From contig NW_015173696.1 of NCBI RefSeq assembly GCF_001447785.1, forward strand, positions 322,103 to 386,102: a DNA stretch of 64,000 bases, in the 5' to 3' direction. A program made the position numbers and the translations under genes. Under the pieces are notes generated by a model. That model did not search any database. It worked only from the letters and a program-made list of their open reading frames with translations, and was not told where the DNA came from. This stretch comes from Gekko japonicus (Eukaryota). Positions 1 to 64,000 of this stretch are shown piece by piece (within the stretch, counting starts at the first letter, position 1; each line of letters opens with the position of its first letter).

Positions 1-895
1 ATTATAAAATTTGCCACCTAATGAGTCATCACAGAATGAAAAAGTCACTGTTTTGGCGCTTAGTCCTTAAGGGAGAAGGGATTAACGGAAAAAAGAGCAC
101 TCTTTTCTATAAAGGGATATTGATTGTAAAATCTCTATAGCTGCTTGGCTGCTTGCCCTCCTTCACCTTCTTCCTTGTGAGCTCCTACGATACTAAATTC
201 TAAAAATGGAGTGAAGCTATTTATTGGAAGACTTGCCATGCTTGTCACTCTCTAGGTTTCGAATAGCTTGCTGGCAGCAAAGGAAGCTGAAAATATGCTG
301 ACGACCAAGAACTGTCATTTCAACCAGAGATTCTTCTGAGCAACCATCAGAGTGGCAATGGCTTAAAAGAAATGGAATGATTGATTCAAATGTAAAAGTC
401 TCATGTGAGTTCTATATATGACTGATAGCAATAGAGCTCGATCAAAAGTATTTTTTCTTGCCACATTTAATTGACAGCAATCAGTTGTAATGGGAAAGAT
501 GTGGAATTAGTGCACAGACTAGAGATGGAGGAAAATGTCTTTTTGTTTGTTTGTTTGTTTTCTGGTCTGTTTTTATGTTGGAGAAGAATCCCAAACCTGC
601 ACAGTCAGTTAAACTGCTGGCCCACAAGGCCTCAGATGAAGAGAAGAGGGAGCTTGGGAAAAACCTGGTTCCTGCTCCTCTCTCCATCTCCTTTCATATG
701 CAGTTTTGTTGGGTAGCCAGGGACCTCTTCCTCACTTCTCCCCTCTCAGGTCATTGTAAAGGGACCACTTCAAATTATGCATGCCCCCTGGGCATTCCCA
801 CATGCTAATGAGTAAGCCGAGCCTCCTCACAAGACACAGGGAGCCCCTTTACCTTTTGGCACATTAGGGACCCACCCCTGAGCCTCGCTTGATGG

Positions 896-1240
896 TAGAG
901 TTGCCAGTTCTCAGGTGGCAGTCCCCTATTGGGGATTGGTGAGGTGGAAACTGCTAGGATGTCACTTCCTGTTTGGAATTGGAAGTGTTGTCATGGTGCT
1001 CCAGGGATTTCCAAAGCTCTATGGTTTATACCATAGAGATTTGAAGATTCCAATGTTACTTCCTGTTCTGAAACAGTAAATGATCTCCCAGCTATTATCA
1101 ACACCATTTTCCCTTCCCATTTCCACCCTGCTGCTCTACGGAGCAAGGGCTGGGGACAGGGAGTGTTGCTAGTAGGTCTCTCTCTGGAACCAGATAAGCA
1201 GCAGCCTTTTCCTTGCTGCAGCGGGGCTATGGCAACCTTT
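896..1240. mobile_element. Degenerate hAT-Blackjack-like non-autonomous DNA transposon
   Basis: Begins TAGAGTTGCCAG and ends TGGCAACCTTT. The internal palindrome ctctatggt-ttat-accatagag and the gatgtcacttcc motifs recur in the element at 6411-9437. Confidence 0.45.
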
Positions 1241-2684
1241 TCTTCACCTTGTGGCAGCTCCCAGTTGGGGCCAAGTTTCTCTCCACTCCTGACATGTACA
1301 TTGTCACCACAGGCAGTTTCTGCTTTTGGTACTGTTGATTCAAGTGCTTCTTTTATGCAGTTTATGTAGTATTTATACATATATATCTTTAATAAATACA
1401 CATATAATGTATAATACTAACTTGATGATACAAAAATAACCTTGGAAAAATGTGTCTTCTACAGGAAAACAACAACAACAACAGAAAATGGCACCAAAGA
1501 TTCATGGGTTCAGTCTGCACAAGGGAGAAACAAAATTTAAACAGGGATGTGTCAATTAAAGCAAGCAAGCTTGTGAACTTTGCTCACACCTCTAGTGCAG
1601 ACCAAAGACACACACAGACTCCTGACATATTATTTCATGTGGTCTGAAACATGTAGGAGATAAGAAATCAGCTATACTTCTCACCCTAATTAAATGGTAC
1701 CCAAGAGAGCAATATTTTTTTCCCTCTGTAAAGTTACACTGCTCTAGAACTAAGCAGCATTTTGAACTGCAATCGATTCACTGGATGTTATATTTTTAAA
1801 AGAAAGAATTTATCCTTAGATATTGCTATAAAGACCACATGATAATGAGGGTACAAGCTGTAGATGCTCTGCATTGTAGTCAGTGCAAGTTAGAGAGTTC
1901 AATGAGCAAAATGATTTGCAGGTAACCCACAAGTCAGCCCTGAACAACTAACCAACTCAAGCAACCATCTGTGCCAAGAGTTCAGTACACCTCCTGTTTG
2001 GGCTGCCTGCCAGGACTGCAAAAAACAGGGTGTATGTATGTGTGTGTGTGTCAAGCACTCAGCAATACGTATTGCATGGCTGGTGTGATGCATTCCAGTT
2101 CTGAAGCTTGCAAATTGTGTAAGCCAGCTACAGCACCTCCATCTTTTTTCCCTTGAGAAAAAGCAGTTCTGTCTTATACCATACCAAAAACTGCTTTCCT
2201 GTGGGAAAATGACTAATATTCTGCTGTTCACATGGAGCTGGAATCTCCCAGACTGTGATTCATACACAATATGTTCTTCGGATTTACTGGACCACTACAC
2301 AACACATTTCTGGCCAGGTCAGCCCCAGTCATAGGCTGGGAAAGTTTCTGTCTGCGGCTTATAGTTAACAGTCACTTTAAAGAGGTATTTTATACCATTT
2401 TTCTATCTAGTGGGGGACTCTAAACAACTTATACAATAAAGTTTAAATAGAAAGTAAAAAGAGCATGAAGTATTTCTTCTTTAAGGAAGAGATGAGTTGG
2501 GTTCCCAAAACATCCCTTAGGAAACAAATTCACATGTCTAGCCATGTTTGATTATAGAAGTCTTTCCCTCCCTTGTTGATGTTCAGATGCCAAAGATTTC
2601 AGGCAAGCTGGCCCAAGCAGCTAATGATCTGATAATTTAAGACATTGTTTTAAGCCTATTGACTTTGATAGGCTTAGAAGGGTC

Positions 2685-3080
2685 CAGGGCTCTTTTTGTA
2701 GAAAAAGCCCAGCAGGGACTCATTAGCATAATAGGCCACACCCAACAGCAGGAACTCATTAGCATATTAGGCCACACCCCTGACAGCACAGCTCATTGGC
2801 ACATTAGGCCGCACCCCCATGTTACCAGAAGTGTGGTTATCCAGCCACACCCACCTTTTGCGTGTTATTCTGTTTACCTTGTTTATTGTCAAAACCCAGG
2901 GCTTTTTTTGTAGCAGGAACTCCTTTGCATGTTAGGCCACACACCCCTAATGTAGCCAATCATAATGGGTTTCTGCTGTTGGGCGTGGCCTGTTATGCTA
3001 ATGAGTTCCTTTTGGGCATGGCCAACTTGGGAGCCAGCCGGAACTCTGTTCCTGTGTGTTCCTACCCAAAAATAGCCCTG
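2685..3080. mobile_element. Non-autonomous hAT (CAGGGCTTTTT-type) with internal sub-repeats
   Basis: TIR-like ends CAGGGCTCTTTTTG and CAAAAATAGCCCTG, a second internal CAGGGCTTTTTTTG at ~2898, and about 5 copies of an attaggccacaccc motif. No clean TSD seen. Confidence 0.55.
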
Positions 3081-3467
3081 GGTGTAACTGTTTAGGATTG
3101 CACTTTCTGTCTCTCAGCTAGCATGGCTATAAGCTAAGAACCCTTTGGGTCTTGCCCATTACTCTCCTGCCTTGACTTCTTTTTTCATAGTTCTAAGTTC
3201 TTCCATATCAATATAAAATATGGCTTATTCTTAACATTAGCCTCATTTGCATGTGGAGTAAGGTTGTTAGCAAACTTCATGACAACTCTAGTTGGCTTCA
3301 AAAGTTCTCCATGCTCAAGATGAAACTGCGATCATTCTCTCTGCTGACCCATTTAATAAAATTTGATAAAAACAGTGCCATTAAAATTGATGTCTGCTTT
3401 TTTTTTTTGAATAGCACATAAATGTATAAATGACATGTAGGATAAAAATACATAATAAAAAGGTAGG

Positions 3468-4194
3468 TGTGACCCCTTGGACAGCTCTGTGGGGCTCTGG
3501 CAGCATCAGCACACTCCTGATAGCCTGGCCAGGAAAAAAAAAACAACAGGGCCAGGCTGGGAAAAGTGCAGGGACACTAGCAGGAGGGTGGAGATTGTTC
3601 CAATCAGCAGGACAGTTGAAAGGCAGCTGGGATCAAAGGAAGCCATGGATGGAGTACAGCAATACCCTGTCAGGAGATCAAGTAGCCTGGCTGAGTCAGC
3701 AAGACATGGACAGCAAGGCAGCTGGGGGCTGTCTGTCACTGGGACCTATGTGTATGTCCAAGACTCAGTACAGACCAAGAAGACAGTCAAGCCCACCCAG
3801 TGGAGGAGGGAACCAAGGAGCTTGGAAGGGGTGAGGGAGAAGGCTTTGAAGATTGAAGGCAGGCAGCCACAAGAGAAAAATTCCAAGATAAGGGCCCCTG
3901 AAGAGGTGTGCCTGCCAGGGCAGTGGGGACCAGGGACCATACTCTCTAAGGCAACCCTGGAGAGTCAAGAAACAACCTGTCTGGAAGGCACAATGGTGTG
4001 AAGGAAGGGGACTGGAAGGCTGCACAGAGACACCTGGTGGTGGCAGTGATTTCTGGCACTTTGTGGACCTGGTGAGTTGTGAGGCCAAGGGGGATCCTCT
4101 GGGAACCAAGTTGTGAGGCTAAGGAGGATTCCTGGGAAACCGACTACCAGCCAACAGTCAGTCACCCCATCTGAGGGCATAGTTGACAGTCACA
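3468..4194 (+). mobile_element. Probable solo LTR (Gypsy/ERV-type)
   Basis: Ends TGTGAC...GTCACA, flanked by a 5-bp near-direct repeat gtagg (3463-3467) / gaagg (4195-4199). GC-richer than its flanks. Confidence 0.55.
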
Positions 4195-4672
4195 GAAGGG
4201 AAATCTGCACAACAACAAAAAAAAGCAAGTTAAATAGTTTTTATGTACGAAAACAAAAGAAATGAATATATAATTGTGCATCCCTAATACTGACCCAGCC
4301 TATGGACCACAGAAAACTGGGTTCCTGCCAGTCAGTCATGTTTCTTAAAATATAGCATTGTTATAGCCTCAGGCAATGAAGATACACACAAAATGTGAGA
4401 TCAGTCTATCCCCTTCAGTTACAATGTACAGGCAACAGATATCTATGTACAGTCTATAACTGGAGAGAGGATGAGATTAGCAGCATGCCCTGTCCATGAC
4501 TCCAGCTGTTCACTGTACCTTGTGTGAAGAGCGCTTGTTTGTTAAACCATATATGCATAGGTTCTTGCTGCATACGTACAGATTATGCTGGCATAGGCTC
4601 TATGTGCAAGCTATGATCAACACATAAATGTTTAGGACCCAGCCAACTGCTGTGATCCTATTTTCCTTACCT

Positions 4673-4985
4673 TGTGGTATCCTCTGAGGCATGGTGGATG
4701 GGGTAAACTTACCTATTGGCACATCCTTCAGTCCTGCTCAATAGCCAGAACACAGGAGACTCTGGTAGCTTCAATAAAAGGTGTCTTTATTGCTTCCAAC
4801 TGGGAGTGAACACTTATAGATGGAGAATACTAAAACACACACTGGAAGCCTGCAACCAACACACACACACAGAACAACACCTGAGTGAGGTCCGTCCCAT
4901 ATGAGCCTCCAGCGGAAGAACGGAAACTAGCTTTTGAGGCCTCATTTAAAGGTACACACACAGATATACATCATGGTACATCACA
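4673..4985 (-). mobile_element. Probable short solo LTR
   Basis: TGTG...CACA ends, flanks tacct / aacct (5 bp, 1 mismatch), minus-strand AATAAA (tttatt at ~4786). Confidence 0.4.
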
Positions 4986-5967
4986 AACCTCATGTTCATT
5001 GTACCTAGATGTCAGTTAACTGCCGAGGGCTTCTGGCACACTGAATTATCCACTGCTAGATTGTTAATAACTTTAAGCAATTACAGAAATTTAGAGATCT
5101 AACTATTTCAACAAATACATTTTTAACAGACCAGTCTTGAGGTCAGAATTCAACGTGTACTTCATTTTAGGCACACAAAAAATATAGTCTCAATACATTA
5201 ATACAATTTCTTATTAAATCTGATGAACCAGGACCTCCTTGCTGGAAAGAAAATAAGTAAGCAGGGTAACTAAGAGCTCTGAGAATGATCTACAAAGTGC
5301 CAATCAACATGTGAAGTAGAGACCTGAAGTACCAGAAGTGGTAATTTATCAGTCTCTGATGTAAATGGAGTGGTATAAGGGTAGTCATTAAAGATGTAAT
5401 TCATAATCTTATGTTTGAAAATGCATGCAGCTACAAACCATATGAAATATGATGAGAAATGAAATTTGCCTCCTAAAATGAAACAGAGCACCATTTCACA
5501 GCAGTACATGGCATCAAACACATTATGTGATGACCTGGCTAGTGGAAGCCTCACTGAATTTCAATAAGAGAGGATTTTAGAAAGTGCTTGATATTAAGCA
5601 GTTCTTTCATTAGGAACTAGCAGGGTCCTCGGCATAAGCTTTTTATTGTGCTGTTGCCCCAATATTGACAGGTGCTGGGAACAGACCATTTGCAACTGAT
5701 GATTTGATTTTTGCATATAAGATTTCGAGCAATTGAACTTCCTTTCCATACAATGCCCAGTTTCTCTTGAGATGATTAGTTTGATGATTTGATCATAATT
5801 CAAAATGAGCTGCAGTTTGACTGCTTCTGCGTTTGAGCATTTGGGAGCAATCAGCATGGTGGATTTCCAGACAGCTGCTGTTGGCACATGCCCACAATTT
5901 GCTGCTTATTGGATGACTATGTCCCATGGTCATCACTCTTTTAAATCAGCTACCTTTTCAGTGTCTG

Positions 5968-6011
5968 AGCTCTGCAGTTGACATTATTTAGCTCTGCAGT
6001 TGACATTATTT
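5968..6011. repeat. 22-bp perfect tandem duplication
   Basis: agctctgcagttgacattattt x2. Confidence 0.9.
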
Positions 6012-7280
6012 ATCATATTGGTGCATGCTTGGAAATAGCAGGATTGAACTTTGGTTACTATGTAATCCTGCAAGAAAACAAGGACACACAATTTGTGAAC
6101 CTGTTCAGAACACTCAATTAACAAAAACCCACTCAGCTCTGAAAGTCCAGCAATTAAACTAGGCAAGGCTGGAATGCTAGTCAGACAATTCATGTAAAGC
6201 CTTACCACTACAACATCTCCAGCAGGCTTGAAATAATCAAGAAAGTTCAAGTTTCTTCTGATTTAACAGCCCAAAGGCCATACAAGATAAGCAAAATTTT
6301 AAGAATTAAAAATCACAATAAAACAGAAGTTTGCAATGTCCATAGTACAGCTTTTATGGAGGCTACTCAAAAGTAATCTTACTCTTGAGATATCAGGAAT
6401 GGCTGAGTACTAGAGTTGCCAGGTTCACTTACCTGGCCAGTGCAGGGGTCCTGATGTCCGTCTGGGAGACTGGAAGTGATGTCGGGTAACTTCCAGTAAA
6501 ATGAGAAGAGCAGGCCCCAACAGAAATGCAGGCCCTTGGCGGGGAAGGTGAGGTACAAATTAGAAGAATCTCTCCCTTATAATAAAAGAATAGTGGGTGC
6601 CAAAGTTCTAAAATTGGCCCCTTTAGTGTTAGGCTGAAAAAACTGCCACTCGGAAGACACTGGCTGGGTTCATTGGCTGCTTTGTGCAGTCCCGGCCAGT
6701 GTTCCAAGGTCATTTACATATGGAAGCTGATTGGACTACACTCCATTCCACACCTCAAACTCCCCCCCCCCCCTGCAAGGCAGTTGGAATTTTCAGTTGG
6801 GAGAGGAGAATGATGTCAGCTGCTCCCTAGGCAGAGGCTGTGTGTGTGGGGGTTTTTTTTGTAAAGACAGAGAGGCAGATAAAGGTTGGCTGATGGTTGC
6901 CAACTCCAGGTTGGAACTCCAGGACATAGGGTTGCCAACTCCAGGTTGGAAACTTCCAGGATATTTTAGGGATGAAGCCTGCTGAGGGTGGGATCTGAGG
7001 AGGAGAAGGAAGAGGGGGACCTCAGACAGATACAATGCCATGCTGCCCACACTCCAGACAAGCTGTTGCCAGTCTCCAGGTGACAGCTGGAGAGATCTTA
7101 AAGCTTTGGTGCTACTTCAAAGTTCCCCAGGAGCCCAAAACAGAGAAGTGTTTTGGAAAATCTTGAGGAATTGTTTGGTGCATTTACGATGGGGCTCCTG
7201 GGGAACTATTGTTGCCAATCTTGGCCCAGCAGCCATCAAACCATTCTCTTCAACCCCCTGCTGTGCAGCTGACTTCCCCC

Positions 7281-7505
7281 TAGGGTTGCCAATCTCCAGG
7301 TGGGACCTGGAGATCTCCCACTGCTACAATTGATCTCCAGATGACAGAGATCAGTTCCCCTAGAGAAAATGACTGCTTTAGGAGGGTAGACCCTATGACA
7401 TTATACCTGCTGAGTCCTTCCGCCCCCCCCCCGCCCAATGCTGCCCTCTACAGAATCCACCCCCCAAACCTCCAGGTATTTCCCTCCTTAGAGCTGGCAA
7501 CCCTA
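7281..7505. mobile_element. ~225-bp Blackjack-like MITE (TAGGGTTGCCA family)
   Basis: TIRs TAGGGTTGCCA / TGGCAACCCTA. Body homologous to 59855-60046 and to the modules at 6928, 8455 and 8732. Confidence 0.8.
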
Positions 7506-7690
7506 CATTCCCCTCAGTGCCTGTTGGGAGTGGGTGGTGGGGGAGGGGAAGGGAGTGGGCGACCGGAGGCTTCTGCCTCCTGTCTCCGGTCCTGGAGTGG
7601 GGGAGGGTGGAAACGGACCCGGCAGCCGGAGGCTTGCACCTCCAGTCGCCGGCCCTGGAGTGAGTGGGGTTGGGTGGGGGGAAACGGACC

Positions 7691-8183
7691 NNNNNNNNNN
7701 NNNNNNNNNNNNNNNNNNNNNNNNNNNNNNNNNNNNNNNNNNNNNNNNNNNNNNNNNNNNNNNNNNNNNNNNNNNNNNNNNNNNNNNNNNNNNNNNNNNN
7801 NNNNNNNNNNNNNNNNNNNNNNNNNNNNNNNNNNNNNNNNNNNNNNNNNNNNNNNNNNNNNNNNNNNNNNNNNNNNNNNNNNNNNNNNNNNNNNNNNNNN
7901 NNNNNNNNNNNNNNNNNNNNNNNNNNNNNNNNNNNNNNNNNNNNNNNNNNNNNNNNNNNNNNNNNNNNNNNNNNNNNNNNNNNNNNNNNNNNNNNNNNNN
8001 NNNNNNNNNNNNNNNNNNNNNNNNNNNNNNNNNNNNNNNNNNNNNNNNNNNNNNNNNNNNNNNNNNNNNNNNNNNNNNNNNNNNNNNNNNNNNNNNNNNN
8101 NNNNNNNNNNNNNNNNNNNNNNNNNNNNNNNNNNNNNNNNNNNNNNNNNNNNNNNNNNNNNNNNNNNNNNNNNNNNNNNNNNN
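7691..8183. other. Assembly gap (N run) inside a GC-rich minisatellite
   Basis: N bases with CpG-rich repeated units on both sides. Confidence 0.99.
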
Positions 8184-9492
8184 GCTGGAGTGGCCGCGGG
8201 GGGGTCTGGAGTCGGGCGGCCGCTGGCGGGGGACGCAGTCGCCCGGGCCGAGATTGGGGGGGCAAGGCGGGCGACAGAAGGCCGATGCCTCCGTCGCCCG
8301 GCCCTCTACAGAATCCACCCCCCAAACCTCCAGGTATTTCCCTCCTTAGAGCTGGCAACCCTACATTCCCCTCAGTGCCTGTTGGTAGGCAACTAAGCTT
8401 GGTCCTGTCACCTACTTTGGCCTTTGGGAGAAAACACATTGGGGCCAATCCTGATAGGGTTGCCAACTCCAGATGGGAAATTCCTGGAGACTTGAGGGAT
8501 GGAGCCTGAAGAGGGTGAGGTTTGAGGAGGGGTGGGACCTCAGACAGGTACACTGCCATAGATTCCACCCTCCAAACCAGTCAGTCCCACATAGGGAACC
8601 ATTGTTGCCAATCTCCAGGTGAGGGCTGGAGAGCACTCAGTATTACAACTGCTCTGCAGAAGGGAGGGCAGAAGTCAGCTGAAGTCAAAGGGGCAGATAA
8701 TGGTAGGTTGATGGCTAGCTGGGAAGGAGATGGGGTTGCCAACTACATGCTGACAAATTCCTGGGGATTTGAGGGGTGGAGCCTGGAGAGGGTGGGATTT
8801 GCAGAGGGGTGGGACCTCAGACAGGTAGAATGCCATAGACTCCATCCTCCAAACCAGCCATTTTGTCCAGGGTAACAATTGTTGCCAATCTCCAGGTGAG
8901 GGCTACAGATTACTTACAATTACAACGGCTCTTCAGGTAGCAGAGATCAGTTCCTCTGGAGAAAACAGTGGACTCTGTCATTATACCCTGCTGAGGTCAC
9001 CACAGCAAATTGACACTGTTTGCCCAAAGCCAGAGCACTGCCCCAGAGCCTCTTTCTAGATCCCGTTGTATTGCTTTCACAACGGCCTTTACTGCTAGTA
9101 AATAAATAATACAATAAATGGTGTCACCCAGAAGTGACATTATCATGTCAGAGATGTCAGGGGCAATGCTCCAGTTTTTGGCTAAAACTCTATGGTAAAA
9201 TTGGCTTCAAACCATAGAGTTTTGTCCACAAACCAGAGTGTTGCCCCACTGATGTCCCCAACGTGATGATGTCACTTCTGGGTGACATCATCATGTCAGG
9301 GCCTGCACTTCTGGTTTTACTGGAATTCACCCAGGAAGATCAACTGGAGGCAGGATTTTCCACTGCTGGCTAGCTGGCTGGTGGCGGGCAAGAGCCCAGC
9401 AAAAGTGGGGGTTCCCCTGCCCCCACTGGGAACCCTACTGAGTGCTTTAATAACCAAAAGCAACTAACACAGATGGATAAAAGAGCAGACAA

Positions 9493-10253
9493 AATAACCA
9501 AAAGCAACTAACACAGGTGGATAAAAGAGCAGACAAAACAGACAGAGCCATCAAGAGAGTTGAAACAAAGACCAAAGATATTGAACAAAAACTGGGGGAA
9601 GTGGAAAAAGAAAGACTCTCAGATAAAGGCTAATTGCTGCAACTCCAAATGGAAAGATCAATGTATGTACTACACTTTCAAGGTGTTCCTGAGCAAAAAG
9701 GAGAAAATTTAAAAGTAATTTTAAGGGAACTATTAGCACCAATGACAGATCTTAAGCAAGAGACCCTGCAAAATGATATGGACTTGGCTTACCGAACCTA
9801 TCCAGATGTTATAAAGAAAAACAAACTGCCTGGAGAAATATATGTGAAATTCTCTAAGAGATCTACCAGAGACAATGTTTTGAAAGCCACATCTGGAAAA
9901 GTTCTGAAGGTTAAAGATGAAGAAGTTAAAATTTTAAAGGACATTCCATTCGAGATGCGGAAGCGAAGGCAGCAATACAAGGTTTTAACCTTCTTCCTCC
10001 ACAACAATTCAATCACTTATAGATGGATTTTTCCAGAGGGACTTGTATTCAACTATAAAGATATGAAGAATAAAATTGACTCTGTACAAAAAGCCAAAGA
10101 TTTTTTGAAACAACAACAAAGCCCGAGTAAAGATGAGAAAAAACCTGTGGACAATATTGAAGAAGAGGGAACCAGTGATGGAGGAACCGAAGACACCTCA
10201 AGTAGCTCTAGCAGTACCCCAGAAACCTCAGACTCGGAGAAGGGGGCAGCTGC
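9493..10253 (+). pseudogene. L1-clade ORF1p remnant (coiled coil, RRM, CTD)
   Basis: In-frame heptad-like segment, one stop at 9631-9633, then LHFQGVPEQKGENL...LPGEIYVKFS...VKILKDIPFEMRKRRQQY...ITYRWIFPEGLVF, typical of L1 ORF1p. Confidence 0.85.
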
Positions 10254-11035
10254 AGTTAGACTACTGTAATGCTCTCTACATGGGGCTGCCTTTGGGGCAG
10301 ATCTGGAAGCTGCAGCTAGTGCAGAATGCGGCGGCCAGGTTGATGATGGGTCTTCCCAAGTGGGAGAACATCCAGCATGGACTGAAAGTGCTGCACTCGC
10401 TGCCAATAGCATACCAAATCCACTTCAAAGTGCTGGTACTTACTTTTAAAGCCCTACATGGCCAGGGTCCGACTTACCTGAGGGACCGCCTTTCCCCACA
10501 TATACCCCCAAGAGCACTTCGGTCTGAGGCACAACATCGGCTGGTGGTTCCAGGCCCCCAGGAGGCAAGGCTCGCCATGACTAGGGCCAGATCCTTTTCA
10601 GTGGCAACCCCACCTGGTGGAATGAGCTCCCAGAGGAGATCAGGGCCCTGTGGGACCTTATGCAGTTCCGCAGGGCCTGTAAGACGGAGCTCTTCCGCCA
10701 GGCTTTCACATAGGGGCTGCCACTACCACCGCTACCAATGCGGTGGACAACATCAGGGTTAAGGATGGCCCGGGAAGATCTGCCACAATTTCTGCATGAC
10801 TGATACCACTGGATTTACCTGGTTGGGATAGGCTATAGGTTAACATCATCCCTGGAGAACTGTCTGTTTACCATCTGGCATGTATCCAGAGACCATCTTG
10901 TTTTTAAATTGAGTACAACTGTTATTAATGTTTTTAATGTTTTTATCTGTTTTATACGGGCTTTGCCCCTTGTAAGTCGCCCTGAACTCGCTCTGTGGGG
11001 AGGGCGGGGTAAAAATCTAACTAAATAAATAAAAT
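10254..11035 (+). mobile_element. L2 LINE 3' fragment
   Basis: LDYCNALYMGLP...LQLVQNAAARL...LHSLPI...FKVLVLTFKALHG..P.YL motif, tail tgtaagtcgccctga...(taaa)n. Confidence 0.9.
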
Positions 11036-12079
11036 ACCTAAAATGAATCTGAAGTCCAAGAAGAAGAAACGTATAAGATAAATGGATATTTCAACCGCAT
11101 ATGTGATTATAAAACACCAGAGACTAGTATTAAGATTAAGGTAATGTTAACCAGAATTTTGATAAATTGATCTCTTTCTTATTATTGTAGGATTCTTATA
11201 TATACATTGTAACATTTAGATCACGATCCTTGTCTTAGCTTTTGTTTTAGATATAGTGTTTACCCCCTGTTCCCTTCCCTTTAGGATGTAGGTGATAAAA
11301 TGCAATATAAAAGTTATTTAAAAATAGCCAATAATGAAGAAAAGTAAAATAGTTCTATTGTAAGGTTCCCCCCCACCAACCCGTCCTGGTCAGCTGAATT
11401 TGACAGACGGGACAGGGACAGCTTCAGGAAAGTGATGCAATAATGTACATGCATAACACATCTGCAATTTAGAACAGTTCTGGGGGTTCAGTTAACAAAC
11501 AAGCATTTTTTCAAGTGATGATGTAGCTTGTAATTGGTGATCATATTACAATTCAAACAGAGCAGTGTTTGCCCATCACTCTTCTTACTGGATAATTTGC
11601 ATGAACAAAATCAGTTCAAGGATACATTAGCATGATGAAAAATACAACAGAGAGTGTGTTGGTTCTGAAGTCAGTGGGCTTAAAAAGCTGTCATTCTTGC
11701 ACAGCAAGTCTAGGTAAGGCTCAGAGCTAGTTCTGAAGACCAGGTAAGGAAATACAGTCAATGAATTTTTCATACAGCGACAGATTGGATAAATATACAA
11801 ACAAATGACTGTACTACAAAACAAGGTACCACAGAAGGTACTACATTTGAGATTCCTTCCATCATCTCTTAATCTCTTACCACATGAGCACTTTTTCCAG
11901 TTCTCTCTTGCTTCTTCTTCCACAAACACAGGCAGTCTGATAGCTTGACAACTATTTATTAACTCTGCCTATCTTGCCATTTGCTTGGGGACAGCGGGCA
12001 AGCTCCCACCCCAGGGCTGGTGGAGTTCTTCACTCCAGCAGGAGCAAAAAGCATGGCCAGGTAGCAATGTCACATGACA

Positions 12080-12649
12080 TCTATATATCTAATAGCGAAA
12101 GGTGCCCCCTGCGTGCGGATACCTAAATTCGCGCATCGGGGGCACCTGGGGGGGAGGGAGATTTTTGTGCACACTTGGGGCATTCCCCAGGTGTGCACAA
12201 AAATCTAAAAACCTGAAAAAAATATTGGGGGGATACTTAAATCCCCCCAAAAGTGACAGAGCGTCCCCTGCACATGTGCAGGGGATGCTCTGCGAACTCC
12301 CTCGCCGCCGCCGCTTGGGGGGGGGGAAGAGAGCAGCGAGGCTCGAGCGGCAAGCCACTCGGCCCTCGCTTCGGAGCTGGGGGGGAAGAGCAGCGCCAGC
12401 GAGGCCCCAGCGGCAAGCAGCGAGGCCCCAGCGGCAAGCCGCTCGGGCCTCGCTTCAGAGCCGGGGGGGAGAAAGAGCAGCTTCGAAGCCGGGGGGGAAG
12501 GGAAGGGGGGAGATCGAGCGGGGGGGTGGAGGAGACGAGGGAGGAACCGGCGCGATGGGGGGAAACTTACCTCCTCCTCCTGCTTCCTCCTCTGCCTCCT
12601 GTGTGGAGGTCCCTCCCCCCCCACGAGTATCGCGGGTCCCGCCCCCTTG
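12080..12649 (+). mobile_element. Non-autonomous Helitron-like element, copy 1 (570 bp)
   Basis: 5' TCTATATATCTAATAG, subterminal hairpin cccacga-gta-tcgcggg (12620-12636), 3' CTTG. Inserted between A and T with no TSD; removing it restores the host repeat motif tgaca|tcacttct. Confidence 0.85.
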
Positions 12650-14017
12650 TCACTTCTAATTTGTACCCAGAAGTGACATCATGACACTCTAAGAATTTGC
12701 CCATCACTGTGGTTGGAGATGTACCAATTCCTAGATGATTGCAATGTTTCTTCAGGGTACAAACTGGCAGAGATGCTGTGACATTGCACCCCAGCTCCCG
12801 AACACACTGCTGGATCCAAACACTATAAAGTACAAGTACCTGAATTTTATGTCTGGATTATTTATCATTTCAATTTCTTATTTATTCTGTGTGGCATATC
12901 ACACAGTCTCCTTTTAATTCCCTATTTTAGAAATGTTTTACTGGAGGTCAATTGGATTTTCAATCTTGTGAAAGGTTACGAACTAATTTTCTTTTGTGAA
13001 TTTATTTGTGATCTCTTTGTGAATAATTTATTCAATAGATGAGAGAAGGCTTCATGAATGAATTATTCACAACATATTATTGGGTTATCTATAATGTTGG
13101 CTTGAGATTTTTTTAAAAAAATTACATAATAATTTATTTTCCCCAAATTATTACTACAATTAATCCATGCAGCTCTGGAGAAGTGTTTTATTTATTTCAT
13201 CCATAGTACATTAGTTATTTAACATAGGGTTTTGGGTTTGGGGTTTTTTTTGGAAATGTTGCAGGGTCAAATTATCTGCTTGATGTTCATGTTAGACAAA
13301 ATGTTTTGGCTTTACTTTTATATGTAAATAAATATTACATTTAGTTTGTGGCTGCACATGTATAATTATCTACAGATTTATGGAATGATGACATTGGGTG
13401 ATACTCCCTGCAATATTATGTCTGTGAGGCATCAGAATGCACATTATATGAAGCAAGAAAGAATTATCTTCACCAGTGTTTTGAAATAGAAGCAATTGAT
13501 GAATCCTGGTTGTAGAATGTAGATGAGTTGAGCAACCAGGTGTTATTTTCCTAATGGTTGCCAGTCACATCTTTTCTCTACTTCAAGGAGTCTCAAAACC
13601 TGATTTAAATAATAATAAAAAAGATCTACAGGTGTTCCTAGTCTGTACAACATAGATATATATTCTAGTCCCTAATTCTGCTTTCTGTAAAGCAAATATG
13701 ACATAAATTTAATATCAAAAAGTAAATGTCTAACATAATGTCCCCAAATATTCATTGTAATATTAGTTCTATGAGTGGTACACAGGGAGTCCGACTGTTA
13801 CAGAGTCCGTCATCAAAGGGGAAACATGTTTCTGTAGAATTTCCTGAGATAAATTCATTTTCCAGAGCTGCTACTAGCTATGGAAGTGTGTGTGTGTGGG
13901 GAAGACCTGTACTGCACCTATCTTTCCCTCCTGTATGCTAATAGCATTGCCGGGGGGGGGGGGTTCTACATGAAAAATAGGTTTGGGAGGAAGGGTTAAA
14001 TTCTCTCTCCCAAAAGC

Positions 14018-14175
14018 AGAGTTGTCAGCTGGCCTGGAGAAAAATGCCCTGTACCTTTAATAGAAGTATGGAAATTGACAACTGACTTTTGTCATGGCAT
14101 GGAGGTAAACAACATCCCATTAAGCCTCTATTTTAAAAGACAGGGAATTTTTCTCCAGGCTGGCTGCCAATTGTA
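14018..14175. mobile_element. Palindromic MITE (Blackjack-like)
   Basis: Inverted arms gcctggagaaaaatgccctgt / acagggaatttttctccaggc. Confidence 0.55.
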
Positions 14176-14320
14176 TGACCCTAATCCCAACTGGGTCCCC
14201 ATCCATGGCTGTTTTTTTAATTGTTAAAAAAAATGTCAGGAGATACAATCATGGATATCCTTGTGTAACAGGAAATTTGGCCCTTACACTGTGACATGAG
14301 TGCACAAACTCACATTGTTG

Positions 14321-15173
14321 TTTGTTTGTTTTGGCCCCCCGGAGGGGATTTTTTGTTGCTTTTTTAACTAGACCAAAACTACAAAGAAATAAGGGAAGGA
14401 AACTACAATTAAGGAGAAAGTAAAGATAACCACTACTAACTAAAACCCTAAAAGAAGGACTTAGTCAGACATGCTAAAATATCTTTTAACACTTAGATTT
14501 AACTGTTAGAGAGAAACACCAGAGCATCCCATTATTAAAAACCATATTTTCAAAGGCACAATTCAGAGTCCTTCAGCCTTCATTTTTTCTTTTCTTGTCT
14601 TTTCCTCAGTTTATATGGACTTTTAGGGGCAGCAACCCTCTCCAGAAGACCCCAAGTCCAGGTCGTCACTGGACTTACTATCCTTCTCCTCTTTGTCCAC
14701 CTCCTCTGGCTTGCCCAACTGGATTTTCAAAAAGTCCCATGCTTTGGAAACAGAGTCCATCTTTTCTTTTTAATCCTGAAGTTTGAAGGTTACACCCTCT
14801 GGAAATAACCACTTGTAGCTAATTGCATTAAAATGTCAATTACTCTCTAATCCGACTCACAGTTCATAAACGGTCTTATGACCTTGCTGTAGCTCCGTTT
14901 AAACCACTCAATCTCCAGTGCTTGTCCCGGTCAGCGTCACTAGTTCCATATGGACACACAGCAGGAGGACCGTCAGGATGGAGAAGCACCTTGACTCCCC
15001 AGCATCGTGCTGGCAAAGAGGCCACTTCAAAAGTCCCATGGCTAGGAGCCTTTCAACCAGGCTCCGAGGGGGTAGTGAGACAACGCCCCCCTCCTTTCTG
15101 CTGGTACGCAGATTTCATCACCGGGAGGTCCAGGAGATGAGTCTGCTCAGCGTGTCGCCATAAACTGGAAGCC
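14321..15173 (-). mobile_element. Internally deleted ORF1-only L1 derivative (HAL1-like), full 5' end
   Basis: TSD ctcacattgttg (14309-14320 / 15180-15191). Minus-strand start GGGCTTCCAGTTTATGGCG. GC-rich 5' UTR fused to the ORF1 C-terminus ISYKWLFPEGVTF..MDSVSKAWDFLK..VAAPKSPYKLRKKTRK..*, then a short tail. Confidence 0.75.
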
Positions 15174-15689
15174 CACAGCCTCACATTGTTGAAATGAGAG
15201 TCTCTCTTTTCAAAATTTGGGGTATACATGACATTGTACAATCCATACTACATAATGTACACTAGCACTGTGTAACAGCACTGAATACAAAGCCTCCAAA
15301 AGATTTTGTATAGGTTTCCAAGGAGGACAGAAAAGATAATCAAGGGTCTGGTGGCTCACTGGGAAGAAATGAAATGATCTAGATACATGTAGAATGGAAA
15401 GAGAAAAAATATAAGAGGGTGAATGAAATATACGGAGGGTTATTACATACCACTGGACTAGGTCTAATGGACTTAACCTATGTATGAATAAATTTGGGTT
15501 GAATATTAGAATAAATGTGGTTTCACAATAAAACTTGGGGGCAGGGGATAACTCTCCACTGGAGGTTCACTAGGCATCCTTGAGTTTGGATTTCCTGCAC
15601 TGAGAAGTTTTGGTTTGACAGCCTCTTTCAAGTCTAAGATTATTTTATTGTTCAAATGCTTCAGGTACTGCTATTAAAACAATCCCCGT

Positions 15690-17888
15690 TGAAGAAAGAC
15701 TTGAGAGAGAAAGACATTTATAAATTGAGTAATATACTGATAAATGGGCATTTAGGTACACAACAGCAACTGGAGCTAAAACACAAGATAAAACTTTCAT
15801 GGCTCCAATATTATCAGCTTCACCATATGGTTCAAGAGATTACCAAATCAACACAGTTAGACAGACAGAGAAAAACTCAGAGTCCAAGAATCCTATAACT
15901 ATTTAATATCGGCAATTCAGTCATAAACTTTGGCTACAGCCCTCATCACTTCAACTTGCCTGGCATAAGGACTGTGGAACAACTTTTACTGATGTGCAAT
16001 GGGTTAATATATGGGACTGTTCTCTTTTTAATACTAAATCTTTGAACTCAAAACTCCAGAACTTTGAAATCTTGTCTCAATGGTACCTAACACCTAGGCG
16101 CCTATATCAGTGCAAATTTACATCTAATCCTACTTGTTGGAAGGGCTGTGGTCAAAATGGTAAATTCATTCATTGCTGGTGTGAATGTCCTAGAATTTTT
16201 AATTTCTGGAAAGTTATACTTACTGAAGTGACGAAGATAATAGGGCATACTCTTCCCAATTTACCAGCATCTGTCTTACTTAATTTTTGGCTGGATTTAC
16301 CATTAACGGAGGGGAAAGCTGAATTAGCCTCTTTTTTACTCATAGCAGCAAAACTCATGGTAGCTCAGAATTGGAAATTGAACAAACTCCCTACATTAAA
16401 ACAATGGGTCTCTAAAATATGGGCTATAGCTGTTGCTGACAAAATTGCGACTCAATTGATTGTAACTGAAACACCTATGAAAAGTAATCTCTTTATTGAA
16501 AAATTGTTTTCTTTTTTGAGTATGTTTCATCAAACGCAAAAGAATTTTATAAGTTACCCAAAGAATGCATGATTTTTGTATTTTATTAGATTGGATATTG
16601 TCTTATTTGTTCCTATATTAACCATGATAGTGGGTGAGCTATAGTATGAAAATTTACTGTGTTAGCCAAATTGCTCTAATAAAAGAAACAACCGGTACAG
16701 TTATTATTATCGGGATTCTTCCGTCTATGTTTACGGAGGATGGCACTGTTTCCGAGGTTCCCAATGAAAGGCTGAGGCGAACTTCCTTAATAATAATAAT
16801 AGTTTACTGACACACTTCACTTCAAAAACATACAACAATCACAGCACACAAGAACTAAAAAATTAAGATAGAATAATACAACACAGTTATGGTGGTTGAT
16901 GCTCTGGGTTATAATTACCTAGCTGCAACTGCGTGGCTCCAAACTTCCAGCGAAGGGGTAAGGATGGGGAGAAAATTGGGAAAGAAAGGCGAATGGACTC
17001 AGACCAGCTAAGACCACGTGCCAAAGAAACTCTAGCTGCTCAGTTCTAGAGTATAAAGAAGGATGGGTAGGATCTGGGATAGCAAGCTGGGCTTGAGAGG
17101 AAAAGCAGGTTTTATAGAGGGCATCGTTAGAAAGCAATGGGGGGTTCCAGGGTCCAGAGCGAGAGGTATGAGAGCAAGAACAAGAGAGCAAGAACTTAAG
17201 AGAGTGGACGTAAGAGAGTGAACTGTGGGTGCGTTCTTGATTATATCAAAGGGGTCTAGAGGAGGAGCTGGATCCAGAGGACCTCCCCTATGACACTGTG
17301 TTCTGTCATAGCCAAGAAGTTAGCGATTGGCTACTGTATTTTTCTGGGTGGGCTAAGAAACTGGAGGGCAATTTGAGATCTGGTTGCTAACTCAATCAAG
17401 ACACCTGGGCTAGGGGTATTAGTATGCAGATGGTTGACTCATGTCCATGCGGCCAGGCTGAATACCGGGTCTTTGTGAGTACGTGCAGCTTCGTTGGTGC
17501 GAGGGGGAGGGGGGGCCCTGGAGGTAGGTGACCATGCTGCTGGTTTGAAATGGCGTCTTGTGCTTTCTGTGACCATGTGCTTTGTTCTATGGCGTGCACT
17601 AGACACGGGAACACCTTAGGAATAACAACCACTGCAGGAACACAGTCTTTGGTATGTATCCTCATCGGGCGCTCACAGCATGTCAGTTTCAGGCACCGTC
17701 CGTCGTTGGCCCAGTTCATCAGGTACAGTATAACACTGTCCATAAAAACACCATAGCAGGCTTGCGGGCTTACAACTGTTCTTATACTTATTGTTCTGTT
17801 ACTGTTGTTATTATTGTTCTGGTTGTTGTTATCTTTCTATGGATGAGCTATTGTTCTTTTGTTATTTTAACAATAAATATAAAAAAAT
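15690..17888 (+). mobile_element. L1 3' fragment (ORF2 C-terminus and 3' UTR), interrupted by a solo LTR
   Basis: ORF 15994-16572 WYLTPRRL..CWKGC...FIHCWCECPRIFNFWK (L1 C-terminal Cys/His knuckle). The tail resumes after 17778 and ends AATAAA + A-run. 5' boundary approximate. Confidence 0.85.
16660..17774 (-). mobile_element. Solo LTR, 1115 bp
   Basis: TGTTAGCC...GGCTTACA ends, perfect 4-bp TSD actg (16656-16659 / 17775-17778). Splits the L1 3' UTR. Orientation inferred from minus-strand TATAAA/AGTAAA. Confidence 0.8.
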
Positions 17889-17971
17889 AGTTATGAAGAA
17901 GAAGAAGAAGGGGGGAAACCAATACAACAAAGTTAGAGTTCAATTGCACCTTTATGACCAACACGTTTTTA

Positions 17972-18019
17972 TTCAAGATATGAGCTTTCGTGTGCATGCA
18001 CATTTTGTCAGACAATGAA
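17972..18019 (-). ncRNA. Degenerate minimal hammerhead ribozyme in Penelope terminal repeat
   Basis: Minus strand ttcattgt-CTGACAA-a-atgtgcatgcacac-GAAA-GC-TC-atatcttgaa. The core G8 position is A. Confidence 0.6.
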
Positions 18020-18902
18020 ATGGAATTACATGTCATAGTTGTATATGTAGGGGTGGTTTGTTAGATTAGCATGCAAAATAGTGAAAATATTTTTAAAAAC
18101 AGATCAAAAGAATGACACACTCGGTTTCTGGTTATCATCTGTTTCAGTTCAACTGGGGGGACAGGTAATAAATGTGTTAGAACTGGAGATTGATGTGTCC
18201 TAATTTGTGAGAATCCAGTCCTTAGACCCCCATCCATCTTCTTTCTAGCATGGAGGAGAACTTTACAGCATCTTGGCTGTGCAGAGTATTTTCCGTGCCC
18301 CCCAAAAAAGAGAACTACATTTAAATCTACCATTCCAAATTACATTACATATTCAATTACATTCTTAATTGTTAAGAGCAGTAGTAACATTCTGTTTCAC
18401 TAAAACATGGAGTTAACTGGCAGAATCCTTTTCCTGGGGTACAGTGTTATGTGAGAGATCAACAAGATATTGCATTGCATTACAATCACTATTATAATAT
18501 ACTATTTCCAAAAAGAAAAAAGAAAGAAAGAAAAGAAAAATATCAAAATATAGGGGATGTATAACCCTACTTGGTGAGAATACATATGTGAAGATTGAAT
18601 GACTTAGCATATATAATGAGATAAGAAACCAATATCCCTGTTTAGTCCTGCCGGGGTATTTGTTCTGAGTGTTGTAATAACTTGTAATTCAGCTATGTCC
18701 CTTTCCATTCTGTTCCTGAAGTTCCTTTGCAATAAAACAGCTACTTTGAGGTCAGCCACTGAATGCCATGGAAGGTTGAAGTGTCCCCCTACAGGTTTCT
18801 CAGTCTTGTGATTCCTGATGTCAGATTTGTGTTTATTTATCCTTTGGCATAGGGTTTGTCCTGTTTGTCCTGTGTAGAGAGCCAAAAGGCAATGGTGGCA
18901 TT

Positions 18903-19899
18903 TTGAGAAACCTGTATAAGGGTCAAGAAGTGACAGTTAGAACCGGATATAGAACAACTGATTGGTTTCGCATAGGAAAAGGAGTACGACAAGGATGTAT
19001 ATTTTCACCTTGCTTATTTAATATATATGCAGAGTACATCATGCGAAATGCTGGCCTGGATGAATCACAAGCGGGAATTAAGATTGCTGGGGAAAAGATC
19101 AACAACCTCAGATATGCAGATGATACCACTCTAATGGCTGAAAGTGAAAAGGATCTAAAGAGCCTCTTGCTCAGAGTAAAAGAGGAAAGCGCAAAAGTGG
19201 GCTTGAAGCTCAACATCAAAAAAACTAAGATCATGGCATCCGGCCCCATCACTCCTTGGCAAATAGAAGGGGAAGTCGTGGAAGTAGTGACAGACTTCAC
19301 GTTCCTGGGATCCCAGATCACCACAGACTGTGACTGCAGCCATGAAATTAAAAGACGCCTGCTCCTTGGGAGGAAAGCAATGGCGAACCTAAACAGCATG
19401 ATAAAAAGTAGAGACATCACCCTGCCAACAAAAATACGCATGGTCCAAGCAATGGTATTCCCAGTAGTCATGTATGGCTGTGAGAGTTGGACTATAAGGA
19501 AGGCCGAGCGCCGAAGAATAGATTCTTTTGAACTATGGTGCTGGAGAAGACGTGCTGGAGTCCCTTGGACTGCAAGAAGAACAAATCAGTCAATCCTAAA
19601 AGAAATCAACCCTGATTGTTCCCTGGAAGGCCAGATAATGAAACTGAAGCTCAAATACTTTGGCCACCAAATGAGAAGGGAGCACTCACTGGAGAAGACC
19701 CTGATGCTGGGAAAGATTGAAGGTCAAAGAAGACAGGGATGGCAAAGGATGAGATGGTTAGACAGTGTCATAGATGCAATGAACATGAAATTGAGCGAAC
19801 TTCAGAGGACGGCAGAAGACAGGAAGGCCTGGCATGATCTGGTCCATGGGGTCGCAAAGAGTCGGACTCGACTGTGCGACTGAACAACAATAACAACAA
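18903..19899 (+). mobile_element. RTE-BovB LINE, 5'-truncated, RT C-terminal ORF open
   Basis: 326-aa stop-free ORF: GVRQGCIFSPCLFN...NNLRYADDTTLMAESE...MYGCESWT...LKYFGH...LEKTLMLGKIEG. 3' end ggggtcgcaaagagtcggactcgac + (caa)n. Confidence 0.95.
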
Positions 19900-22800
19900 T
19901 GTTAGAAGATGAGCAAGTGAATGCACCTGAGATGGTGTAGTTGGTGTTGTTGGTGTTGTTGGGTTCACTGACTGTGTTGGCAGGGTGTATGTGGCAGCAA
20001 AGTTAGCATCTGGGTTTATTGCAAGCTCTGGTACCAATGTCCATGTTCAAATTAGATTTTGCATTATTGTGGGTGAGGAGTTGTTTGGAAGGTTGGGGGG
20101 TTGTCTGTGCACAAGAAAAGGTTTACCTCCCAGTATTTGTGAAAGAGAACTGTCATTGTCCAGTAGAGGTTGTAAGTCATTTCTTGCATAGGGGGAAACC
20201 AAGACGTCTATGAGGTAGTTCACCTCTGCCTCCCCCCAAGTGCAACAATGCTGCTTCACACTGATTTAACTCCCTTGGGAGGAAGAAAAAGGGCAGGCTG
20301 CTGATAAGCCATGTCTGCCAAAACCACCATGGCACTACAGATTGCTGTTCTCTCTATATACCCAAAGCAACTCATTTCCAAAGACAATCTGTGCCTGACA
20401 CCTGCTGTTGCTGAGTATGGCAGAAAAGACCAGCTCAAAATAATTTCCTACTGCCTAGTGATGATCAAAACAAGAAGGACAAACCCTCCCTGGATAGCTG
20501 AACTCAGAAGTTATTTGTGTAAGTTAAATGGAAGAGAAGAAAAGTATACTAGTGAGTATCTTTGCTGTGGCTCATATTGAATGTTAGTGTTCAGAAACAT
20601 ATTTTGATTAAAGATTTTGGACCTGTAGTTTTAACAACTAATGGCTCTGCATGGGGGTGTGAAATAGATGAGCAAGTGCAGCATAAATGCAAATGTGTAC
20701 GCATAACTTTGCTTCAGTATGAATATTCCTATATTATTCCACATGGTTTTAAGCAGGCACCTAAAGACCAGTTCAATGACAATTGATTGTATCCAATGAA
20801 ACACGAGCAAAGCTTTATTCAGAAAACTGAATTTCTTGCCTTCTCCTTCTGCTTCAGCCCACAGTGGAGCCCCTACATTCAGAGACACTGAATCCAGGAT
20901 CAACATCAAACTAATCAAAGCTGGTTAATAACCTTACAATTCTAGACACATGTTTGGAATATCCACTTCCACGGGACAAATAATCTAATTGTGTGTCATT
21001 TGCATTTGCATGTTGATCTAAATTTGTATATAGATTCCATACTTGGCTGTTTTATTAGCATCAGAATTTATGACAATCTGCAGAGCTGGCTCAATGGTTT
21101 TTGGCAGCCTTGACAAAGTATGAGTACGATCCCCCCCAACAATAGAGAGAAAAGTGTGAAGCCTAAAATGAACCTTTACTTTTATTTGGCTGGCATTTGC
21201 AATGAACAACGTAAAGGAAAAATAGATTTATTTTGTTTTGTTTTCCTTCAGCAGGCCATTTGGCTAAGAAGTGCTGAAACAATTTCTTGTCTAGGAGACA
21301 GTGTTGAATTCCCTCCCCCAACCAGATACTCTAGGGTACTCTTGCTCACTCTAATTGTAAAGTAGGATTAACAGAGGCGTACACTGCAGGTCTGTTGTGA
21401 GAGTTTCAAGTCACCACATGATAAAATGCTAATGATGTACTTTGTAGTAATAGCCAGTCATTAACCCAAACACCATCACCATGTTGGCAGAGTTCGGGGT
21501 GGGGGGGTCCAATCCACACATTGGAGTTTGCTTTAATAAATTTACTGCAACAGGATTTGCAAAAGACAATAAATAACTGCAGGCACCTAATAAAACAGAG
21601 AGGCCTGTAGAGCACAAGCACTAACACATACTAACACACAGTCAAAAGAAAAACAACAAGAGGTAGGCTGAACTGCAAGTGGAAAACATTCAATGAACTG
21701 TAAATGCTAGAAAATGCTCCACAACTCCCCCTAGGGTACAAGTGGACTAAACCACTCCCTCAGCGGTACACACAGCACCCAGGCTGTCACTTCTCCAACA
21801 CACCAGATATCCGGACCCACATGTGGCTTGAACACACTGCCCTTATTGTTGGCATTTATTATTCTCCCTGCCTCACCCCGGGTGTGATAAGGAACATTTG
21901 GTTTGACACTGGTGCCCCAATAGCACCTCCCCATCTTCCATCCTTCCTTCCTTCCTTCCTACTGCATCAAATCTTGCCTCTGCTGGTGGCCCTTCCCTGA
22001 GGTTTGCAGAACCAGGGAAGTAGCAGCTGGGCAATCTCCTCCACCCTGCTCTGCTGACATGCTGGCTCTGGCTCAGCAGCTCTGACATGCCCACCACATC
22101 TGAAGTAGTGCCACTCAGCCATTTGCAGAGCCATGGCTCATTCAGAAACAGTAGCCCTCAGAGTGGCACACCTGATCCTCACCCAGGGACAGAGCCCAGA
22201 GATGCGGAGGGAGAGGCTGCTGGAGAAGGAGGAAAGGATACAGCCAGGCCAGCCTGGCCTCCTCTGATGCAAGGGCTCCATGTGGCTTGGCATCACCTGG
22301 ACAGGCTTGGTGGGTGGATGGGTTCAGGTGCAGCACCCTCTCCAGATCTCTTTTGCCTGCCTTGCGGGGAGGGCAGGATACAAATCTAATAAATGAATAA
22401 AAAATAAATAAATTTTGCCAAACTGCACCGAGTGTACAGCTGCAGGCACTGGCTGGCATTTCGTTGCAAGCAGAGACAACTTAAGCAAAGGGGAGAGAAG
22501 CCGGGGAGTGCAGCTTGAAGCCTGGACTAGGAGCTAACTATGGAGTTTATTTAGGTGCCCCTGAAAATCAGATGGTCTAGGCCTAGATTGCCTACATGGT
22601 CAGGCTGGCCCTGACAATCCCCCCCCCCCCAGTTTTGCTCTTCTTAGAAAATGCGAAGAGGCAAGTACCTTTCAGAGTTTGCAGCAGCTTTTCCCTCACC
22701 ACTAGCCTCCTGCCTGGACTAAGGCTGGTTGTTTTTTTTCTAGAAACCCAGAAAGTTTCTGGTGGTTTAGTAATGAACTGTTCTTAACATACAAGAGCCT

Positions 22801-23138
22801 ACTGCATTGTTCTTAACATTAAGAACATTAAGAACACAGACTCATCAGCCAGGGGAAGAAGAAAAGAGAGGAATAACAAACTGTGTGTTGAGCTAAAAGT
22901 TGGATTTGGAAGAAGATTGCATAGTGGGTGAGCAGGGCCCAGAACTTCCTTAAATACATTGTCTTTCTGTCCATGAAGAAAGTGATAGTCTCCTTGCTTA
23001 TGACCCATGCAGTGATTGGACAAAGGCTCTATAAAACAGAGTGTGTAGCTTAGGCTTACTTGAAATGGTCTTAGCAAGGGTTTGGGGAAGCTTATCAGCC
23101 CTGAAAATGATTGTAGAACTCTCCCTATTTGTAACATT

Positions 23139-23472
23139 GGCCCCGGTCACATGGGCCGGATATCGCGGTGTGTGTGTGTGTGTGGCAAATTGCCCTGGTG
23201 CAGTTTGATCCGTGAGCCGGCGCATAAACGAGGGGCCGGAGGGGAAAGCCACGCGCCAGCGTGATCACACCGTAGGCATCTGGAGGCATCCCATGGCAAA
23301 CCATTTGCCAGTACTTTGGAGGTACTACTTGTTTATCGCGTGTTTTCAGTGGTAAGCCACGGGTTGGCCACGGGTGCGCTCCATTTCCCAGATGTTGGGG
23401 TGTGATGGCGCATGGGTAATGCACCTACCACCCGTGGTTCTCCCGCGGCAAATTTGCCATGTGAACGGGACC
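23139..23472. mobile_element. PIF/Harbinger-like MITE
   Basis: 16-bp TIR (14/16) GGCCCCGGTCACATGG / CCATGTGAACGGGACC, 3-bp TSD att/att, CpG-rich. Confidence 0.7.
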
Positions 23473-24013
23473 ATTGAAATTTAAAATACTACTTCATATG
23501 ATGACAAAAAAGAAATTTTTGTGACTGGGTTCCAATCAAGTTTCAGGCTCCTGGTGAGACTCACAGGGACATGCAAACTGTAAAAAAAATGTGCTTGCTT
23601 TAAATTGGAAACCAAAAGGTATGGGAATATTTTTTTACTGGACAAAACCTCAGACTGGATTGTGCAGCAAGTAGAGCTTACCTCTACTAGTATTATGGCC
23701 AAATAGTCATTATGGCTAGATACTTTTGCTGACCCAGAAAGAACTTTACAGAAAGCACCATTAATCGATTCACACACCTTATATCCATACTATTAAGTAG
23801 TTGAAGGATCTTTAAAACTGTCTTGAACTTAATTTATTTTTATTTTTAATTATTTGAATGATAAGCTCAAAATTGGCAGATAACCTGTAACAGCAATCCT
23901 TGATTCACCACAAACTTAATGATCATTTTGTAATTGTTTTTATTTATGCTTTACTAAGTACTGCATTGTATTTTATTTCAGTCTTCAATGAAGAGTTTAA
24001 AATTAAAAAAAAT

Positions 24014-24146
24014 NNNNNNNNNNNNNNNNNNNNNNNNNNNNNNNNNNNNNNNNNNNNNNNNNNNNNNNNNNNNNNNNNNNNNNNNNNNNNNNNNNNNNNN
24101 NNNNNNNNNNNNNNNNNNNNNNNNNNNNNNNNNNNNNNNNNNNNNN
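24014..24146. other. Assembly gap
   Basis: N run. Confidence 0.99.
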
Positions 24147-24908
24147 AATTTAGGGTTTGCTGTATTTTCCTTGTAATTCAGGGCTATTTTTTCCAGCTAC
24201 TTTAAAATCATACTGGAAGTGGCATTCTTCTTGTGATGTACTCATTAACCTAATAAGAAAAAAGTCACCTTGTTGCATTTGAAAAGATACCAGGAACTGT
24301 GGCATGCATAGCGAATTTACTGAAGGGAGATCTTTTCCCAAGACATGAAAAGCTAAACCAGGTTTGCAGTGCTTATAATTCTATGGAACCAATTTTTGAA
24401 GAATGGTCTTAAGGGCATAAGAGTTTGTGTCACTAAATGGAAATGAGCTTGCTGTCAGAACAAGGAACAGCTGAGATACTGATTCTTTTTCTCTCCTTAG
24501 CTTTTATTGTAGGATATTAAAAGCATCATGGTATTCCAATAGTGAGAGAGTCATTGAGAGGCTAATACCACAAAGGAGTGGGGGTTAACGAATAATTATG
24601 CTAGTTGCTATTTATTAGAATGTGTGACCTTGAACTGCTAAATTATAGAAAAGAGGCAAGGTTTCTGGTTTTTCAGACAGTTGATTGGTAGATTAAAAGA
24701 ACCTGGGGGCTTGCTGTAGTCTTAATTCCCTTCCTTTGCCAAAGGTACAGCTTTATTGAGTAACAACATTCAGCAGCTTTACTATTATTATGTCAGCAAA
24801 AGTCATTAATTTGATTGTAAGCTTTAGGCATAGGTATATTCTACATATCAGAGTGAGAACACTAGTTAACTTAGTAGCTTTAAACCATAGAATTACATCT
24901 GGATTATT

Positions 24909-25740
24909 TGTCCTTGGAATGAAAACCCCATTGCCCCCCCAGACGGAAGAAATAGTCAGACAACAAGGTTGGATGAAATAAGGCCACTTTATTAAATTAT
25001 TAACTTCTTAACTTAACGGCAAAGGGCAACCATGGAAAAAACAGCAACGGGCCCGGCCTGGTGTCACTTCGACTCCCATCCTCAGCCCTATGAAGCAAGA
25101 CACCGGGGGCCCCCGGGTTGGAGCCAACCATAAGTCGCTTGCAATCCTGGCCGAGCCAAAAATTGGGATGTGCCCTCCAGAGCCCTCAAGCACCCCCACA
25201 TGGCCAGTGCTGAGTCTCCGTCGTGACCATCCCCATAGGTGGTCTGCAAGCTTCGCCCAGGCCGCACGGCTACAAGGCTGGTCGAGCAGACCCCTTTACC
25301 CCCACCCGGGGTTATTAAGTGGTGCTTGCGGCCGCTGAACTGTATTTTTTAACCTAATTCTGCCCTAACAAAGTGACAAACTAGTCCCTAGGCACCACCC
25401 CAGACCAATTCCTCAATCCACTGACCGCAGTGTAGGGTAGGCGAAAAAGACCCCATCTCAATAGCCAATGCGAGAATGGAACCAAAAAATTCCTACCCGG
25501 CTCCCCATTAAACAGGGCAACCAGCCTATGCTTACACTACATACAGGGCGGGTGGGTGGGCCGAGCACGAGGCAAGCTACTGACTGGGGGGAGAGCGGAG
25601 CAAGCCTATTAAGGCTGCCAGGCTCCGCTCCCCCTATTGGAGCCAAGGCTCCACCGCAGTCAGCCTGACTAGTCCTCCTTATGAGGAGGCAAACGCGGTC
25701 CCCACGAGGCACGCTCTGGCTGTCTCGTGCGGGGCCGGAG
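24909..25740 (-). mobile_element. Possible Ngaro/DIRS-type terminal-repeat remnant
   Basis: Sharply GC/CpG-rich block in AT-rich DNA, minus-strand ttAATAAAgtggcc, several GC hairpins, no TSD and no TG..CA pair. Family assignment rests on remembered motif resemblance only. Confidence 0.45.
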
Positions 25741-27417
25741 TGTATCTGGCACTACTGAAAAACACACAAACTATGGCTGTGGTCAGACGTGCCTTTAAAT
25801 CTGACTCATCTGTGAATGCCTGATGGATTTAAAGGGCTTAATAAGACAGCAACATCTGGGAAAGGTCCTGAAGCCATCAACACCCCCTGCTGCCCTGCCA
25901 CGGAAGCGGAGTCAAAAGACACTGGGAAAAGTCTGGTCCTAATGTTTGCCAATGGGCTATGGACGGACTTTCCCCTGTCTGATCACTCAAGCATGCTCTC
26001 ATGCTGTCGGGATGGTCTGCTCATTCCATCCTGATGGTGCCTCCCACCCACCCCGCTTAGCAGTATGTGCATAACTGCATACTCCATGGGGAACCCTCAG
26101 TGCGGAGGTGTGATTCCTCATTTATGTGCATGGGAAACAAAAGGAAACAAATCCACTCACCCAAACATGCCGTCTGATTGGGCAGTGATGGGCTGAGCCC
26201 ACAGCTGCAAAGGATGTGTGATTGTGTAACACCATGTCAATTTCCACCATGGGAAATAGGCTTAGTTTAGAGAATTCTTATATCACTGAATGAAATTTAT
26301 TGTCATTAAAGGGGTATTGATATTATGTATGCGAAGTGCAAACATTCAGTCAAATAAAGCTATATAAGATGTTGTTACAATCCATGGTCACCTCAGAATA
26401 TTGGACCTAAACACTTGTGTACCTGGGAATTAAAATCCAGTTCAATTAAAATTAATAAATTAAGTAACTTCTAAGCATCTCAGATTTACTTAAGCATTTG
26501 CTGTTACAAGAAGTTACTTAATTTATTATAGCCCCCCCCCCAAAAAAAAACCCTCGGATTTGGGGACTCGTGTCAAAATGGCAGGTTGAAATAGAAGGGC
26601 TGTTGGCTAGCACATACTTTAATGGCTTCTTCTAAGATTTCTGTTTGTGCCCACTTGTGGTAAATTTTGCAGATATAATCTGGTTGAACTAGATTTTACA
26701 GTTGGAACACAGTTAATTTACATGCATTTTAATTAATCTGATAAATAACTTGTATTGTCTAAGTCATATCATTGTGCTGCACTCATTCCAGGGCCTTCAG
26801 TCTCTCTATATAACATAGACTTTCCAGCAATTCCTAGAGTGAAGTGATGTCACTTCTTGTTTTTTTCCCAGAAGAGAAGTCATGATGTGCAACACTGCCA
26901 CCCCTATAACCCTGTCCTCCATCTACCTTCAGGCACCTTCATCTCCCTTCAGGCACCTTCAGGTAGGCCATTATGTAATGAGCTGGGGCTTGATAGGGCT
27001 GGGAAACTCTATCAGGTCCCAGCTCATGACATAATGCCCATAACATTATCAAGCTGCCCACTGAGTTTCATGGGCTGGCATGATGGTGTGGCAAGCCTAC
27101 CATTTGGTGTATTCTTGGTGGGGAGGGTGGGGTATAAATTGAATGAATGAATGAATGAATAAATACATTCTTATGGCTCCTTGCCCTACACACCTGTTGG
27201 CTACACACCTGTTGCTGGCTCACTGGCTTTGGGAAGGCGCTCAGAGCTGGACCAAGATTTTACTGTGTTCGAGGCAAACTATGACTTTGACCTCCAGTAG
27301 AGAGAAAAGTGACTAGTCTAGAATTAATGTTAGCTTTGATTTACTTGAGATTTGAAATGAACATAGTAAAAATAAAAGATACTTTACTTTTTTAAAAAAT
27401 AGTCATTAATCCCTAAC

Positions 27418-27690
27418 AGAGCCAGTTTGGTGTAGTGGTTAGGAGTGCGGACTCTAATCTGAGAGAACCGGGTTTGATTCCCCACTCCTCCACATGCAGC
27501 TTCTGGGTCAGTCTCAGTTCTCTCAGAGCTGTTCTCTCACAAGCAGTTCTTGAAAGAGCTTTCTCAGCTCCACTTACCTCACAGCATGTCATTTGTGGGA
27601 AGGGGAAGGGGAAAGAGATTGTAAGCCGCTCTGGGACTCCTTTGGGTAGTGAAGGGTGGGGTATAAATCCAATCTCCTCCTCCTCCTCCC
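27418..27690 (+). mobile_element. tRNA-derived SINE (Squam3-like)
   Basis: Box A tggtgtagtggtt, box B gggtttgattccc, L2-like tail ttgtaagccgctctg...ggggtataaat, simple-repeat end. Confidence 0.8.
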
Positions 27691-27834
27691 CTAGACAGAA
27701 TTTATTGTATTGTGTTTTATGTACCATCTGCCTAATTTATTAGTTGTATTGGAAGGTATTGGAATATAAATTGCATTGGAATGGATTTTAATATAAATTA
27801 TTAAAGGGAGGGATAGAACTCAAATCAAATAAAT

Positions 27835-28040
27835 AAATAAATTTGAAGTTTGGTAAACATTTTGTTTGAGTGGAGATAGTCTGTCTGGAAATGTATCCGT
27901 TCATGAACTGCCATGAACTGCTTGAAAGTTCATGTAACGTTTGTGCCGGTTGACCTGCCAAAAACGTCAATTCGTGAACCATGAACTGCCCAAAATTCAT
28001 CACAAACTTCAGTTCATGAGCCAGTTTGTACCCATCTCTA
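27835..28040. mobile_element. Terminal fragment of the TAGGGATGGGCAC hAT family
   Basis: Homologous to 39475-39708; ends gtacccatctcta. Confidence 0.65.
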
Positions 28041-29259
28041 GTAGGAATCTGGGCAAGGGAAGGCAAACCTCCCCTGCGCTACCTCACTGCTTCATGCACT
28101 GTACTGTTTGAACTGTTCTCGTGGGAATATGGGAGGCAGGGTCTCTTGGATGAGGACACAATCCCTGAGATTTCAATTCCAGACAACAGATAAGAATGTA
28201 TTTGCTATAAACCAATGGGAATAGTCAATTAATTCATCTAGATGCCATAATGTTTATTTATTTATTTAAATAATTTGATTTACTAGGCCGCCCTTCCCTA
28301 CAGGTAAGCTTAGGATGGCTTACAACAGTATTATACATTCGCATACAACTACATTAAAAATAGTCAGATAAATAACAATAAATAAGAACAGTATATGTAC
28401 AATACTTAAGATGGTGGAGAATCCTAACTCCCCGGCCTCCCTGGGGGGAGGGTCTATGAGGAATGGGGAACCACATGAGAGTGCCAGAAGAAATCCCATC
28501 ACTGTCCTCAGCCAAAAGCAAATCCAAACAAATATGAATGAATAAAATAATCCAAACATAATAAAATTTCTGTGCACATTTGTATTGTTATATCTTTGAT
28601 TAGGGGTAGCTTTGACAATTGGAGGACAGTTCAGCGCATTTCATGCAAGTGCCCTACATAGATCTGCTTTGCTTATCTCAGTGGGCTGATGGATGTAGGA
28701 TTTATCTTATGGCCCTTTATGACCTAGTTTGAGAGAATACGCTGATATTATCTCTTGGATAGAGATACCCAAGTACAAACTAAATGTCTGTTGTACAGTG
28801 GCTGAAAATGGCGTATCATCAATATACTTAACTCTCAACATGGCCAAATCCAAGAATACTTAAATCTGGAGACCAGTGCCATGACGAGACAAGACAAATC
28901 TTTCTTCAAGTCTGAGAAAAGCCCTAGAGCTGAAGAAAAATCTGAAGTTTTCAAACATACACGCACACAAACAAACACTGAGGGGTTAAAACCCCCAAAT
29001 AATAGAAGCAAGGCTGGTAGATTTAAGAAACAAATGCCTCTATGGCTATTGTTAGGCAACCACAATAGTAATCCAAGACCTTAGGCCTTAGTTTCTGTCT
29101 GTAAAAGGCAGGGGCCTCCAGAGTTGTTTTGGCCTTTGAGGGAAAACTTAATGGGGCAAGGCCAAGCAGCAACCGTGGGGTGACTTGCTACAATGTGACT
29201 TGCATGACTCACCCACGCTAGACTGTTTGCTACTGTTCAAAAACATTCATCCCACAGAA

Positions 29260-29470
29260 GCCACGGCAGTGTTGTGGTTAGAGTGCCATACTAGGAGACC
29301 CAGGTTCAAATCCCCAGTCTACCATAGAAGCTTGTTAGGTGACTTTGGGAAAATCACATACTCTCAGTATAGTCTACCTCACAGGGTTGTTGTGAGTATA
29401 AACTGAAGGAGAGGGGAATGATGTAAGCTCTGTGTGTCCCCGTTGTAGACAGAGGTGGGGTATAAATAAA
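29260..29470 (+). mobile_element. Diverged tRNA-derived SINE
   Basis: gtgttgtggttagagtg...ccaggttcaaatccc; ctacctcacagggttgttgtgag core; ggggtataaataaa tail. Confidence 0.65.
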
Positions 29471-29523
29471 GTAAAGAAATGAAGATGGTGGGCAGTAAAA
29501 GGTATGTGGGAGGGTGGGAAAGA

Positions 29524-29558
29524 NNNNNNNNNNNNNNNNNNNNNNNNNNNNNNNNNNN
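29524..29558. other. Assembly gap
   Basis: N run. Confidence 0.99.
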
Positions 29559-30092
29559 GGAAAGAGGAAATAGTGTGGGGAAGAGTATAGATGGGAAAAT
29601 AAGGTGCCCTCTGCAAGTCCTTGCAGGTTCCCTACAATGCAACTGGGATTAGCCCAGTGACTGGCAGTGCACAATTCAGTCATAGTTTTCCTAGGCAGAG
29701 GCTGTCAGGGGACAGAAGGAGGGAAATCTGAAGACAGGGGAGCAAATAAAGGTAGGGTGGCTGGGGGTGGGAAGGAGAGAAGGAAGCAGAAAAAGGGCAG
29801 AGGCTATGGGGGCTTTCAGAGAAGGAAAAGATGAAATATGGTGGGGGAATGAGATGCCACCACAAGGTCCTCTGTCAATATATCTAATTCTCAACAAAGT
29901 CCCATCTGTGGACACTTAAATCCAAAGAACAGAGGCATGAACAAATACGACAGAACTTGCTACAAACCTGGGAAAAGCTCAAGGTTTGCAGAAAAATCTG
30001 AACACCTTGAAGCAAATTCAGTATTCAACTTGAAGCCAGTGCAGCTGGTGAAGCACAGGTCAAAAGTGTGCAGTCATTGTGGTACTCATAAG

Positions 30093-30298
30093 CAGTGTTC
30101 CCTCTAAGCTGAGTTACTGTGAGCTAGCTCACAGTTTTTTAGTCTTCAGTGAACACATTTTGGTCTTAGCTCAGGAAGGATGGCTCCAGAGCAAACTAAT
30201 GTATGCAGTAGTCAAATCGCTCACTCATAACTTTAATGCCAGTAGCTCACAAAATAGAAGTTTTGCTCACAAGACTCCACAGCTTAGAGGGAACATTG
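30093..30298. mobile_element. hAT MITE (CAGTGTTCCCTCTAAG family)
   Basis: TIR CAGTGTTCCCTCTAAGCTG / CAGCTTAGAGGGAACATTG, degenerate 8-bp TSD ctcataag/cacgtaag. Second copy at 37500. Confidence 0.8.
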
Positions 30299-31474
30299 CA
30301 CGTAAGTACCTGTGCTGCTGCATTCTGGACAAGCTGTAATTTCTGGATCAGCGCCCCCCCCTCCACAAACAGCATCTAAGGCTGCTTAATCCTATAAAGA
30401 GTAAAGTTCATAAGGCTGGGTTGTCAGATATGATACAGAGATAATTCCTACAGCTCCATCCAAGTTAAGCAATTGCAAGTCTCATTAATTTCGACATGAG
30501 AAAGTATATTTTAGTTTGGTCCCACTGCAATCAATAGAACTTCAAGGTGTTGAAATCAGCCGGAATTGTACTCACTATCTCCTCTTTAGGGCATGAAGAT
30601 ATTTATTTATACCTTAGCTATGGTAATTCTAGTACATGAGCTATAGTGTTTGGCCTGTTGCTACACAAAAATATACATTATTCTCAGGTTTTAAAATCAA
30701 TAAACAAAGGTTGGCCCTTCATGCCAAATGACTTCCTGCCAACTTCACAACCACAATAAATTTAATTTTATATTAGAATTTAGTAATAGCTAATTTATAT
30801 GAAAGACTATTTTCCTTCCCCAAACCATCTGTTTTTAATCTGTTTGTGCAGAAATGTATGTTAAAAGATACCATCATTTGCTTTTCTCCCTCCTTCCTTT
30901 TGTGCACATTAGATATTTTCAGGGTTTATGAAAACACTTTTAGCATACTGCTTGTTTTAGTGCTACTGATAAAGTTGATAAATTAGGGGAGATTTTTAAA
31001 GAACACACTCACTTTCTATCTTAACCAAAACTTGGCATCTAATACTATTGAGCATTTAAGTGACCAATAGTATTAGGATATGTCAAATCACTCTGAGTTC
31101 TGTACCAAGAATAGTATACAAGTGGTATTTCTAAAGTATACAGTAAAAGATTAATTAGAAATGGGTTAATGTCTTTCTAAAGAACTTGTAAAAGGCCTTT
31201 AGAGGCTTGTGTTTCACTGGAATTAATGTGGATCTTGGAATTTTTGACTTGTATACCTACCTAGTCCAATGTACATGGCAGATAACAACTGCATTGTGTG
31301 AACAGGAACAAAACAGACACATTTTCCTCAGTGGCACATACATGTGCATTTTCCCTGATAACAAAGGCAACTGATAAGTTCCCGCTTCTATGAGACTCCA
31401 TGTGTGCAATGGAGCCCCATGCAGCTCTGAACTGAGTTACTTCTGTTATTGCTATACAGAATCATACTATTGCA

Positions 31475-32014
31475 TCTATATATCTAATAGTAAACTTGCC
31501 CCCGGAGTGCGGATCACTAAATCAGCGCTCCGGGGGCAGCTGGAGGGCCGGGGGAGGTTTGTGCACACGTGGGCCAGTCCCCACGTGTGCACAAAAATAA
31601 AAAAAGTTAAAAAAAAATTCGGGGGGATGTTTAAATCCCCCCAAAAGTGCAAGAGCGTCTCCTGCACGTGTGCAGGAGACGCTCTGCGAACGCTGCCGCC
31701 TCCTCCTCCTCCTCCTCGGAGCCGGCAGGCAGGCAGGCTGGCCGGGTGGGGAGGGAGGGAGGGCAGGGAAGACAGGCCTCGCTGCCGCCGCTGCCTCCTC
31801 CCCGGAGCCGGCAGGCAGGCAGGCAGGGAGGGCGGGAGGGCGAAGACAGGCCTCGCTGCCGCCTCCTCCTCCTCCCTGGAGCCGGCAGGCAGGCAGGCAG
31901 GGTGGGCGGGGGGGACACCGGCCTCGCCACCACCACCGCCGCGGGGAGATCAAGGGGGGGATGGAGGAGACGGAGCTCTTCTCCCCCCCACGAGTATCGC
32001 AGGTCCCCCTCTTG
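31475..32014 (+). mobile_element. Non-autonomous Helitron-like element, copy 2 (540 bp)
   Basis: Identical 16-nt 5' end TCTATATATCTAATAG, hairpin remnant cccacgagtatcgcagg, 3' CTTG, site ttgcA|Tttatc with no TSD. Confidence 0.85.
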
Positions 32015-33005
32015 TTTATCTCTATGTAGCTATAAGACTATCACTAATCAGCATCCATATGTAAAATCTAAATGTGTGAGAAACTATCAAAGGCAGTGAA
32101 TGGTTTTAATATAATGTGAGGCAGGTGGTTATTACCCCAGGGTAAAACTAATTTACTCTAGAATCAGTGCTGCCAAATCACACTACATGGATGCTTTCTA
32201 AGTCTTGAACCTCACAGTTTGGATTGCTAGAAATTGCTATGGAAGAAAATGTGTTTCATTTTCAAGAAGGGAGAGAGTATATACAGTAGTAATATCGTAA
32301 GCTTTGGCTGTTTTTTTTTTTTAAGAATATGCACACATCACACTATTTTAAAGCATGCTAGTCAATAAGTTTATGACTGATTTGTGATTGTTACAAAGTA
32401 TGACCTCTCCAGTCAGCGAGTTTCTAAATGGGGATGAAGACAGCCCCCCATCAGTGCTATTCACCTAACAACCTCTTCACAGTTTTATGGTTTCATTTTA
32501 GCCCTGGAACACTAACTCTTGCATATATTAGTGATAATATGCAAAATCTATGCTCGTTCATCATACTTAGACAACTGCTGAGCAAAGGGTTCTCATCTCC
32601 AACATGCTGCTGCTGTCCATTATTTTGAGAGATCTGGCCAGAGCCCCTTCATGTGAACGATCTTCTCAAAGACTATTAACCCAGGTTGTCTCTGTAGTGA
32701 CCCTGGCATTGTAGCTCAATTAAACTCTTCTTTTCAAGTGCATCATGCAGGGTTCTGTTTTGATATCTTCAAGCCTTCCATCACTGGCAGAGTTGTTTTA
32801 CCGGAATAAAAGCCCATCTTCACTGAAGTAGTGACCTTATTATATGTCATTATCTAACCCTTCTTTCAATAATTTGAATTTCTTCTAAGTGACCTCCCTG
32901 TGGAGGGCACAGGAAACAATGTAAAGTTTCAATCATTGGTGGTGAAGGGTGTGTGTGGGGGGAGATACTAAATAGAGGAAAACTAAGATACCCCCCAGGA
33001 TTTTT

Positions 33006-33015
33006 AGACAGACAG

Positions 33016-33068
<53 letters not shown>

Positions 33069-33085
33069 TAGATAGATAGATAGAT
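33006..33085. repeat. Compound microsatellite (GACA)n(GATA)n
   Basis: Directly visible. Confidence 0.95.
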
Positions 33086-34271
33086 GTGGAGGTGCTTGTG
33101 GCCCTATGTGATCTTTTCTTTCATTTCCTTATTTTCTATGATATCTTTCTGAGTTACGTAGAGAAGAACCAATTGCATCAAAATTGTCTTGTTCAGATGT
33201 TTTTGTAGGATAACTCATCTAATTTGTGTATTTATCTTTTTTGCAGAAAGTAATGGCTGTAAACTCAAAAAGCATATAGATTTGAGCCAAACCAGCTACA
33301 TTTGGTGGGTGCTTCCTGTTCTGTAACTATTCAAATAACTTGTTTACTCATTGTCAACAGTTCTTCCATCAGCAAATATTACTTATGTCCTTAGTTCCTT
33401 CTTTAGTATCAGAAGCATGATTCTAAAGACAGTCAGTGTGGTACAGTGGTGAGTGTCAGACTAAAATTGGGGAAACTCAAATTCAAATCCCCACTTTACC
33501 CTGAAGCTAATTGGATGATTTTGGTCCAGTCAAGACCTTGAGTCTTGACACACTCAAATTACGAACGTGGTAGGGAATGCCCAGAGAAGCATCTCTGCCT
33601 TGAAAATATTTTTTTGTTTGTTTATATACTCAAGGGGTCAGCCATTTGTGTTTTTGTGGCCAAGATTTTTACAGATTTGTTATATGGCTCAGTTATGTGC
33701 ATATATTAACTACACAACTTTAGGAATTATTCAGATTAAATTTTTGAGAGCCATATTTGTGGTCTCTCACTGTGTTATGAAGCCTTTTGTCTGGAAACAG
33801 GTTTAATGACTGGCTGAAGCTTGTTTTGGTTCTCCTGTGGGTCTTGCACCTTTGACATTAATAGACACCTTTCGGGCATGATGGAAAAGGCCCGTTCAGA
33901 GAAATTATGATGTATTGGATATTCTCCTAGCAGTAGCCCTTGGTCCTTAAAAGCTAAATCTGAAATTAACCAAAAGATTTGGGATATTGAACTTCAACAC
34001 AATTTAAGTCTTGTCACAAAATACCATCTTCTGAGGAATAAGAAATTTGTGCTGGCAAACCATTTGGCTAATGTATTGATTCCCAAACACAGGAAAGCTT
34101 TCACTCTGGTCTCTTACAATGATCTTCCCTCTGCATGTTTAGAAGGGAGGACCATGGTGTACCATTCCTTGAACACATATGCCCTCATGCAAGTTGGGAA
34201 ATGGAAATTTTGGGCATGTTCTGCTGCAGTGCCCCTTCTACAACGATCTTAGATATGCTTTCATCACTTCT

Positions 34272-35251
34272 TTTTTATTATTTAAGGTTTTTATTTGTTT
34301 TGTATCAATTCAAATAACATATATATCGTATACATTTTGAATAACATCAAACTGTTACACATTTAAAGAACATTGAAAGTCTGAAAAAATTACAACTACA
34401 ACTAATATTAACTGAGTAAGGATGAGTAAAGAATTCACTGGAGTCTCATAGGACTCATATATGTCGATTATATAAATTCTTATAGGTAATTTCAAACTAA
34501 TAATTCCATTATCCTGTGTGAGGGAATAGAGGGAAAGACATTCTGCTAGTAGTAACAAATTCGTAGAAACTTTTACAGCCATCTCTGTAATTGCTGCCAG
34601 GAGGAAGGCAGGAAATCCTCTGAAGCCAGAAATTCTAAAATAGGATTCCACTTTTCCATTATAGGTTTGTCTACCAGTTTCAGGGCTATTCTGTTCAATT
34701 TGCTTGTTACTGAATTCATGAGAAATTGGTCCCACAGCTTTTGGTACCATAGCTTCAGTGTTGGCGGTTGTGGATCTTTCCAACATGTCGCAATCGCTGT
34801 ACGAGCAGCATATATCATAACATCCAAGGTCTGTTTATATTTGTGTGTTTCAATTTGGGGTGGCCAATGTTTTAGGAAGAGATTTTCAGGATTTAGTGGG
34901 ATTTCTAGACCTATGATTTTGAGTATCATTAGTTTTATTTCTTCCTAAAATTTGGCTATTTTCTCACATTCCCACCAGGAATGGGCAAATGTACCTATTT
35001 TGTTGCATTGTTTCCAACGTTGGCGAGATTGTTGGGTACATGTGAGAGAGACATTGGGGGGTCAAGTACCATCTCGTTAAAATCTTAAAATCTTGCAGCT
35101 CTAGTGGGATAGAATTTGGATAAGAATTCTTGGTCTCCCATAATTCCTTCCAAAAGTTTTCATCCAGCTGTGTCTTGCAATCTTTTTTCCATAATGCTTG
35201 ATAGGGAATTACTTTTGGAGAATCAACAGTTCAATAATTGGTAAGTTGCAG
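34272..35251 (-). mobile_element. L1 3' fragment
   Basis: Minus-strand TRWYLTP...GTFAHSWWECEKIAKF...AARTAIATCWKDPQPPT...KWNPI. 10-bp TSD catcacttct (34262-34271 / 35252-35261) next to a T-run. Confidence 0.85.
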
Positions 35252-36019
35252 CATCACTTCTGTCCTTCAAAAAATCTCCTGGAAGATCAGAGGAATGGTA
35301 TACCTCCCATCTTCTTGTGTAGAGCCACTATCATGAGTAGAGCCACTAGAGTCTGTGCAGCTGCTAGAATTTACCATTGTTTAATGTTGATTTAACACAA
35401 TTCATCTGCTATTTGTATACGCAATGGCTTTCTGTAACTATTTTTGCTAATGTATGTTTTATACTGCTGCTATATGGCTGTAATAAATAATTGCTTGAAT
35501 GACTGAGCCAATCACACACACTTAGCCTACCCTATAGAGTTATTGTGAAGATAACATATGGGATATATACTCAGCCCCTGGGTTCTTTGAAGGAAGAGCA
35601 GGATAAAATGAAATAGATTCCCAAACAAAATTCCAGCTCCTCCAAATCTGTCTGCTTCAATTTTCAGCTTTATTATAGCACTAGGAATAAGGCCCCATGT
35701 GGGAAAGAAATACAATGAGTTCTAGAAGGAAGCTCCAGGTGAGTGTCTCGGCTGTGGCTGGTGGGGTGGCAGAGGGAATCGGAAAATAGAAGGAGGCAAG
35801 CCATGTTTATTTCCTTCTGCTTAGCTATAAGGCAGGGCTGTCTTGAGTCATTTTGCTGCCCCAAGTGGGTAGTATGGGAGGACAGTCTCGTGGTGACAGG
35901 TATGGTTCCCTCCACTCCTGACTTATGTTGCTTTGGGGTTATTCAGTGACAGCTAAGGTAGAAAAGCACCTCTGGGAGAGGGAACTGGAGACTACTCAGA
36001 AGAAGTTGAAAGGTGAAAC

Positions 36020-36182
36020 GCTTCAGTCCCGGTTCCTAAACGGGACTGAAGCTTTTGTGTGTGAAATGGCAGTTACATTCCAGTAGGGAACCGATTCTCA
36101 AACGGGTTCTGTCTGAAATGACAGACCAGAATCCGTTTGAGAACCGGTTCCCTACCGGGAGATATCACCTGTCTGAAATTCC
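36020..36182. repeat. Two adjacent inverted repeats (rearranged MITE fragment)
   Basis: gcttcagtcccg / cgggactgaagc (36020-36052) and a 27/29-bp arm pair (36083-36155). Confidence 0.75.
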
Positions 36183-37499
36183 CCCCTGTTTCTCTTGTTC
36201 CCACCAGAAACAGCCTGTGATCCTCAAAAAGGTGATGCTGATGGGAACCCACACAAATGAAAAGCAATGCAACAAAGATGGCTGCACTAAAGAGGAAAAG
36301 AGGAAAAAAGTCTCCTAGTTGTACGACCAATGGACTTCACTGATGGAAAGGGGCAAAGAAGCCAATTTTGCATGCTTCTCTTGTAAATACAGCCTGTGCT
36401 GTATGCGTTTTCATATGTGCAGGTACCTCAGCTTTTGGAACCATTTTAATTTTTTAAAGGCTAATCAGTAGTGGCTGGGGAAGGGGGAGGTGGTAAAAAT
36501 CTGCTTCAGCCAGCCTGTTATACTGACACTGCATAAAATTATGCCCATAGTAATTATTTTCCAGATTCAAGCATGATAAAATGAACAACATTTTCTGCTC
36601 TGAATCTTTGTACACCTCTGCCAAATGCTTTTCTGTTTGAAATTATAGAATTATAGAATTACGGGTCTTCATCCAATGCAGTTTTTTTGTGTATGTACAG
36701 CAGTAAAATACCCATCCCACTCACCTCTCATTTTTTCCCACCCTCCATTTTTACAGAGGTGGTAACCTTCAGCTAATTGGAGCTGCCAAAAGCAATGACA
36801 CATATAACATTAAAAGGCTTGCATTGTACATTAGTATACAATGAGTGAGTGATCCAAATAATATCTAGACAATAATGAGATCTCCTGAACTGTGGTGACT
36901 CATTCCAAGTTGTGGGCATATTTGCTGGGCAGTGCCTTTCTGTTCTGCTTATATTTATGTGTTAATGTGAAACAAAATATACAGGAAGTTTATCTTATGA
37001 ATGCTTGGTGGGGGAAATGAATGCTTGAGGAGAAAATGCTGTCCTTGGAAGGTAGAATGAATGTTACAAGAAGGAATTAAGAAGCTTCCTCCAGATTTTA
37101 ACATTCAATCTAGATCTGTGCAATAATGATTGACAGCTCCTCCTATCTGAAAGTCTGAGTCTTCAATGAGAATGGATTTGGAAACAGCAAAGCATAAAGG
37201 TTAAAGCACAATGTATTTGTGTGTGTGCTTTCCAATGTACCCCACAGGTGCATTTTTGAAATTATGCTCCCCCATTATGCAGAAAGAAATATTCCTCTTT
37301 GAATACAGTACAAGCATTTTAGTAACATCCTGCATACTACACAAACAAAATGCTTGCAATGTGAATATGGATAGGGATGGGCACAAAATGGGAAAATATG
37401 CTTTGGTTTGTGGTTCGTGGTGTGCTCAGTTCACGAACCACAAACCATCATGGACTTTTAGGGGCTAAACAAACTAGTTCAGTTTGTGAGGTTCGTGAC

Positions 37500-37677
37500 C
37501 AGTGTTCCCTCTAAGCTGCAACAGTGTGAGCTAACTCACAGTTTTTTAGCCTCCAGCTCACATTTTTGTCTTAGCTCAGGAAGAATGGCTCCAGAGCAAA
37601 CTAATTTAAGCAGCAGCCAAATTGCTTGCGCACAGCTTTAATGCCAGTAGCTCACAGAGTACTTAGAGGGAGCATTG
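37500..37677. mobile_element. hAT MITE (CAGTGTTCCCTCTAAG family), nested
   Basis: TIRs as at 30093; TSD ttcgtgac / ttcatgac. Confidence 0.85.
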
Positions 37678-38214
37678 TTCATGACATGGTAGAACAGCTT
37701 CCTAGCATGCTAGAGACTCCAAACTTGCTGGGAATCTCTGGCTGACTCTCCTTTACCTGCTATCCATGTTTGGTGAAGATTGGATTTACGAGGTCTGAGT
37801 TACTGCCTCCCCCAAAGAAGGTGCCCCCATCCTCCATTGTTTCCAATGGACTATGGTCAAGCCAGAAAATCGCTCAGAAGAAAATGAAGATGTGAGACAT
37901 TTTTGAAAGCTGAGCAAAACAAGTGTAATGTGCCTGCAGACCCAGTGCCACTGTGGCAGTGCAAACCCAACAGGACTGAGGTCAAACCAGATAATCTCTG
38001 CAGTAGAAACTGAAGGTGTTTGGGGGCATTTTTGCAAGCCCAGCAGAACTGAGTGTCACTGTGGCAATGCAAGGAAAAGGACTAATGTCAAGCCAGAGAA
38101 TCCCTGCATTTACAATGTGCAGAATGCCCAGCAGAACCCAGTGCCACTGTCATTGCAAGCATCAACAGTATGCTGTCAAAGCACAGAGTCACAACAAATA
38201 CAAGCAAGGGGGTG

Positions 38215-39330
38215 TGTTACCATGTGTGCTTTCATATGTATTATCTGAGCTATGATGATGCTGTTTATCTGTAAAATGTCTTTGCATTTCTGCATGTGGG
38301 ATAAGGGAATTGCTGTGTCTTGAATTGCTTGCTTTGCACCTCATGCCTGCATCTGGATGAGCAGGGCTTGTGCTGCCTATGCTAATGAACACGTGCATAC
38401 CCGCACCTTCCCGGCGTGCCTTGGGACAAAGAAGACAATCACCATTAAGCTCAGCTTGGGAACTTGGAAGAACAACAGGTTTCCCGCCATTATAGATCTT
38501 TGGGACAACATGTAACCCTCTCTATCTGGTTTGGCATCACAAAGAACAACATCCGTTATTGCCTTCATGGACCAGGCATCTCTGCAAGTCAAAGGTTGCC
38601 ATGGGAATACAACTTTGACACCTTGCCACATGGCTCCCCTTTGAAGTTAGGCTAGAATTTGAATAGTGCCCCACTCCCATATAGGTAGAACGTCACAACC
38701 CGTCAGAGCTATAGACATAGAGAAGGGGACGGATTTTAGGTATAGATTGGCCTTAAGCCAACCTCCAAAACTAGGTTTTAAAAAGAGAAACACAGCCTTT
38801 GTTTCTCTGGTTAACCCACCTTCCCTAATACTTTCACCTTTGCAACTTAAGTGTACTGCAGGTGATTCTTGAGGTGTTCTCTGGAGTCGCGACCAGAGAA
38901 CCCGCACGTGTCTGGCAGGACCATTCCGTGTGTTTATAGAGTCCCTAAAGTTACTTTTGTCCCCATTCTCGCAATTGAGGAGATTTATTCTCAACTGGAA
39001 CTCAGATAAGTATAATCACTATACTTCTGTGTTACCCCATTGTTTGTTGAAGTTATTATTTTCAATACTATTTGCTTTCTGTATCTGCTGTGAACTAAAG
39101 GAGCTTGAGCGAATCTGTGAATGTATCTGTTTTCGTGTGCTTGAGAACTACTTAGTAAAGACAACATTTATTCATTAAACCTAGTGTGTTGTCTCAATTC
39201 CTGGGAAATAGGACCGTTCGTTTCTGAATCTGCCCTCTGGATACACAGGTAAATTACTCATGCACGCCCACGGCCGTACATAAGACAGAATTGGGCCTTC
39301 GGAACCATCCTTAGAGGAGTTCCGGTATCA
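38215..39330 (+). mobile_element. Solo LTR, 1116 bp, nested in hAT
   Basis: TGTTACC...GGTATCA ends, 4-bp TSD ggtg (38211-38214 / 39331-39334), ATTAAA at ~39174. Confidence 0.8.
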
Positions 39331-39799
39331 GGTGGGTTTTGAAAGCCCTATGCAAGAAAATGGAAACACAGGAAGGAAGGCAAAGGAGAGGGGGAAAACC
39401 CTCTTGAAACTGACATGACTAGTTTGAAACTGACCAGAGTATTTCCAAGGCTGGAGAATCCCCCCTCCTGTTGTTTTGAAGTATGGTAAACATTTTGATT
39501 GAACAGAGACAGTCTGTCTGGAAAGGTACCTATTCACCAGCCAGCACAAACCTCCACAAACAGCTTGAAAGTTCATGGCAGGTTAATTGGCACAAACTTT
39601 GTGCCCGTTAACCTGTAATGAACTTTGCTTCATGAAACACTTAACTTCATGAAACAGACAAAATTAGTCAAGAACTTTAGTTCATGAGCTGGTTTGTGCC
39701 CATCCATAAATATGGATAGCATTTAGGAAGCCTGGAGAAGGGAAAATATCTATTAACCACTCATTGGGAGCATCACTATTTCTCACCAATGCACTATAG

Positions 39800-40780
39800 G
39801 GAGACTATAGGACCCTAAACAGCTGCCTGGAGGCAGTTTTGAAGTGAATGCAGGCTAATAAACTGAAGCATAATCACAAGAAGATGGAAGTGCTACAAGT
39901 AGGTGGAAGGACTGACCCAAGATTTAAGGAGTCACCCATTCTGTATGGGGTTGCACTCTCATTGAATGAACAGACTTCTAGTCTTGGGGTGCTCTTGGAC
40001 CCAGACCTACTGCTGCATAAGCAGGTGGCAGCTGTTGCCAAGAGTGCCTTTTACCAGCTTCGACTGGTTAGCCAGCTGTGGCCTCTCCTGGGAAGAAAAG
40101 ATCCAGCCACTGTGGTGCTTGCTCTGGTTACATTTAGATTAGATTACTGCAATGCATGCTACATGGGGCAGCCCTTGAAAAGTGTTTGGAAACTTCAGTT
40201 GCTACAGAATGCTGTAACCAGGATGTTGATTGGAGTGGGTTGTAAGGAGGGACCAGGTTTTGCTCATCTGCATTGCCCCAATTGGCTTCTGAACACACTT
40301 CAAGGTGCTAGTGTTGAACTTCTAAGCCCTATGGAAACAACATACCCGAAGGATCACCTACTACAGCCATCTTCGGAGACCCTACTTCAGGTACCCTCAC
40401 CTTCTGAAATTACGCATGTGGCATCCCAGGAGCAGGACCTTCTCAGCTGTGGAACCAAAACTCTGGAGCGCTCTCCCAAGATGAATCTCTGCACCCTTCT
40501 GTTGCTGTCTCCCACCAGTGGGTGAAGACTTTTTTGTTTCATTTTACATTCCCTCAGTGATTCCTCCTTCCTAACCAATGTTTTAATTATTATTTCTATG
40601 CCTTTGTATGTATTTTAGCTCTATGTTTAATTGTTTTAATAATGTGTGTTTTATGTGTGGAGGGTATGGTTTTAAATGGTTTAAAATGTGATTTTATTAT
40701 GTATGTTTTTATTTGTTAGCTGCCTTTGTGGCCCTTGTGAAGGCAGAAAGGTGAGATATAAATTTTGTAAATAAAATAAA
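39800..40780 (+). mobile_element. L2 LINE 3' fragment
   Basis: SLGVLLD..L..QVAAVAKSAFYQLR...RLDYCNA.YMG.PLK..KLQLLQNA; (taaa)n tail. Confidence 0.9.
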
Positions 40781-41917
40781 CCCAAATCCCACAACATTCA
40801 TCTTTGATCCAGTAGGATTCCCCTTGCTAACAATTCAGCAAACATCAAATTAATATAAAATTACTGAGACCCTCAAACATTACTGAAAGTCTTGTCTCTC
40901 CAACTGAAAACAGAATTGGTATTTCCAACTCTACATGGTAATATAACTCTAAATTCTGAGAATCACCAGCCTTTTTCACTCACTCATTTCTGGCACTATG
41001 ACTGTGTATATGGAATGAATGCACTGCATAAGAATCTCCCAGTACACGCGATTGATTTTTTGGTTTTGGTTTTTTTAAAGGAGCCATGTATGGATTTTCC
41101 ATCTTGGTATGTATATACCGACACCAGATTAATCTGAGGTCTTGTACATGTGTTGCCCCTTTCACGTGTCCTGTATGTGTTGTCAAATGTAATGACTAAG
41201 CAGGGGTATTATTAATTACAAATGTGAGTCTTTTTACCTATATTTGATTTGGACCAGACATGTTTAGGTCCCTTACCATTAGGGCTTCGTTTAAAAAATA
41301 TACTAAGCTACTTTGCTCTTTCTCCACCCATCTAACTCAAATATGCATATACTGATTCATGAGTCAGATTTGCACTAGAAGAGTGTAATGTCCTATGCGC
41401 TCCTGTTCGTGCTGAAAACACAGTATTCACAATTATGACCATGGAGACCTGATTCAGATATTGTAATACTTATAAAACAATTTACTTCCTTTTATGTTAA
41501 TTTACTACTTATTTATTTTTAACATAAAGAGATTGGAATAAGAGCTTTGTTTCCAGGCTAATTCAAAGTCTAATAAATTCAATAATGCATGTGCCAGAAG
41601 AGTGCTTTAGGAAATGGTTTGTCTTCCAAAATCACAAATTAACACAACAAAACAGAAAATATATCTTTTTGTACTGTATTTAGGGGAGCATGAGAAAATC
41701 TTGGGAAAGTGCTGTTTGTGATGGAAATGATAAGGTTAACAGTTCAGTTACTTACACAAATGCTGCTTTAGGTTACGTCTGAAACACTGGAGTAAGAAAA
41801 GCAAATCAGTTACTCAACACTGCTTCACAAGAACATCTAACACTGGGATGTGCAGTCAGATATAATGACCCAATAAAATGTTTGGTTCTCGCATTATCAT
41901 GTTGGGTCAGCAATATC

Positions 41918-42131
41918 AAGGGATGGGCATGAACCGGCTGAAGAACTAAAGTTTATCATGAATTTGGGGCAGTTCGTAGTTCACTGTGCTATCAATGAGA
42001 GAACCAAACATGAAACTAAGCAAACTCCAGAGGATGATAGAAGACAGAAGGGCCTGGTGTGATGTGGTCCATAGGGTTGAGCCATGAACCATGAACTGAA
42101 CTGCAAAAAATATGGTCTGTGCCCATCCCTA
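41918..42131. mobile_element. Short TAGGGATGGGCAC hAT derivative containing a BovB 3' fragment
   Basis: AAGGGATGGGCAT / GTGCCCATCCCTA, TSD gcaatatc/gcaacagc. Positions 42011-42077 resemble BovB 19786-19852. Confidence 0.65.
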
Positions 42132-42440
42132 GCAACAGCTAAAACAGCAAAAGGCTTCCCAATAGTTTCTCAAGTTCAATCATTTTCATCTGATAATTAT
42201 CAGAAAAATCCAGAATTAGGTTCTGAGGCTGGTTCTCAGTTCTGTGCAGCTTGCCCAGGACAGCGGGGAGGGGAGAAAGAGAGATGGGTCTCTCAGCCAA
42301 TATGATCCTGGGGAGGATCAAGAGAGGTGCACTTGGATAATCAGACTATCCTGTGCAGCAATTTGCCTCCCACAAGTCCTCGCTGGCTGTAAAAAAGCCT
42401 TGGATTATTTTGATTGCCCTACCTGGAAATTGTTTGGAGT

Positions 42441-42472
42441 AGTCGGACTCGACTGTGCGACTGAACAACAAC
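42441..42472 (+). mobile_element. Ultra-short BovB 3' terminus
   Basis: 31 nt identical to 19860-19890. Confidence 0.8.
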
Positions 42473-43829
42473 ACAGAGATGGAGTATATGTGGCCTGGAC
42501 TTCAGATTTTTCTGCTGGGCCCTCACCTGGACTACGGTCTGGTTTGATTCATTTTGATTATTATTAGTAGCTGGCTTTTCTTTTTCTGTGGTGGTGGTGG
42601 TGGTTAGTTAAAAAGAGCAAACACTTATATTCACTGGAACGGGGGAATGGAAAGTTGCTTTGTTTTTATTAACATACTATTCTTGTTCTATTTTTTTAAT
42701 GTGTTGTGTTTGGGGGATGCCATTTAGTTTTTTAAAAAAGTTACTCCACAAAACCTGCTATTTTTCCCCACAGGAAAAAAAAACAGAAGGATGAGAGGGC
42801 ACCTTCCACAGTGGTCCTTAAAATCAGACCCTTTTGTCCAATTCACTTGAAACTTGGTGGGGTCATTAGTAGAGAGAGAGGACTATCAACATGACTTTAC
42901 AATACAATATAAACTGACATTTAATGAAAATGATAATTATGCCCTTTCTGAAATTATGATACAAAATTAAAACAATGGTTTTTCAAGTGTGCCCCTTTTT
43001 CTTACACTAGGACAAGAATTAGGGAGAAGCATACACTTTACTAGAGTGGAGGGTGGGCAAACGGTAAGCTTATTACTATGACATGGTCAATTTATGCTTT
43101 CAGAAACACAATAGAACTTTTTCATGACTTGTGACATTGTTTCTATTGGATAGAATTATGATGTTGGGGCTTACTTTACAAGTTTGTACCAGGCCCAAAG
43201 AAAATTTGCTTGAGTCTTCCTCTGCATGAGTGAGGAATTGCTCAAATTGAAAATATTCATCCAAGCACCCATGGCCAGTACCATTCTATTTGAGATTAAG
43301 GTGTTCACTACAGATTGTGCCTTCCCTGAATTTCCAGCTAGCCTGTTCTCCCACACTGGGATCTGAGCTTTCATTTCCATGGCTAAAGCATAATCTATAG
43401 TGATATTGAAAGTTCCAGTCTGGATATGATCTGAATAATTTTGAGGGAAACCAAAAATAATGTTGCTAAAACTAGTTCATCACAGAAGTTTTACAAATCC
43501 AAGTTGCCAGGGGATTTTGCCTAAAGTGTCAACTGAAGAAAATCTAGGGTTTCCTCAGGCAAAACTTCAGAAGGATTTAAAGCAAATTCAAGAGTTGTAA
43601 CAACATGAGCAACTCTTTTCAAAGGAGTTTCCTTTGCTTTAATTGTGGCTATCTTTTGGGCCTTCTGCAGGTGCCACCCTGCAATTGACTAAGATCAACA
43701 ATGGTCCCTATGCCTCTTTTTTGTGACCCCCACATTGAAGAAGGCTCCCATGCTTCTGGCATTCCACAAACGATGGGAAAAAAAGAATTGTTCAGGAGAG
43801 CACTTTTATAAAAGTAACAGGGCTATAGT

Positions 43830-44340
43830 TTATTTATCTATTTAAAGCATTTATTAGCTGCTTTTCTTTCTTACAGAGCTCATAGTGGCCTACAACATAG
43901 ATAAAATACATAAAATAGAAGACATAAAAACATAAAACCCAAAATCTAAAATCACAATTCAGGACTGCTAATAAATGTAACCCAACTGAGTCCTAAATAA
44001 AACCATCTCCTAAAGATCAAAAGCAAGGAGGTCAGGCACAACTCCTAGGGAGGTTGTTCCATAATTGTGGGGCTGCTACTGAAAATGCTCTCTCTCATGT
44101 ACCCACCAGACAAGCTTCTTTGAATGATGGGAGGGCCTCTCCCTGTGATCTTAATTCCTAGGCAGAAACATATGGGAGAAGATACTCCAATCCCAAGCAA
44201 TGTAGGGCTTTAAAGGTCAAAACCAATGCTTTGAACTAGGCTCAGGAGTGGATTGGTAGCTACTGTAATTACTGTAATAACAGGGCCACATGTTCCTGAA
44301 AGCTGGCACTGACCACCAGTCTATCCACTGCATTCAGTAC
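43830..44340 (-). mobile_element. Diverged L2 3' fragment
   Basis: gggctttaaaggtcaaaacca (reverse of LVLTFKAL) and a (ttta)n tail at the left end. Confidence 0.65.
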
Positions 44341-46628
44341 TATAGCACAATGGAATGATTCAGGAAGGTGTTGTAATAAAGGGGACAGAATTGTGGACTA
44401 TATGACTGTATAGCATTATTATTTGTTTGCTGTATCTGTTATGTTGATCTCAATATATCGTTTTCAACTTATGTCATACCATCTTCTGCATTGTTTAACA
44501 TATCATGTGTATGCTTTGTTTCAGATTTCTGTAGTCCTAGTGATATTACATTGCTTATTAGATGTCTTATCCTATTGATTGCATTGATTTACACTGTGCA
44601 ATCCAGTTTGCCTCTCAGTGAGAAAGGCAGGCTATCATAAGTAAATAAATAAATTAAATAAATATGTCACCAAGACACATCTTCTCATTGGGTTTCCAAA
44701 ATGATGTGTCAAAGATACATTTTAGGGGGACACATGAACATACTGAACATCTGGCAATGACATTTCTCAGACTGTAAAGTGTATTGAAGTGATCCCAACT
44801 GCTACATCTTCAAAGCAGTGATGGCACTGTTTTGAAAAGTGGTTTCACTCATACTTCTAAACCTTTAACATATTTGCTATTTTTGTCACTATAAAGAAGA
44901 GAGATCCATACTTTATTTTTTCCCAAAGGAGCACTACAGTTCTGAGCATTCTAACAAGCCTATGTGCCATTCAAAAAGCCTCAGGGCCCTCATGTTGCCC
45001 ACCCTTGCTCTGCACAGAAGGAGTGTGAAAGCACCCTAAGGCTAAAGAACATGTATGAAGCTAATGATCTCATCTGTTTAATCAAGCTCTGACATTTTAA
45101 TAATAGATTATGAATAAGTAATGATCCTTCTACATAGCTGGAGAGAAGAAAACAAAGATGAAGCAATGGGGTCATTATAACTTAGGAACGTGGATCAAAA
45201 TGTGCTGGAGCAGGTAGCAACTAAATGTGAATATGACTGTTGTAAAAGAGATGTCGGTTGGGCCAGCAGTATGATAGCTTTGGATATACACTAAATCCTA
45301 ATATAAACTCAGTTTCCTGTAAAAGAAAAAGAATACCCACCCAGACCCATTTTCTTCACATAGCAAAAAAAAATAAATGACCTTTAAACTACCTTGACAA
45401 ATAGCAGCTGACTAGAAAATTACAGTCATTAGCAGGATATCTTGAGAGTAGACTATTGTAAAAAATGATACTAAGAGACAGATGTTAACAATTTGCAACC
45501 CCAAAAGACAGCTACAATAAAACCCTACATTTTTAGCCTTCTAAAGCCTTGCTGTTGAGAGTCAGCCTAAAATGTAAAATGCATACATTTCCTTTCTCTT
45601 TGCCGGAGTGAATTATACGGCCAAAGCACTGGAAGCATTCCACTGCATAGATTAATCAGATAAAAACTGTCTTAAAAATACAGACATCTGTCAGTATTTG
45701 ACAATGAGGATTCTAAATTGAGATCACTTACATTTGGTCTAGCCCAAGTACTGGTAGGAAAGCTATAAGTCACAAACTGGCTTCCTGATTACTGAGTACT
45801 GCTTTCAAAGATACTTCCTAAACACATGGTGGGGAGTGTGCGCAGGTGTTTTAAAAATGCATGTAAATGTAATGCTGGTAGGGTAATATAGAAGTCTCTT
45901 TTCCAACACAGAATAGTCTTCAGCAAAACTCTGGAACATGACACAGTGAATGTATATCTTCCTGGGGAAATTAGGAGATACATTACACTTCTAGTGCTGT
46001 GCTGATAATTAAGAGATGGAGAAAGTAGGTGACTTAGGTCCCTTTCATATGAGCGCTTTAACCCATTTTGGCTTCTGAAGAGAAACAGAATGTTTTTTAG
46101 TTTACACACACCTTAAGGATAAACCGCTGTCTTCCCACAGTTAATGAATCTTTAATCGGTGTGGGGGGTCTAATCCTGTTTTGATACCGTTTTGTGGCAC
46201 CTTATCCTTAGGGAGCCCTTTGAGAAACATTTGGAGAATACATAACATTTGTTAGAGCTAGTGTGATGCATGGCACCACTTACACTGCTGGATGGTACTG
46301 CTATTAGCTCCTTTGTGAAATATTGTGTTACTTGTGTGGCTGCATGTAAGATTTGCAATGAAGCCAATAGCAGCTCCACAGGGAAGAGAAAGCAACGTGG
46401 AGAGGAAGATGACAGCTGCTTCTGCCCACATGCCCTGGTCATAAGGAGAAAATGATTTGCATGAATCTGGCAGACTCAAAATTCCCATTAAATGTCTGAT
46501 GCAAAGTCCTTCTGTTTTTGTCCAGCCAGCACAAGGAATCTGTAATGTGTAAAGAGACCTTCATACTAGGATTTGGGAAGCCTGGAATGGAATCCCCACT
46601 GTGCTAGAATGCATACTGGGTGATCATT

Positions 46629-47480
46629 ATGGGTGTGCAAGAAAAAAATGTCATTTTTGGGGGGGGTTACAGTATAACAGACCCAAAAAAAATTGGTAAA
46701 TACCGAATTTCCCCAGTCCAATAGTGGTAAAGTATCGGGACTGGGGAAATGATCAGTATTTCCAAATATATTTGGATCTATTATACCAGCGGGGAGGGGA
46801 GGGAGGCATGTTAAAATGCCTTCCTGCCCTTGCCAAGCCCTGACAGTCAGCTGTTTGGTTTAGGCCTTTTAAACCTAACAGCTGACAGGTGGAAGGGAGT
46901 GAAACTGACCAGTGGAAGCCTCCTCCCCTCTGCCTTCCCTTCCACAACTGCCCCCCCCACGCCCGAGGCAGGGCAGCTGTGGAAGGGAAGGCAGAGAGCC
47001 AAGGCATGTTTAAATGCCTTTTTTCTCTCTCCCCAACCTGGTTCGGCGGGGGAAAGAATGTAATTTAAACATGCCTTGGCTCTCCCTGCCTTCCTTCCTT
47101 GAGTCCTCTGCAGCAATGGCCAGGCTCGTGGAGGGAAGGGAAGGCATGCTTACATGGCAGGGCAGTTAGAGAAGTGAAGGGAATGTATATAAGCAGGCCT
47201 TGGTTCTCTGCCTTCCCTTGTCCAGCTGCCCTGCAACAGTAGGGCAGTTGGAGAAGGGAAGGCAGAGAACATAGGCAGGTTTAAATGCCTTTCTTAATCT
47301 CTCCAAGCCTGCACTGTCTCTGCCTTCCCTCCCCGAGTCCCCCCACAGCAGTGGCGAGGGGAGGGGAGGGGAGGCACTCCTCCCATGTAAACCAATCAGC
47401 CCAGGGCTCAGGAGTGGGAGGAGTGGAAAGAAGCACTGAAATGTCTCCCAGGGAGGCATTTAAACCCAACAGCTGACTGG
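46629..47480. mobile_element. Non-autonomous DNA-transposon fragment with repeated internal palindromes
   Basis: Start resembles TAGGGGTGTGCA; recurring hairpins ctctgccttcccttccacaactgcc / ggcagctgtggaagggaaggcagag. No right end found. Confidence 0.5.
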
Positions 47481-47667
47481 TGCTTCATTTTTTTGCTTCA
47501 GTCTGTCAGTTCACAGACTTAGACTAGAGTAATTCTTTATAAGATTGCACTGTCTGACAGAGCTTTCCCTCCCCAGACTCTTTTTGACCTGTCAAGGCAG
47601 TCATATGCTTATTTACTTGGAAATAAACTGAATCCAGTAGGTTTTGTTTTCAAGTAAGCAAGCTTAG

Positions 47668-49200
47668 GGAGCTCAAGTGGTTAAGATGCTGAACTGAAGG
47701 CTGTGGAAGGCCGGTAGTTCAGCAGTTCGAGACCCAAGCAGTTCGAGACAGAGAGTGAGTATAAATGGGCAGTTCTCTCAGTGGAGGGGGGTAAGCAGTG
47801 GGGTACCGCAGGGATCAGTACTTGGTCCACTGCTTTTTAACTTGTTCATTAATGATTTGGAGTTGGGAGTAAGCAGTGAAGTGGCTAAATTTGCGGATGA
47901 TACGAAGTTGTTCAGGGTGGTGAAAACCAGTGAGGATTGTGAGGCACTCCAAAGGGATCTGTCAAAGATGGGCAAGTGGGCGTCAACATGGCAAATGGGG
48001 TTCAATGTGGCCAAGTGCAAGGTGATGCACATTGGAGCCAAAAATCCTAAATATAAATACACATTGATGGGGTCTGAACTGGCAGAGACAGATCAAGAGA
48101 GAGATCTTGGAGTTGTAGTAGATAACTCACTGAAAATGTCAAGACAGTGTGTGACTGCAATAAAGAAGGCCAATGCTATGCTGGGGATTATTAGGAAGGG
48201 TATTGTAAACAGATCAGCCAATATCATAATGCCGCTATATAAATCAATGGTGCGACCTCATCTGGAATACTGTGTGCAATTCTGGTCACCACACCTTAAA
48301 AAGGATATTATAGCTTTGGAAAAAGTGCAGAAAAGAGCAACTCGAATGATAAAAGGGTTGGAACACTTTCCCTATGAGGAAAGGTTAAAGCGCTTAGGGC
48401 TCTTTAGCTTGGAGAAAAGACGACTGAGGGGTGACATGATCGAGGTTTATAAGATTATGCATGGGAAAGAGCAGGTAGAGAAAGAGGTACTTTTCTCCCT
48501 TTCTCACAATACAAGAACCCGTGGGCACTCCATGAAATTGCTGAGCGGTCGGGTTAGAACGGATAAAAGGAAGTACTTCTTCACCCAAAGAGTGATTAAC
48601 ACTTGGAATTCACTGCCACAGGAAGTGGTGGCAGCTACAAGCATGGACGGCTTCAAAAGGGAATTAGATAAGCATATGGAGCAGAGGTCCATCAGTGGCT
48701 ATTAGCCACAAGGTATAGATAGGGACTCTGGGGCAAGTGATGCTCTGTCATCTTGGTGCTTGGGGGGGGGTCAACAGTGGGAGGGCTTCTAATGTCCTGG
48801 CCCCACTGGTGGACCTCCTGATGGCACTGGTATTTCTGGCCACTGTGTGACACAGAGTGTTGGACTGGATGGGCCTTTGGCCTGATCCAACATTGGCATC
48901 TCTTATGTTCTTATGTTCTTATGTTCAAGTTGCCGCATGACGGAGTGAGCTCCCGTCTCTATTTCCAGCTCCTGCCAACCTAGCAGTTCGAAAGCAAGAA
49001 ATTGCAAGTAGATGAATAGGTACCACTTCAGTGGGAAGGTAACAGCATTCTGTGCGCCTTGGTGTTTAGTTATGCCGGCCACATGACCACGGAAATGTCT
49101 TCGGACAGCGTTGGCTCTTTGGCTTTTAAACGGAGATGAACACCGCAACCCTAGAGGCGGATTTGACTGGGTTTCGAGTAAGGGAACCTTTACCTTTTAA
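47668..49200 (+). mobile_element. Sauria SINE split by a CR1 insertion
   Basis: The two halves (47668-~47749, 48926-49200) join into a near copy of 50637-50987. (ACCTTT)n tail, TSD aagcaagcttag (47656-47667 / 49201-49212). Confidence 0.9.
47750..48925 (+). mobile_element. Young CR1 LINE, 5'-truncated; RT ORF 47755-48705 stop-free
   Basis: SGVPQGSVLGPLLFNLFINDL...KFADDTKL...LEYCVQFWSP...RLRGDMIEVYKI...TRGH; octamer tail (TCTTATGT)3. Confidence 0.95.
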
Positions 49201-50636
49201 AAGCAAGCTTAGAATTGCAGACTGCAGCTTTTTATTACCAAAGCTTATTACTAATAATAAAAGAAGTATAAAATTGAGAGAGAAGCATGTGGTATTTATA
49301 AGTGCTTGGAGGTGGTATTACCAAGTTTGTTGATACTGTTGATTGCATGGTATCATGTATGTTCATGGTTCTGTGTTGCCTGCTCTCCCATTCAGTCCAA
49401 TTTTTTTCAAGAATAATGATTGCTTAATTTCATTTGTTCATTTAGTCATTCGATTTATACCCCACCCTCCCCGCCAAGGCAGGCTCAGGGCTTTGTGGCA
49501 TCAGAGAAAACTTGAAATAGAAACAGTTAAGATGGTTCAGGTCATGAGTGCTAGGTGACCTGTTTTAATGTTTCTGGCTGTCTGATGATAAATAGACTGA
49601 TGATGATGACGACAATGATGATGGTGCTGCCGCTGCCAAACAACAACATCAAAACACTGGGCTCTGAATTTTCAAAGCTGACATCAAACATACCCTTGTT
49701 AAGTAAAATACAATGGAGTACTATCAAAGAGATAAAAAGATATTATGAACATAATTAAATGGAGGCACCACAGTAAAGGTAATTAACTTGTGGGTAGTCC
49801 CAGTTTTAAGATATTGATTGGCAACACGATAATGGGAATTAACATGTGGGCAGTCCCAGTTCTAAGATATTGATTGGAAACAAGCATTGGATTACAAAAC
49901 TTGTAAGATAATTATGATGCATTGCCTACTACACCCTAGAAGTGATCTTGATCATCTTTTCTTACCAAGAAAACTAGGTGGAAGATGTCTCCTGAAAGTT
50001 AAGCAAGCAGCTGAAGAAGAAAAACAAGCACTGAATGACTACACCAAGAAAAGCAAAGAGAAGCTTCCAGTTGAAGTACACAAGGCAGACTTAAGGTTAC
50101 AGAAACGAAAGAAGATTGCAAAAAATTGCAATTAAAACTCACTTTGACAACTGGAAACAAAAGCACTTTCATGGGCAGTATTTTAAAGACATAGAGAACA
50201 AAGTTGATAATGGAAACACCTGCAAGTGGCTCCAAAATAGGCATTTGAAGAAAGAAACGGAAGGGCTCATTCTAGCTGCAAAACAGCAGGCACTCGAAAT
50301 AAATAGTATGAAAGCCAAGATTCCAAAGACCAGTGATGATAGCAAATGTTGACTTTGCAAGACAAAGGATGATAGCAGACCACATGGTCAGTGCCTGCAG
50401 TAAAATTGCTCAAACTGACTATAAAGAACATCATGATAGAGTTGCAGGTATGTTGCACTGGAATCTTTGCAAGAAGTATGGCTTAACATCAACCAGGAAT
50501 TCATGGGAGCAGAAATCAGACAAGATCATACAGAATGATGAAACAAAGATTCTGTGGAGTCTCTGATTACAAAAAGATAAAAACACACAATTGTAGGGGG
50601 AAAATGAGGAATAGGGCTTAAGTAATTGATATTGCA

Positions 50637-50987
50637 GGAGCTGCGGTGGCTCAAGTGGTTAAGACGCTGAACTGCAGGCTGTGGAAGGTCGGTAGTTCAG
50701 CAGTTCGAGACCCGAGTTGCCGCATGACGGAGTGAGCTCCCGTCTCTAGTTCCAGCTCCTGCCAACCTAGTAGTTCGAAAGCAAGAAATTGCAAGTAGAT
50801 AAATAGGGACCACTTTGGTGGGAAGGTAACAGCATTCCGTGCGCCTTGGTGTTTAGTTATGCCGGCCACATGACCACGGAAACGTCTTCGGACAGCGCTG
50901 GCTCTTCGGCTTGGAAACGGAGATGAGCACCGCAACCCTAGAGTCGGACTCGCCTGGCTTTCGAGCAAGGGAACCTTTACCTTTACC
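50637..50987 (+). mobile_element. Sauria SINE, full length
   Basis: tRNA head ggtggctcaagtggtt...gttcgagaccc, (ACCTTT)n tail, perfect 14-bp TSD taattgatattgca (50623-50636 / 50988-51001). Confidence 0.92.
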
Positions 50988-51126
50988 TAATTGATATTGC
51001 AATCCCAGGCGATAGGAGAATAGAAAAGAAAAAACAGGAGAAGATCACAAAATACCAAGACCTATGAGCAAAGTTAGAGTGCCTCTTGGAGAAGAACATG
51101 ACCATCATGCCAGTTGTTATTGGAGC

Positions 51127-51295
51127 CAGAGTTGTTGTTGTTTTTTTAAAGAGCTGCCAGAAGACTCAAGAGGGAAATGAAGTTTTCAATATGTATACCG
51201 AAAACTCATGAACTTTTAAACATTTTTAAAAGAATTTTGTTGTAGAGGTTCTGGAACTCCATTCTGGTGCATTCCCCCAGAAAAAAAAAAACCTG
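51127..51295. mobile_element. hAT MITE (CAGGG-T-run type) nested in R4
   Basis: CAG...CTG ends with T/A runs; perfect 8-bp TSD attggagc. Confidence 0.75.
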
Positions 51296-53722
51296 ATTGG
51301 AGCCCTTGGAGCAGTGCCTAGAAGTCTTAAGAAACACCTGGACATTCTAGGCATTTAGCAAATAACACCAGCTCAGCTCCAGAAGACAGTGTTGCTTAGA
51401 ACAGCATGAATCCTGCAAAGATAAACCTGAAATTCCCAAAAACTTGGCCAGATCCCGAATTGCAGAATATCCAGCTGTGACAATTAACGATGATGATGAT
51501 AATAATAATTTTGTTTTATATTAATATCATTAAAATCACAAAAAGTACAATTGTAAAAATGGTTGTACCTGATACAGTTTAATTTTGCATTTTTAAATAG
51601 TAAGTTAAATATTCACTTATGCATTAGTTAATTGTGTATGTAGATTTCATGACTAAAATAAACATTGTGTTGTTATTATTCTTATTGTTTACATATTTAC
51701 CCTTTCACCAGAATAACTACTATGAAAGTGTAGGGGAGGTGCAACTGTATGTTCTTCTCTCAAAAGAAAATTATCTAGTTACAGCTCTGTTGCCCCAAGA
51801 AGACCTTTCTTTTTCTCCTGTTCAGCAAAATTAACTTTTCTTGAATTACCATGTGGAAGCCTCTGTACCTGCTTTGCCATGCAGTCTTATTTCTTCAGTT
51901 GCCATGGTAAATAGGGGTGCTTTCTCCAATGTGTCAGAAATTGCCTATGAGGGTTGGGTTCCCTTGGGGAGTGTACAACATATAAGAGTTTCATTCCACT
52001 TGGAATTAAAAAAAAAACAAGCAGAAAACAGTTTCCAAATGAAAATGATAGAGAGACTTCCGGTCTGTGGCTCGACGATGGTAGTCGCACTCCCCTACCT
52101 CAATCAATAAAGCTACCCTGTCTTCAGGGGATTAAAAAAAAGAAAGAAAGAAAATGATAGAGAGAAAACATTTAATTGAATAATCCAAATGGATAGCTTT
52201 AATAATATAAGAAAACAAATTTATTTTAAAAGGAAAAAAAAGAAACTAAAGGGAAAATAAATGGGAAGGGGGGGTGACATCCCCACCATGAATCATCTTG
52301 GTGCATTGTTAGAACAGCTGGGAAACAGAAGCGATAGCACGGGTTGGTCAGTAGCTGGTAGGCTTTACTGCTTTGCCTAGAAGGATTGTAGGACAATGTT
52401 CTGAAATTTTAATTTAATTTACTTTTTTAAGTTTCACAGTATTGGCTCCATGGCCAGACAAAGGATGGGCAGGAGGCAAGCGGCGAGCCCCTTTTCCCCT
52501 GTGACAGCCCAGCCCCAGCCACATTAGATCCCAGTGGTTGGTCCATTTGAGGGAAGAAGAAAATCCAATTTTCCTGCTGCTTGCACCCTGCCCCCCCCAG
52601 CATCCGGCCATCTCTCCTCCCCTGATGGTGCCGCAAAAGTTGGGCCATGGCTAAGTCGGGCCCTCCCCACTTTTCAACTTCAAAAGTACAAACCTTCCTA
52701 CACAAACTGAATATTGTCCACACAAACTAAAATCTGTAAAATACCTTAAGTTTAGATCAGAGATTAATTTGCATATGTTTTGATTGGCATGAAGAACACT
52801 TGGCTCAGTGATAACTGGGTGTAGGGGGGAATTAAATAATTACAACGGACATGTGGACTGGCTAGTACTGCCGGCCTACCTACTATGCGGAGAACAAGCT
52901 AGAGCTTATGTGCCTCTACTGCTTTTCCCATCTGCAAAGCCTCCAGCTGCCTATCAAAGGCAGGGCAAGCCATAGTGTCCCCCTCCCCACACTGCTTTGC
53001 TTTCTTTTCAGAAACAGACAAAAAAAAAAACCCACATACTTCAGCATACAAAACCTATAGCTGTATATAGCCAAAAATAAAGTGTTCCCAAACCCAGTGA
53101 GATAGTGTAATGGTTAGTAGAAAGTGAAAATATTCTGAACAGGATTTTTTAAAAATAAAAATATCTATCCTTATATTATATTCACCAAATTAAAACTGAA
53201 ATAATTGTTGTGAGTTTTCTTTTGACTGAGCCCTAAAAACCCACTTAATTTATAATGTTCATCTTTCTATGTAGCAATGCCTCATTTTAAGCTTTTAGTC
53301 TGAGGTATCACGCTGTAAGTATTCTTGTGCATAGGGCTCTCCCAGATGTTTAAGGAATGTAGTCATTCGCCTTTTAAAAAACACACTAATTGTTGCTTTG
53401 TTTAAGGAGGATGGTTAAAAGTTAAGTGGTTTGGAGGATGTAACTGAGAGGCCATGTTAAATTAGGGCTAGCCAGGGAATGTGCTCAGACCATAACTCAT
53501 GTCTACATTTCTAATCACTGACCCTCAACTTCCTTGAGGACATGCCCCATAAATTATGACTATGTGAGACATTAAAATGTTGCATAATTTTGTCCTGTTT
53601 GTTTAAAATGAAAATTGATTACATTTTCTTTTGACCGTCTTGAATCTTATATATCTATTCAGATCTCTCCCTGTGTAACAAAGTTTAAGTCCAGTGGCAC
53701 CTTTAAATCCAACAAAGTTTTA

Positions 53723-53772
53723 TTCAAGGTATGAGCTTTTGTGTGCACGCATACTTCCTCAGATACATTGAA
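53723..53772 (-). ncRNA. Degenerate minimal hammerhead ribozyme in Penelope terminal repeat
   Basis: Minus strand ttcaatgtat-CTGAGGA-a-gtatgcgtgcacac-AAAA-GC-TC-ataccttgaa. Stem I is 9/10 bp; the core G12 position is A. Confidence 0.65.
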
Positions 53773-54123
53773 ATGGATACATACATATAGGTAGAGGGTG
53801 AGCAGCAAATAAGCATACAACATAATGAAAATGTTTTAACAGATGCAAGGACCAAACAGGAATAGCAAGCTAAGTTTATATGGTCACCATTTGTTTGGAT
53901 TTAATTCGGGGGGCACCCAGTGAAATAAATAAATATGTCAAAATTGGAGACTAATGTATAAATGTATTCTTCTCAATTGTGGAATGCTAAGAGTAAATAA
54001 CTGAGACCTTGTTGTTATGCTCCCTCCATCTCCTCTCAAGCATGGAGGTAACTAACAGCATCCTTTTCTTTGAAGTGGGATGTTTGGTTATGCAGTGTTA
54101 TGTCTCCTCTGTCACCAAACCAG

Positions 54124-54412
54124 AGAATCATAGAATCACAGAACTGGAAGGGGCCATACAGGCCATCTAGTCCAAAGCCCTGCCCAATGCAGGATCAGCC
54201 TAGAGCATCCCTGACAAGTGTTTGTCCAGCCGTTGCTTAAAGACTGCCAGTGAGGAGGAACTCACCACCTCCCTAGGCAGCTGATTCCACTGTTGCACAA
54301 CTGTTACTGTAAAAACGTTTTTCCTGATATCCAGCCAGTACCTTTCCACCCTCAATTTAAACCCATTATTGCGAGTCCTCTCCTCTGCTGCCAACAAGAA
54401 CAGCTCCCTGCC
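54124..54412 (-). mobile_element. CR1 3' fragment nested in Penelope
   Basis: (agaatcat)n tail; minus ORF RTRNNGFKL...DIRKNVFTV.VVQQWNQLPREVV.S.SL.VFKQRLDKHL. Confidence 0.9.
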
Positions 54413-54650
54413 CAGTTATTTACACTTAGCATTCCACCTGGGTTAGATTTCATCCCCATTTGGTCCCTGCATCTGTTAAAACATCTTCATTATGTTGTAT
54501 GCTTATTTGCTGCTCACCCTCTACCTTTCCTTTTGAATAAAGTTTGTTGGTCAAAGGTGCCACTGGACTCAAACTTTGTTCAACTGCCTCAGACCAACAC
54601 GGCTACCCACCTGGTTCTCCCTGTGTGTTAATCAACGTACAGTTGCTTCT

Positions 54651-56801
54651 TCTTCTTTTTTTAATATTATATTTATTTGGTTTTATAAGCCTATATCGTA
54701 CACATATGCAAAATCATCAGCAAGATTACATACATAAAAAATCCTTAGACAGCACTTATCCTTTCTAGCAACACAGAATAGCATATCCAACATACCTACA
54801 ATAAATAGTTTTATCCTTATTCTCAATCTTAATATCAAATCTGTATTGAATGAAAACTTATGTTTCTTTATCCTTTAAGGTTTATGTACTGTCTTCTCAG
54901 AACTACACTAAAGGTTCATATCTGTATTGTAAATCATTCATATTTGCTTGTTACATTTCTCCTTTTCTTCACCTTGTACAGTTCTGGCTCTTATCCCATC
55001 TCCTATGTCTTACCATTTCTATGCTTTCGATATAGGGGCTTAGCTTAATATTTAGTTTTTATATCTTTTTTCTTTTATTGCCCTTTTTACTTTTAATTCA
55101 ATCTTTATAGCTTTTATGTTTTATTAACATTCTATTGGAACCTTTATCTCTACTTTCACTCTCATAATTGCTCTATTATTTTCTTTTAAATATAAATTTT
55201 CCATTAAATTCCCTCAGTATCTTTCAATTATAAACTGCCAGGCCTTCACCCATCCTTATTTGGTCTAAAGTTAACCTAAATATACCATACTCATTCTACA
55301 CTGTTATCAAAAGTAAATTTGAACCTACTTATAACACAACCAAACCTTCTAACCAAAGTCAAAATTAATTTTCAACCACAATATTCCAATACGATCATTT
55401 ATCCAATAGCCCTAATATTTCCTTCACCTTTTATCTTTAAAACCTAATATTTCCATCACCTTTTATCTTTTATCTTTAAAATACACCTCCTAATCACCAC
55501 TAGTTTACAACAAAAATACAAATTTAAATACATAAATAAGTAGGTTTTAGGTCAATTTTCCATCTAATCTTTTATCTGAAAAAAATCAATCTTTCTATCT
55601 TTTCATATGGCTTATTTTTCCTCTTGAACATTTGCAGTCTACTTTTCTGTCTCAGCATTGACTTTTTTCAGATAAAAGAAATGGTAAATTAATAGTCCTG
55701 CTGTCTCAGCATGTCTACATGTCTACGTTCTTTAAACATTCCTTGACTTCCATGCCTCTCCTCTCTGATTTTCAGCCATTCTAGTCTCCAGGATCTATTG
55801 TCTCCTTTAAATTTCCACGCCCATCATTTCCTTCTTTTGGTCCTTTTATCACTCTCTCGTTCAGGCTTTAAGCATTGTCTGTTTTCTTTTGGCAGTCCCA
55901 ATTTAGTACCAGGCAATTTTTAAAAAAGTTATTTCCTACCATTTCCATTGGCAAACCTTTAGGTTCTACATAGTCATTCATTTGTATACTCCCCAAATTA
56001 TCCTTCCTTAACATAGTCCCTGTTCTTTGTTTGACCCTCTTCTGGAGCCTCCTTCACAGAAAATTGTTCCTCCTTTTCCTCTATTTCTACTTGTATGTTA
56101 TACTTCTTCCTTAATTCTGCACACACTTCTTCACATCCTTTTTGCACCACCTCTTTCACAACTCTAAGGAACTGCTCAATAGTCATCTCCCCAACTTCCA
56201 TGTTTTCGTCAAGTTCCTCCTCTTTTCTCACTATGCACTCCATTTCAGACAAGCTCTTTCAGGTTCCAACCACAAAATTATCTTATTGTCCTACAGTCTC
56301 TTTACCAAGCCATTATCCTCATTTTAGCTCCTTGCCAGAACCAGAACCATGCGAAAACACCAACATTCATCCTTCTCTTCCCCCACCGGAATATCAACCT
56401 GCAATTAAGTCCTGTATATTTCCCGGCCGCTCTACTTCACATATTTGGACACATTTGTTTGGGGGTTTTTTTCACCTTTCCACTTCTTCTCTTCTTCTGT
56501 GTTGCTGCAGTTACACATCCACGTAAATTTAAAAACAAGTCCGGATGGTCGCATCTAATCAGAACATGGCAGCCATATTCTTTCCCCACAATCGCTCCGC
56601 ATCAGGGCGGTCCTGGTCACCCCCCCGCTTGCCGATTATGGGAGGGGCCAGAGAACAGATCCCCCTGCTCCAGCCCTCTCTCAGGGAGGGCTGGTCGAGC
56701 TCTCCCGGCGTTCGGGAGGCTTAAAGGAAAGTGAAAGTCGGACAGGCGGCTCGGAGCGAGCCGAGCACCTGCCCGTCGTCATGCCGTACCAGAAGGAAGT
56801 C
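54651..56801 (-). mobile_element. 2.15-kb non-autonomous retroposon with L1-like ends
   Basis: Perfect 18-bp TSD caacgtacagttgcttct (54633-54650 / 56802-56819). Minus-strand 5' GACTTCC start, CpG-rich ~250-nt head, purine-rich body, AATAAA + A-rich tail. No RT motifs. Confidence 0.8.
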
Positions 56802-57017
56802 CAACGTACAGTTGCTTCTATGCATTTGCTTGGAACAAACTTTCAAGAGTGCAGAAAGTTTAAAAAAAGATAACATGCTAACAAGCTCATTACTTTTTAA
56901 TTACCATTCAAATTTAGGAATGAGATAAATAGGACTTGATTCAAACCCTAACAGATGGACCTCTCGCCATCAGCCTCCATCCTTCAGCTATCAATCTCTG
57001 CTCTTTCCTATCCAAAG

Positions 57018-57210
57018 TGTACTTCTCAAATAAAGATAAGTATTTCTCTTCTAAACTTGCAATGTGGCTCTGTGTAGCTTTGTACTTCTCAAATAAAGAT
57101 AAGTATTTCTCTTCTAAACTTGCAATGTGGCTCTGTGTAGCTTTGTACTTCTCAAATAAAGATAAGTATTTCTCTTCTAAACTTGCAATGTGGCTCTGTG
57201 TAGCTTTGTA
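57018..57210. repeat. Perfect 63-bp tandem triplication
   Basis: Units start at 57018, 57081 and 57144; tgta microhomology at the ends. Confidence 0.95.
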
Positions 57211-59374
57211 AGCTGAGTAACCTGGTAAAGTGATGCTCCTGTGTTTGTAGCTTTAAGCACTCTGCTAAGTAATGGTGACTGGATTAACCAAACCAGTTAA
57301 CCTCAATAGACCCTGGTATGAACTAGATTTCTGTGTCTTCTATTATTGATTATGTAAATGGATTGTTTTGTAATGAATGAAAGAAATTCCCTAAAATAAC
57401 AAAACAAAACCAAGATTTTCTTTCATTTAGTTCTGGTTACATTTGTTAGTACAGCCTTTGTCTCTATTGGTTTCACTTTTACAAGGCAGTCAGAGTTTTC
57501 CAATAAATGGCATAAAGAGAGCACAGTGTTCCTAAGGGGGAATGGGGAGGACATGGTGTGGAACTTTGCTTTCCTCTCTCTTCCCAGTGCCTACCCTGCT
57601 GTGCCAAATTTTCCCTTGCACTCTGCACTTCCCTGCTTGCCTGCTGCTCTCCAAACCGTATCCCTCTTCCAAGCAAACCTACCTCAAGGTCCTCCTGCTG
57701 CCTACTAGCCTGCCCAGATGCCTTGCCCTTCATGTGCCACCAAATACCTTTGTCTTGTCACTCTGCCTCTTTTTCATACTACTGTTGCCGTTTTTTAAAG
57801 TTAAGTGGATGCAGTACTGTCTGTACTACTGTTTGAAAACTTTCCTATCAATTCTCCTTTAGACTCCAATATGTCTGTCTAAAATTTGGTAAAATTTGGT
57901 AATATGGGAACTACTACAACCCCCCTGCATTTTGTCCAATTTAGATGAAAGTCCCAAGTCCCAAGTAAAAAGGGGATCTTCCACTGAAATGATGGGAAAT
58001 AAGACCAAATAGAATTACCAAAACAAAACAAAAATGAAATATACAGTAATGAACACATCCATATAAAACAACCTAATAACAAAACATTTACTTTTGGATT
58101 TAATAACAAAAATGAAAGATACTCTTTTCAACTCTTTTCAAAAGTTTAATGGACAACTTCAGCATGCAGTCTTGATTTTACCCAATAGAAAGAATATGCT
58201 GCCTACCTTGATACAGCAATAGCAGCAGTAAATAGGCCCCAATATATCTTGCTACAATTATAGAATTATTGGTTTGGTTGATCCAGTCTCCAGCACAGTT
58301 TATTCTGCTTTTTGTTAAGCAGATTTTTGAACCAATCGGTTGCTACTCAGTGATGTGCATCCAAGTAATTCACTTAATTTTGAATTCTAGCAATTTCAGA
58401 AGAGGAGACTCTTTCTTCCACTATAATATCTGCCAGTGTTGCTGTGGGATTAATTTAATATTGGTAAAGAACTTGATATACCAGTAAGAGAGTGCAATAA
58501 AGGAACACATTATTATTTCTAGAAATTAAATTAGCTACACCATTTTGCATGGAAGAGCTGGGTCCTGCATTCTGTCTATAAGCAAGGAGTGGTTGTGAAA
58601 CTCAGGAAGGAGGTGGTTCAAAGGTGGCCTTTCCAATCCTGGAGCTTTCTGACCCTCAAATGGCAAAAAAGAGCCAGGAACCTTCTGAGACCAGACTCAC
58701 ATGAGCTTTCAGCCCACTTGTGTTTTGGTCCTTGTCAGAAATAGCATCAGAAAAATCTTTTCTCCAAAGACTTTTACTGTCCCCTGGACCTCACTTTAGA
58801 TGTACCGATTGACATCACTGGAAAACTAGGACCAGAAAAATCATACTTGCTTGGTAGATGGTTAAATGAAAATTATACTAAAGTTTTTTAAACTTGGTAT
58901 AAATGATAGGAAAAGCTTTCAATAATACATTAGCTGCTTAGCCACAGTACAGCATGCATATTTTGAAGCATGCATTTTATTACATTTTTTACAAGGATAT
59001 ACTATACAGGTACAAAATTTCAGTGATTATATAAAATCACATATAAATATACCCCCAAAAGTAAAAGAAAATCAAGAGAAGGAAACTGGAAACCAGGGGA
59101 AAAAAGAAAAGCTGTCTGGGTAAGAAACAAGTAAGAAAAATAGGAGAATATGCATTGGCTCATATTAAATCTACAATTTTATGTTTGGCAAAAACATGTC
59201 TATAAACCAGCAGGGTCTCCATGTTTGTGATAAAAGAAAACTAGACCAAAATTGAGCCCATAAGGAAATATTTTCCAGAAGGCTAATCTTATGGTTAGTA
59301 GCTAACTATATATGATTTTATAAGCAGAACCCCCAACCAGTAGGTAGTGCCATTCCATTTCCATACTATTCAAT

Positions 59375-59700
59375 GCCACTGTGATGCATGCCTTGTTAAC
59401 ATCTAGATTAGATTACTGCAATGGGCTCCATATGGGGCTGCCCTTGAGACTGTTCAGAAGCTACAGTTTGTACAGAATGCTGTGGCCAAAGGGTTGACTG
59501 GAGTGGGTCATAAGGACCATATCACTTCAGTCTTGTTCCATCTACACTGGCTTCCAATTTGCTTACAGGCTCACTTCAAGATGCTGGTATTGACCTTTAA
59601 AGCCCTGTGCAACCTCAGAGCAACATCCCTTAAGGACCACCTTCTCCCATATGAACTACCCATACACCTTGGTCATCTCCAAAGGCCCTGGTTTGGTTGC
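59375..59700 (+). mobile_element. L2 fragment
   Basis: SRLDYCNGL.MGLP; HITSVLFHLHWLPI...FKMLVLTFKAL. Confidence 0.85.
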
Positions 59701-59854
59701 CTTCTGAATCTAGATTGTTTTTTCAATGTCTTAAAATTTAAAACAAAAAAAATAAATAAACTGAGGTATGGTATCTTGGTTTGTATTTCTTACTGTGACC
59801 AGTGGAAATCTCTGGAAGTTCTAATCTAGTCTAGAGATCTTTGCTGTTTGGATA

Positions 59855-60046
59855 AAGGGTTACCAACTTCAAAAGTCTCCTGGGATTACAACCAGTTTCC
59901 AGACTACAAAAATGAGTTTCCCAGGAGGAAACTGGAGCTTTGGAAAGTGGACTGTATTATTTGAAGCATCACATTTCCACTGAGCTTCCTGCCCAAGTTT
60001 TGTTCCCAGTTTCCAGGAATTTCCCAAAGCAGATTTGGCAACCCTA
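59855..60046. mobile_element. Blackjack-like MITE
   Basis: AAGGGTTACCA / TGGCAACCCTA; perfect 8-bp TSD tttggata. Confidence 0.8.
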
Positions 60047-60259
60047 TTTGGATAACTTGCAAATGTTTTAATTAATTAATTAACTTCATTTATACCCCAC
60101 CTTTCTCCCCTAGGGTGAAAAGGCATTAATAAGATTTGATTAAAGTATTGTATATACTTGCTTGGAAAATTTATACATTACCATCTCCATCACCTTATCT
60201 AATCACTGCTGTTTAGTGTGTTGATGGTATTTTCAGTGTCCGGTATGTGACATTTATTT

Positions 60260-60775
60260 ATCCTATAGTTTTATTTTATTTCTTTAATTTATATCCACCC
60301 TCCCCGCGAGAGGGCTCAGGGCGGCTTACAAGGTCAAATATCATGACAGAGAAACAATATAAAATTCAAACTAATTTTAAAATTTCAAAGTTTCATGCAA
60401 AAACCAGAGTGAAAGTTGCATCGGTAGTGGCACTCGGATGGAAACCTTCTGAGTGATGTTGAGGGGTATCAAGCCACTAACCCCCTAGCAGGGGAGGCTA
60501 AAAGTGGAATTTGGATGCCCGCTGCCTCAGCTGAATGCCTGGTGGAACAACTGTGTTTGGCAGGCCCTGATCTCAGATAGGAGCTTGTTCCACCAGGCTG
60601 GGGGCAGGGCCAAAAAGGCCCTGGCCCTAGATGAGGCTAGCCAGATGCCCTTCAGGCCAGGGACAAGCAGAAGATGGTGATCGGTTGAGTGCAAGGCTCT
60701 GTGGGGCACATACGGGGAGAGATGGTCCCTGAGATATGCAGGTCCCTGGCTGCATAGGGCTTTGAAAGTCAGCAA
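60260..60775 (-). mobile_element. L2 3' fragment
   Basis: LTFKAL..GPAYLRDHLSPY.P.RAL...RAF...P..WN; tail agggctcagggcggcttaca. Confidence 0.85.
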
Positions 60776-60794
60776 TCTGCCAGCAATATAAAAC

Positions 60795-61297
60795 TGCTCA
60801 AGGAAATGGACTCTACAATAATTACGTGGATAGGTTGGAGAACCACACTCAAAGAGTAGCTATCAATGGCATTTTATCTGATTGGAGAGAGATACCCAGT
60901 GGGGTGCCACAAGACTCAGTTCTGGGCCCAGTACTTTTCAGTATTTTTATAAATCATCTAGATGAGGGGTAGGGGGACCGCTCATTAAATTTACAGATGA
61001 CTTCAATGAACACATTGGAAGACAGAGATGGAATTCAACAAGATCTGAACACACTGGAACAGTGGGCTGATGTGAATGAGATGCAATTCAACAAGGATAA
61101 GTGCAGAGTTCTACATCTGGGTAACAGAAATGAGAAACACATGTACTGGATGAGGGATACATTTCAGGATAGTGGGGTGTGTGAACAGGATCTCTGGGTG
61201 GACTGTAAGCTAAATATGAGCAGTCCATGTGATGCAGCTGCAAAAAAGCCTAATGCTGTTTTAGGATGGATCAACAGAAACAAAACATCCACATTTT
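60795..61297 (+). mobile_element. Decayed CR1 RT fragment
   Basis: [23 protein letters not shown]; MQFNKDKCRVLHLG; C.AAAKK.NAVLG.I. Confidence 0.85.
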
Positions 61298-62643
61298 AGA
61301 GTTTCACAAAGCCTGCAAAATGGAGCTTTTCTGCTAGGTGGTGAGTGCCAAATTATTTGATCTCCCTTGCTGAAGCTTTCCAACTCTATGCTGCCCACAT
61401 TAATCAGATCTCTACTGCTCCTTGGTTTAGGGCCTAGTTGCTTCCAGCCATTTAGGATTGTTGAACCTTATGAACCTGCCTTTTTAATTGCTTTAATTAT
61501 TTATTTGTTATTCTTGTTTTGAATGGGTTTGTAACTTTACTGTTGTGACCCACCCTGAGCCCGCTTGTGGTGAGGGTGGGATATGAATTGAAATAAATAA
61601 ATAAGCCAGACCTTAGTCTGTTTGTTACTTAGCCTTGTCATGTGCTCTGCCAACAGAACCGCTTTACTGTGTAATAGGTTTCCTGCCTTCTACCTAGTCT
61701 AATGACTTTATGTGCCTGAAATATGATCAGGTTTGGATTCCTGACAACTTCTTGCTTCTCTCCTGAGAGTAGAGCAAGAGAACTCTTGAATGATTACTTT
61801 TTATATGCTAGTTACAGTATGATGTGTGCATGTGCAAAATATGCAAGGTGTTGCACAGCGCTGAAAGGATTGCCATTGAAAAATGCAGCAATGATTTAGA
61901 GGGGTTTTCTGTTATGCTGCTACTGAATGGCTTACATGCATACCTAAAATCTTGCAAAATTACCTCTAGTATAACTGAAGAGCATATCTCTGTGGAAGTA
62001 GCCACTATGTCTGAAGAATGATGGCCTAACTGAATATCTGGAGGGGGCATTTCTGTTTGCAGAGGCCACATTAGTTCCCTAGTGGTGGTGGTTGGCCATG
62101 TAAGTTGAACTATCATTTACTCATTTGTAGTGTGGACTCTAGTAGCCCTGAGAAGGGAGCATTTGGTTCCCTAAATCTGACTCAAGATTGGGAAATACTG
62201 TGTTAAATTGTTGCTGTATACAAACACAGAAATGAATCTTTATTATTTGCATTCTGTGTATCTAAGCAGTATAGCAGAAAAGGTGTAGAATGAAGAAAAC
62301 TCTGCTTTTCCACATTTTGGTTCTGTTGAAATGTACAACATAAATTCTGTAACTTTTCAGTATATCTACACATTATATAGATAAAAATACCTTATATGAA
62401 CACATTTCAGAAAATATTAAGTCATTCATTAAGGAACAGCGATGTAACTGTCTAATCTTTTAAAAAGCTGTAGTTGCTCCTACATTTATTTACTGAATGT
62501 TTTGCCCTCCTTTCCCCCCACACTGCAGGACTTAAAAACCACTTACAAAATAAAATCAGAAACCATAATCTTAAAACATTCAGTAAGCACCCCTTCTGTG
62601 TTAGCCCCTGTCAATGGGACTCTGTCAAAAGCATGCCTGTACA

Positions 62644-62859
62644 GCCCTGACCTGGATAGCCCAGGCAAGCCTGATCTCAGAAGCTAAGCAGGGCCGATTC
62701 TGGCAAGTACTTGGAAGGGAGACTTCCAAGGAATGCCAGAGGCAGGCTACTCAAATCACCTCTCTGAAAAACATCCAAGCCCCCAGTAGAGGTTGCCAGA
62801 AGTCACCATGACTTCCAGGCAAGCACACAAACACACATACAATATTTTAAAAAGAAGGA
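62644..62859 (+). mobile_element. 5S rRNA-derived SINE (SINE3-like)
   Basis: gcctgatctc..gaagctaagcagggcc..ctgg..agtacttggaagggagac matches the 5S internal control region. 17-bp TSD aaaagcat(g/a)cctgtaca (62627-62643 / 62860-62876). Confidence 0.75.
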
Positions 62860-63509
62860 AAAAGCATACCTGTACAATTCTGCTTTATCTTCTCTGCCCC
62901 AAATCTAGTTGTAGTGCCTTTGCTTGGCCAGTCAAGGCCTTCTGACTGCACCCTTTTGCAGATGGGTTAGTGCAGTGTCTGCTTACTCTAGAACTTTTGC
63001 ACAGTGATGGTTCCTGCATGATGGAGGAGCCCAGGAAGGGCCTCCACACTGTTGATTTTCTGGAGGCTTTGTAAAGCTGAATTATTTAGAAAAGTGTTCT
63101 TGTGAGATCTCCCAGGCATATTTCTGACTCTTGTAACTGCAGATTGGGTGATTTATATTAATTATATTAATTTTACTCTATTTTGTGTGGGTGATTTATA
63201 TTAATCTTCCTCTATTTTTTGTGGTTTACCGTAACTTGTTTAAGTCTAAAAGTGTGGTAAATAAATTAGCTCCTTAAATTGAACATGGAAGCAAATCAGC
63301 TGCCAAGCTGCAACAGATAAGTTGGTGAATAAGCATTAATCAAACTTCGGATGTGTTTAATAGGAGTGCTCATGCATCTGTACCTCTACACTCCAGTTTA
63401 TCCTCTTTTGGCTTGATCCCAGCATAACTCCAGAGCCAACCTCTTCTGTAAAATGAGGGCCAATTGATACATTCAGGTGCTCTGCTGAGCTTCCTTCATG
63501 CAATCTTGA

Positions 63510-63646
63510 CCGTGTTCCCCCCAAAATAAGACACTGTCTTATATTTATTTTTTCTCAAGAAGACACACTAGGGCTTATACCACAAATGCATAGAAATCCT
63601 GCTAGGGCTTATTTTTGGGGTAGGTCTTATTTTCGGGGAAACAGGG
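63510..63646. mobile_element. Tc1/mariner-superfamily (Tc2-like) MITE
   Basis: TIR CCGTGTTCCCCCCAAAATAAGAC / GTCTTATTTTCGGGGAAACAGGG; TA on the right flank, GA on the left. Confidence 0.75.
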
Positions 63647-64000
63647 TACTAGTATATAGTGCACCACCTAAACCACATGGGAATTTGTATTACTGGAAAG
63701 GGTCCAAAACAGGTGGCAGCTGCTGCTATCCTGTGGTATACGCAGGCTTCTGATTCATACAGCTCTTCCTTTGTGCAGTTGCAAGTATGTGCAAGTCTGA
63801 CACAATTGTATGGTGGAAGTGCTGCTAGATGTATGCATTGGGCCTTGGGGAATGGATGGGGCTGGTTCTAATTTCTGACTGCTTGAAAGTTCACCTTCCT
63901 CATTTTTAGATCTTGTCTAACAAAACAGTTTCTTCCCTATGATTGTAGTGTCATAAAATATAATTGATAAGAACTTGGAAAGAACATCGTTCTTTTTTGG

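What the first reader, a model, noticed from the sequence alone, without database searches (positions are those of the whole stretch)
9449..11325. ORF1-only (HAL1-like) L1 derivative
Seen: L1 ORF1p homology. After removing the nested L2, the ORF ends in an acidic/Ser linker and basic tail (GAAA..IPKMNLKSKKKKRIR*), followed by only ~240 nt before an A-rich end, with no ORF2. Known: mammalian HAL1 elements encode ORF1 only and rely on L1 ORF2p in trans. Inference: an independently derived squamate HAL1-type family, supported by a second diverged member at 14321-15173.
Basis: partly seen in the sequence, partly recalled or inferred. Interest (0 to 1): 0.7.

Follow-up and report, generated by a model that had tools for sequence, protein, structure and literature searches.

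The report
ORF2-less L1 retroelement fossils in reptile
Two dead copies of a jumping gene kept part or most of their RNA-binding gene but have no copying-enzyme gene, which suggests that reptiles, like mammals, evolved half-length L1 elements that borrow the enzyme from full-length relatives.

Summary
Observation largely confirmed. 9449-11325 is a 5'-truncated, dead L1 ORF1 (profile E 6e-68; fold matches human ORF1p, E 1.7e-10), split by a 780-nt LINE. The ORF1 stop is followed by a 244-nt AT-rich tail and a weak A-rich end. No ORF2 was found in the next 3.2 kb. No convincing target-site duplication (TSD) flanks it.

The second copy (14321-15173, minus) moved as a unit: 18-bp TSD (16/18 match) and a lizard-L1 5' start. 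It keeps only the last ~85 ORF1 codons, so it is a deleted derivative, not an ORF1-coding member. The two are sister branches among 123 ORF1 rows, synonymous-saturated (pS 0.88, pN 0.25), and collinear across the ORF1 end and tail (p 0.004). Tail-only similarity is marginal (z 1.9). The acidic/basic C-terminus is not diagnostic.

Best reading (~0.6): an old ORF1-only, HAL1-type L1 lineage moved in trans by L1 ORF2p. Family status needs genome-wide copies, which these tools cannot fetch. Nine literature searches found no reptile HAL1; Repbase and Dfam were not checked. A third ORF2-less, TSD-flanked 2.15-kb L1-like element lies at 54651-56801.

The parts
9449..9536 (+). 44-bp tandem duplication at the 5'-truncated edge, in ORF1 coiled-coil coding sequence; shifts the frame
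   Evidence: 43/44 identical; translation
9493..10257 (+). L1 ORF1 remnant, 255 codons: end of coiled coil, RRM, CTD, acidic/Ser linker; one in-frame stop at 9631-9633
   Evidence: (E 6e-68); A-skew 0.32 and 0.4 stops per 100 codons
10258..11036 (+). Nested 5'-truncated LINE (L2-type by recalled C-terminal motifs; no Pfam hit), ends +/-2 nt, TAAA-type repeat at its 3' end
   Evidence: (similar pieces at 59408-59497 and 60563-60772)
11037..11081 (+). Last ORF1 codons (basic tail) and stop
11082..11325 (+). 244-nt AT-rich tail with pyrimidine runs, like an L1 3'UTR; weak A-rich end that may run to ~11355; no ORF2, no AATAAA, no demonstrable TSD
14321..15173 (-). Copy 2: complete 853-bp insertion of the sister lineage, internally deleted
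14836..15173 (-). Copy 2 5' part: starts with the lizard clade-1 L1 5' motif, 54% GC, CpG o/e 0.53 against 0.23 for the window; no ORF1 homology
14580..14835 (-). Copy 2 ORF1 C-terminal ~85 codons (CTD half, acidic linker, basic tail); one internal stop, one frameshift, terminal stop 14582-14580
   Evidence: (E 1.6e-10)
14321..14579 (-). Copy 2 tail: ~235 nt to the A-rich run, then ~25 nt and an AAAC-type end
15174..15191 (-). Copy 2 5' TSD, abutting the L1 5' motif
   Evidence: 16/18 with 14303-14320; 43 such pairs in 1.8e8 position pairs of the window
14303..14320 (-). Copy 2 3' TSD

Best explanation
Both elements are dead insertions of an old non-autonomous lineage derived from lizard clade-1-type L1, in which ORF1 is followed directly by a ~240-nt 3'UTR-like tail and ORF2 is gone. 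SHOWN: the structure; the lack of ORF2; L1-type insertion hallmarks on copy 2; sister relationship; purifying selection on the ORF1 CTD since the two lineages split. INFERRED: an intact master was transcribed from the L1 5'UTR promoter, made its own ORF1p, which coated its RNA in cis (and may have co-assembled with ORF1p of autonomous L1), and took ORF2p from autonomous L1s in trans at its A-rich 3' end for target-primed reverse transcription. Copy 1 is a 5'-truncated product, later hit by another LINE and a 44-bp duplication. Copy 2 is a further derivative that lost most of the 5'UTR and ORF1 by deletion or splicing before it was inserted.
For: Both ORF1-bearing pieces found in the window (2 of 2) end ~235-245 nt after the ORF1 stop with no ORF2. 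Because L1 copying starts at the 3' end (established), a copy of an autonomous L1 that reaches ORF1 should carry ORF2. Copy 2 has an 18-bp TSD at exactly its 5' motif and A-rich end, so it moved without ORF2. The copies are sisters among 123 rows (support 89; copy 2's best identity is to copy 1, 21/34, next best 19/34). Over 39 CTD codons pS is 0.88 and pN 0.25, with codon positions 1/2/3 identical at 27/30/15 of 39 (Fisher p 1e-7). The 3' pieces after the nested LINE are collinear (z 3.0, p 0.004; 5 and 3 of 4054 natural windows score as high). The tails (29% and 35% GC, 38-39% T) match the 3'UTRs of the two ORF2-bearing L1 ends in the window (27% GC, 38-42% T). They fall in the anole clade-1 3'UTR range (194-570 nt) and exceed its spacer range (0-110 nt) (PMC5381506). 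Lizard L1 is thought to move other RNAs in trans (PMC5322556 passages).
Against: Only two copies, neither intact. Tail-only similarity is marginal (z 1.9, p 0.04; 15 and 6 of 450 AT-rich windows score as well; last 70 nt p 0.11), and tail 1 is closer to the tail of element 3 (z 3.4). If the tails are not homologous, the selection on ORF1 may have acted in autonomous ancestors. Copy 1 has no TSD and no AATAAA. The tree uses 34 residues of copy 2, a FastTree support of 89, and a library that may lack this species' autonomous ORF1. The pN/pS segment came from a protein alignment, which favours low pN. The clade-1 assignment rests on the 5' motif and on relatives whose ORF1 runs straight into ORF2-like sequence; anole ORF1 was not aligned directly.
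Confidence: 0.6

Rival explanations
1. Non-coding bipartite derivatives: ORF2 was lost by internal deletion or splicing, once or twice, and the RNAs move like SINEs. ORF1 is a passenger, and its selection signal dates from autonomous ancestors.
For: Copy 2 moved with only ~85 ORF1 codons, so cis ORF1p is dispensable at least once. Element 3 (54651-56801) has L1-type ends, an exact 18-bp TSD and no detectable ORF1 or ORF2. Tail homology is weak.
Against: Copy 1 kept 270 codons of ORF1 with one stop. The ORF1-stop-to-tail junction has the same position and length in two synonymous-saturated lineages. Kojima 2018 (PMC5786205 passages) lists ORF-less bipartite derivatives only for the RTE, Ingi, Vingi and R2 clades.
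Confidence: 0.2
2. An autonomous L1 family with an unusually long AT-rich spacer that polyadenylates early. The copies are 3'-truncated ORF1-only transcripts of that family, moved in trans, with no separate non-autonomous lineage.
For: It explains the constant tail length and the weak poly(A) signal. Short AT-rich spacers exist in anole clade 1 (106 nt at 30.5% GC).
Against: Anole clade-1 spacers are at most 110 nt in 9 families; the long clade-2 spacers are G-rich, 40-50% GC. The tails look like the window's true 3'UTRs. It needs two rare events in 64 kb.
Confidence: 0.13
3. Copy 1 is an ordinary L1 that lost ORF2 after insertion, or it and the ORF2 piece at ~15300-16572 are the two ends of one L1; copy 2 is an unrelated accident.
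For: Copy 1 has no TSD. Large deletions are common in lizard LINEs (PMC3787681 passages). The ORF2 piece is on the same strand about 4.2 kb downstream.
Against: No ORF2 trace in 11082-14302. Stops jump from 0.4 to 3.4-5.6 per 100 codons and the A-skew is lost. The same junction occurs in the TSD-bounded sister copy.
Confidence: 0.07

Closest known systems
HAL1 (half-L1) of mammals
   Same: L1-derived; ORF1 followed by a short tail and A-rich end; no ORF2; TSD (copy 2); must use L1 ORF2p in trans. Definition taken from passages of PMC5322556 and PMC5753468, which also says HAL1s arose several times independently in mammals.
   Different: Reptile-type ORF1 (about 20% identical to human ORF1p) and a lizard clade-1 5' motif, so an independent origin. 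No intact copy and no copy number here. The primary paper (Bao and Jurka 2010) was not held and was not read.
Lizard clade-1 L1 (Anolis L1_AC1-15; PMC5381506)
   Same: 5' terminus close to GACTTCCGGTGN8ATGGCG, CpG-rich start, T/C-rich 3'UTR of similar length and GC.
   Different: Autonomous clade-1 elements have ORF2 overlapping ORF1 or within 110 nt of it, and a ~1.3-kb 5'UTR. Here ORF2 is absent and copy 2 keeps ~340 nt of 5'UTR.
HeT-A and Ag-Sponge (ORF1-only derivatives of Jockey and CR1 LINEs)
   Same: ORF1-present bipartite non-autonomous LINE design (PMC5786205 passage).
   Different: Different LINE clades and hosts; no telomeric context here.
SpIREs (spliced L1 retrocopies, PMC5860796; search listing only)
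   Same: Copy 2 joins 5'UTR to a downstream ORF1 segment, as a spliced L1 RNA would.
   Different: Splice sites cannot be tested without the parent sequence, and copy 2 also lacks ORF2.

Membership tests
HAL1-type non-autonomous L1 | Derived from L1 and carries L1 ORF1 | tested here: met
   (Transposase_22 in 22 of 90 aligned members, not the window copy itself)
HAL1-type non-autonomous L1 | No ORF2 between ORF1 and the 3' end | tested here: met
   positive controls
HAL1-type non-autonomous L1 | Poly(A) tail and TSD | tested here: inconclusive
   Copy 2: TSD 16/18 and A-rich end. Copy 1: weak A-rich end, TSD candidate at chance level.
HAL1-type non-autonomous L1 | ORF1 intact and selected within the ORF2-less lineage | tested here: inconclusive
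   pN 0.25 against pS 0.88 between copies, but both are broken and the timing relative to ORF2 loss depends on tail homology (z 1.9; ORF1 end plus tail z 3.0).
HAL1-type non-autonomous L1 | Multi-copy family with a constant structure | not testable with these tools
   No eukaryotic genome collection; two diverged copies in 64 kb only.
HAL1-type non-autonomous L1 | Mobilised by L1 ORF2p in trans | not testable with these tools
   Inferred from the TSD and the absence of ORF2; needs a trans-retrotransposition assay.
Mammalian HAL1 families (by descent) | ORF1 from the mammalian L1 lineage | tested here: not met
   About 20% identity to human ORF1p against 45% to the nearest library relative; lizard clade-1 5' motif on the sister copy.
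Autonomous lizard clade-1 L1 | ORF2 (endonuclease plus RT) overlapping or within 110 nt of ORF1 | tested here: not met
Autonomous lizard clade-1 L1 | 5' terminus GACTTCCGGTGN8ATGGCG | tested here: met
   Copy 2 start, degenerate match; copy 1 is 5'-truncated so not testable there.

The most novel reading that the evidence does not exclude
Squamate clade-1 L1 has produced a long-lived, diversified ORF1-only lineage, old enough to saturate synonymous sites while ORF1 stayed under selection, which in turn spawns non-coding derivatives. With the third ORF2-less element, three such insertions against two ORF2-bearing fragments in 64 kb would make L1 parasites about as common as their host L1s in this genome: an undescribed non-mammalian convergence on HAL1 and a system to test what cis-acting ORF1p does for a hitch-hiking RNA.
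Probability: 0.35. Interest if true: 0.65.

Novelty: new member of a known kind. Interest (0 to 1): 0.45.

Why it matters
The papers read here describe ORF1-only L1 derivatives from mammals only. A reptile case from a deeply separate L1 clade would show that the design arises convergently wherever L1 can act in trans. It would also bear on why ORF1 is kept: cis RNA coating or co-assembly with the helper's proteins. Practically, ORF2- or RT-based surveys of reptile L1 would miss such elements. The locus itself is a dead copy with no sign of a host function.

Tried and rejected
1) Pfam on the window ORF1 alone: no L1 family. The word-index protein search gave 0 of 235 candidates and, with an alignment, 5 of 8000; these gave no useful names or context.
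2) Acidic/Ser linker plus basic tail as a HAL1 marker: rejected. Of 153 relatives, 131 had a locatable CTD motif and 89 had tails of 25-130 aa; 36 of 89 were acidic/Ser-rich, 29 basic-ended, 15 both. P0008 has an acidic linker and runs into an endonuclease (Pfam Exo_endo_phos E 0.0012, below the cut-off). Three others (P0013, P0033, P0078) run into ORF2-like sequence by eye only.
3) A TSD for copy 1: chance level.
4) Tail as the start or end of ORF2: no hit with seven probes, one of which (P0139C) was not ORF2.
5) Copy 1 continuous with the ORF2 piece at ~15300-16572: rejected.
6) ORF1 homology upstream of 14836 in copy 2: shuffle level.
7) Element 3 as a third ORF1-only copy: not supported. 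Profile and frameshift-aware scores were at shuffle level. Two pairwise scores above 6 shuffles did not hold under composition-aware controls. Atlas and protein search were blank.
8) Rfam: 0 matches in the window.
9) Names and sources of the top relatives could not be looked up, so their hosts are unconfirmed.
10) Literature: searches showed no reptile HAL1. Anole L1 consensus sequences in the supplement are cut at 400 characters, so their 3'UTRs and junctions were not seen.

Full report
Setting. The window is a repeat-rich vertebrate sequence with RT-bearing LINE pieces at 18819-19880 and 47698-48702 (Pfam RVT_1) and two L1 ORF2 3' ends: 15907-16569 (human ORF2p E 2e-14) and ~34576-35200 (related to the first, E 2e-13). 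That the host is a squamate is inferred from the lizard-type L1 5' motif and from recalled repeat types (BovB-like, Sauria-SINE-like); no call names the organism.

Copy 1 is an L1 ORF1 fossil. The frame 9634-10266 has no Pfam L1 hit alone and only E 0.059 to human ORF1p. A full HMMER search found 324 relatives at E<=0.001 (best 3.5e-39, 45% identity). A profile of 90 sequences matches human ORF1p at E 6e-16, and 22 of the 90 carry Transposase_22. The predicted fold (pLDDT 96) matches the ORF1p RRM-CTD at E 1.7e-10. A profile without the window copy finds two significant ORF1 places in 64 kb: 9487-10173 (E 6e-68) and 14829-14584 (E 1.6e-10). Copy 1 starts inside the coiled coil, has a 44-bp duplication at its edge and one stop in 255 codons.

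The nested insertion is real. A same-strand LINE piece at ~10258-11036 interrupts the linker; its L2 label is from recalled motifs. Removing it restores ...GAAA(V/I)PKMNLKSKKKKRIR* in 2 of 3 registers tried. The piece after it aligns with the corresponding end of copy 2 (score 104, against 27 for the insert's own start; z 3.0, p 0.004; junction 67 nt p 0.007).

No ORF2 follows. Probes from ORF2 ends found nothing in either tail. The three + frames of 11082-14302 hit nothing relevant in Pfam or PDB. Stop density and A-skew change abruptly after ORF1. The 244-nt tail is 29% GC and 39% T with a 13-nt pyrimidine run, like the 3'UTRs of the window's ORF2-bearing L1s. In anole clade-1 L1 the spacer is 0-110 nt and the 3'UTR 194-570 nt (PMC5381506). 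Against: there is no AATAAA, the A-run is short, and the only TSD candidate is chance-level (24% of 1000 shuffles).

Copy 2 is the stronger witness but a different thing. It starts at 15173 with a degenerate lizard clade-1 5' motif and has 338 nt of CpG-rich sequence without ORF1 homology. It then carries the last ~85 ORF1 codons, a tail of ~235 nt to the A-run, and is flanked by an 18-bp TSD with 2 mismatches (43 such pairs in 1.8e8 position pairs). It therefore retrotransposed without ORF2 and without most of ORF1.

Relationship. Copies 1 and 2 are sisters among 123 rows (FastTree support 89; only 34 residues of copy 2; fragments under 130 columns left out). Their CTD DNA is 60% identical (75 of 126), with pS 0.88 and pN 0.25: old lineages with constrained ORF1, not one young family. 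The tails have the same length and position but align only marginally on their own (z 1.9; 15 of 450 AT-rich windows match tail 1 as well). The logic turns on this. If the stop-to-tail junction is inherited, the selection acted after ORF2 loss and the lineage is HAL1-like. If not, ORF1 may be a passenger. The acidic/basic C-terminus does not help, as it is common among relatives, including one running into an endonuclease.

Mechanism (inferred). A master with L1 promoter, ORF1 and 3'UTR makes ORF1p that binds its own RNA and recruits ORF2p from autonomous L1 at the A-rich end. Target-primed reverse transcription then gives TSD-flanked, often 5'-truncated copies. Probability about 0.6; non-coding bipartite derivatives 0.2; early polyadenylation in a long spacer 0.13; one-off deletion 0.07.

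Prior art. HAL1 is described as ORF1-only with poly(A) and TSDs, dependent on L1, and arisen several times in mammals (passages of PMC5322556, PMC5753468, PMC13756887). HeT-A and Ag-Sponge are analogues in other clades (PMC5786205 passages). For PMC5381506 I saw the abstract, passages, text parts 3, 5, 6 and cut supplement parts. For PMC5203782, PMC3787681, PMC12129022, PMC4494074 and PMC6050309 I saw term-search passages only, none describing ORF1-only reptile L1. PMC5860796 was seen as a listing only; Bao and Jurka 2010 was not available. Nine searches found no reptile HAL1, but Repbase and Dfam entries, where such families are usually deposited, could not be checked.

Verdict. A real ORF2-less L1 structure, probably a reptile counterpart of HAL1 by function and not by descent. 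Family status is unproven. New member of a known kind; interest 0.45.

Noticed in passing
window 54651-56801 (-): 2151-bp insertion with an exact 18-bp TSD (54633-54650 / 56802-56819), L1-type 5' start, CpG-rich first 350 nt, purine-rich body with a degenerate 86-codon acidic, coiled-coil-like frame (55998-56255), and an AATAAA/A-rich end resembling the 3' end of the L1 at 34270-34370 (p 0.0015, one of several comparisons) and tail 1 (z 3.4). No ORF1 or ORF2 homology detected. An unexplained L1-mobilised non-autonomous element.
   Followed up: partly
window ~15300-16690 (+): 5'-truncated L1 3' end; 15907-16569 matches the human ORF2p C-terminus (E 2e-14); short 3'UTR with AATAAA. The upstream limit is by eye only.
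   Followed up: partly
window 34270-35260 (-): Second L1 ORF2 3' end with a ~300-nt 3'UTR and AATAAA; ~30% aa identity to the first, so a different L1 family.
   Followed up: partly
window 9118-9301: Palindromic element with 46-nt and 37-nt inverted arms just upstream of copy 1; looks like a MITE.
   Followed up: no
window 12078-12640 and 31473-31940: Two copies of a GC-rich element, 82% identical over 220 nt, with internal tandem repeats.
   Followed up: no
window 57018-57210: 63-bp tandem repeat, 3.1 identical copies, ~200 nt from element 3.
   Followed up: no
window 48928-49197 and 50715-50984: Two 270-nt copies, 93% identical, Sauria-SINE-like by recall; the second interrupts another degenerate retroelement around 49800-51450.
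   Followed up: no
PMC5381506 supplement, anole clade-1 5'UTRs: By eye, several anole clade-1 5'UTRs have a splice-donor-like motif about 300-370 nt from the start, similar to the ~340 nt of 5'UTR kept by copy 2; hints at a spliced origin, untested.
   Followed up: no

Follow-up and report, generated by a model that had tools for sequence, protein, structure and literature searches.

The window, which is the whole stretch of 64,000 nt of Gekko japonicus DNA analysed here, carries two short elements with shared ends (Table 1). The first of them (copy 1) opens with TCTATATATCTAATAG directly behind an A. An earlier sequence-only reading had proposed a non-autonomous Helitron at this place, and its coordinates, TC start and CTTG end proved exact, with the same ends present in the second element (copy 2). 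The two copies are 82% identical across their 5' ~217-218 nt (E 1e-57), where 38 of 217 aligned letters differ, and 24 of 25 letters agree in the surroundings of the 3' hairpin. The alignment of their flanks breaks off at both termini, and their middles are dissimilar; that of copy 1 contains a 21-nt unit twice (12397-12439) and a 63-nt repeat (12332-12394 and 12416-12481).

The window contains several further features. Reverse transcriptase (Pfam RVT_1) is found in two unbroken frames, one of 354 aa at 18819-19883 and one of 335 aa at 47698-48705; they are apparently young and presumably represent the 3' parts of an RTE/BovB-like and a CR1-like LINE, respectively, whereas a frame at 18604-18936 with a sub-threshold GIY-YIG match is presumably Penelope-like. 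These were the only such matches (two and one, respectively) when Pfam was searched with 19 of the 55 stop-to-stop frames of at least 110 aa. Three identical 63-nt tandem copies at 57018-57210 possibly reflect an assembly duplication. Runs of N at 7691-8183, 24014-24146 and 29524-29558 mark assembly gaps, the first of which is flanked by an 88-nt repeat of 99% identity.

Table 1. Coordinates of the Helitron-type elements and associated features in the window.
Feature	Coordinates	Strand	Evidence and remarks
Helitron-type non-autonomous element, copy 1	12080..12649	+	570 nt; exact 570-nt skip in runs X2 and X3
Target A, left side of copy 1	12079..12079	+	read from the sequence; reads and contigs diverge just outside
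5' terminus of copy 1, TC then TA-rich run	12080..12095	+	all 16 letters the same in copy 2
Internal hairpin 1	12100..12147	+	first 150 nt fold with z -8.3; copy 2, z -8.5
Internal hairpin 2, 22-pair stem	12159..12206	+	folding and self-comparison
Internal hairpin 3, 10-pair stem	12225..12250	+	folding
Internal hairpin 4, 16-pair stem	12257..12292	+	z -8.0; copy 2, z -7.7
Variable GC-rich middle of short repeated units	12298..12600	+	differs from copy 2
Subterminal hairpin, 7-pair stem with one mismatch, 3-nt loop	12620..12636	+	13 nt from the end of copy 1
3' terminus of copy 1, CTTG, not CTRR	12646..12649	+	likewise in copy 2 (32011-32014)
Target T, right side of copy 1	12650..12650	+	sequence and empty site
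Older host repeat split by copy 1	12060..12700		small inverted-repeat element; halves continue the arm 12669-12687
More decayed 5' relic	28818..28950	+	A|TC start; 71% like the 29875 relic over 128 nt
Decayed 5' relic	29875..30020	+	80 of 134 aligned letters as in copy 1; G ahead
Copy 2, 540 nt	31475..32014	+	A|TC start, CTTG|T end, hairpin 31987-32003, 74-nt tandem unit in the middle

Termini, hairpins and base composition

Comparison of left-flank suffixes with right-flank prefixes gave no target site duplication (TSD) of 1-20 nt in either copy. Terminal inverted repeats are absent, the longest inverted matches between the first and the last 60 nt being 5 and 6 nt in the two copies, and terminal direct repeats amount to nothing past 5-7 low-complexity letters in either. 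None of the eight frames across the two copies (none of the five overlapping copy 1) matched a Pfam family, the tRNA scan found nothing, and all 15 Rfam matches are weak and far below the gathering score. SINEs are recognized by a TSD together with a tail or an RNA-derived head, and MITEs by terminal inverted repeats. The elements are short, GC-rich, abundant and hairpin-rich, and the filled allele is seen in the window only, all of which might suggest a SINE, a MITE or an assembly artefact. However, the SINE and MITE readings are contradicted by the lack of a duplication, a tail, terminal inverted repeats, a tRNA or a near-threshold Rfam match, and the artefact reading by two independent copies with base-exact shared ends and by hundreds of reads that share the 5' boundary. 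This group of explanations is largely refuted, and we give it hardly any credence.

The subterminal hairpin announced by the earlier reading lies in the right place but is imperfect in both copies and no better than in shuffled sequences. An HLE1 Helitron would carry a hairpin of 16-20 nt about 10-13 nt ahead of its 3' end. The stem-loop seen here measures 17 nt; in copy 1 it retains six of seven pairs, and in copy 2, where it stands 11 nt from the end, five of seven as judged by reading. Folding of the two 3' ends gave z values of +0.32 and -0.75 against shuffles. A generic scan for a hairpin plus an end returned four sites in the window, one of which is the end of copy 1, and missed copy 2. 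In at least 80 reads of related copies from the raw-read run X11 (described below), which have a loose end behind 12598, the left arm reads CCCGCG and thereby completes the stem. The window copies depart from this stem through CpG-to-CpA changes, which have likely arisen by decay since insertion.

Far stronger than the 3' hairpin are four internal hairpins in the 5' 215 nt of both copies (12100-12292 and 31497-31686). When the 64 base pairs of these hairpins in copy 1 are laid on copy 2, 49 are the same, two are replaced on both sides by another standard pair, three are kept by one-sided or G-T changes and 10 are broken; coming from two copies only, these counts are equally compatible with the presence and the absence of selection on the hairpins.

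Copy 1 has 64% GC and 39 CpG dinucleotides with an observed/expected ratio (o/e) of 0.68, and copy 2 has 66% GC and an o/e of 0.62, compared with 0.23 for the window, in agreement with the high CpG retention described before. The count of 39 CpG is reached by none of 1,178 other 570-nt segments, their maximum being 26. CpG islands are commonly delimited by a GC content of 50% and an o/e of 0.6, and four of the 1,178 segments, lying in two other patches, also pass these thresholds. The description of the elements as CpG-island-like patches is thus right as to composition, but such a composition is expected of any young GC-rich insertion, and the abundance of CpG likely reflects the youth of the elements and not a function. 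Further CpG-rich patches at 23140-23470, 25050-25740 and 56250-56870 have no sequence kinship to the Helitron; the second of them resembles, by eye, a solitary repeat end.

Empty alleles, copy number and age of the family

Four of 19 public runs (X2, X3, X7 and X11) were mapped on positions 11600-13150 at 80% likeness. In run X2, from organism A, which bears the label of the species that matches the window best, one contig (depth 49.3) joins 12079 directly to 12650, skipping 570 letters that begin with TC and end with TG; its left flank is 480 nt long and its right flank 22 nt. The same exact skip of 570 letters is found in run X3, from organism B, in one contig of 2,600 nt whose short side measures 255 nt and whose record coordinates are contiguous. 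In run X7, from organism C, a single contig comprises 11872-12082 and 12653-13123, and the two pieces adjoin in its record coordinates. We take this contig for an empty site whose cut lies three letters away, although it is not listed as the same joint as in X2 and X3. Among the X11 raw reads, which cover the flanks at ~0.4-0.8x, none crosses the site, either filled or empty. No piece across the filled junction is listed in any of the four runs mapped, so that the filled allele is represented by the window assembly alone; the contigs used for the empty site drop rare alleles.

Copy 1 is therefore absent in three of the four runs mapped (exactly in X2 and X3, by coordinates in X7), and its insertion neither added nor removed host letters. 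The insertion interrupts an older host repeat, as had been suggested; paralogues of the repeat occur at 9118-9291 and 26829-26900. The flanks differ from the window at 12 of 480 letters in X2, 22 of 501 in X3 (right side) and 22 of 471 in X7 (right side), and the differences of X2 indicate a haplotype or lineage of its own that bears the same species label. Besides these 12 substitutions per 480 flank bases, X2 has a 22-nt insertion and a 5-nt deletion relative to the window, near 11816 and 11865. Since the site is empty in organisms B and C, the insertion of copy 1 postdates the split from both of them; it likely also postdates the split from the X2 haplotype.

The size of the family was estimated from run X11, which consists of raw reads totalling 1,675 million letters. 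Its depth reaches 1,281 at 12172-12223 and 367 and 242 in the bins of 12536-12639, and falls to 7.7 in the lowest bin of the middle of copy 1, a region where the X2 contigs show many skips and back-jumps; the flanks have a depth of 0.42 when 16 bins are taken and of 0.76 for the 8 bins on the left. These values correspond to ~1,100-3,000 copies of the 5' part, ~200-900 copies of a 3' part like that of copy 1 and ~7-18 copies of its exact middle, all of them rough estimates whose yardstick is either the flank depth, with its few reads, or an assumed genome of 1.5-2.5 Gb. The earlier impression of a high-copy family is thereby confirmed. The family also occurs in organisms B and C. The exact 5'-end pattern occurs in none of the viral contigs and none of the metagenome contigs searched, and 11 metagenome loci retrieved with the 3'-end pattern were rejected as chance matches, as the match never extended beyond 15-27 letters and the 5' part was absent.

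Loose ends just outside the target A were found in at least 224 X11 reads, with at least 75 more one base further, and in at least 55 X2 and at least 63 X3 contigs. Their flanks agree at only 0.36-0.40, which implies many unrelated insertion sites with an A ahead of the TC. Among the loose ends listed (six per run) there are no 5' ends lacking this A, and for X7 no loose end at the 5' boundary. The T side of the insertion and the CTTG|T end were read in the two window copies only.

Among 3,783 X11 reads, 12 are at least 99% like copy 1, 215 are 95-99%, 1,119 are 90-95% and 2,437 are below 90% alike; the likeness thus reaches 95% in 227 reads and stays below it in 3,556, most family reads falling at 80-95%. 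In addition, heavily decayed relics of the 5' part lie in the window at 28818 and at 29875; both start at the same TC, and they were chosen after a motif scan. A profile built from the two copies failed to separate them from shuffled sequences (for the 29875 relic, a weak 10.7 bits, with one of 10 shuffles scoring higher), but an anchored alignment did so, with z values of 8.2 for the 29875 relic and 5.1 for the 28818 relic, neither of which was reached by any of 2,500 TC-start controls. A 3' end was sought for both relics and none was found. By their sequence likeness, the relics point to a much older wave of what would be the same Helitron lineage. The lineage is old and diverse, with several waves and at least one young branch; its age is apparent from the few reads that are at least 95% like copy 1 and from the two relics. 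What had been called a fairly recent family is thus better described as a young copy, as judged from the empty alleles, in an old lineage.

Class assignment and the CTTG end

Published definitions of the two Helitron types assign to HLE1 a 5' TC, a hairpin with CTRR and insertion at A|T, and to HLE2 terminal inverted repeats of 11-18 nt and insertion at T|T (PMC11417382). Both window copies have the 5' TC and the A|T site and lack a TSD and terminal inverted repeats, and the empty site agrees with the A|T insertion without TSD that had been claimed. The strict CTRR end is absent from both copies, whereas both end in the broader CT[A/T]G form that the authors of HELPO2 give for its end (PMC4289320). 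With the 5' TC, the A|T site and the lack of a TSD on the side of HLE1, a subterminal hairpin that is in place but degraded, no strict CTRR, and the features of HLE2 missing, we assign the elements to the HLE1 type by the broader rule for the end and do not count them as a canonical CTRR family. We are confident that they belong to this type irrespective of the usual end of the family. Our preferred reading goes further and is held as probable: a non-autonomous HLE1-type Helitron whose RepHel is supplied from elsewhere in the genome and whose family usually ends in CTTG. The non-autonomous Helitron character proposed from the letters is borne out by the empty alleles, the flanks of the loose ends and the read depth.

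Within the 64-kb window, the profiles of both ends were matched by the two short copies only, and Helitron or PIF1 families are absent from the 19 of 55 frames of at least 110 aa that were scanned. As no partner enzyme was identified, the class rests on structure, which leaves some room for another element that inserts without duplication, such as a derivative of HLE2 (Helentron/Helitron2), of a different HUH element or of a tyrosine-recombinase (Crypton-type) element. Cryptons are recognized by terminal direct repeats; in our copies such a repeat never exceeds 7 nt and is of low complexity. The failure of strict CTRR and the four long internal hairpins, which are outside the textbook picture of HLE1, would fit this alternative as well, but the two ends share no inverted match longer than 5-6 nt and the site is A|T, not T|T, both of which speak against HLE2. 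We consider such an origin very unlikely and retain the HLE1-type assignment.

The elements might also belong to an ordinary CTAG-ended Helitron family, CTTG being a minor branch or a chance change, with the mechanism unchanged. Only two ends were read from a diverse family (3,556 of 3,783 X11 reads are less than 95% like copy 1), and the 3' depth (242-367) is about a quarter of that at the 5' side, so most 5' ends may be paired with 3' regions unlike that of copy 1; moreover, vertebrate relatives in architecture end in CTAG, as published (PMC12001565). However, CTTG is common to both copies despite 18% divergence of their 5' parts and different middles, which favours inheritance over two independent changes, and copy 1 has moved recently, so that its end is probably the one that was used. 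An ordinary CTAG family is accordingly unlikely in our judgement. As for the CTTG family end proposed by the sequence-only reading, it is seen in both window copies (two of two), but it is not new, as CTTG ends have been published before (PMC4289320, PMC4778049).

A mechanism for the preferred reading, the CTTG-ended HLE1-type element, can be sketched by analogy with Helraiser (PMC4778049). The RepHel would begin with a nick at the 5' TC, from which one strand is peeled off; the subterminal hairpin would stop it, and the cut would fall after CTTG; the freed strand, probably via a circle, would then be joined between A and T at a new site. In the Helraiser experiments, the RepHel cuts single-stranded DNA both at the 5' TC and at the right end, requires the left end, has the hairpin as a terminator, forms circles, inserts mostly at AT and moves non-autonomous elements in trans (PMC4778049). 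In the same study, vectors without the hairpin or the right end yielded junctions of the form CTTG|T at three sites (PMC4778049), which indicates that CTTG can be used as an end by an HLE1 enzyme.

Relation to known Helitrons and significance

A close parallel is provided by HelibatN of bats, which is moved by Helraiser and, as described, shares the 5' TC, a hairpin 11-13 nt from the end, the A|T site, the lack of a TSD and numerous short non-coding copies; our elements differ by CTTG instead of CTAG, by a hairpin degraded in both copies, by the four long internal hairpins and by a partner transposase that was not identified (PMC4778049). Heli1Xen1, compared here by its published description only, has a similar left end, with TA-rich letters behind the TC, and a hairpin of the form CCCG...CGGG but ends in CTAG in each species and has another hairpin core (PMC12001565). 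It is a vertebrate HLE1 that is described from 13 vertebrate genomes, with hosts among Xenopus, lacertid and cordylid lizards, toads, caecilians and bichirs, and its non-autonomous copies number from hundreds to over twenty thousand per genome (PMC12001565). The fungal HELPO2 of Pleurotus ostreatus, likewise compared by description, shares the 3' CTTG, the AT insertion and a subterminal hairpin (PMC4289320), and HeligloriaB of Anolis carolinensis, again compared by description, is a lizard Helitron subfamily with 667 copies, 579 bp of which were compared, and with CTRR given as standard (PMC2997563).

In the literature searched, which was mostly open-access text without figures, we found no description of a CTTG-ended vertebrate Helitron family. 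The main text, without figures, of the maize Helitron paper cited for CTTG contains no occurrence of it (PMC3288121), a grapevine preprint has it inside primers only, and it is absent from the HELIANO supplement, where two squamate genomes are sampled. A squamate review, in its available text, mentions Helitrons in passing only (PMC10379679). The right-end search of HELIANO demands a CTRR stem-loop (PMC11417382), and if CTTG is the end of the family, finders that demand CTRR, such as HELIANO, would overlook it. In that case, the partner transposase would also lend itself to testing what determines the position of the 3' cut.

A broader proposal is possible, though we regard it as doubtful: that this is an active vertebrate Helitron lineage whose RepHel has shifted to CTTG ends and which creates CpG-rich, hairpin-dense patches that are present or absent within a species, the 5' hairpins kept between subfamilies being working parts of the donor. 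For the most part the finding is ordinary, namely a young copy from a non-autonomous Helitron family that is abundant and long-lived and has a 3' end that is less common, though not without precedent. It adds one more such family to the vertebrates, where thousands of short copies have already been reported in lizards, frogs and bats. That copy 1 is lacking in another sample with the same species label speaks for recent activity; with such activity, the insertions would be usable as lineage markers, and an intact RepHel would be worth seeking.

Follow-up and report, generated by a model that had tools for sequence, protein, structure and literature searches.

Four hairpins fill the 5' end of two Helitron-like elements in Gekko japonicus and may form an extended left-end module

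The closest described systems are the canonical Helitrons (HLE1), exemplified by bat HelibatN/Helraiser and anole Helitron-2N (PMC4778049, PMC11417382, PMC3014272), with which the two Gekko japonicus elements analyzed here share a TC at the 5' end, insertion at A|T without target duplication, noncoding sequence, and, less clearly, a short 3' palindrome. Their length is near that of the 550-bp Helitron-2N4_AC of anole. Compared by description, the elements depart from the canonical type in ending with CTTG instead of CTRR (PMC4067079, PMC11417382), and they combine a weak 3' hairpin with four strong 5' hairpins that the accessible portions of these papers do not mention for HLE1 families. Lepidopteran Hel-2 (PMC4344730) is also a non-autonomous element of TC/CTRR type; it has an internal repeat that varies and, at the 5' side, a predicted inverted repeat that is conserved. 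Hel-2, however, is described with one 5' inverted repeat, subterminal inverted repeats, and a CTGT microsatellite, whereas each gecko element has four hairpins, all local, and its 25 longest inverted repeats include none that joins the 5' and 3' subterminal regions. The HLE2 group (DINE-1/HINE/Helentron, Helitron2, and proto-Helentron; PMC4067079, PMC11417382) shares rolling-circle movement, palindromes or stem-loops on the 5' side, and central repeats, but its members carry subterminal inverted repeats and insert between T and T, while the elements here start with TC, insert between A and T, and show none of these repeats.

Given the 5' inverted repeats of lepidopteran TC/CTAG Helitrons (PMC4344730) and the 5' palindromes and stem-loops of DINE-1, Helitron2, and proto-Helentron (PMC4067079, PMC11417382), the original prediction overstated its case in placing structured modules this far inside the 5' end outside the standard Helitron description. 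An array of four hairpins reaching to ~215 nt inside the element was nonetheless not met in the accessible text of the literature on Helitron ends, and the portions of PMC5714489, PMC6544945, PMC13286980, and PMC3014272 that were available mention no 5' hairpin array in an element. No published report of a covarying multi-hairpin Helitron 5' module was found in the mostly open-access literature covered, and repeat databases may already name this family.

Both elements lie on the plus strand of the window, the 64,000-nt stretch of DNA analyzed here. Copy 1 (12080..12649) is a non-autonomous Helitron-like element of 570 nt, delimited by its termini and homologous to copy 2 (31475..32014, 540 nt), which sits 19.4 kb downstream. 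In both copies, the TC start (12080 and 31475) is preceded by A and the CTTG end (12646..12649 in copy 1) is followed by a host T. Homology begins 2 nt before the TC, within a common CA flank. Its 5' portion is a block of 218 columns with 39 differences (82% identity), and its 3' portion covers ~35 nt. The 5'-terminal 16 nt (12080..12095) align without a difference and presumably hold the nick site and left-end signal. Between the conserved ends, the interiors consist of GC-rich repeat units unlike each other. In copy 1, the variable interior (12298..12600) has units spaced 84 nt apart and small extra hairpins at 12419-12454 and can be aligned only loosely with copy 2, whose differing minisatellite has units of 74 to 86 nt. 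The presumed terminator, an imperfect 17-nt subterminal hairpin 13 nt from the 3' end of copy 1 (12620..12636), is weak (6 of 7 pairs, -3.0 kcal/mol), and its counterpart in copy 2 (31987..32003) has 5 of 7 pairs at -1.1 kcal/mol. In canonical Helitrons, the corresponding palindrome is 16 to 20 nt long and lies about 11 nt from the end.

Insertion between A and T was seen in two of two copies with no target duplication, as read from the flanks and not from an empty orthologous site. For copy 1, this agrees with the palindromic host repeat that the element splits (12074..12687): the joined flanks restore a GACA/TCACTTC arm that is intact at 6483 and 26851, both on the minus strand. Short palindromic host repeats of this kind form a family in the window (9264-9293, 6483 on the minus strand, 26845-26857, and the 12074-12687 member that received copy 1), of which 9264-9293 is a perfect hairpin with 12-bp arms.

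Because both 3' ends read CTTG, the elements fall outside HLE1 as strictly defined by CTRR. CTTG|T ends have, however, been reported both in maize Helitrons and in products of Helraiser hairpin deletion (PMC4778049), so CTTG lowers strict HLE1 membership but not the likeness in working features. Neither terminal inverted repeats joining the ends nor the subterminal inverted repeats of HLE2 (Helentron/DINE-1/Helitron2) were found among the 25 longest of the 44 and 50 inverted pairs in the respective copies or among blastn self-hits. Membership in HLE2 was rejected for want of these short repeats and on the A|T insertion of both copies, which is not T|T. The window has 141 ORFs of at least 85 aa, of which 137 were scanned and gave no Rep/helicase match, the other four being excluded for overlap with an N gap; ORFs overlapping either copy gave no Pfam match (six were scanned in copy 1). 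A structured RNA or tRNA-derived SINE was rejected on the basis of zero Rfam hits at the gathering threshold and zero tRNA genes in the window. The Helitron identity assumed in the original prediction thus stands on structure, with TC after A, an end before T, no target duplication, and a weak 3' hairpin, albeit with CTTG and not CTRR. That the elements belong to two diverged subfamilies of non-autonomous Helitrons of the canonical type (HLE1) is one part of a joint reading, completed by the left-end module discussed below, to which we give slightly less than even weight.

No third copy was found in the window by blastn or with an nhmmer profile built from the two copies, which returned both copies and their self-inverted hits only. 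Weak hits at 29956-30019, 53709-53751, 46649-46669, and 28931-28999 were inspected as further copies and dismissed. A scan of GTDB with a 19-nt stretch common to both copies gave two loci, both isolated chance matches of 19 to 22 nt, and a distant blastn search of copy 1 against plasmids and phages gave no match.

The window reads as vertebrate noncoding DNA: it is CpG depleted (observed/expected, 0.23) and contains assembly gaps, many dispersed repeats, and two reverse-transcriptase fragments. The first fragment is a plus-strand ORF at 18607-19880 (E = 2.5e-17) that overlaps a weak minus-strand GIY-YIG match (E = 7e-4, below the curated cut-off), a combination that may be a Penelope-like arrangement. 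The second, at 47698-48702 (E = 6e-14), starts within a short repeat that recurs at 50639-50716. N runs occupy 7691-8183, 24014-24146, and 29524-29558, and the first is flanked by an 88-nt duplicate of 99% identity (7443-7530 and 8301-8388) that is possibly an assembly artefact. Three identical tandem units of 63 nt lie at 57018-57210, within a 4-kb region (54001-58000) where GC skew and AT skew are both strongly negative, the reverse of the trend across most of the window. Isolated long hairpins with 19- to 30-bp arms occur outside the studied repeats at 26969-27036, 36016-36056, and 39568-39626.

Four strong hairpins, all given on the plus strand, fill nt 21 to 213 of the 5' end in both copies. 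H0 (12100..12147; -16.0 kcal/mol) begins 20 nt from the 5' end of the element and has 21 pairs, 16 of them Watson-Crick, and a 6-nt loop ending in TAA and closed by GGAT/AT; its counterpart in copy 2 (31497..31538) folds at -19.7 kcal/mol, and the lower stem is re-registered by 2 nt in copy 1. H1 (12159..12206; -23.7 kcal/mol) has 22 pairs, all Watson-Crick except a T.G at 12175/12190, and its base is 5 bp longer than that of copy 2, where 16 perfect pairs span 31558..31595 (-20.0 kcal/mol). H2 is a stem of 10 perfect pairs in copy 1 (12225..12250; -10.1 kcal/mol) and 8 perfect pairs in copy 2 (31621..31642; -8.4 kcal/mol). H3 is a near-perfect palindrome in copy 1 (12257..12292; -17.8 kcal/mol) and a stem of 16 perfect pairs in copy 2 (31652..31685; -19.1 kcal/mol). 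The original prediction had named three successive hairpins in both copies, which are H1 to H3, and these were confirmed; the true number is four, H0 having been overlooked. The four-hairpin left end is real, its extent having been under-described and its covariation over-read.

The 5' blocks folded as DNA at -70.4 kcal/mol (copy 1) and -69.5 kcal/mol (copy 2) against shuffle means near -29, corresponding to z scores of -12.9 and -12.3, and none of 200 shuffles of either block was as stable. In a sliding scan with frames of 220 nt, the top two of 580 frames in stability overlap the two 5' blocks, while the interiors of the elements show no excess stability over shuffled versions (z = -0.6 and 0.0). 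The two elements, ~1.1 kb in all, contain 8 of the 30 strong hairpins in the window. Folding of the complementary strand yielded -65.9 and -65.7 kcal/mol, so the preference for the plus strand is weak. Wobble pairs were rejected as evidence of strand bias (six G.T versus two A.C, P = 0.14).

H0 and H2 carry one apex, GGAT-N3-TAA-AT, on unrelated lower stems 114 nt apart in both copies, and one further occurrence of the pattern lies elsewhere in the window. Across the four instances of the motif, the N3 loop bases differ between copies at 4 of 6 positions and the TAA at 0 of 6. Origin of H2+H3 by tandem duplication of H0+H1 was rejected, since the apex alone aligns and the scores are marginal (31 and 118 of 1,000 shuffles as high). 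A fixed TAA on differing stems recalls the 3' hairpin of Helraiser, in which the loop mattered and the stem was exchangeable (PMC4778049). Hairpins near the ends of IS200/IS605 and REP elements, whose loops are read on single-stranded DNA by an HUH enzyme (PMC8266576), offer a functional analogy for H0, but they are bacterial, number one per end, operate with guide-sequence cleavage, and show no sequence relationship.

Retention of pairing was assessed against six neutral nulls in which the observed number of substitutions was placed randomly on either copy or split over two descendants of a maximally paired hybrid; the set included a maximally paired ancestor and sixfold CpG weighting. At 82% identity, 0 of 500 simulations reached the observed stability in each of the six. 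With core hits fixed at 11, a smaller effect remained (13 to 18 of 700 simulations by energy; P = 0.011 to 0.012 by broken pairs). Core stems differ at 11 of 116 sites compared with 28 of 86 elsewhere (P = 5e-5), a comparison that is partly circular. Over all 70 pairs, stem and nonstem divergence (22/140 versus 17/78) did not differ significantly (P = 0.27, or 0.056 once the first 16 nt were set aside), and the spacers of the block consist of A- and G-runs that may be hypermutable.

The original prediction held that both arms had changed together in hairpins 1 and 3. Counted over all 70 pairs of the four stems in the two copies (n = 2), 53 pairs are unchanged, 12 have changed on one side, and 5 have changed on both. 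These five comprise one true swap, in H3, two exchanges between Watson-Crick and T.G (at the base of H0 and in H1), and two pairs present in one copy only. The both-arm change in H3 is real and is the sole true compensatory pair, C-G at 12266/12283 versus T-A at 31660/31677, but the second difference in this hairpin (12286) is one-sided and of CpG type. The arms of H1 do both differ (12175/12190 versus 31569/31584); this was rejected as evidence of covariation because the copy 1 pair is a T.G wobble, not Watson-Crick, and the copy 2 bases lie in CpG. H2 shows no both-arm change. The H1 change involves bases that are part of CpG in copy 2, and a 10-mer in H3 related to that of H1 is likewise altered at CpG in copy 1, so shared CpG mutability is a confounder of covariation here.

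A single true Watson-Crick swap in 70 pairs is at chance level: simulated neutral divergence gives 0.31 to 1.08 (P for at least one, 0.27 to 0.67), and 57 of 500 shuffles reached or exceeded the observed covariation score of a pair-count tool. The three pairing-compatible double changes have P values of 0.008 to 0.16, depending on the null. Double-hit pairs of any outcome are in modest excess, both over all stems (5 of 70 pairs, where 1.67 would be expected; P about 0.009) and in the core (3 of 58; P about 0.004). This excess is real but post hoc, because the stems were defined from these same two sequences. Both-arm changes are therefore weak evidence, too few to prove that the hairpins are kept for function. 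That pairing is maintained, as the original prediction stated, is supported by the energy-retention simulations but not by covariation.

The two copies differ in the block by 14 transitions and 24 transversions, with 4 CpG transitions, compared with 238:200 in the other 15 repeat-pair alignments (P = 0.043), and neighboring differences are more frequent than expected (12 adjacent pairs against 7.3, P = 0.03). This transversion-rich, clustered spectrum suggests that the differences arose between mobile lineages, perhaps with some templated changes, and together with the unlike interior minisatellites it points to subfamily divergence rather than post-insertion decay. It is also in keeping with a rival reading in which the hairpins are functionless riders beside an essential 5' terminus that arose and are re-perfected by template switching between arms during replication, perhaps with a boost on a displaced strand. 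According to PMC8794818, template switching is able to build stems, to preserve them, and to produce changes that look compensatory. The five paired bases gained at the foot of H1 in copy 1 and the register shift of H0 fit such a process, as do the 22 of 30 strong window hairpins that lie outside both elements.

An unclassified fold-back repeat in the same window served as an internal control. It spans ~46660-47500, is built of four paralogous hairpin units, carries nested inverted repeats, and is strongly structured (46790-47409; z = -8.0 to -9.0). Two true, compensatory swaps in 16 pairs were counted in three of the six comparisons between units and none in the other three, arguably a stronger case of covariation than the Helitron hairpins. 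Its hairpin at 47006 has the loop and closing pairs of H2 of copy 2 (a GTTTAA-loop apex), and no Helitron termini were seen on the repeat by eye. Neither arm covariation nor the loop apex is therefore specific to Helitrons, and covarying palindromes outside Helitrons are expected if template switching repairs stems generally (PMC8794818). A low-complexity look-alike of the right arm of H1, the A-run, and the left arm of H2 lies at the edge of the repeat (46633-46670) and is not significant.

Neutral upkeep of this kind would leave the apex common to H0 and H2 unexplained. Neutral conversion alone would also be expected to give equal divergence in stems and spacers and mostly double changes, whereas divergence of the core stems is about one third of that elsewhere, with one swap in 58 pairs. 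We consider it rather unlikely as the whole explanation. Selection and arm-to-arm conversion do not separate with two copies, but the data lean towards selection because of the lower divergence of the core stems and the single true swap.

Selection could, however, act on sequence and not on folding. The palindromes would then be symmetric or spaced binding sites on double-stranded DNA (GGAT-N6-AT and a CACGTGTGCA-type 10-mer) within a promoter or a platform for host factors. In copy 2, H1 and H3 each contain the 10-mer, presumably an E-box, and the stems are kept mainly by identity (53 of 70 pairs unchanged), not by swaps. The 5' blocks retain relatively more CpG (observed/expected, 0.56 and 0.82) than the window as a whole, Helraiser requires a double-stranded donor (PMC5876387), and promoters are present in Helitrons (PMC4778049). 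Binding sites, though, need no uninterrupted arms of 16 to 22 bp, the 10-mer is altered at CpG in copy 1 at all three instances while the fold survives, and duplication of the module is no better supported than the marginal scores given above. We regard duplex binding as unlikely.

The hairpins might instead be inert relics that read-through and capture have stacked, either former 3' terminators or end pieces of other small repeats. Helitrons do capture DNA and gain new ends (PMC4778049, PMC3014272), a CTAA overlaps the foot of H1 in copy 1 (12205-12208), and the low-complexity look-alike at 46633 resembles the H1-H2 spacer. This CTAA is missing from copy 2, however, and by eye the other hairpins lack a CTRR about 10 nt downstream. 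Inert remnants should decay like the spacers, and no stand-alone copy of any single hairpin was found in the window by blastn or nhmmer, where the best outside hit (E = 0.007) was not a copy on inspection. An origin as relics is accordingly very doubtful.

Our preferred reading, which we hold tentatively and at a little below even confidence, is that the first ~215 nt form an extended left-end cis module of four hairpins that is under selection and partly repaired by template switching. Its observed basis includes the conservation of the 5' block while the interior was replaced, and on this reading the hairpins are kept because they help the element to move. By analogy with Helraiser, from which nicking, displacement, and strand choice are taken (PMC4778049, PMC5876387), a Rep/helicase encoded elsewhere would nick at the 5' TC and displace the plus strand, whose first 215 nt would fold. 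The folded module, with its stems and the TAA-ended loops of H0 and H2, may then aid recognition or synthesis of the second strand, as the place where the transposase, or a host replication factor, docks or pauses. Copies retaining the module would be mobilised more often, imposing purifying selection in the moving lineage, and the few both-arm changes, themselves no proof of selection, would be occasional template-switch repairs between arms that are tolerated since pairing survives. The left end of Helraiser is essential (PMC4778049), its plus strand is the displaced strand (PMC5876387), and bacterial HUH transposases read hairpin loops (PMC8266576). Against a module of 215 nt, the cleavage determinants of Helraiser are described as lying within the terminal 40 nt (PMC4778049); there are also only two copies to compare, and no autonomous partner appeared among the scanned window ORFs.

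Rolling-circle plasmids have single-strand origins, in which imperfect palindromes follow one another over ~200 nt of the displaced strand and act as bacterial priming signals. The four-hairpin block resembles them in layout, with no homology claimed and any priming role putative. As a Helitron counterpart of such an origin, the block would fold on the plus strand and its TAA-loop apex would recruit priming or transposase machinery for the second strand of the circle; we think this improbable. How the Helraiser circle becomes double-stranded was left open in PMC5876387, as far as its accessible text goes.

Helitron left ends are essential, yet they are usually defined by TC and about 30 nt of family sequence. 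If the hairpins are neutral, they are a warning that both-arm changes in transposon palindromes may reflect template switching and not function. If they are selected, the folded 215-nt module and its repeated loop would be a concrete candidate, amenable to mutation, for a role in recognizing the left end or in priming the second strand, and the module would be a better annotation signature than TC alone.
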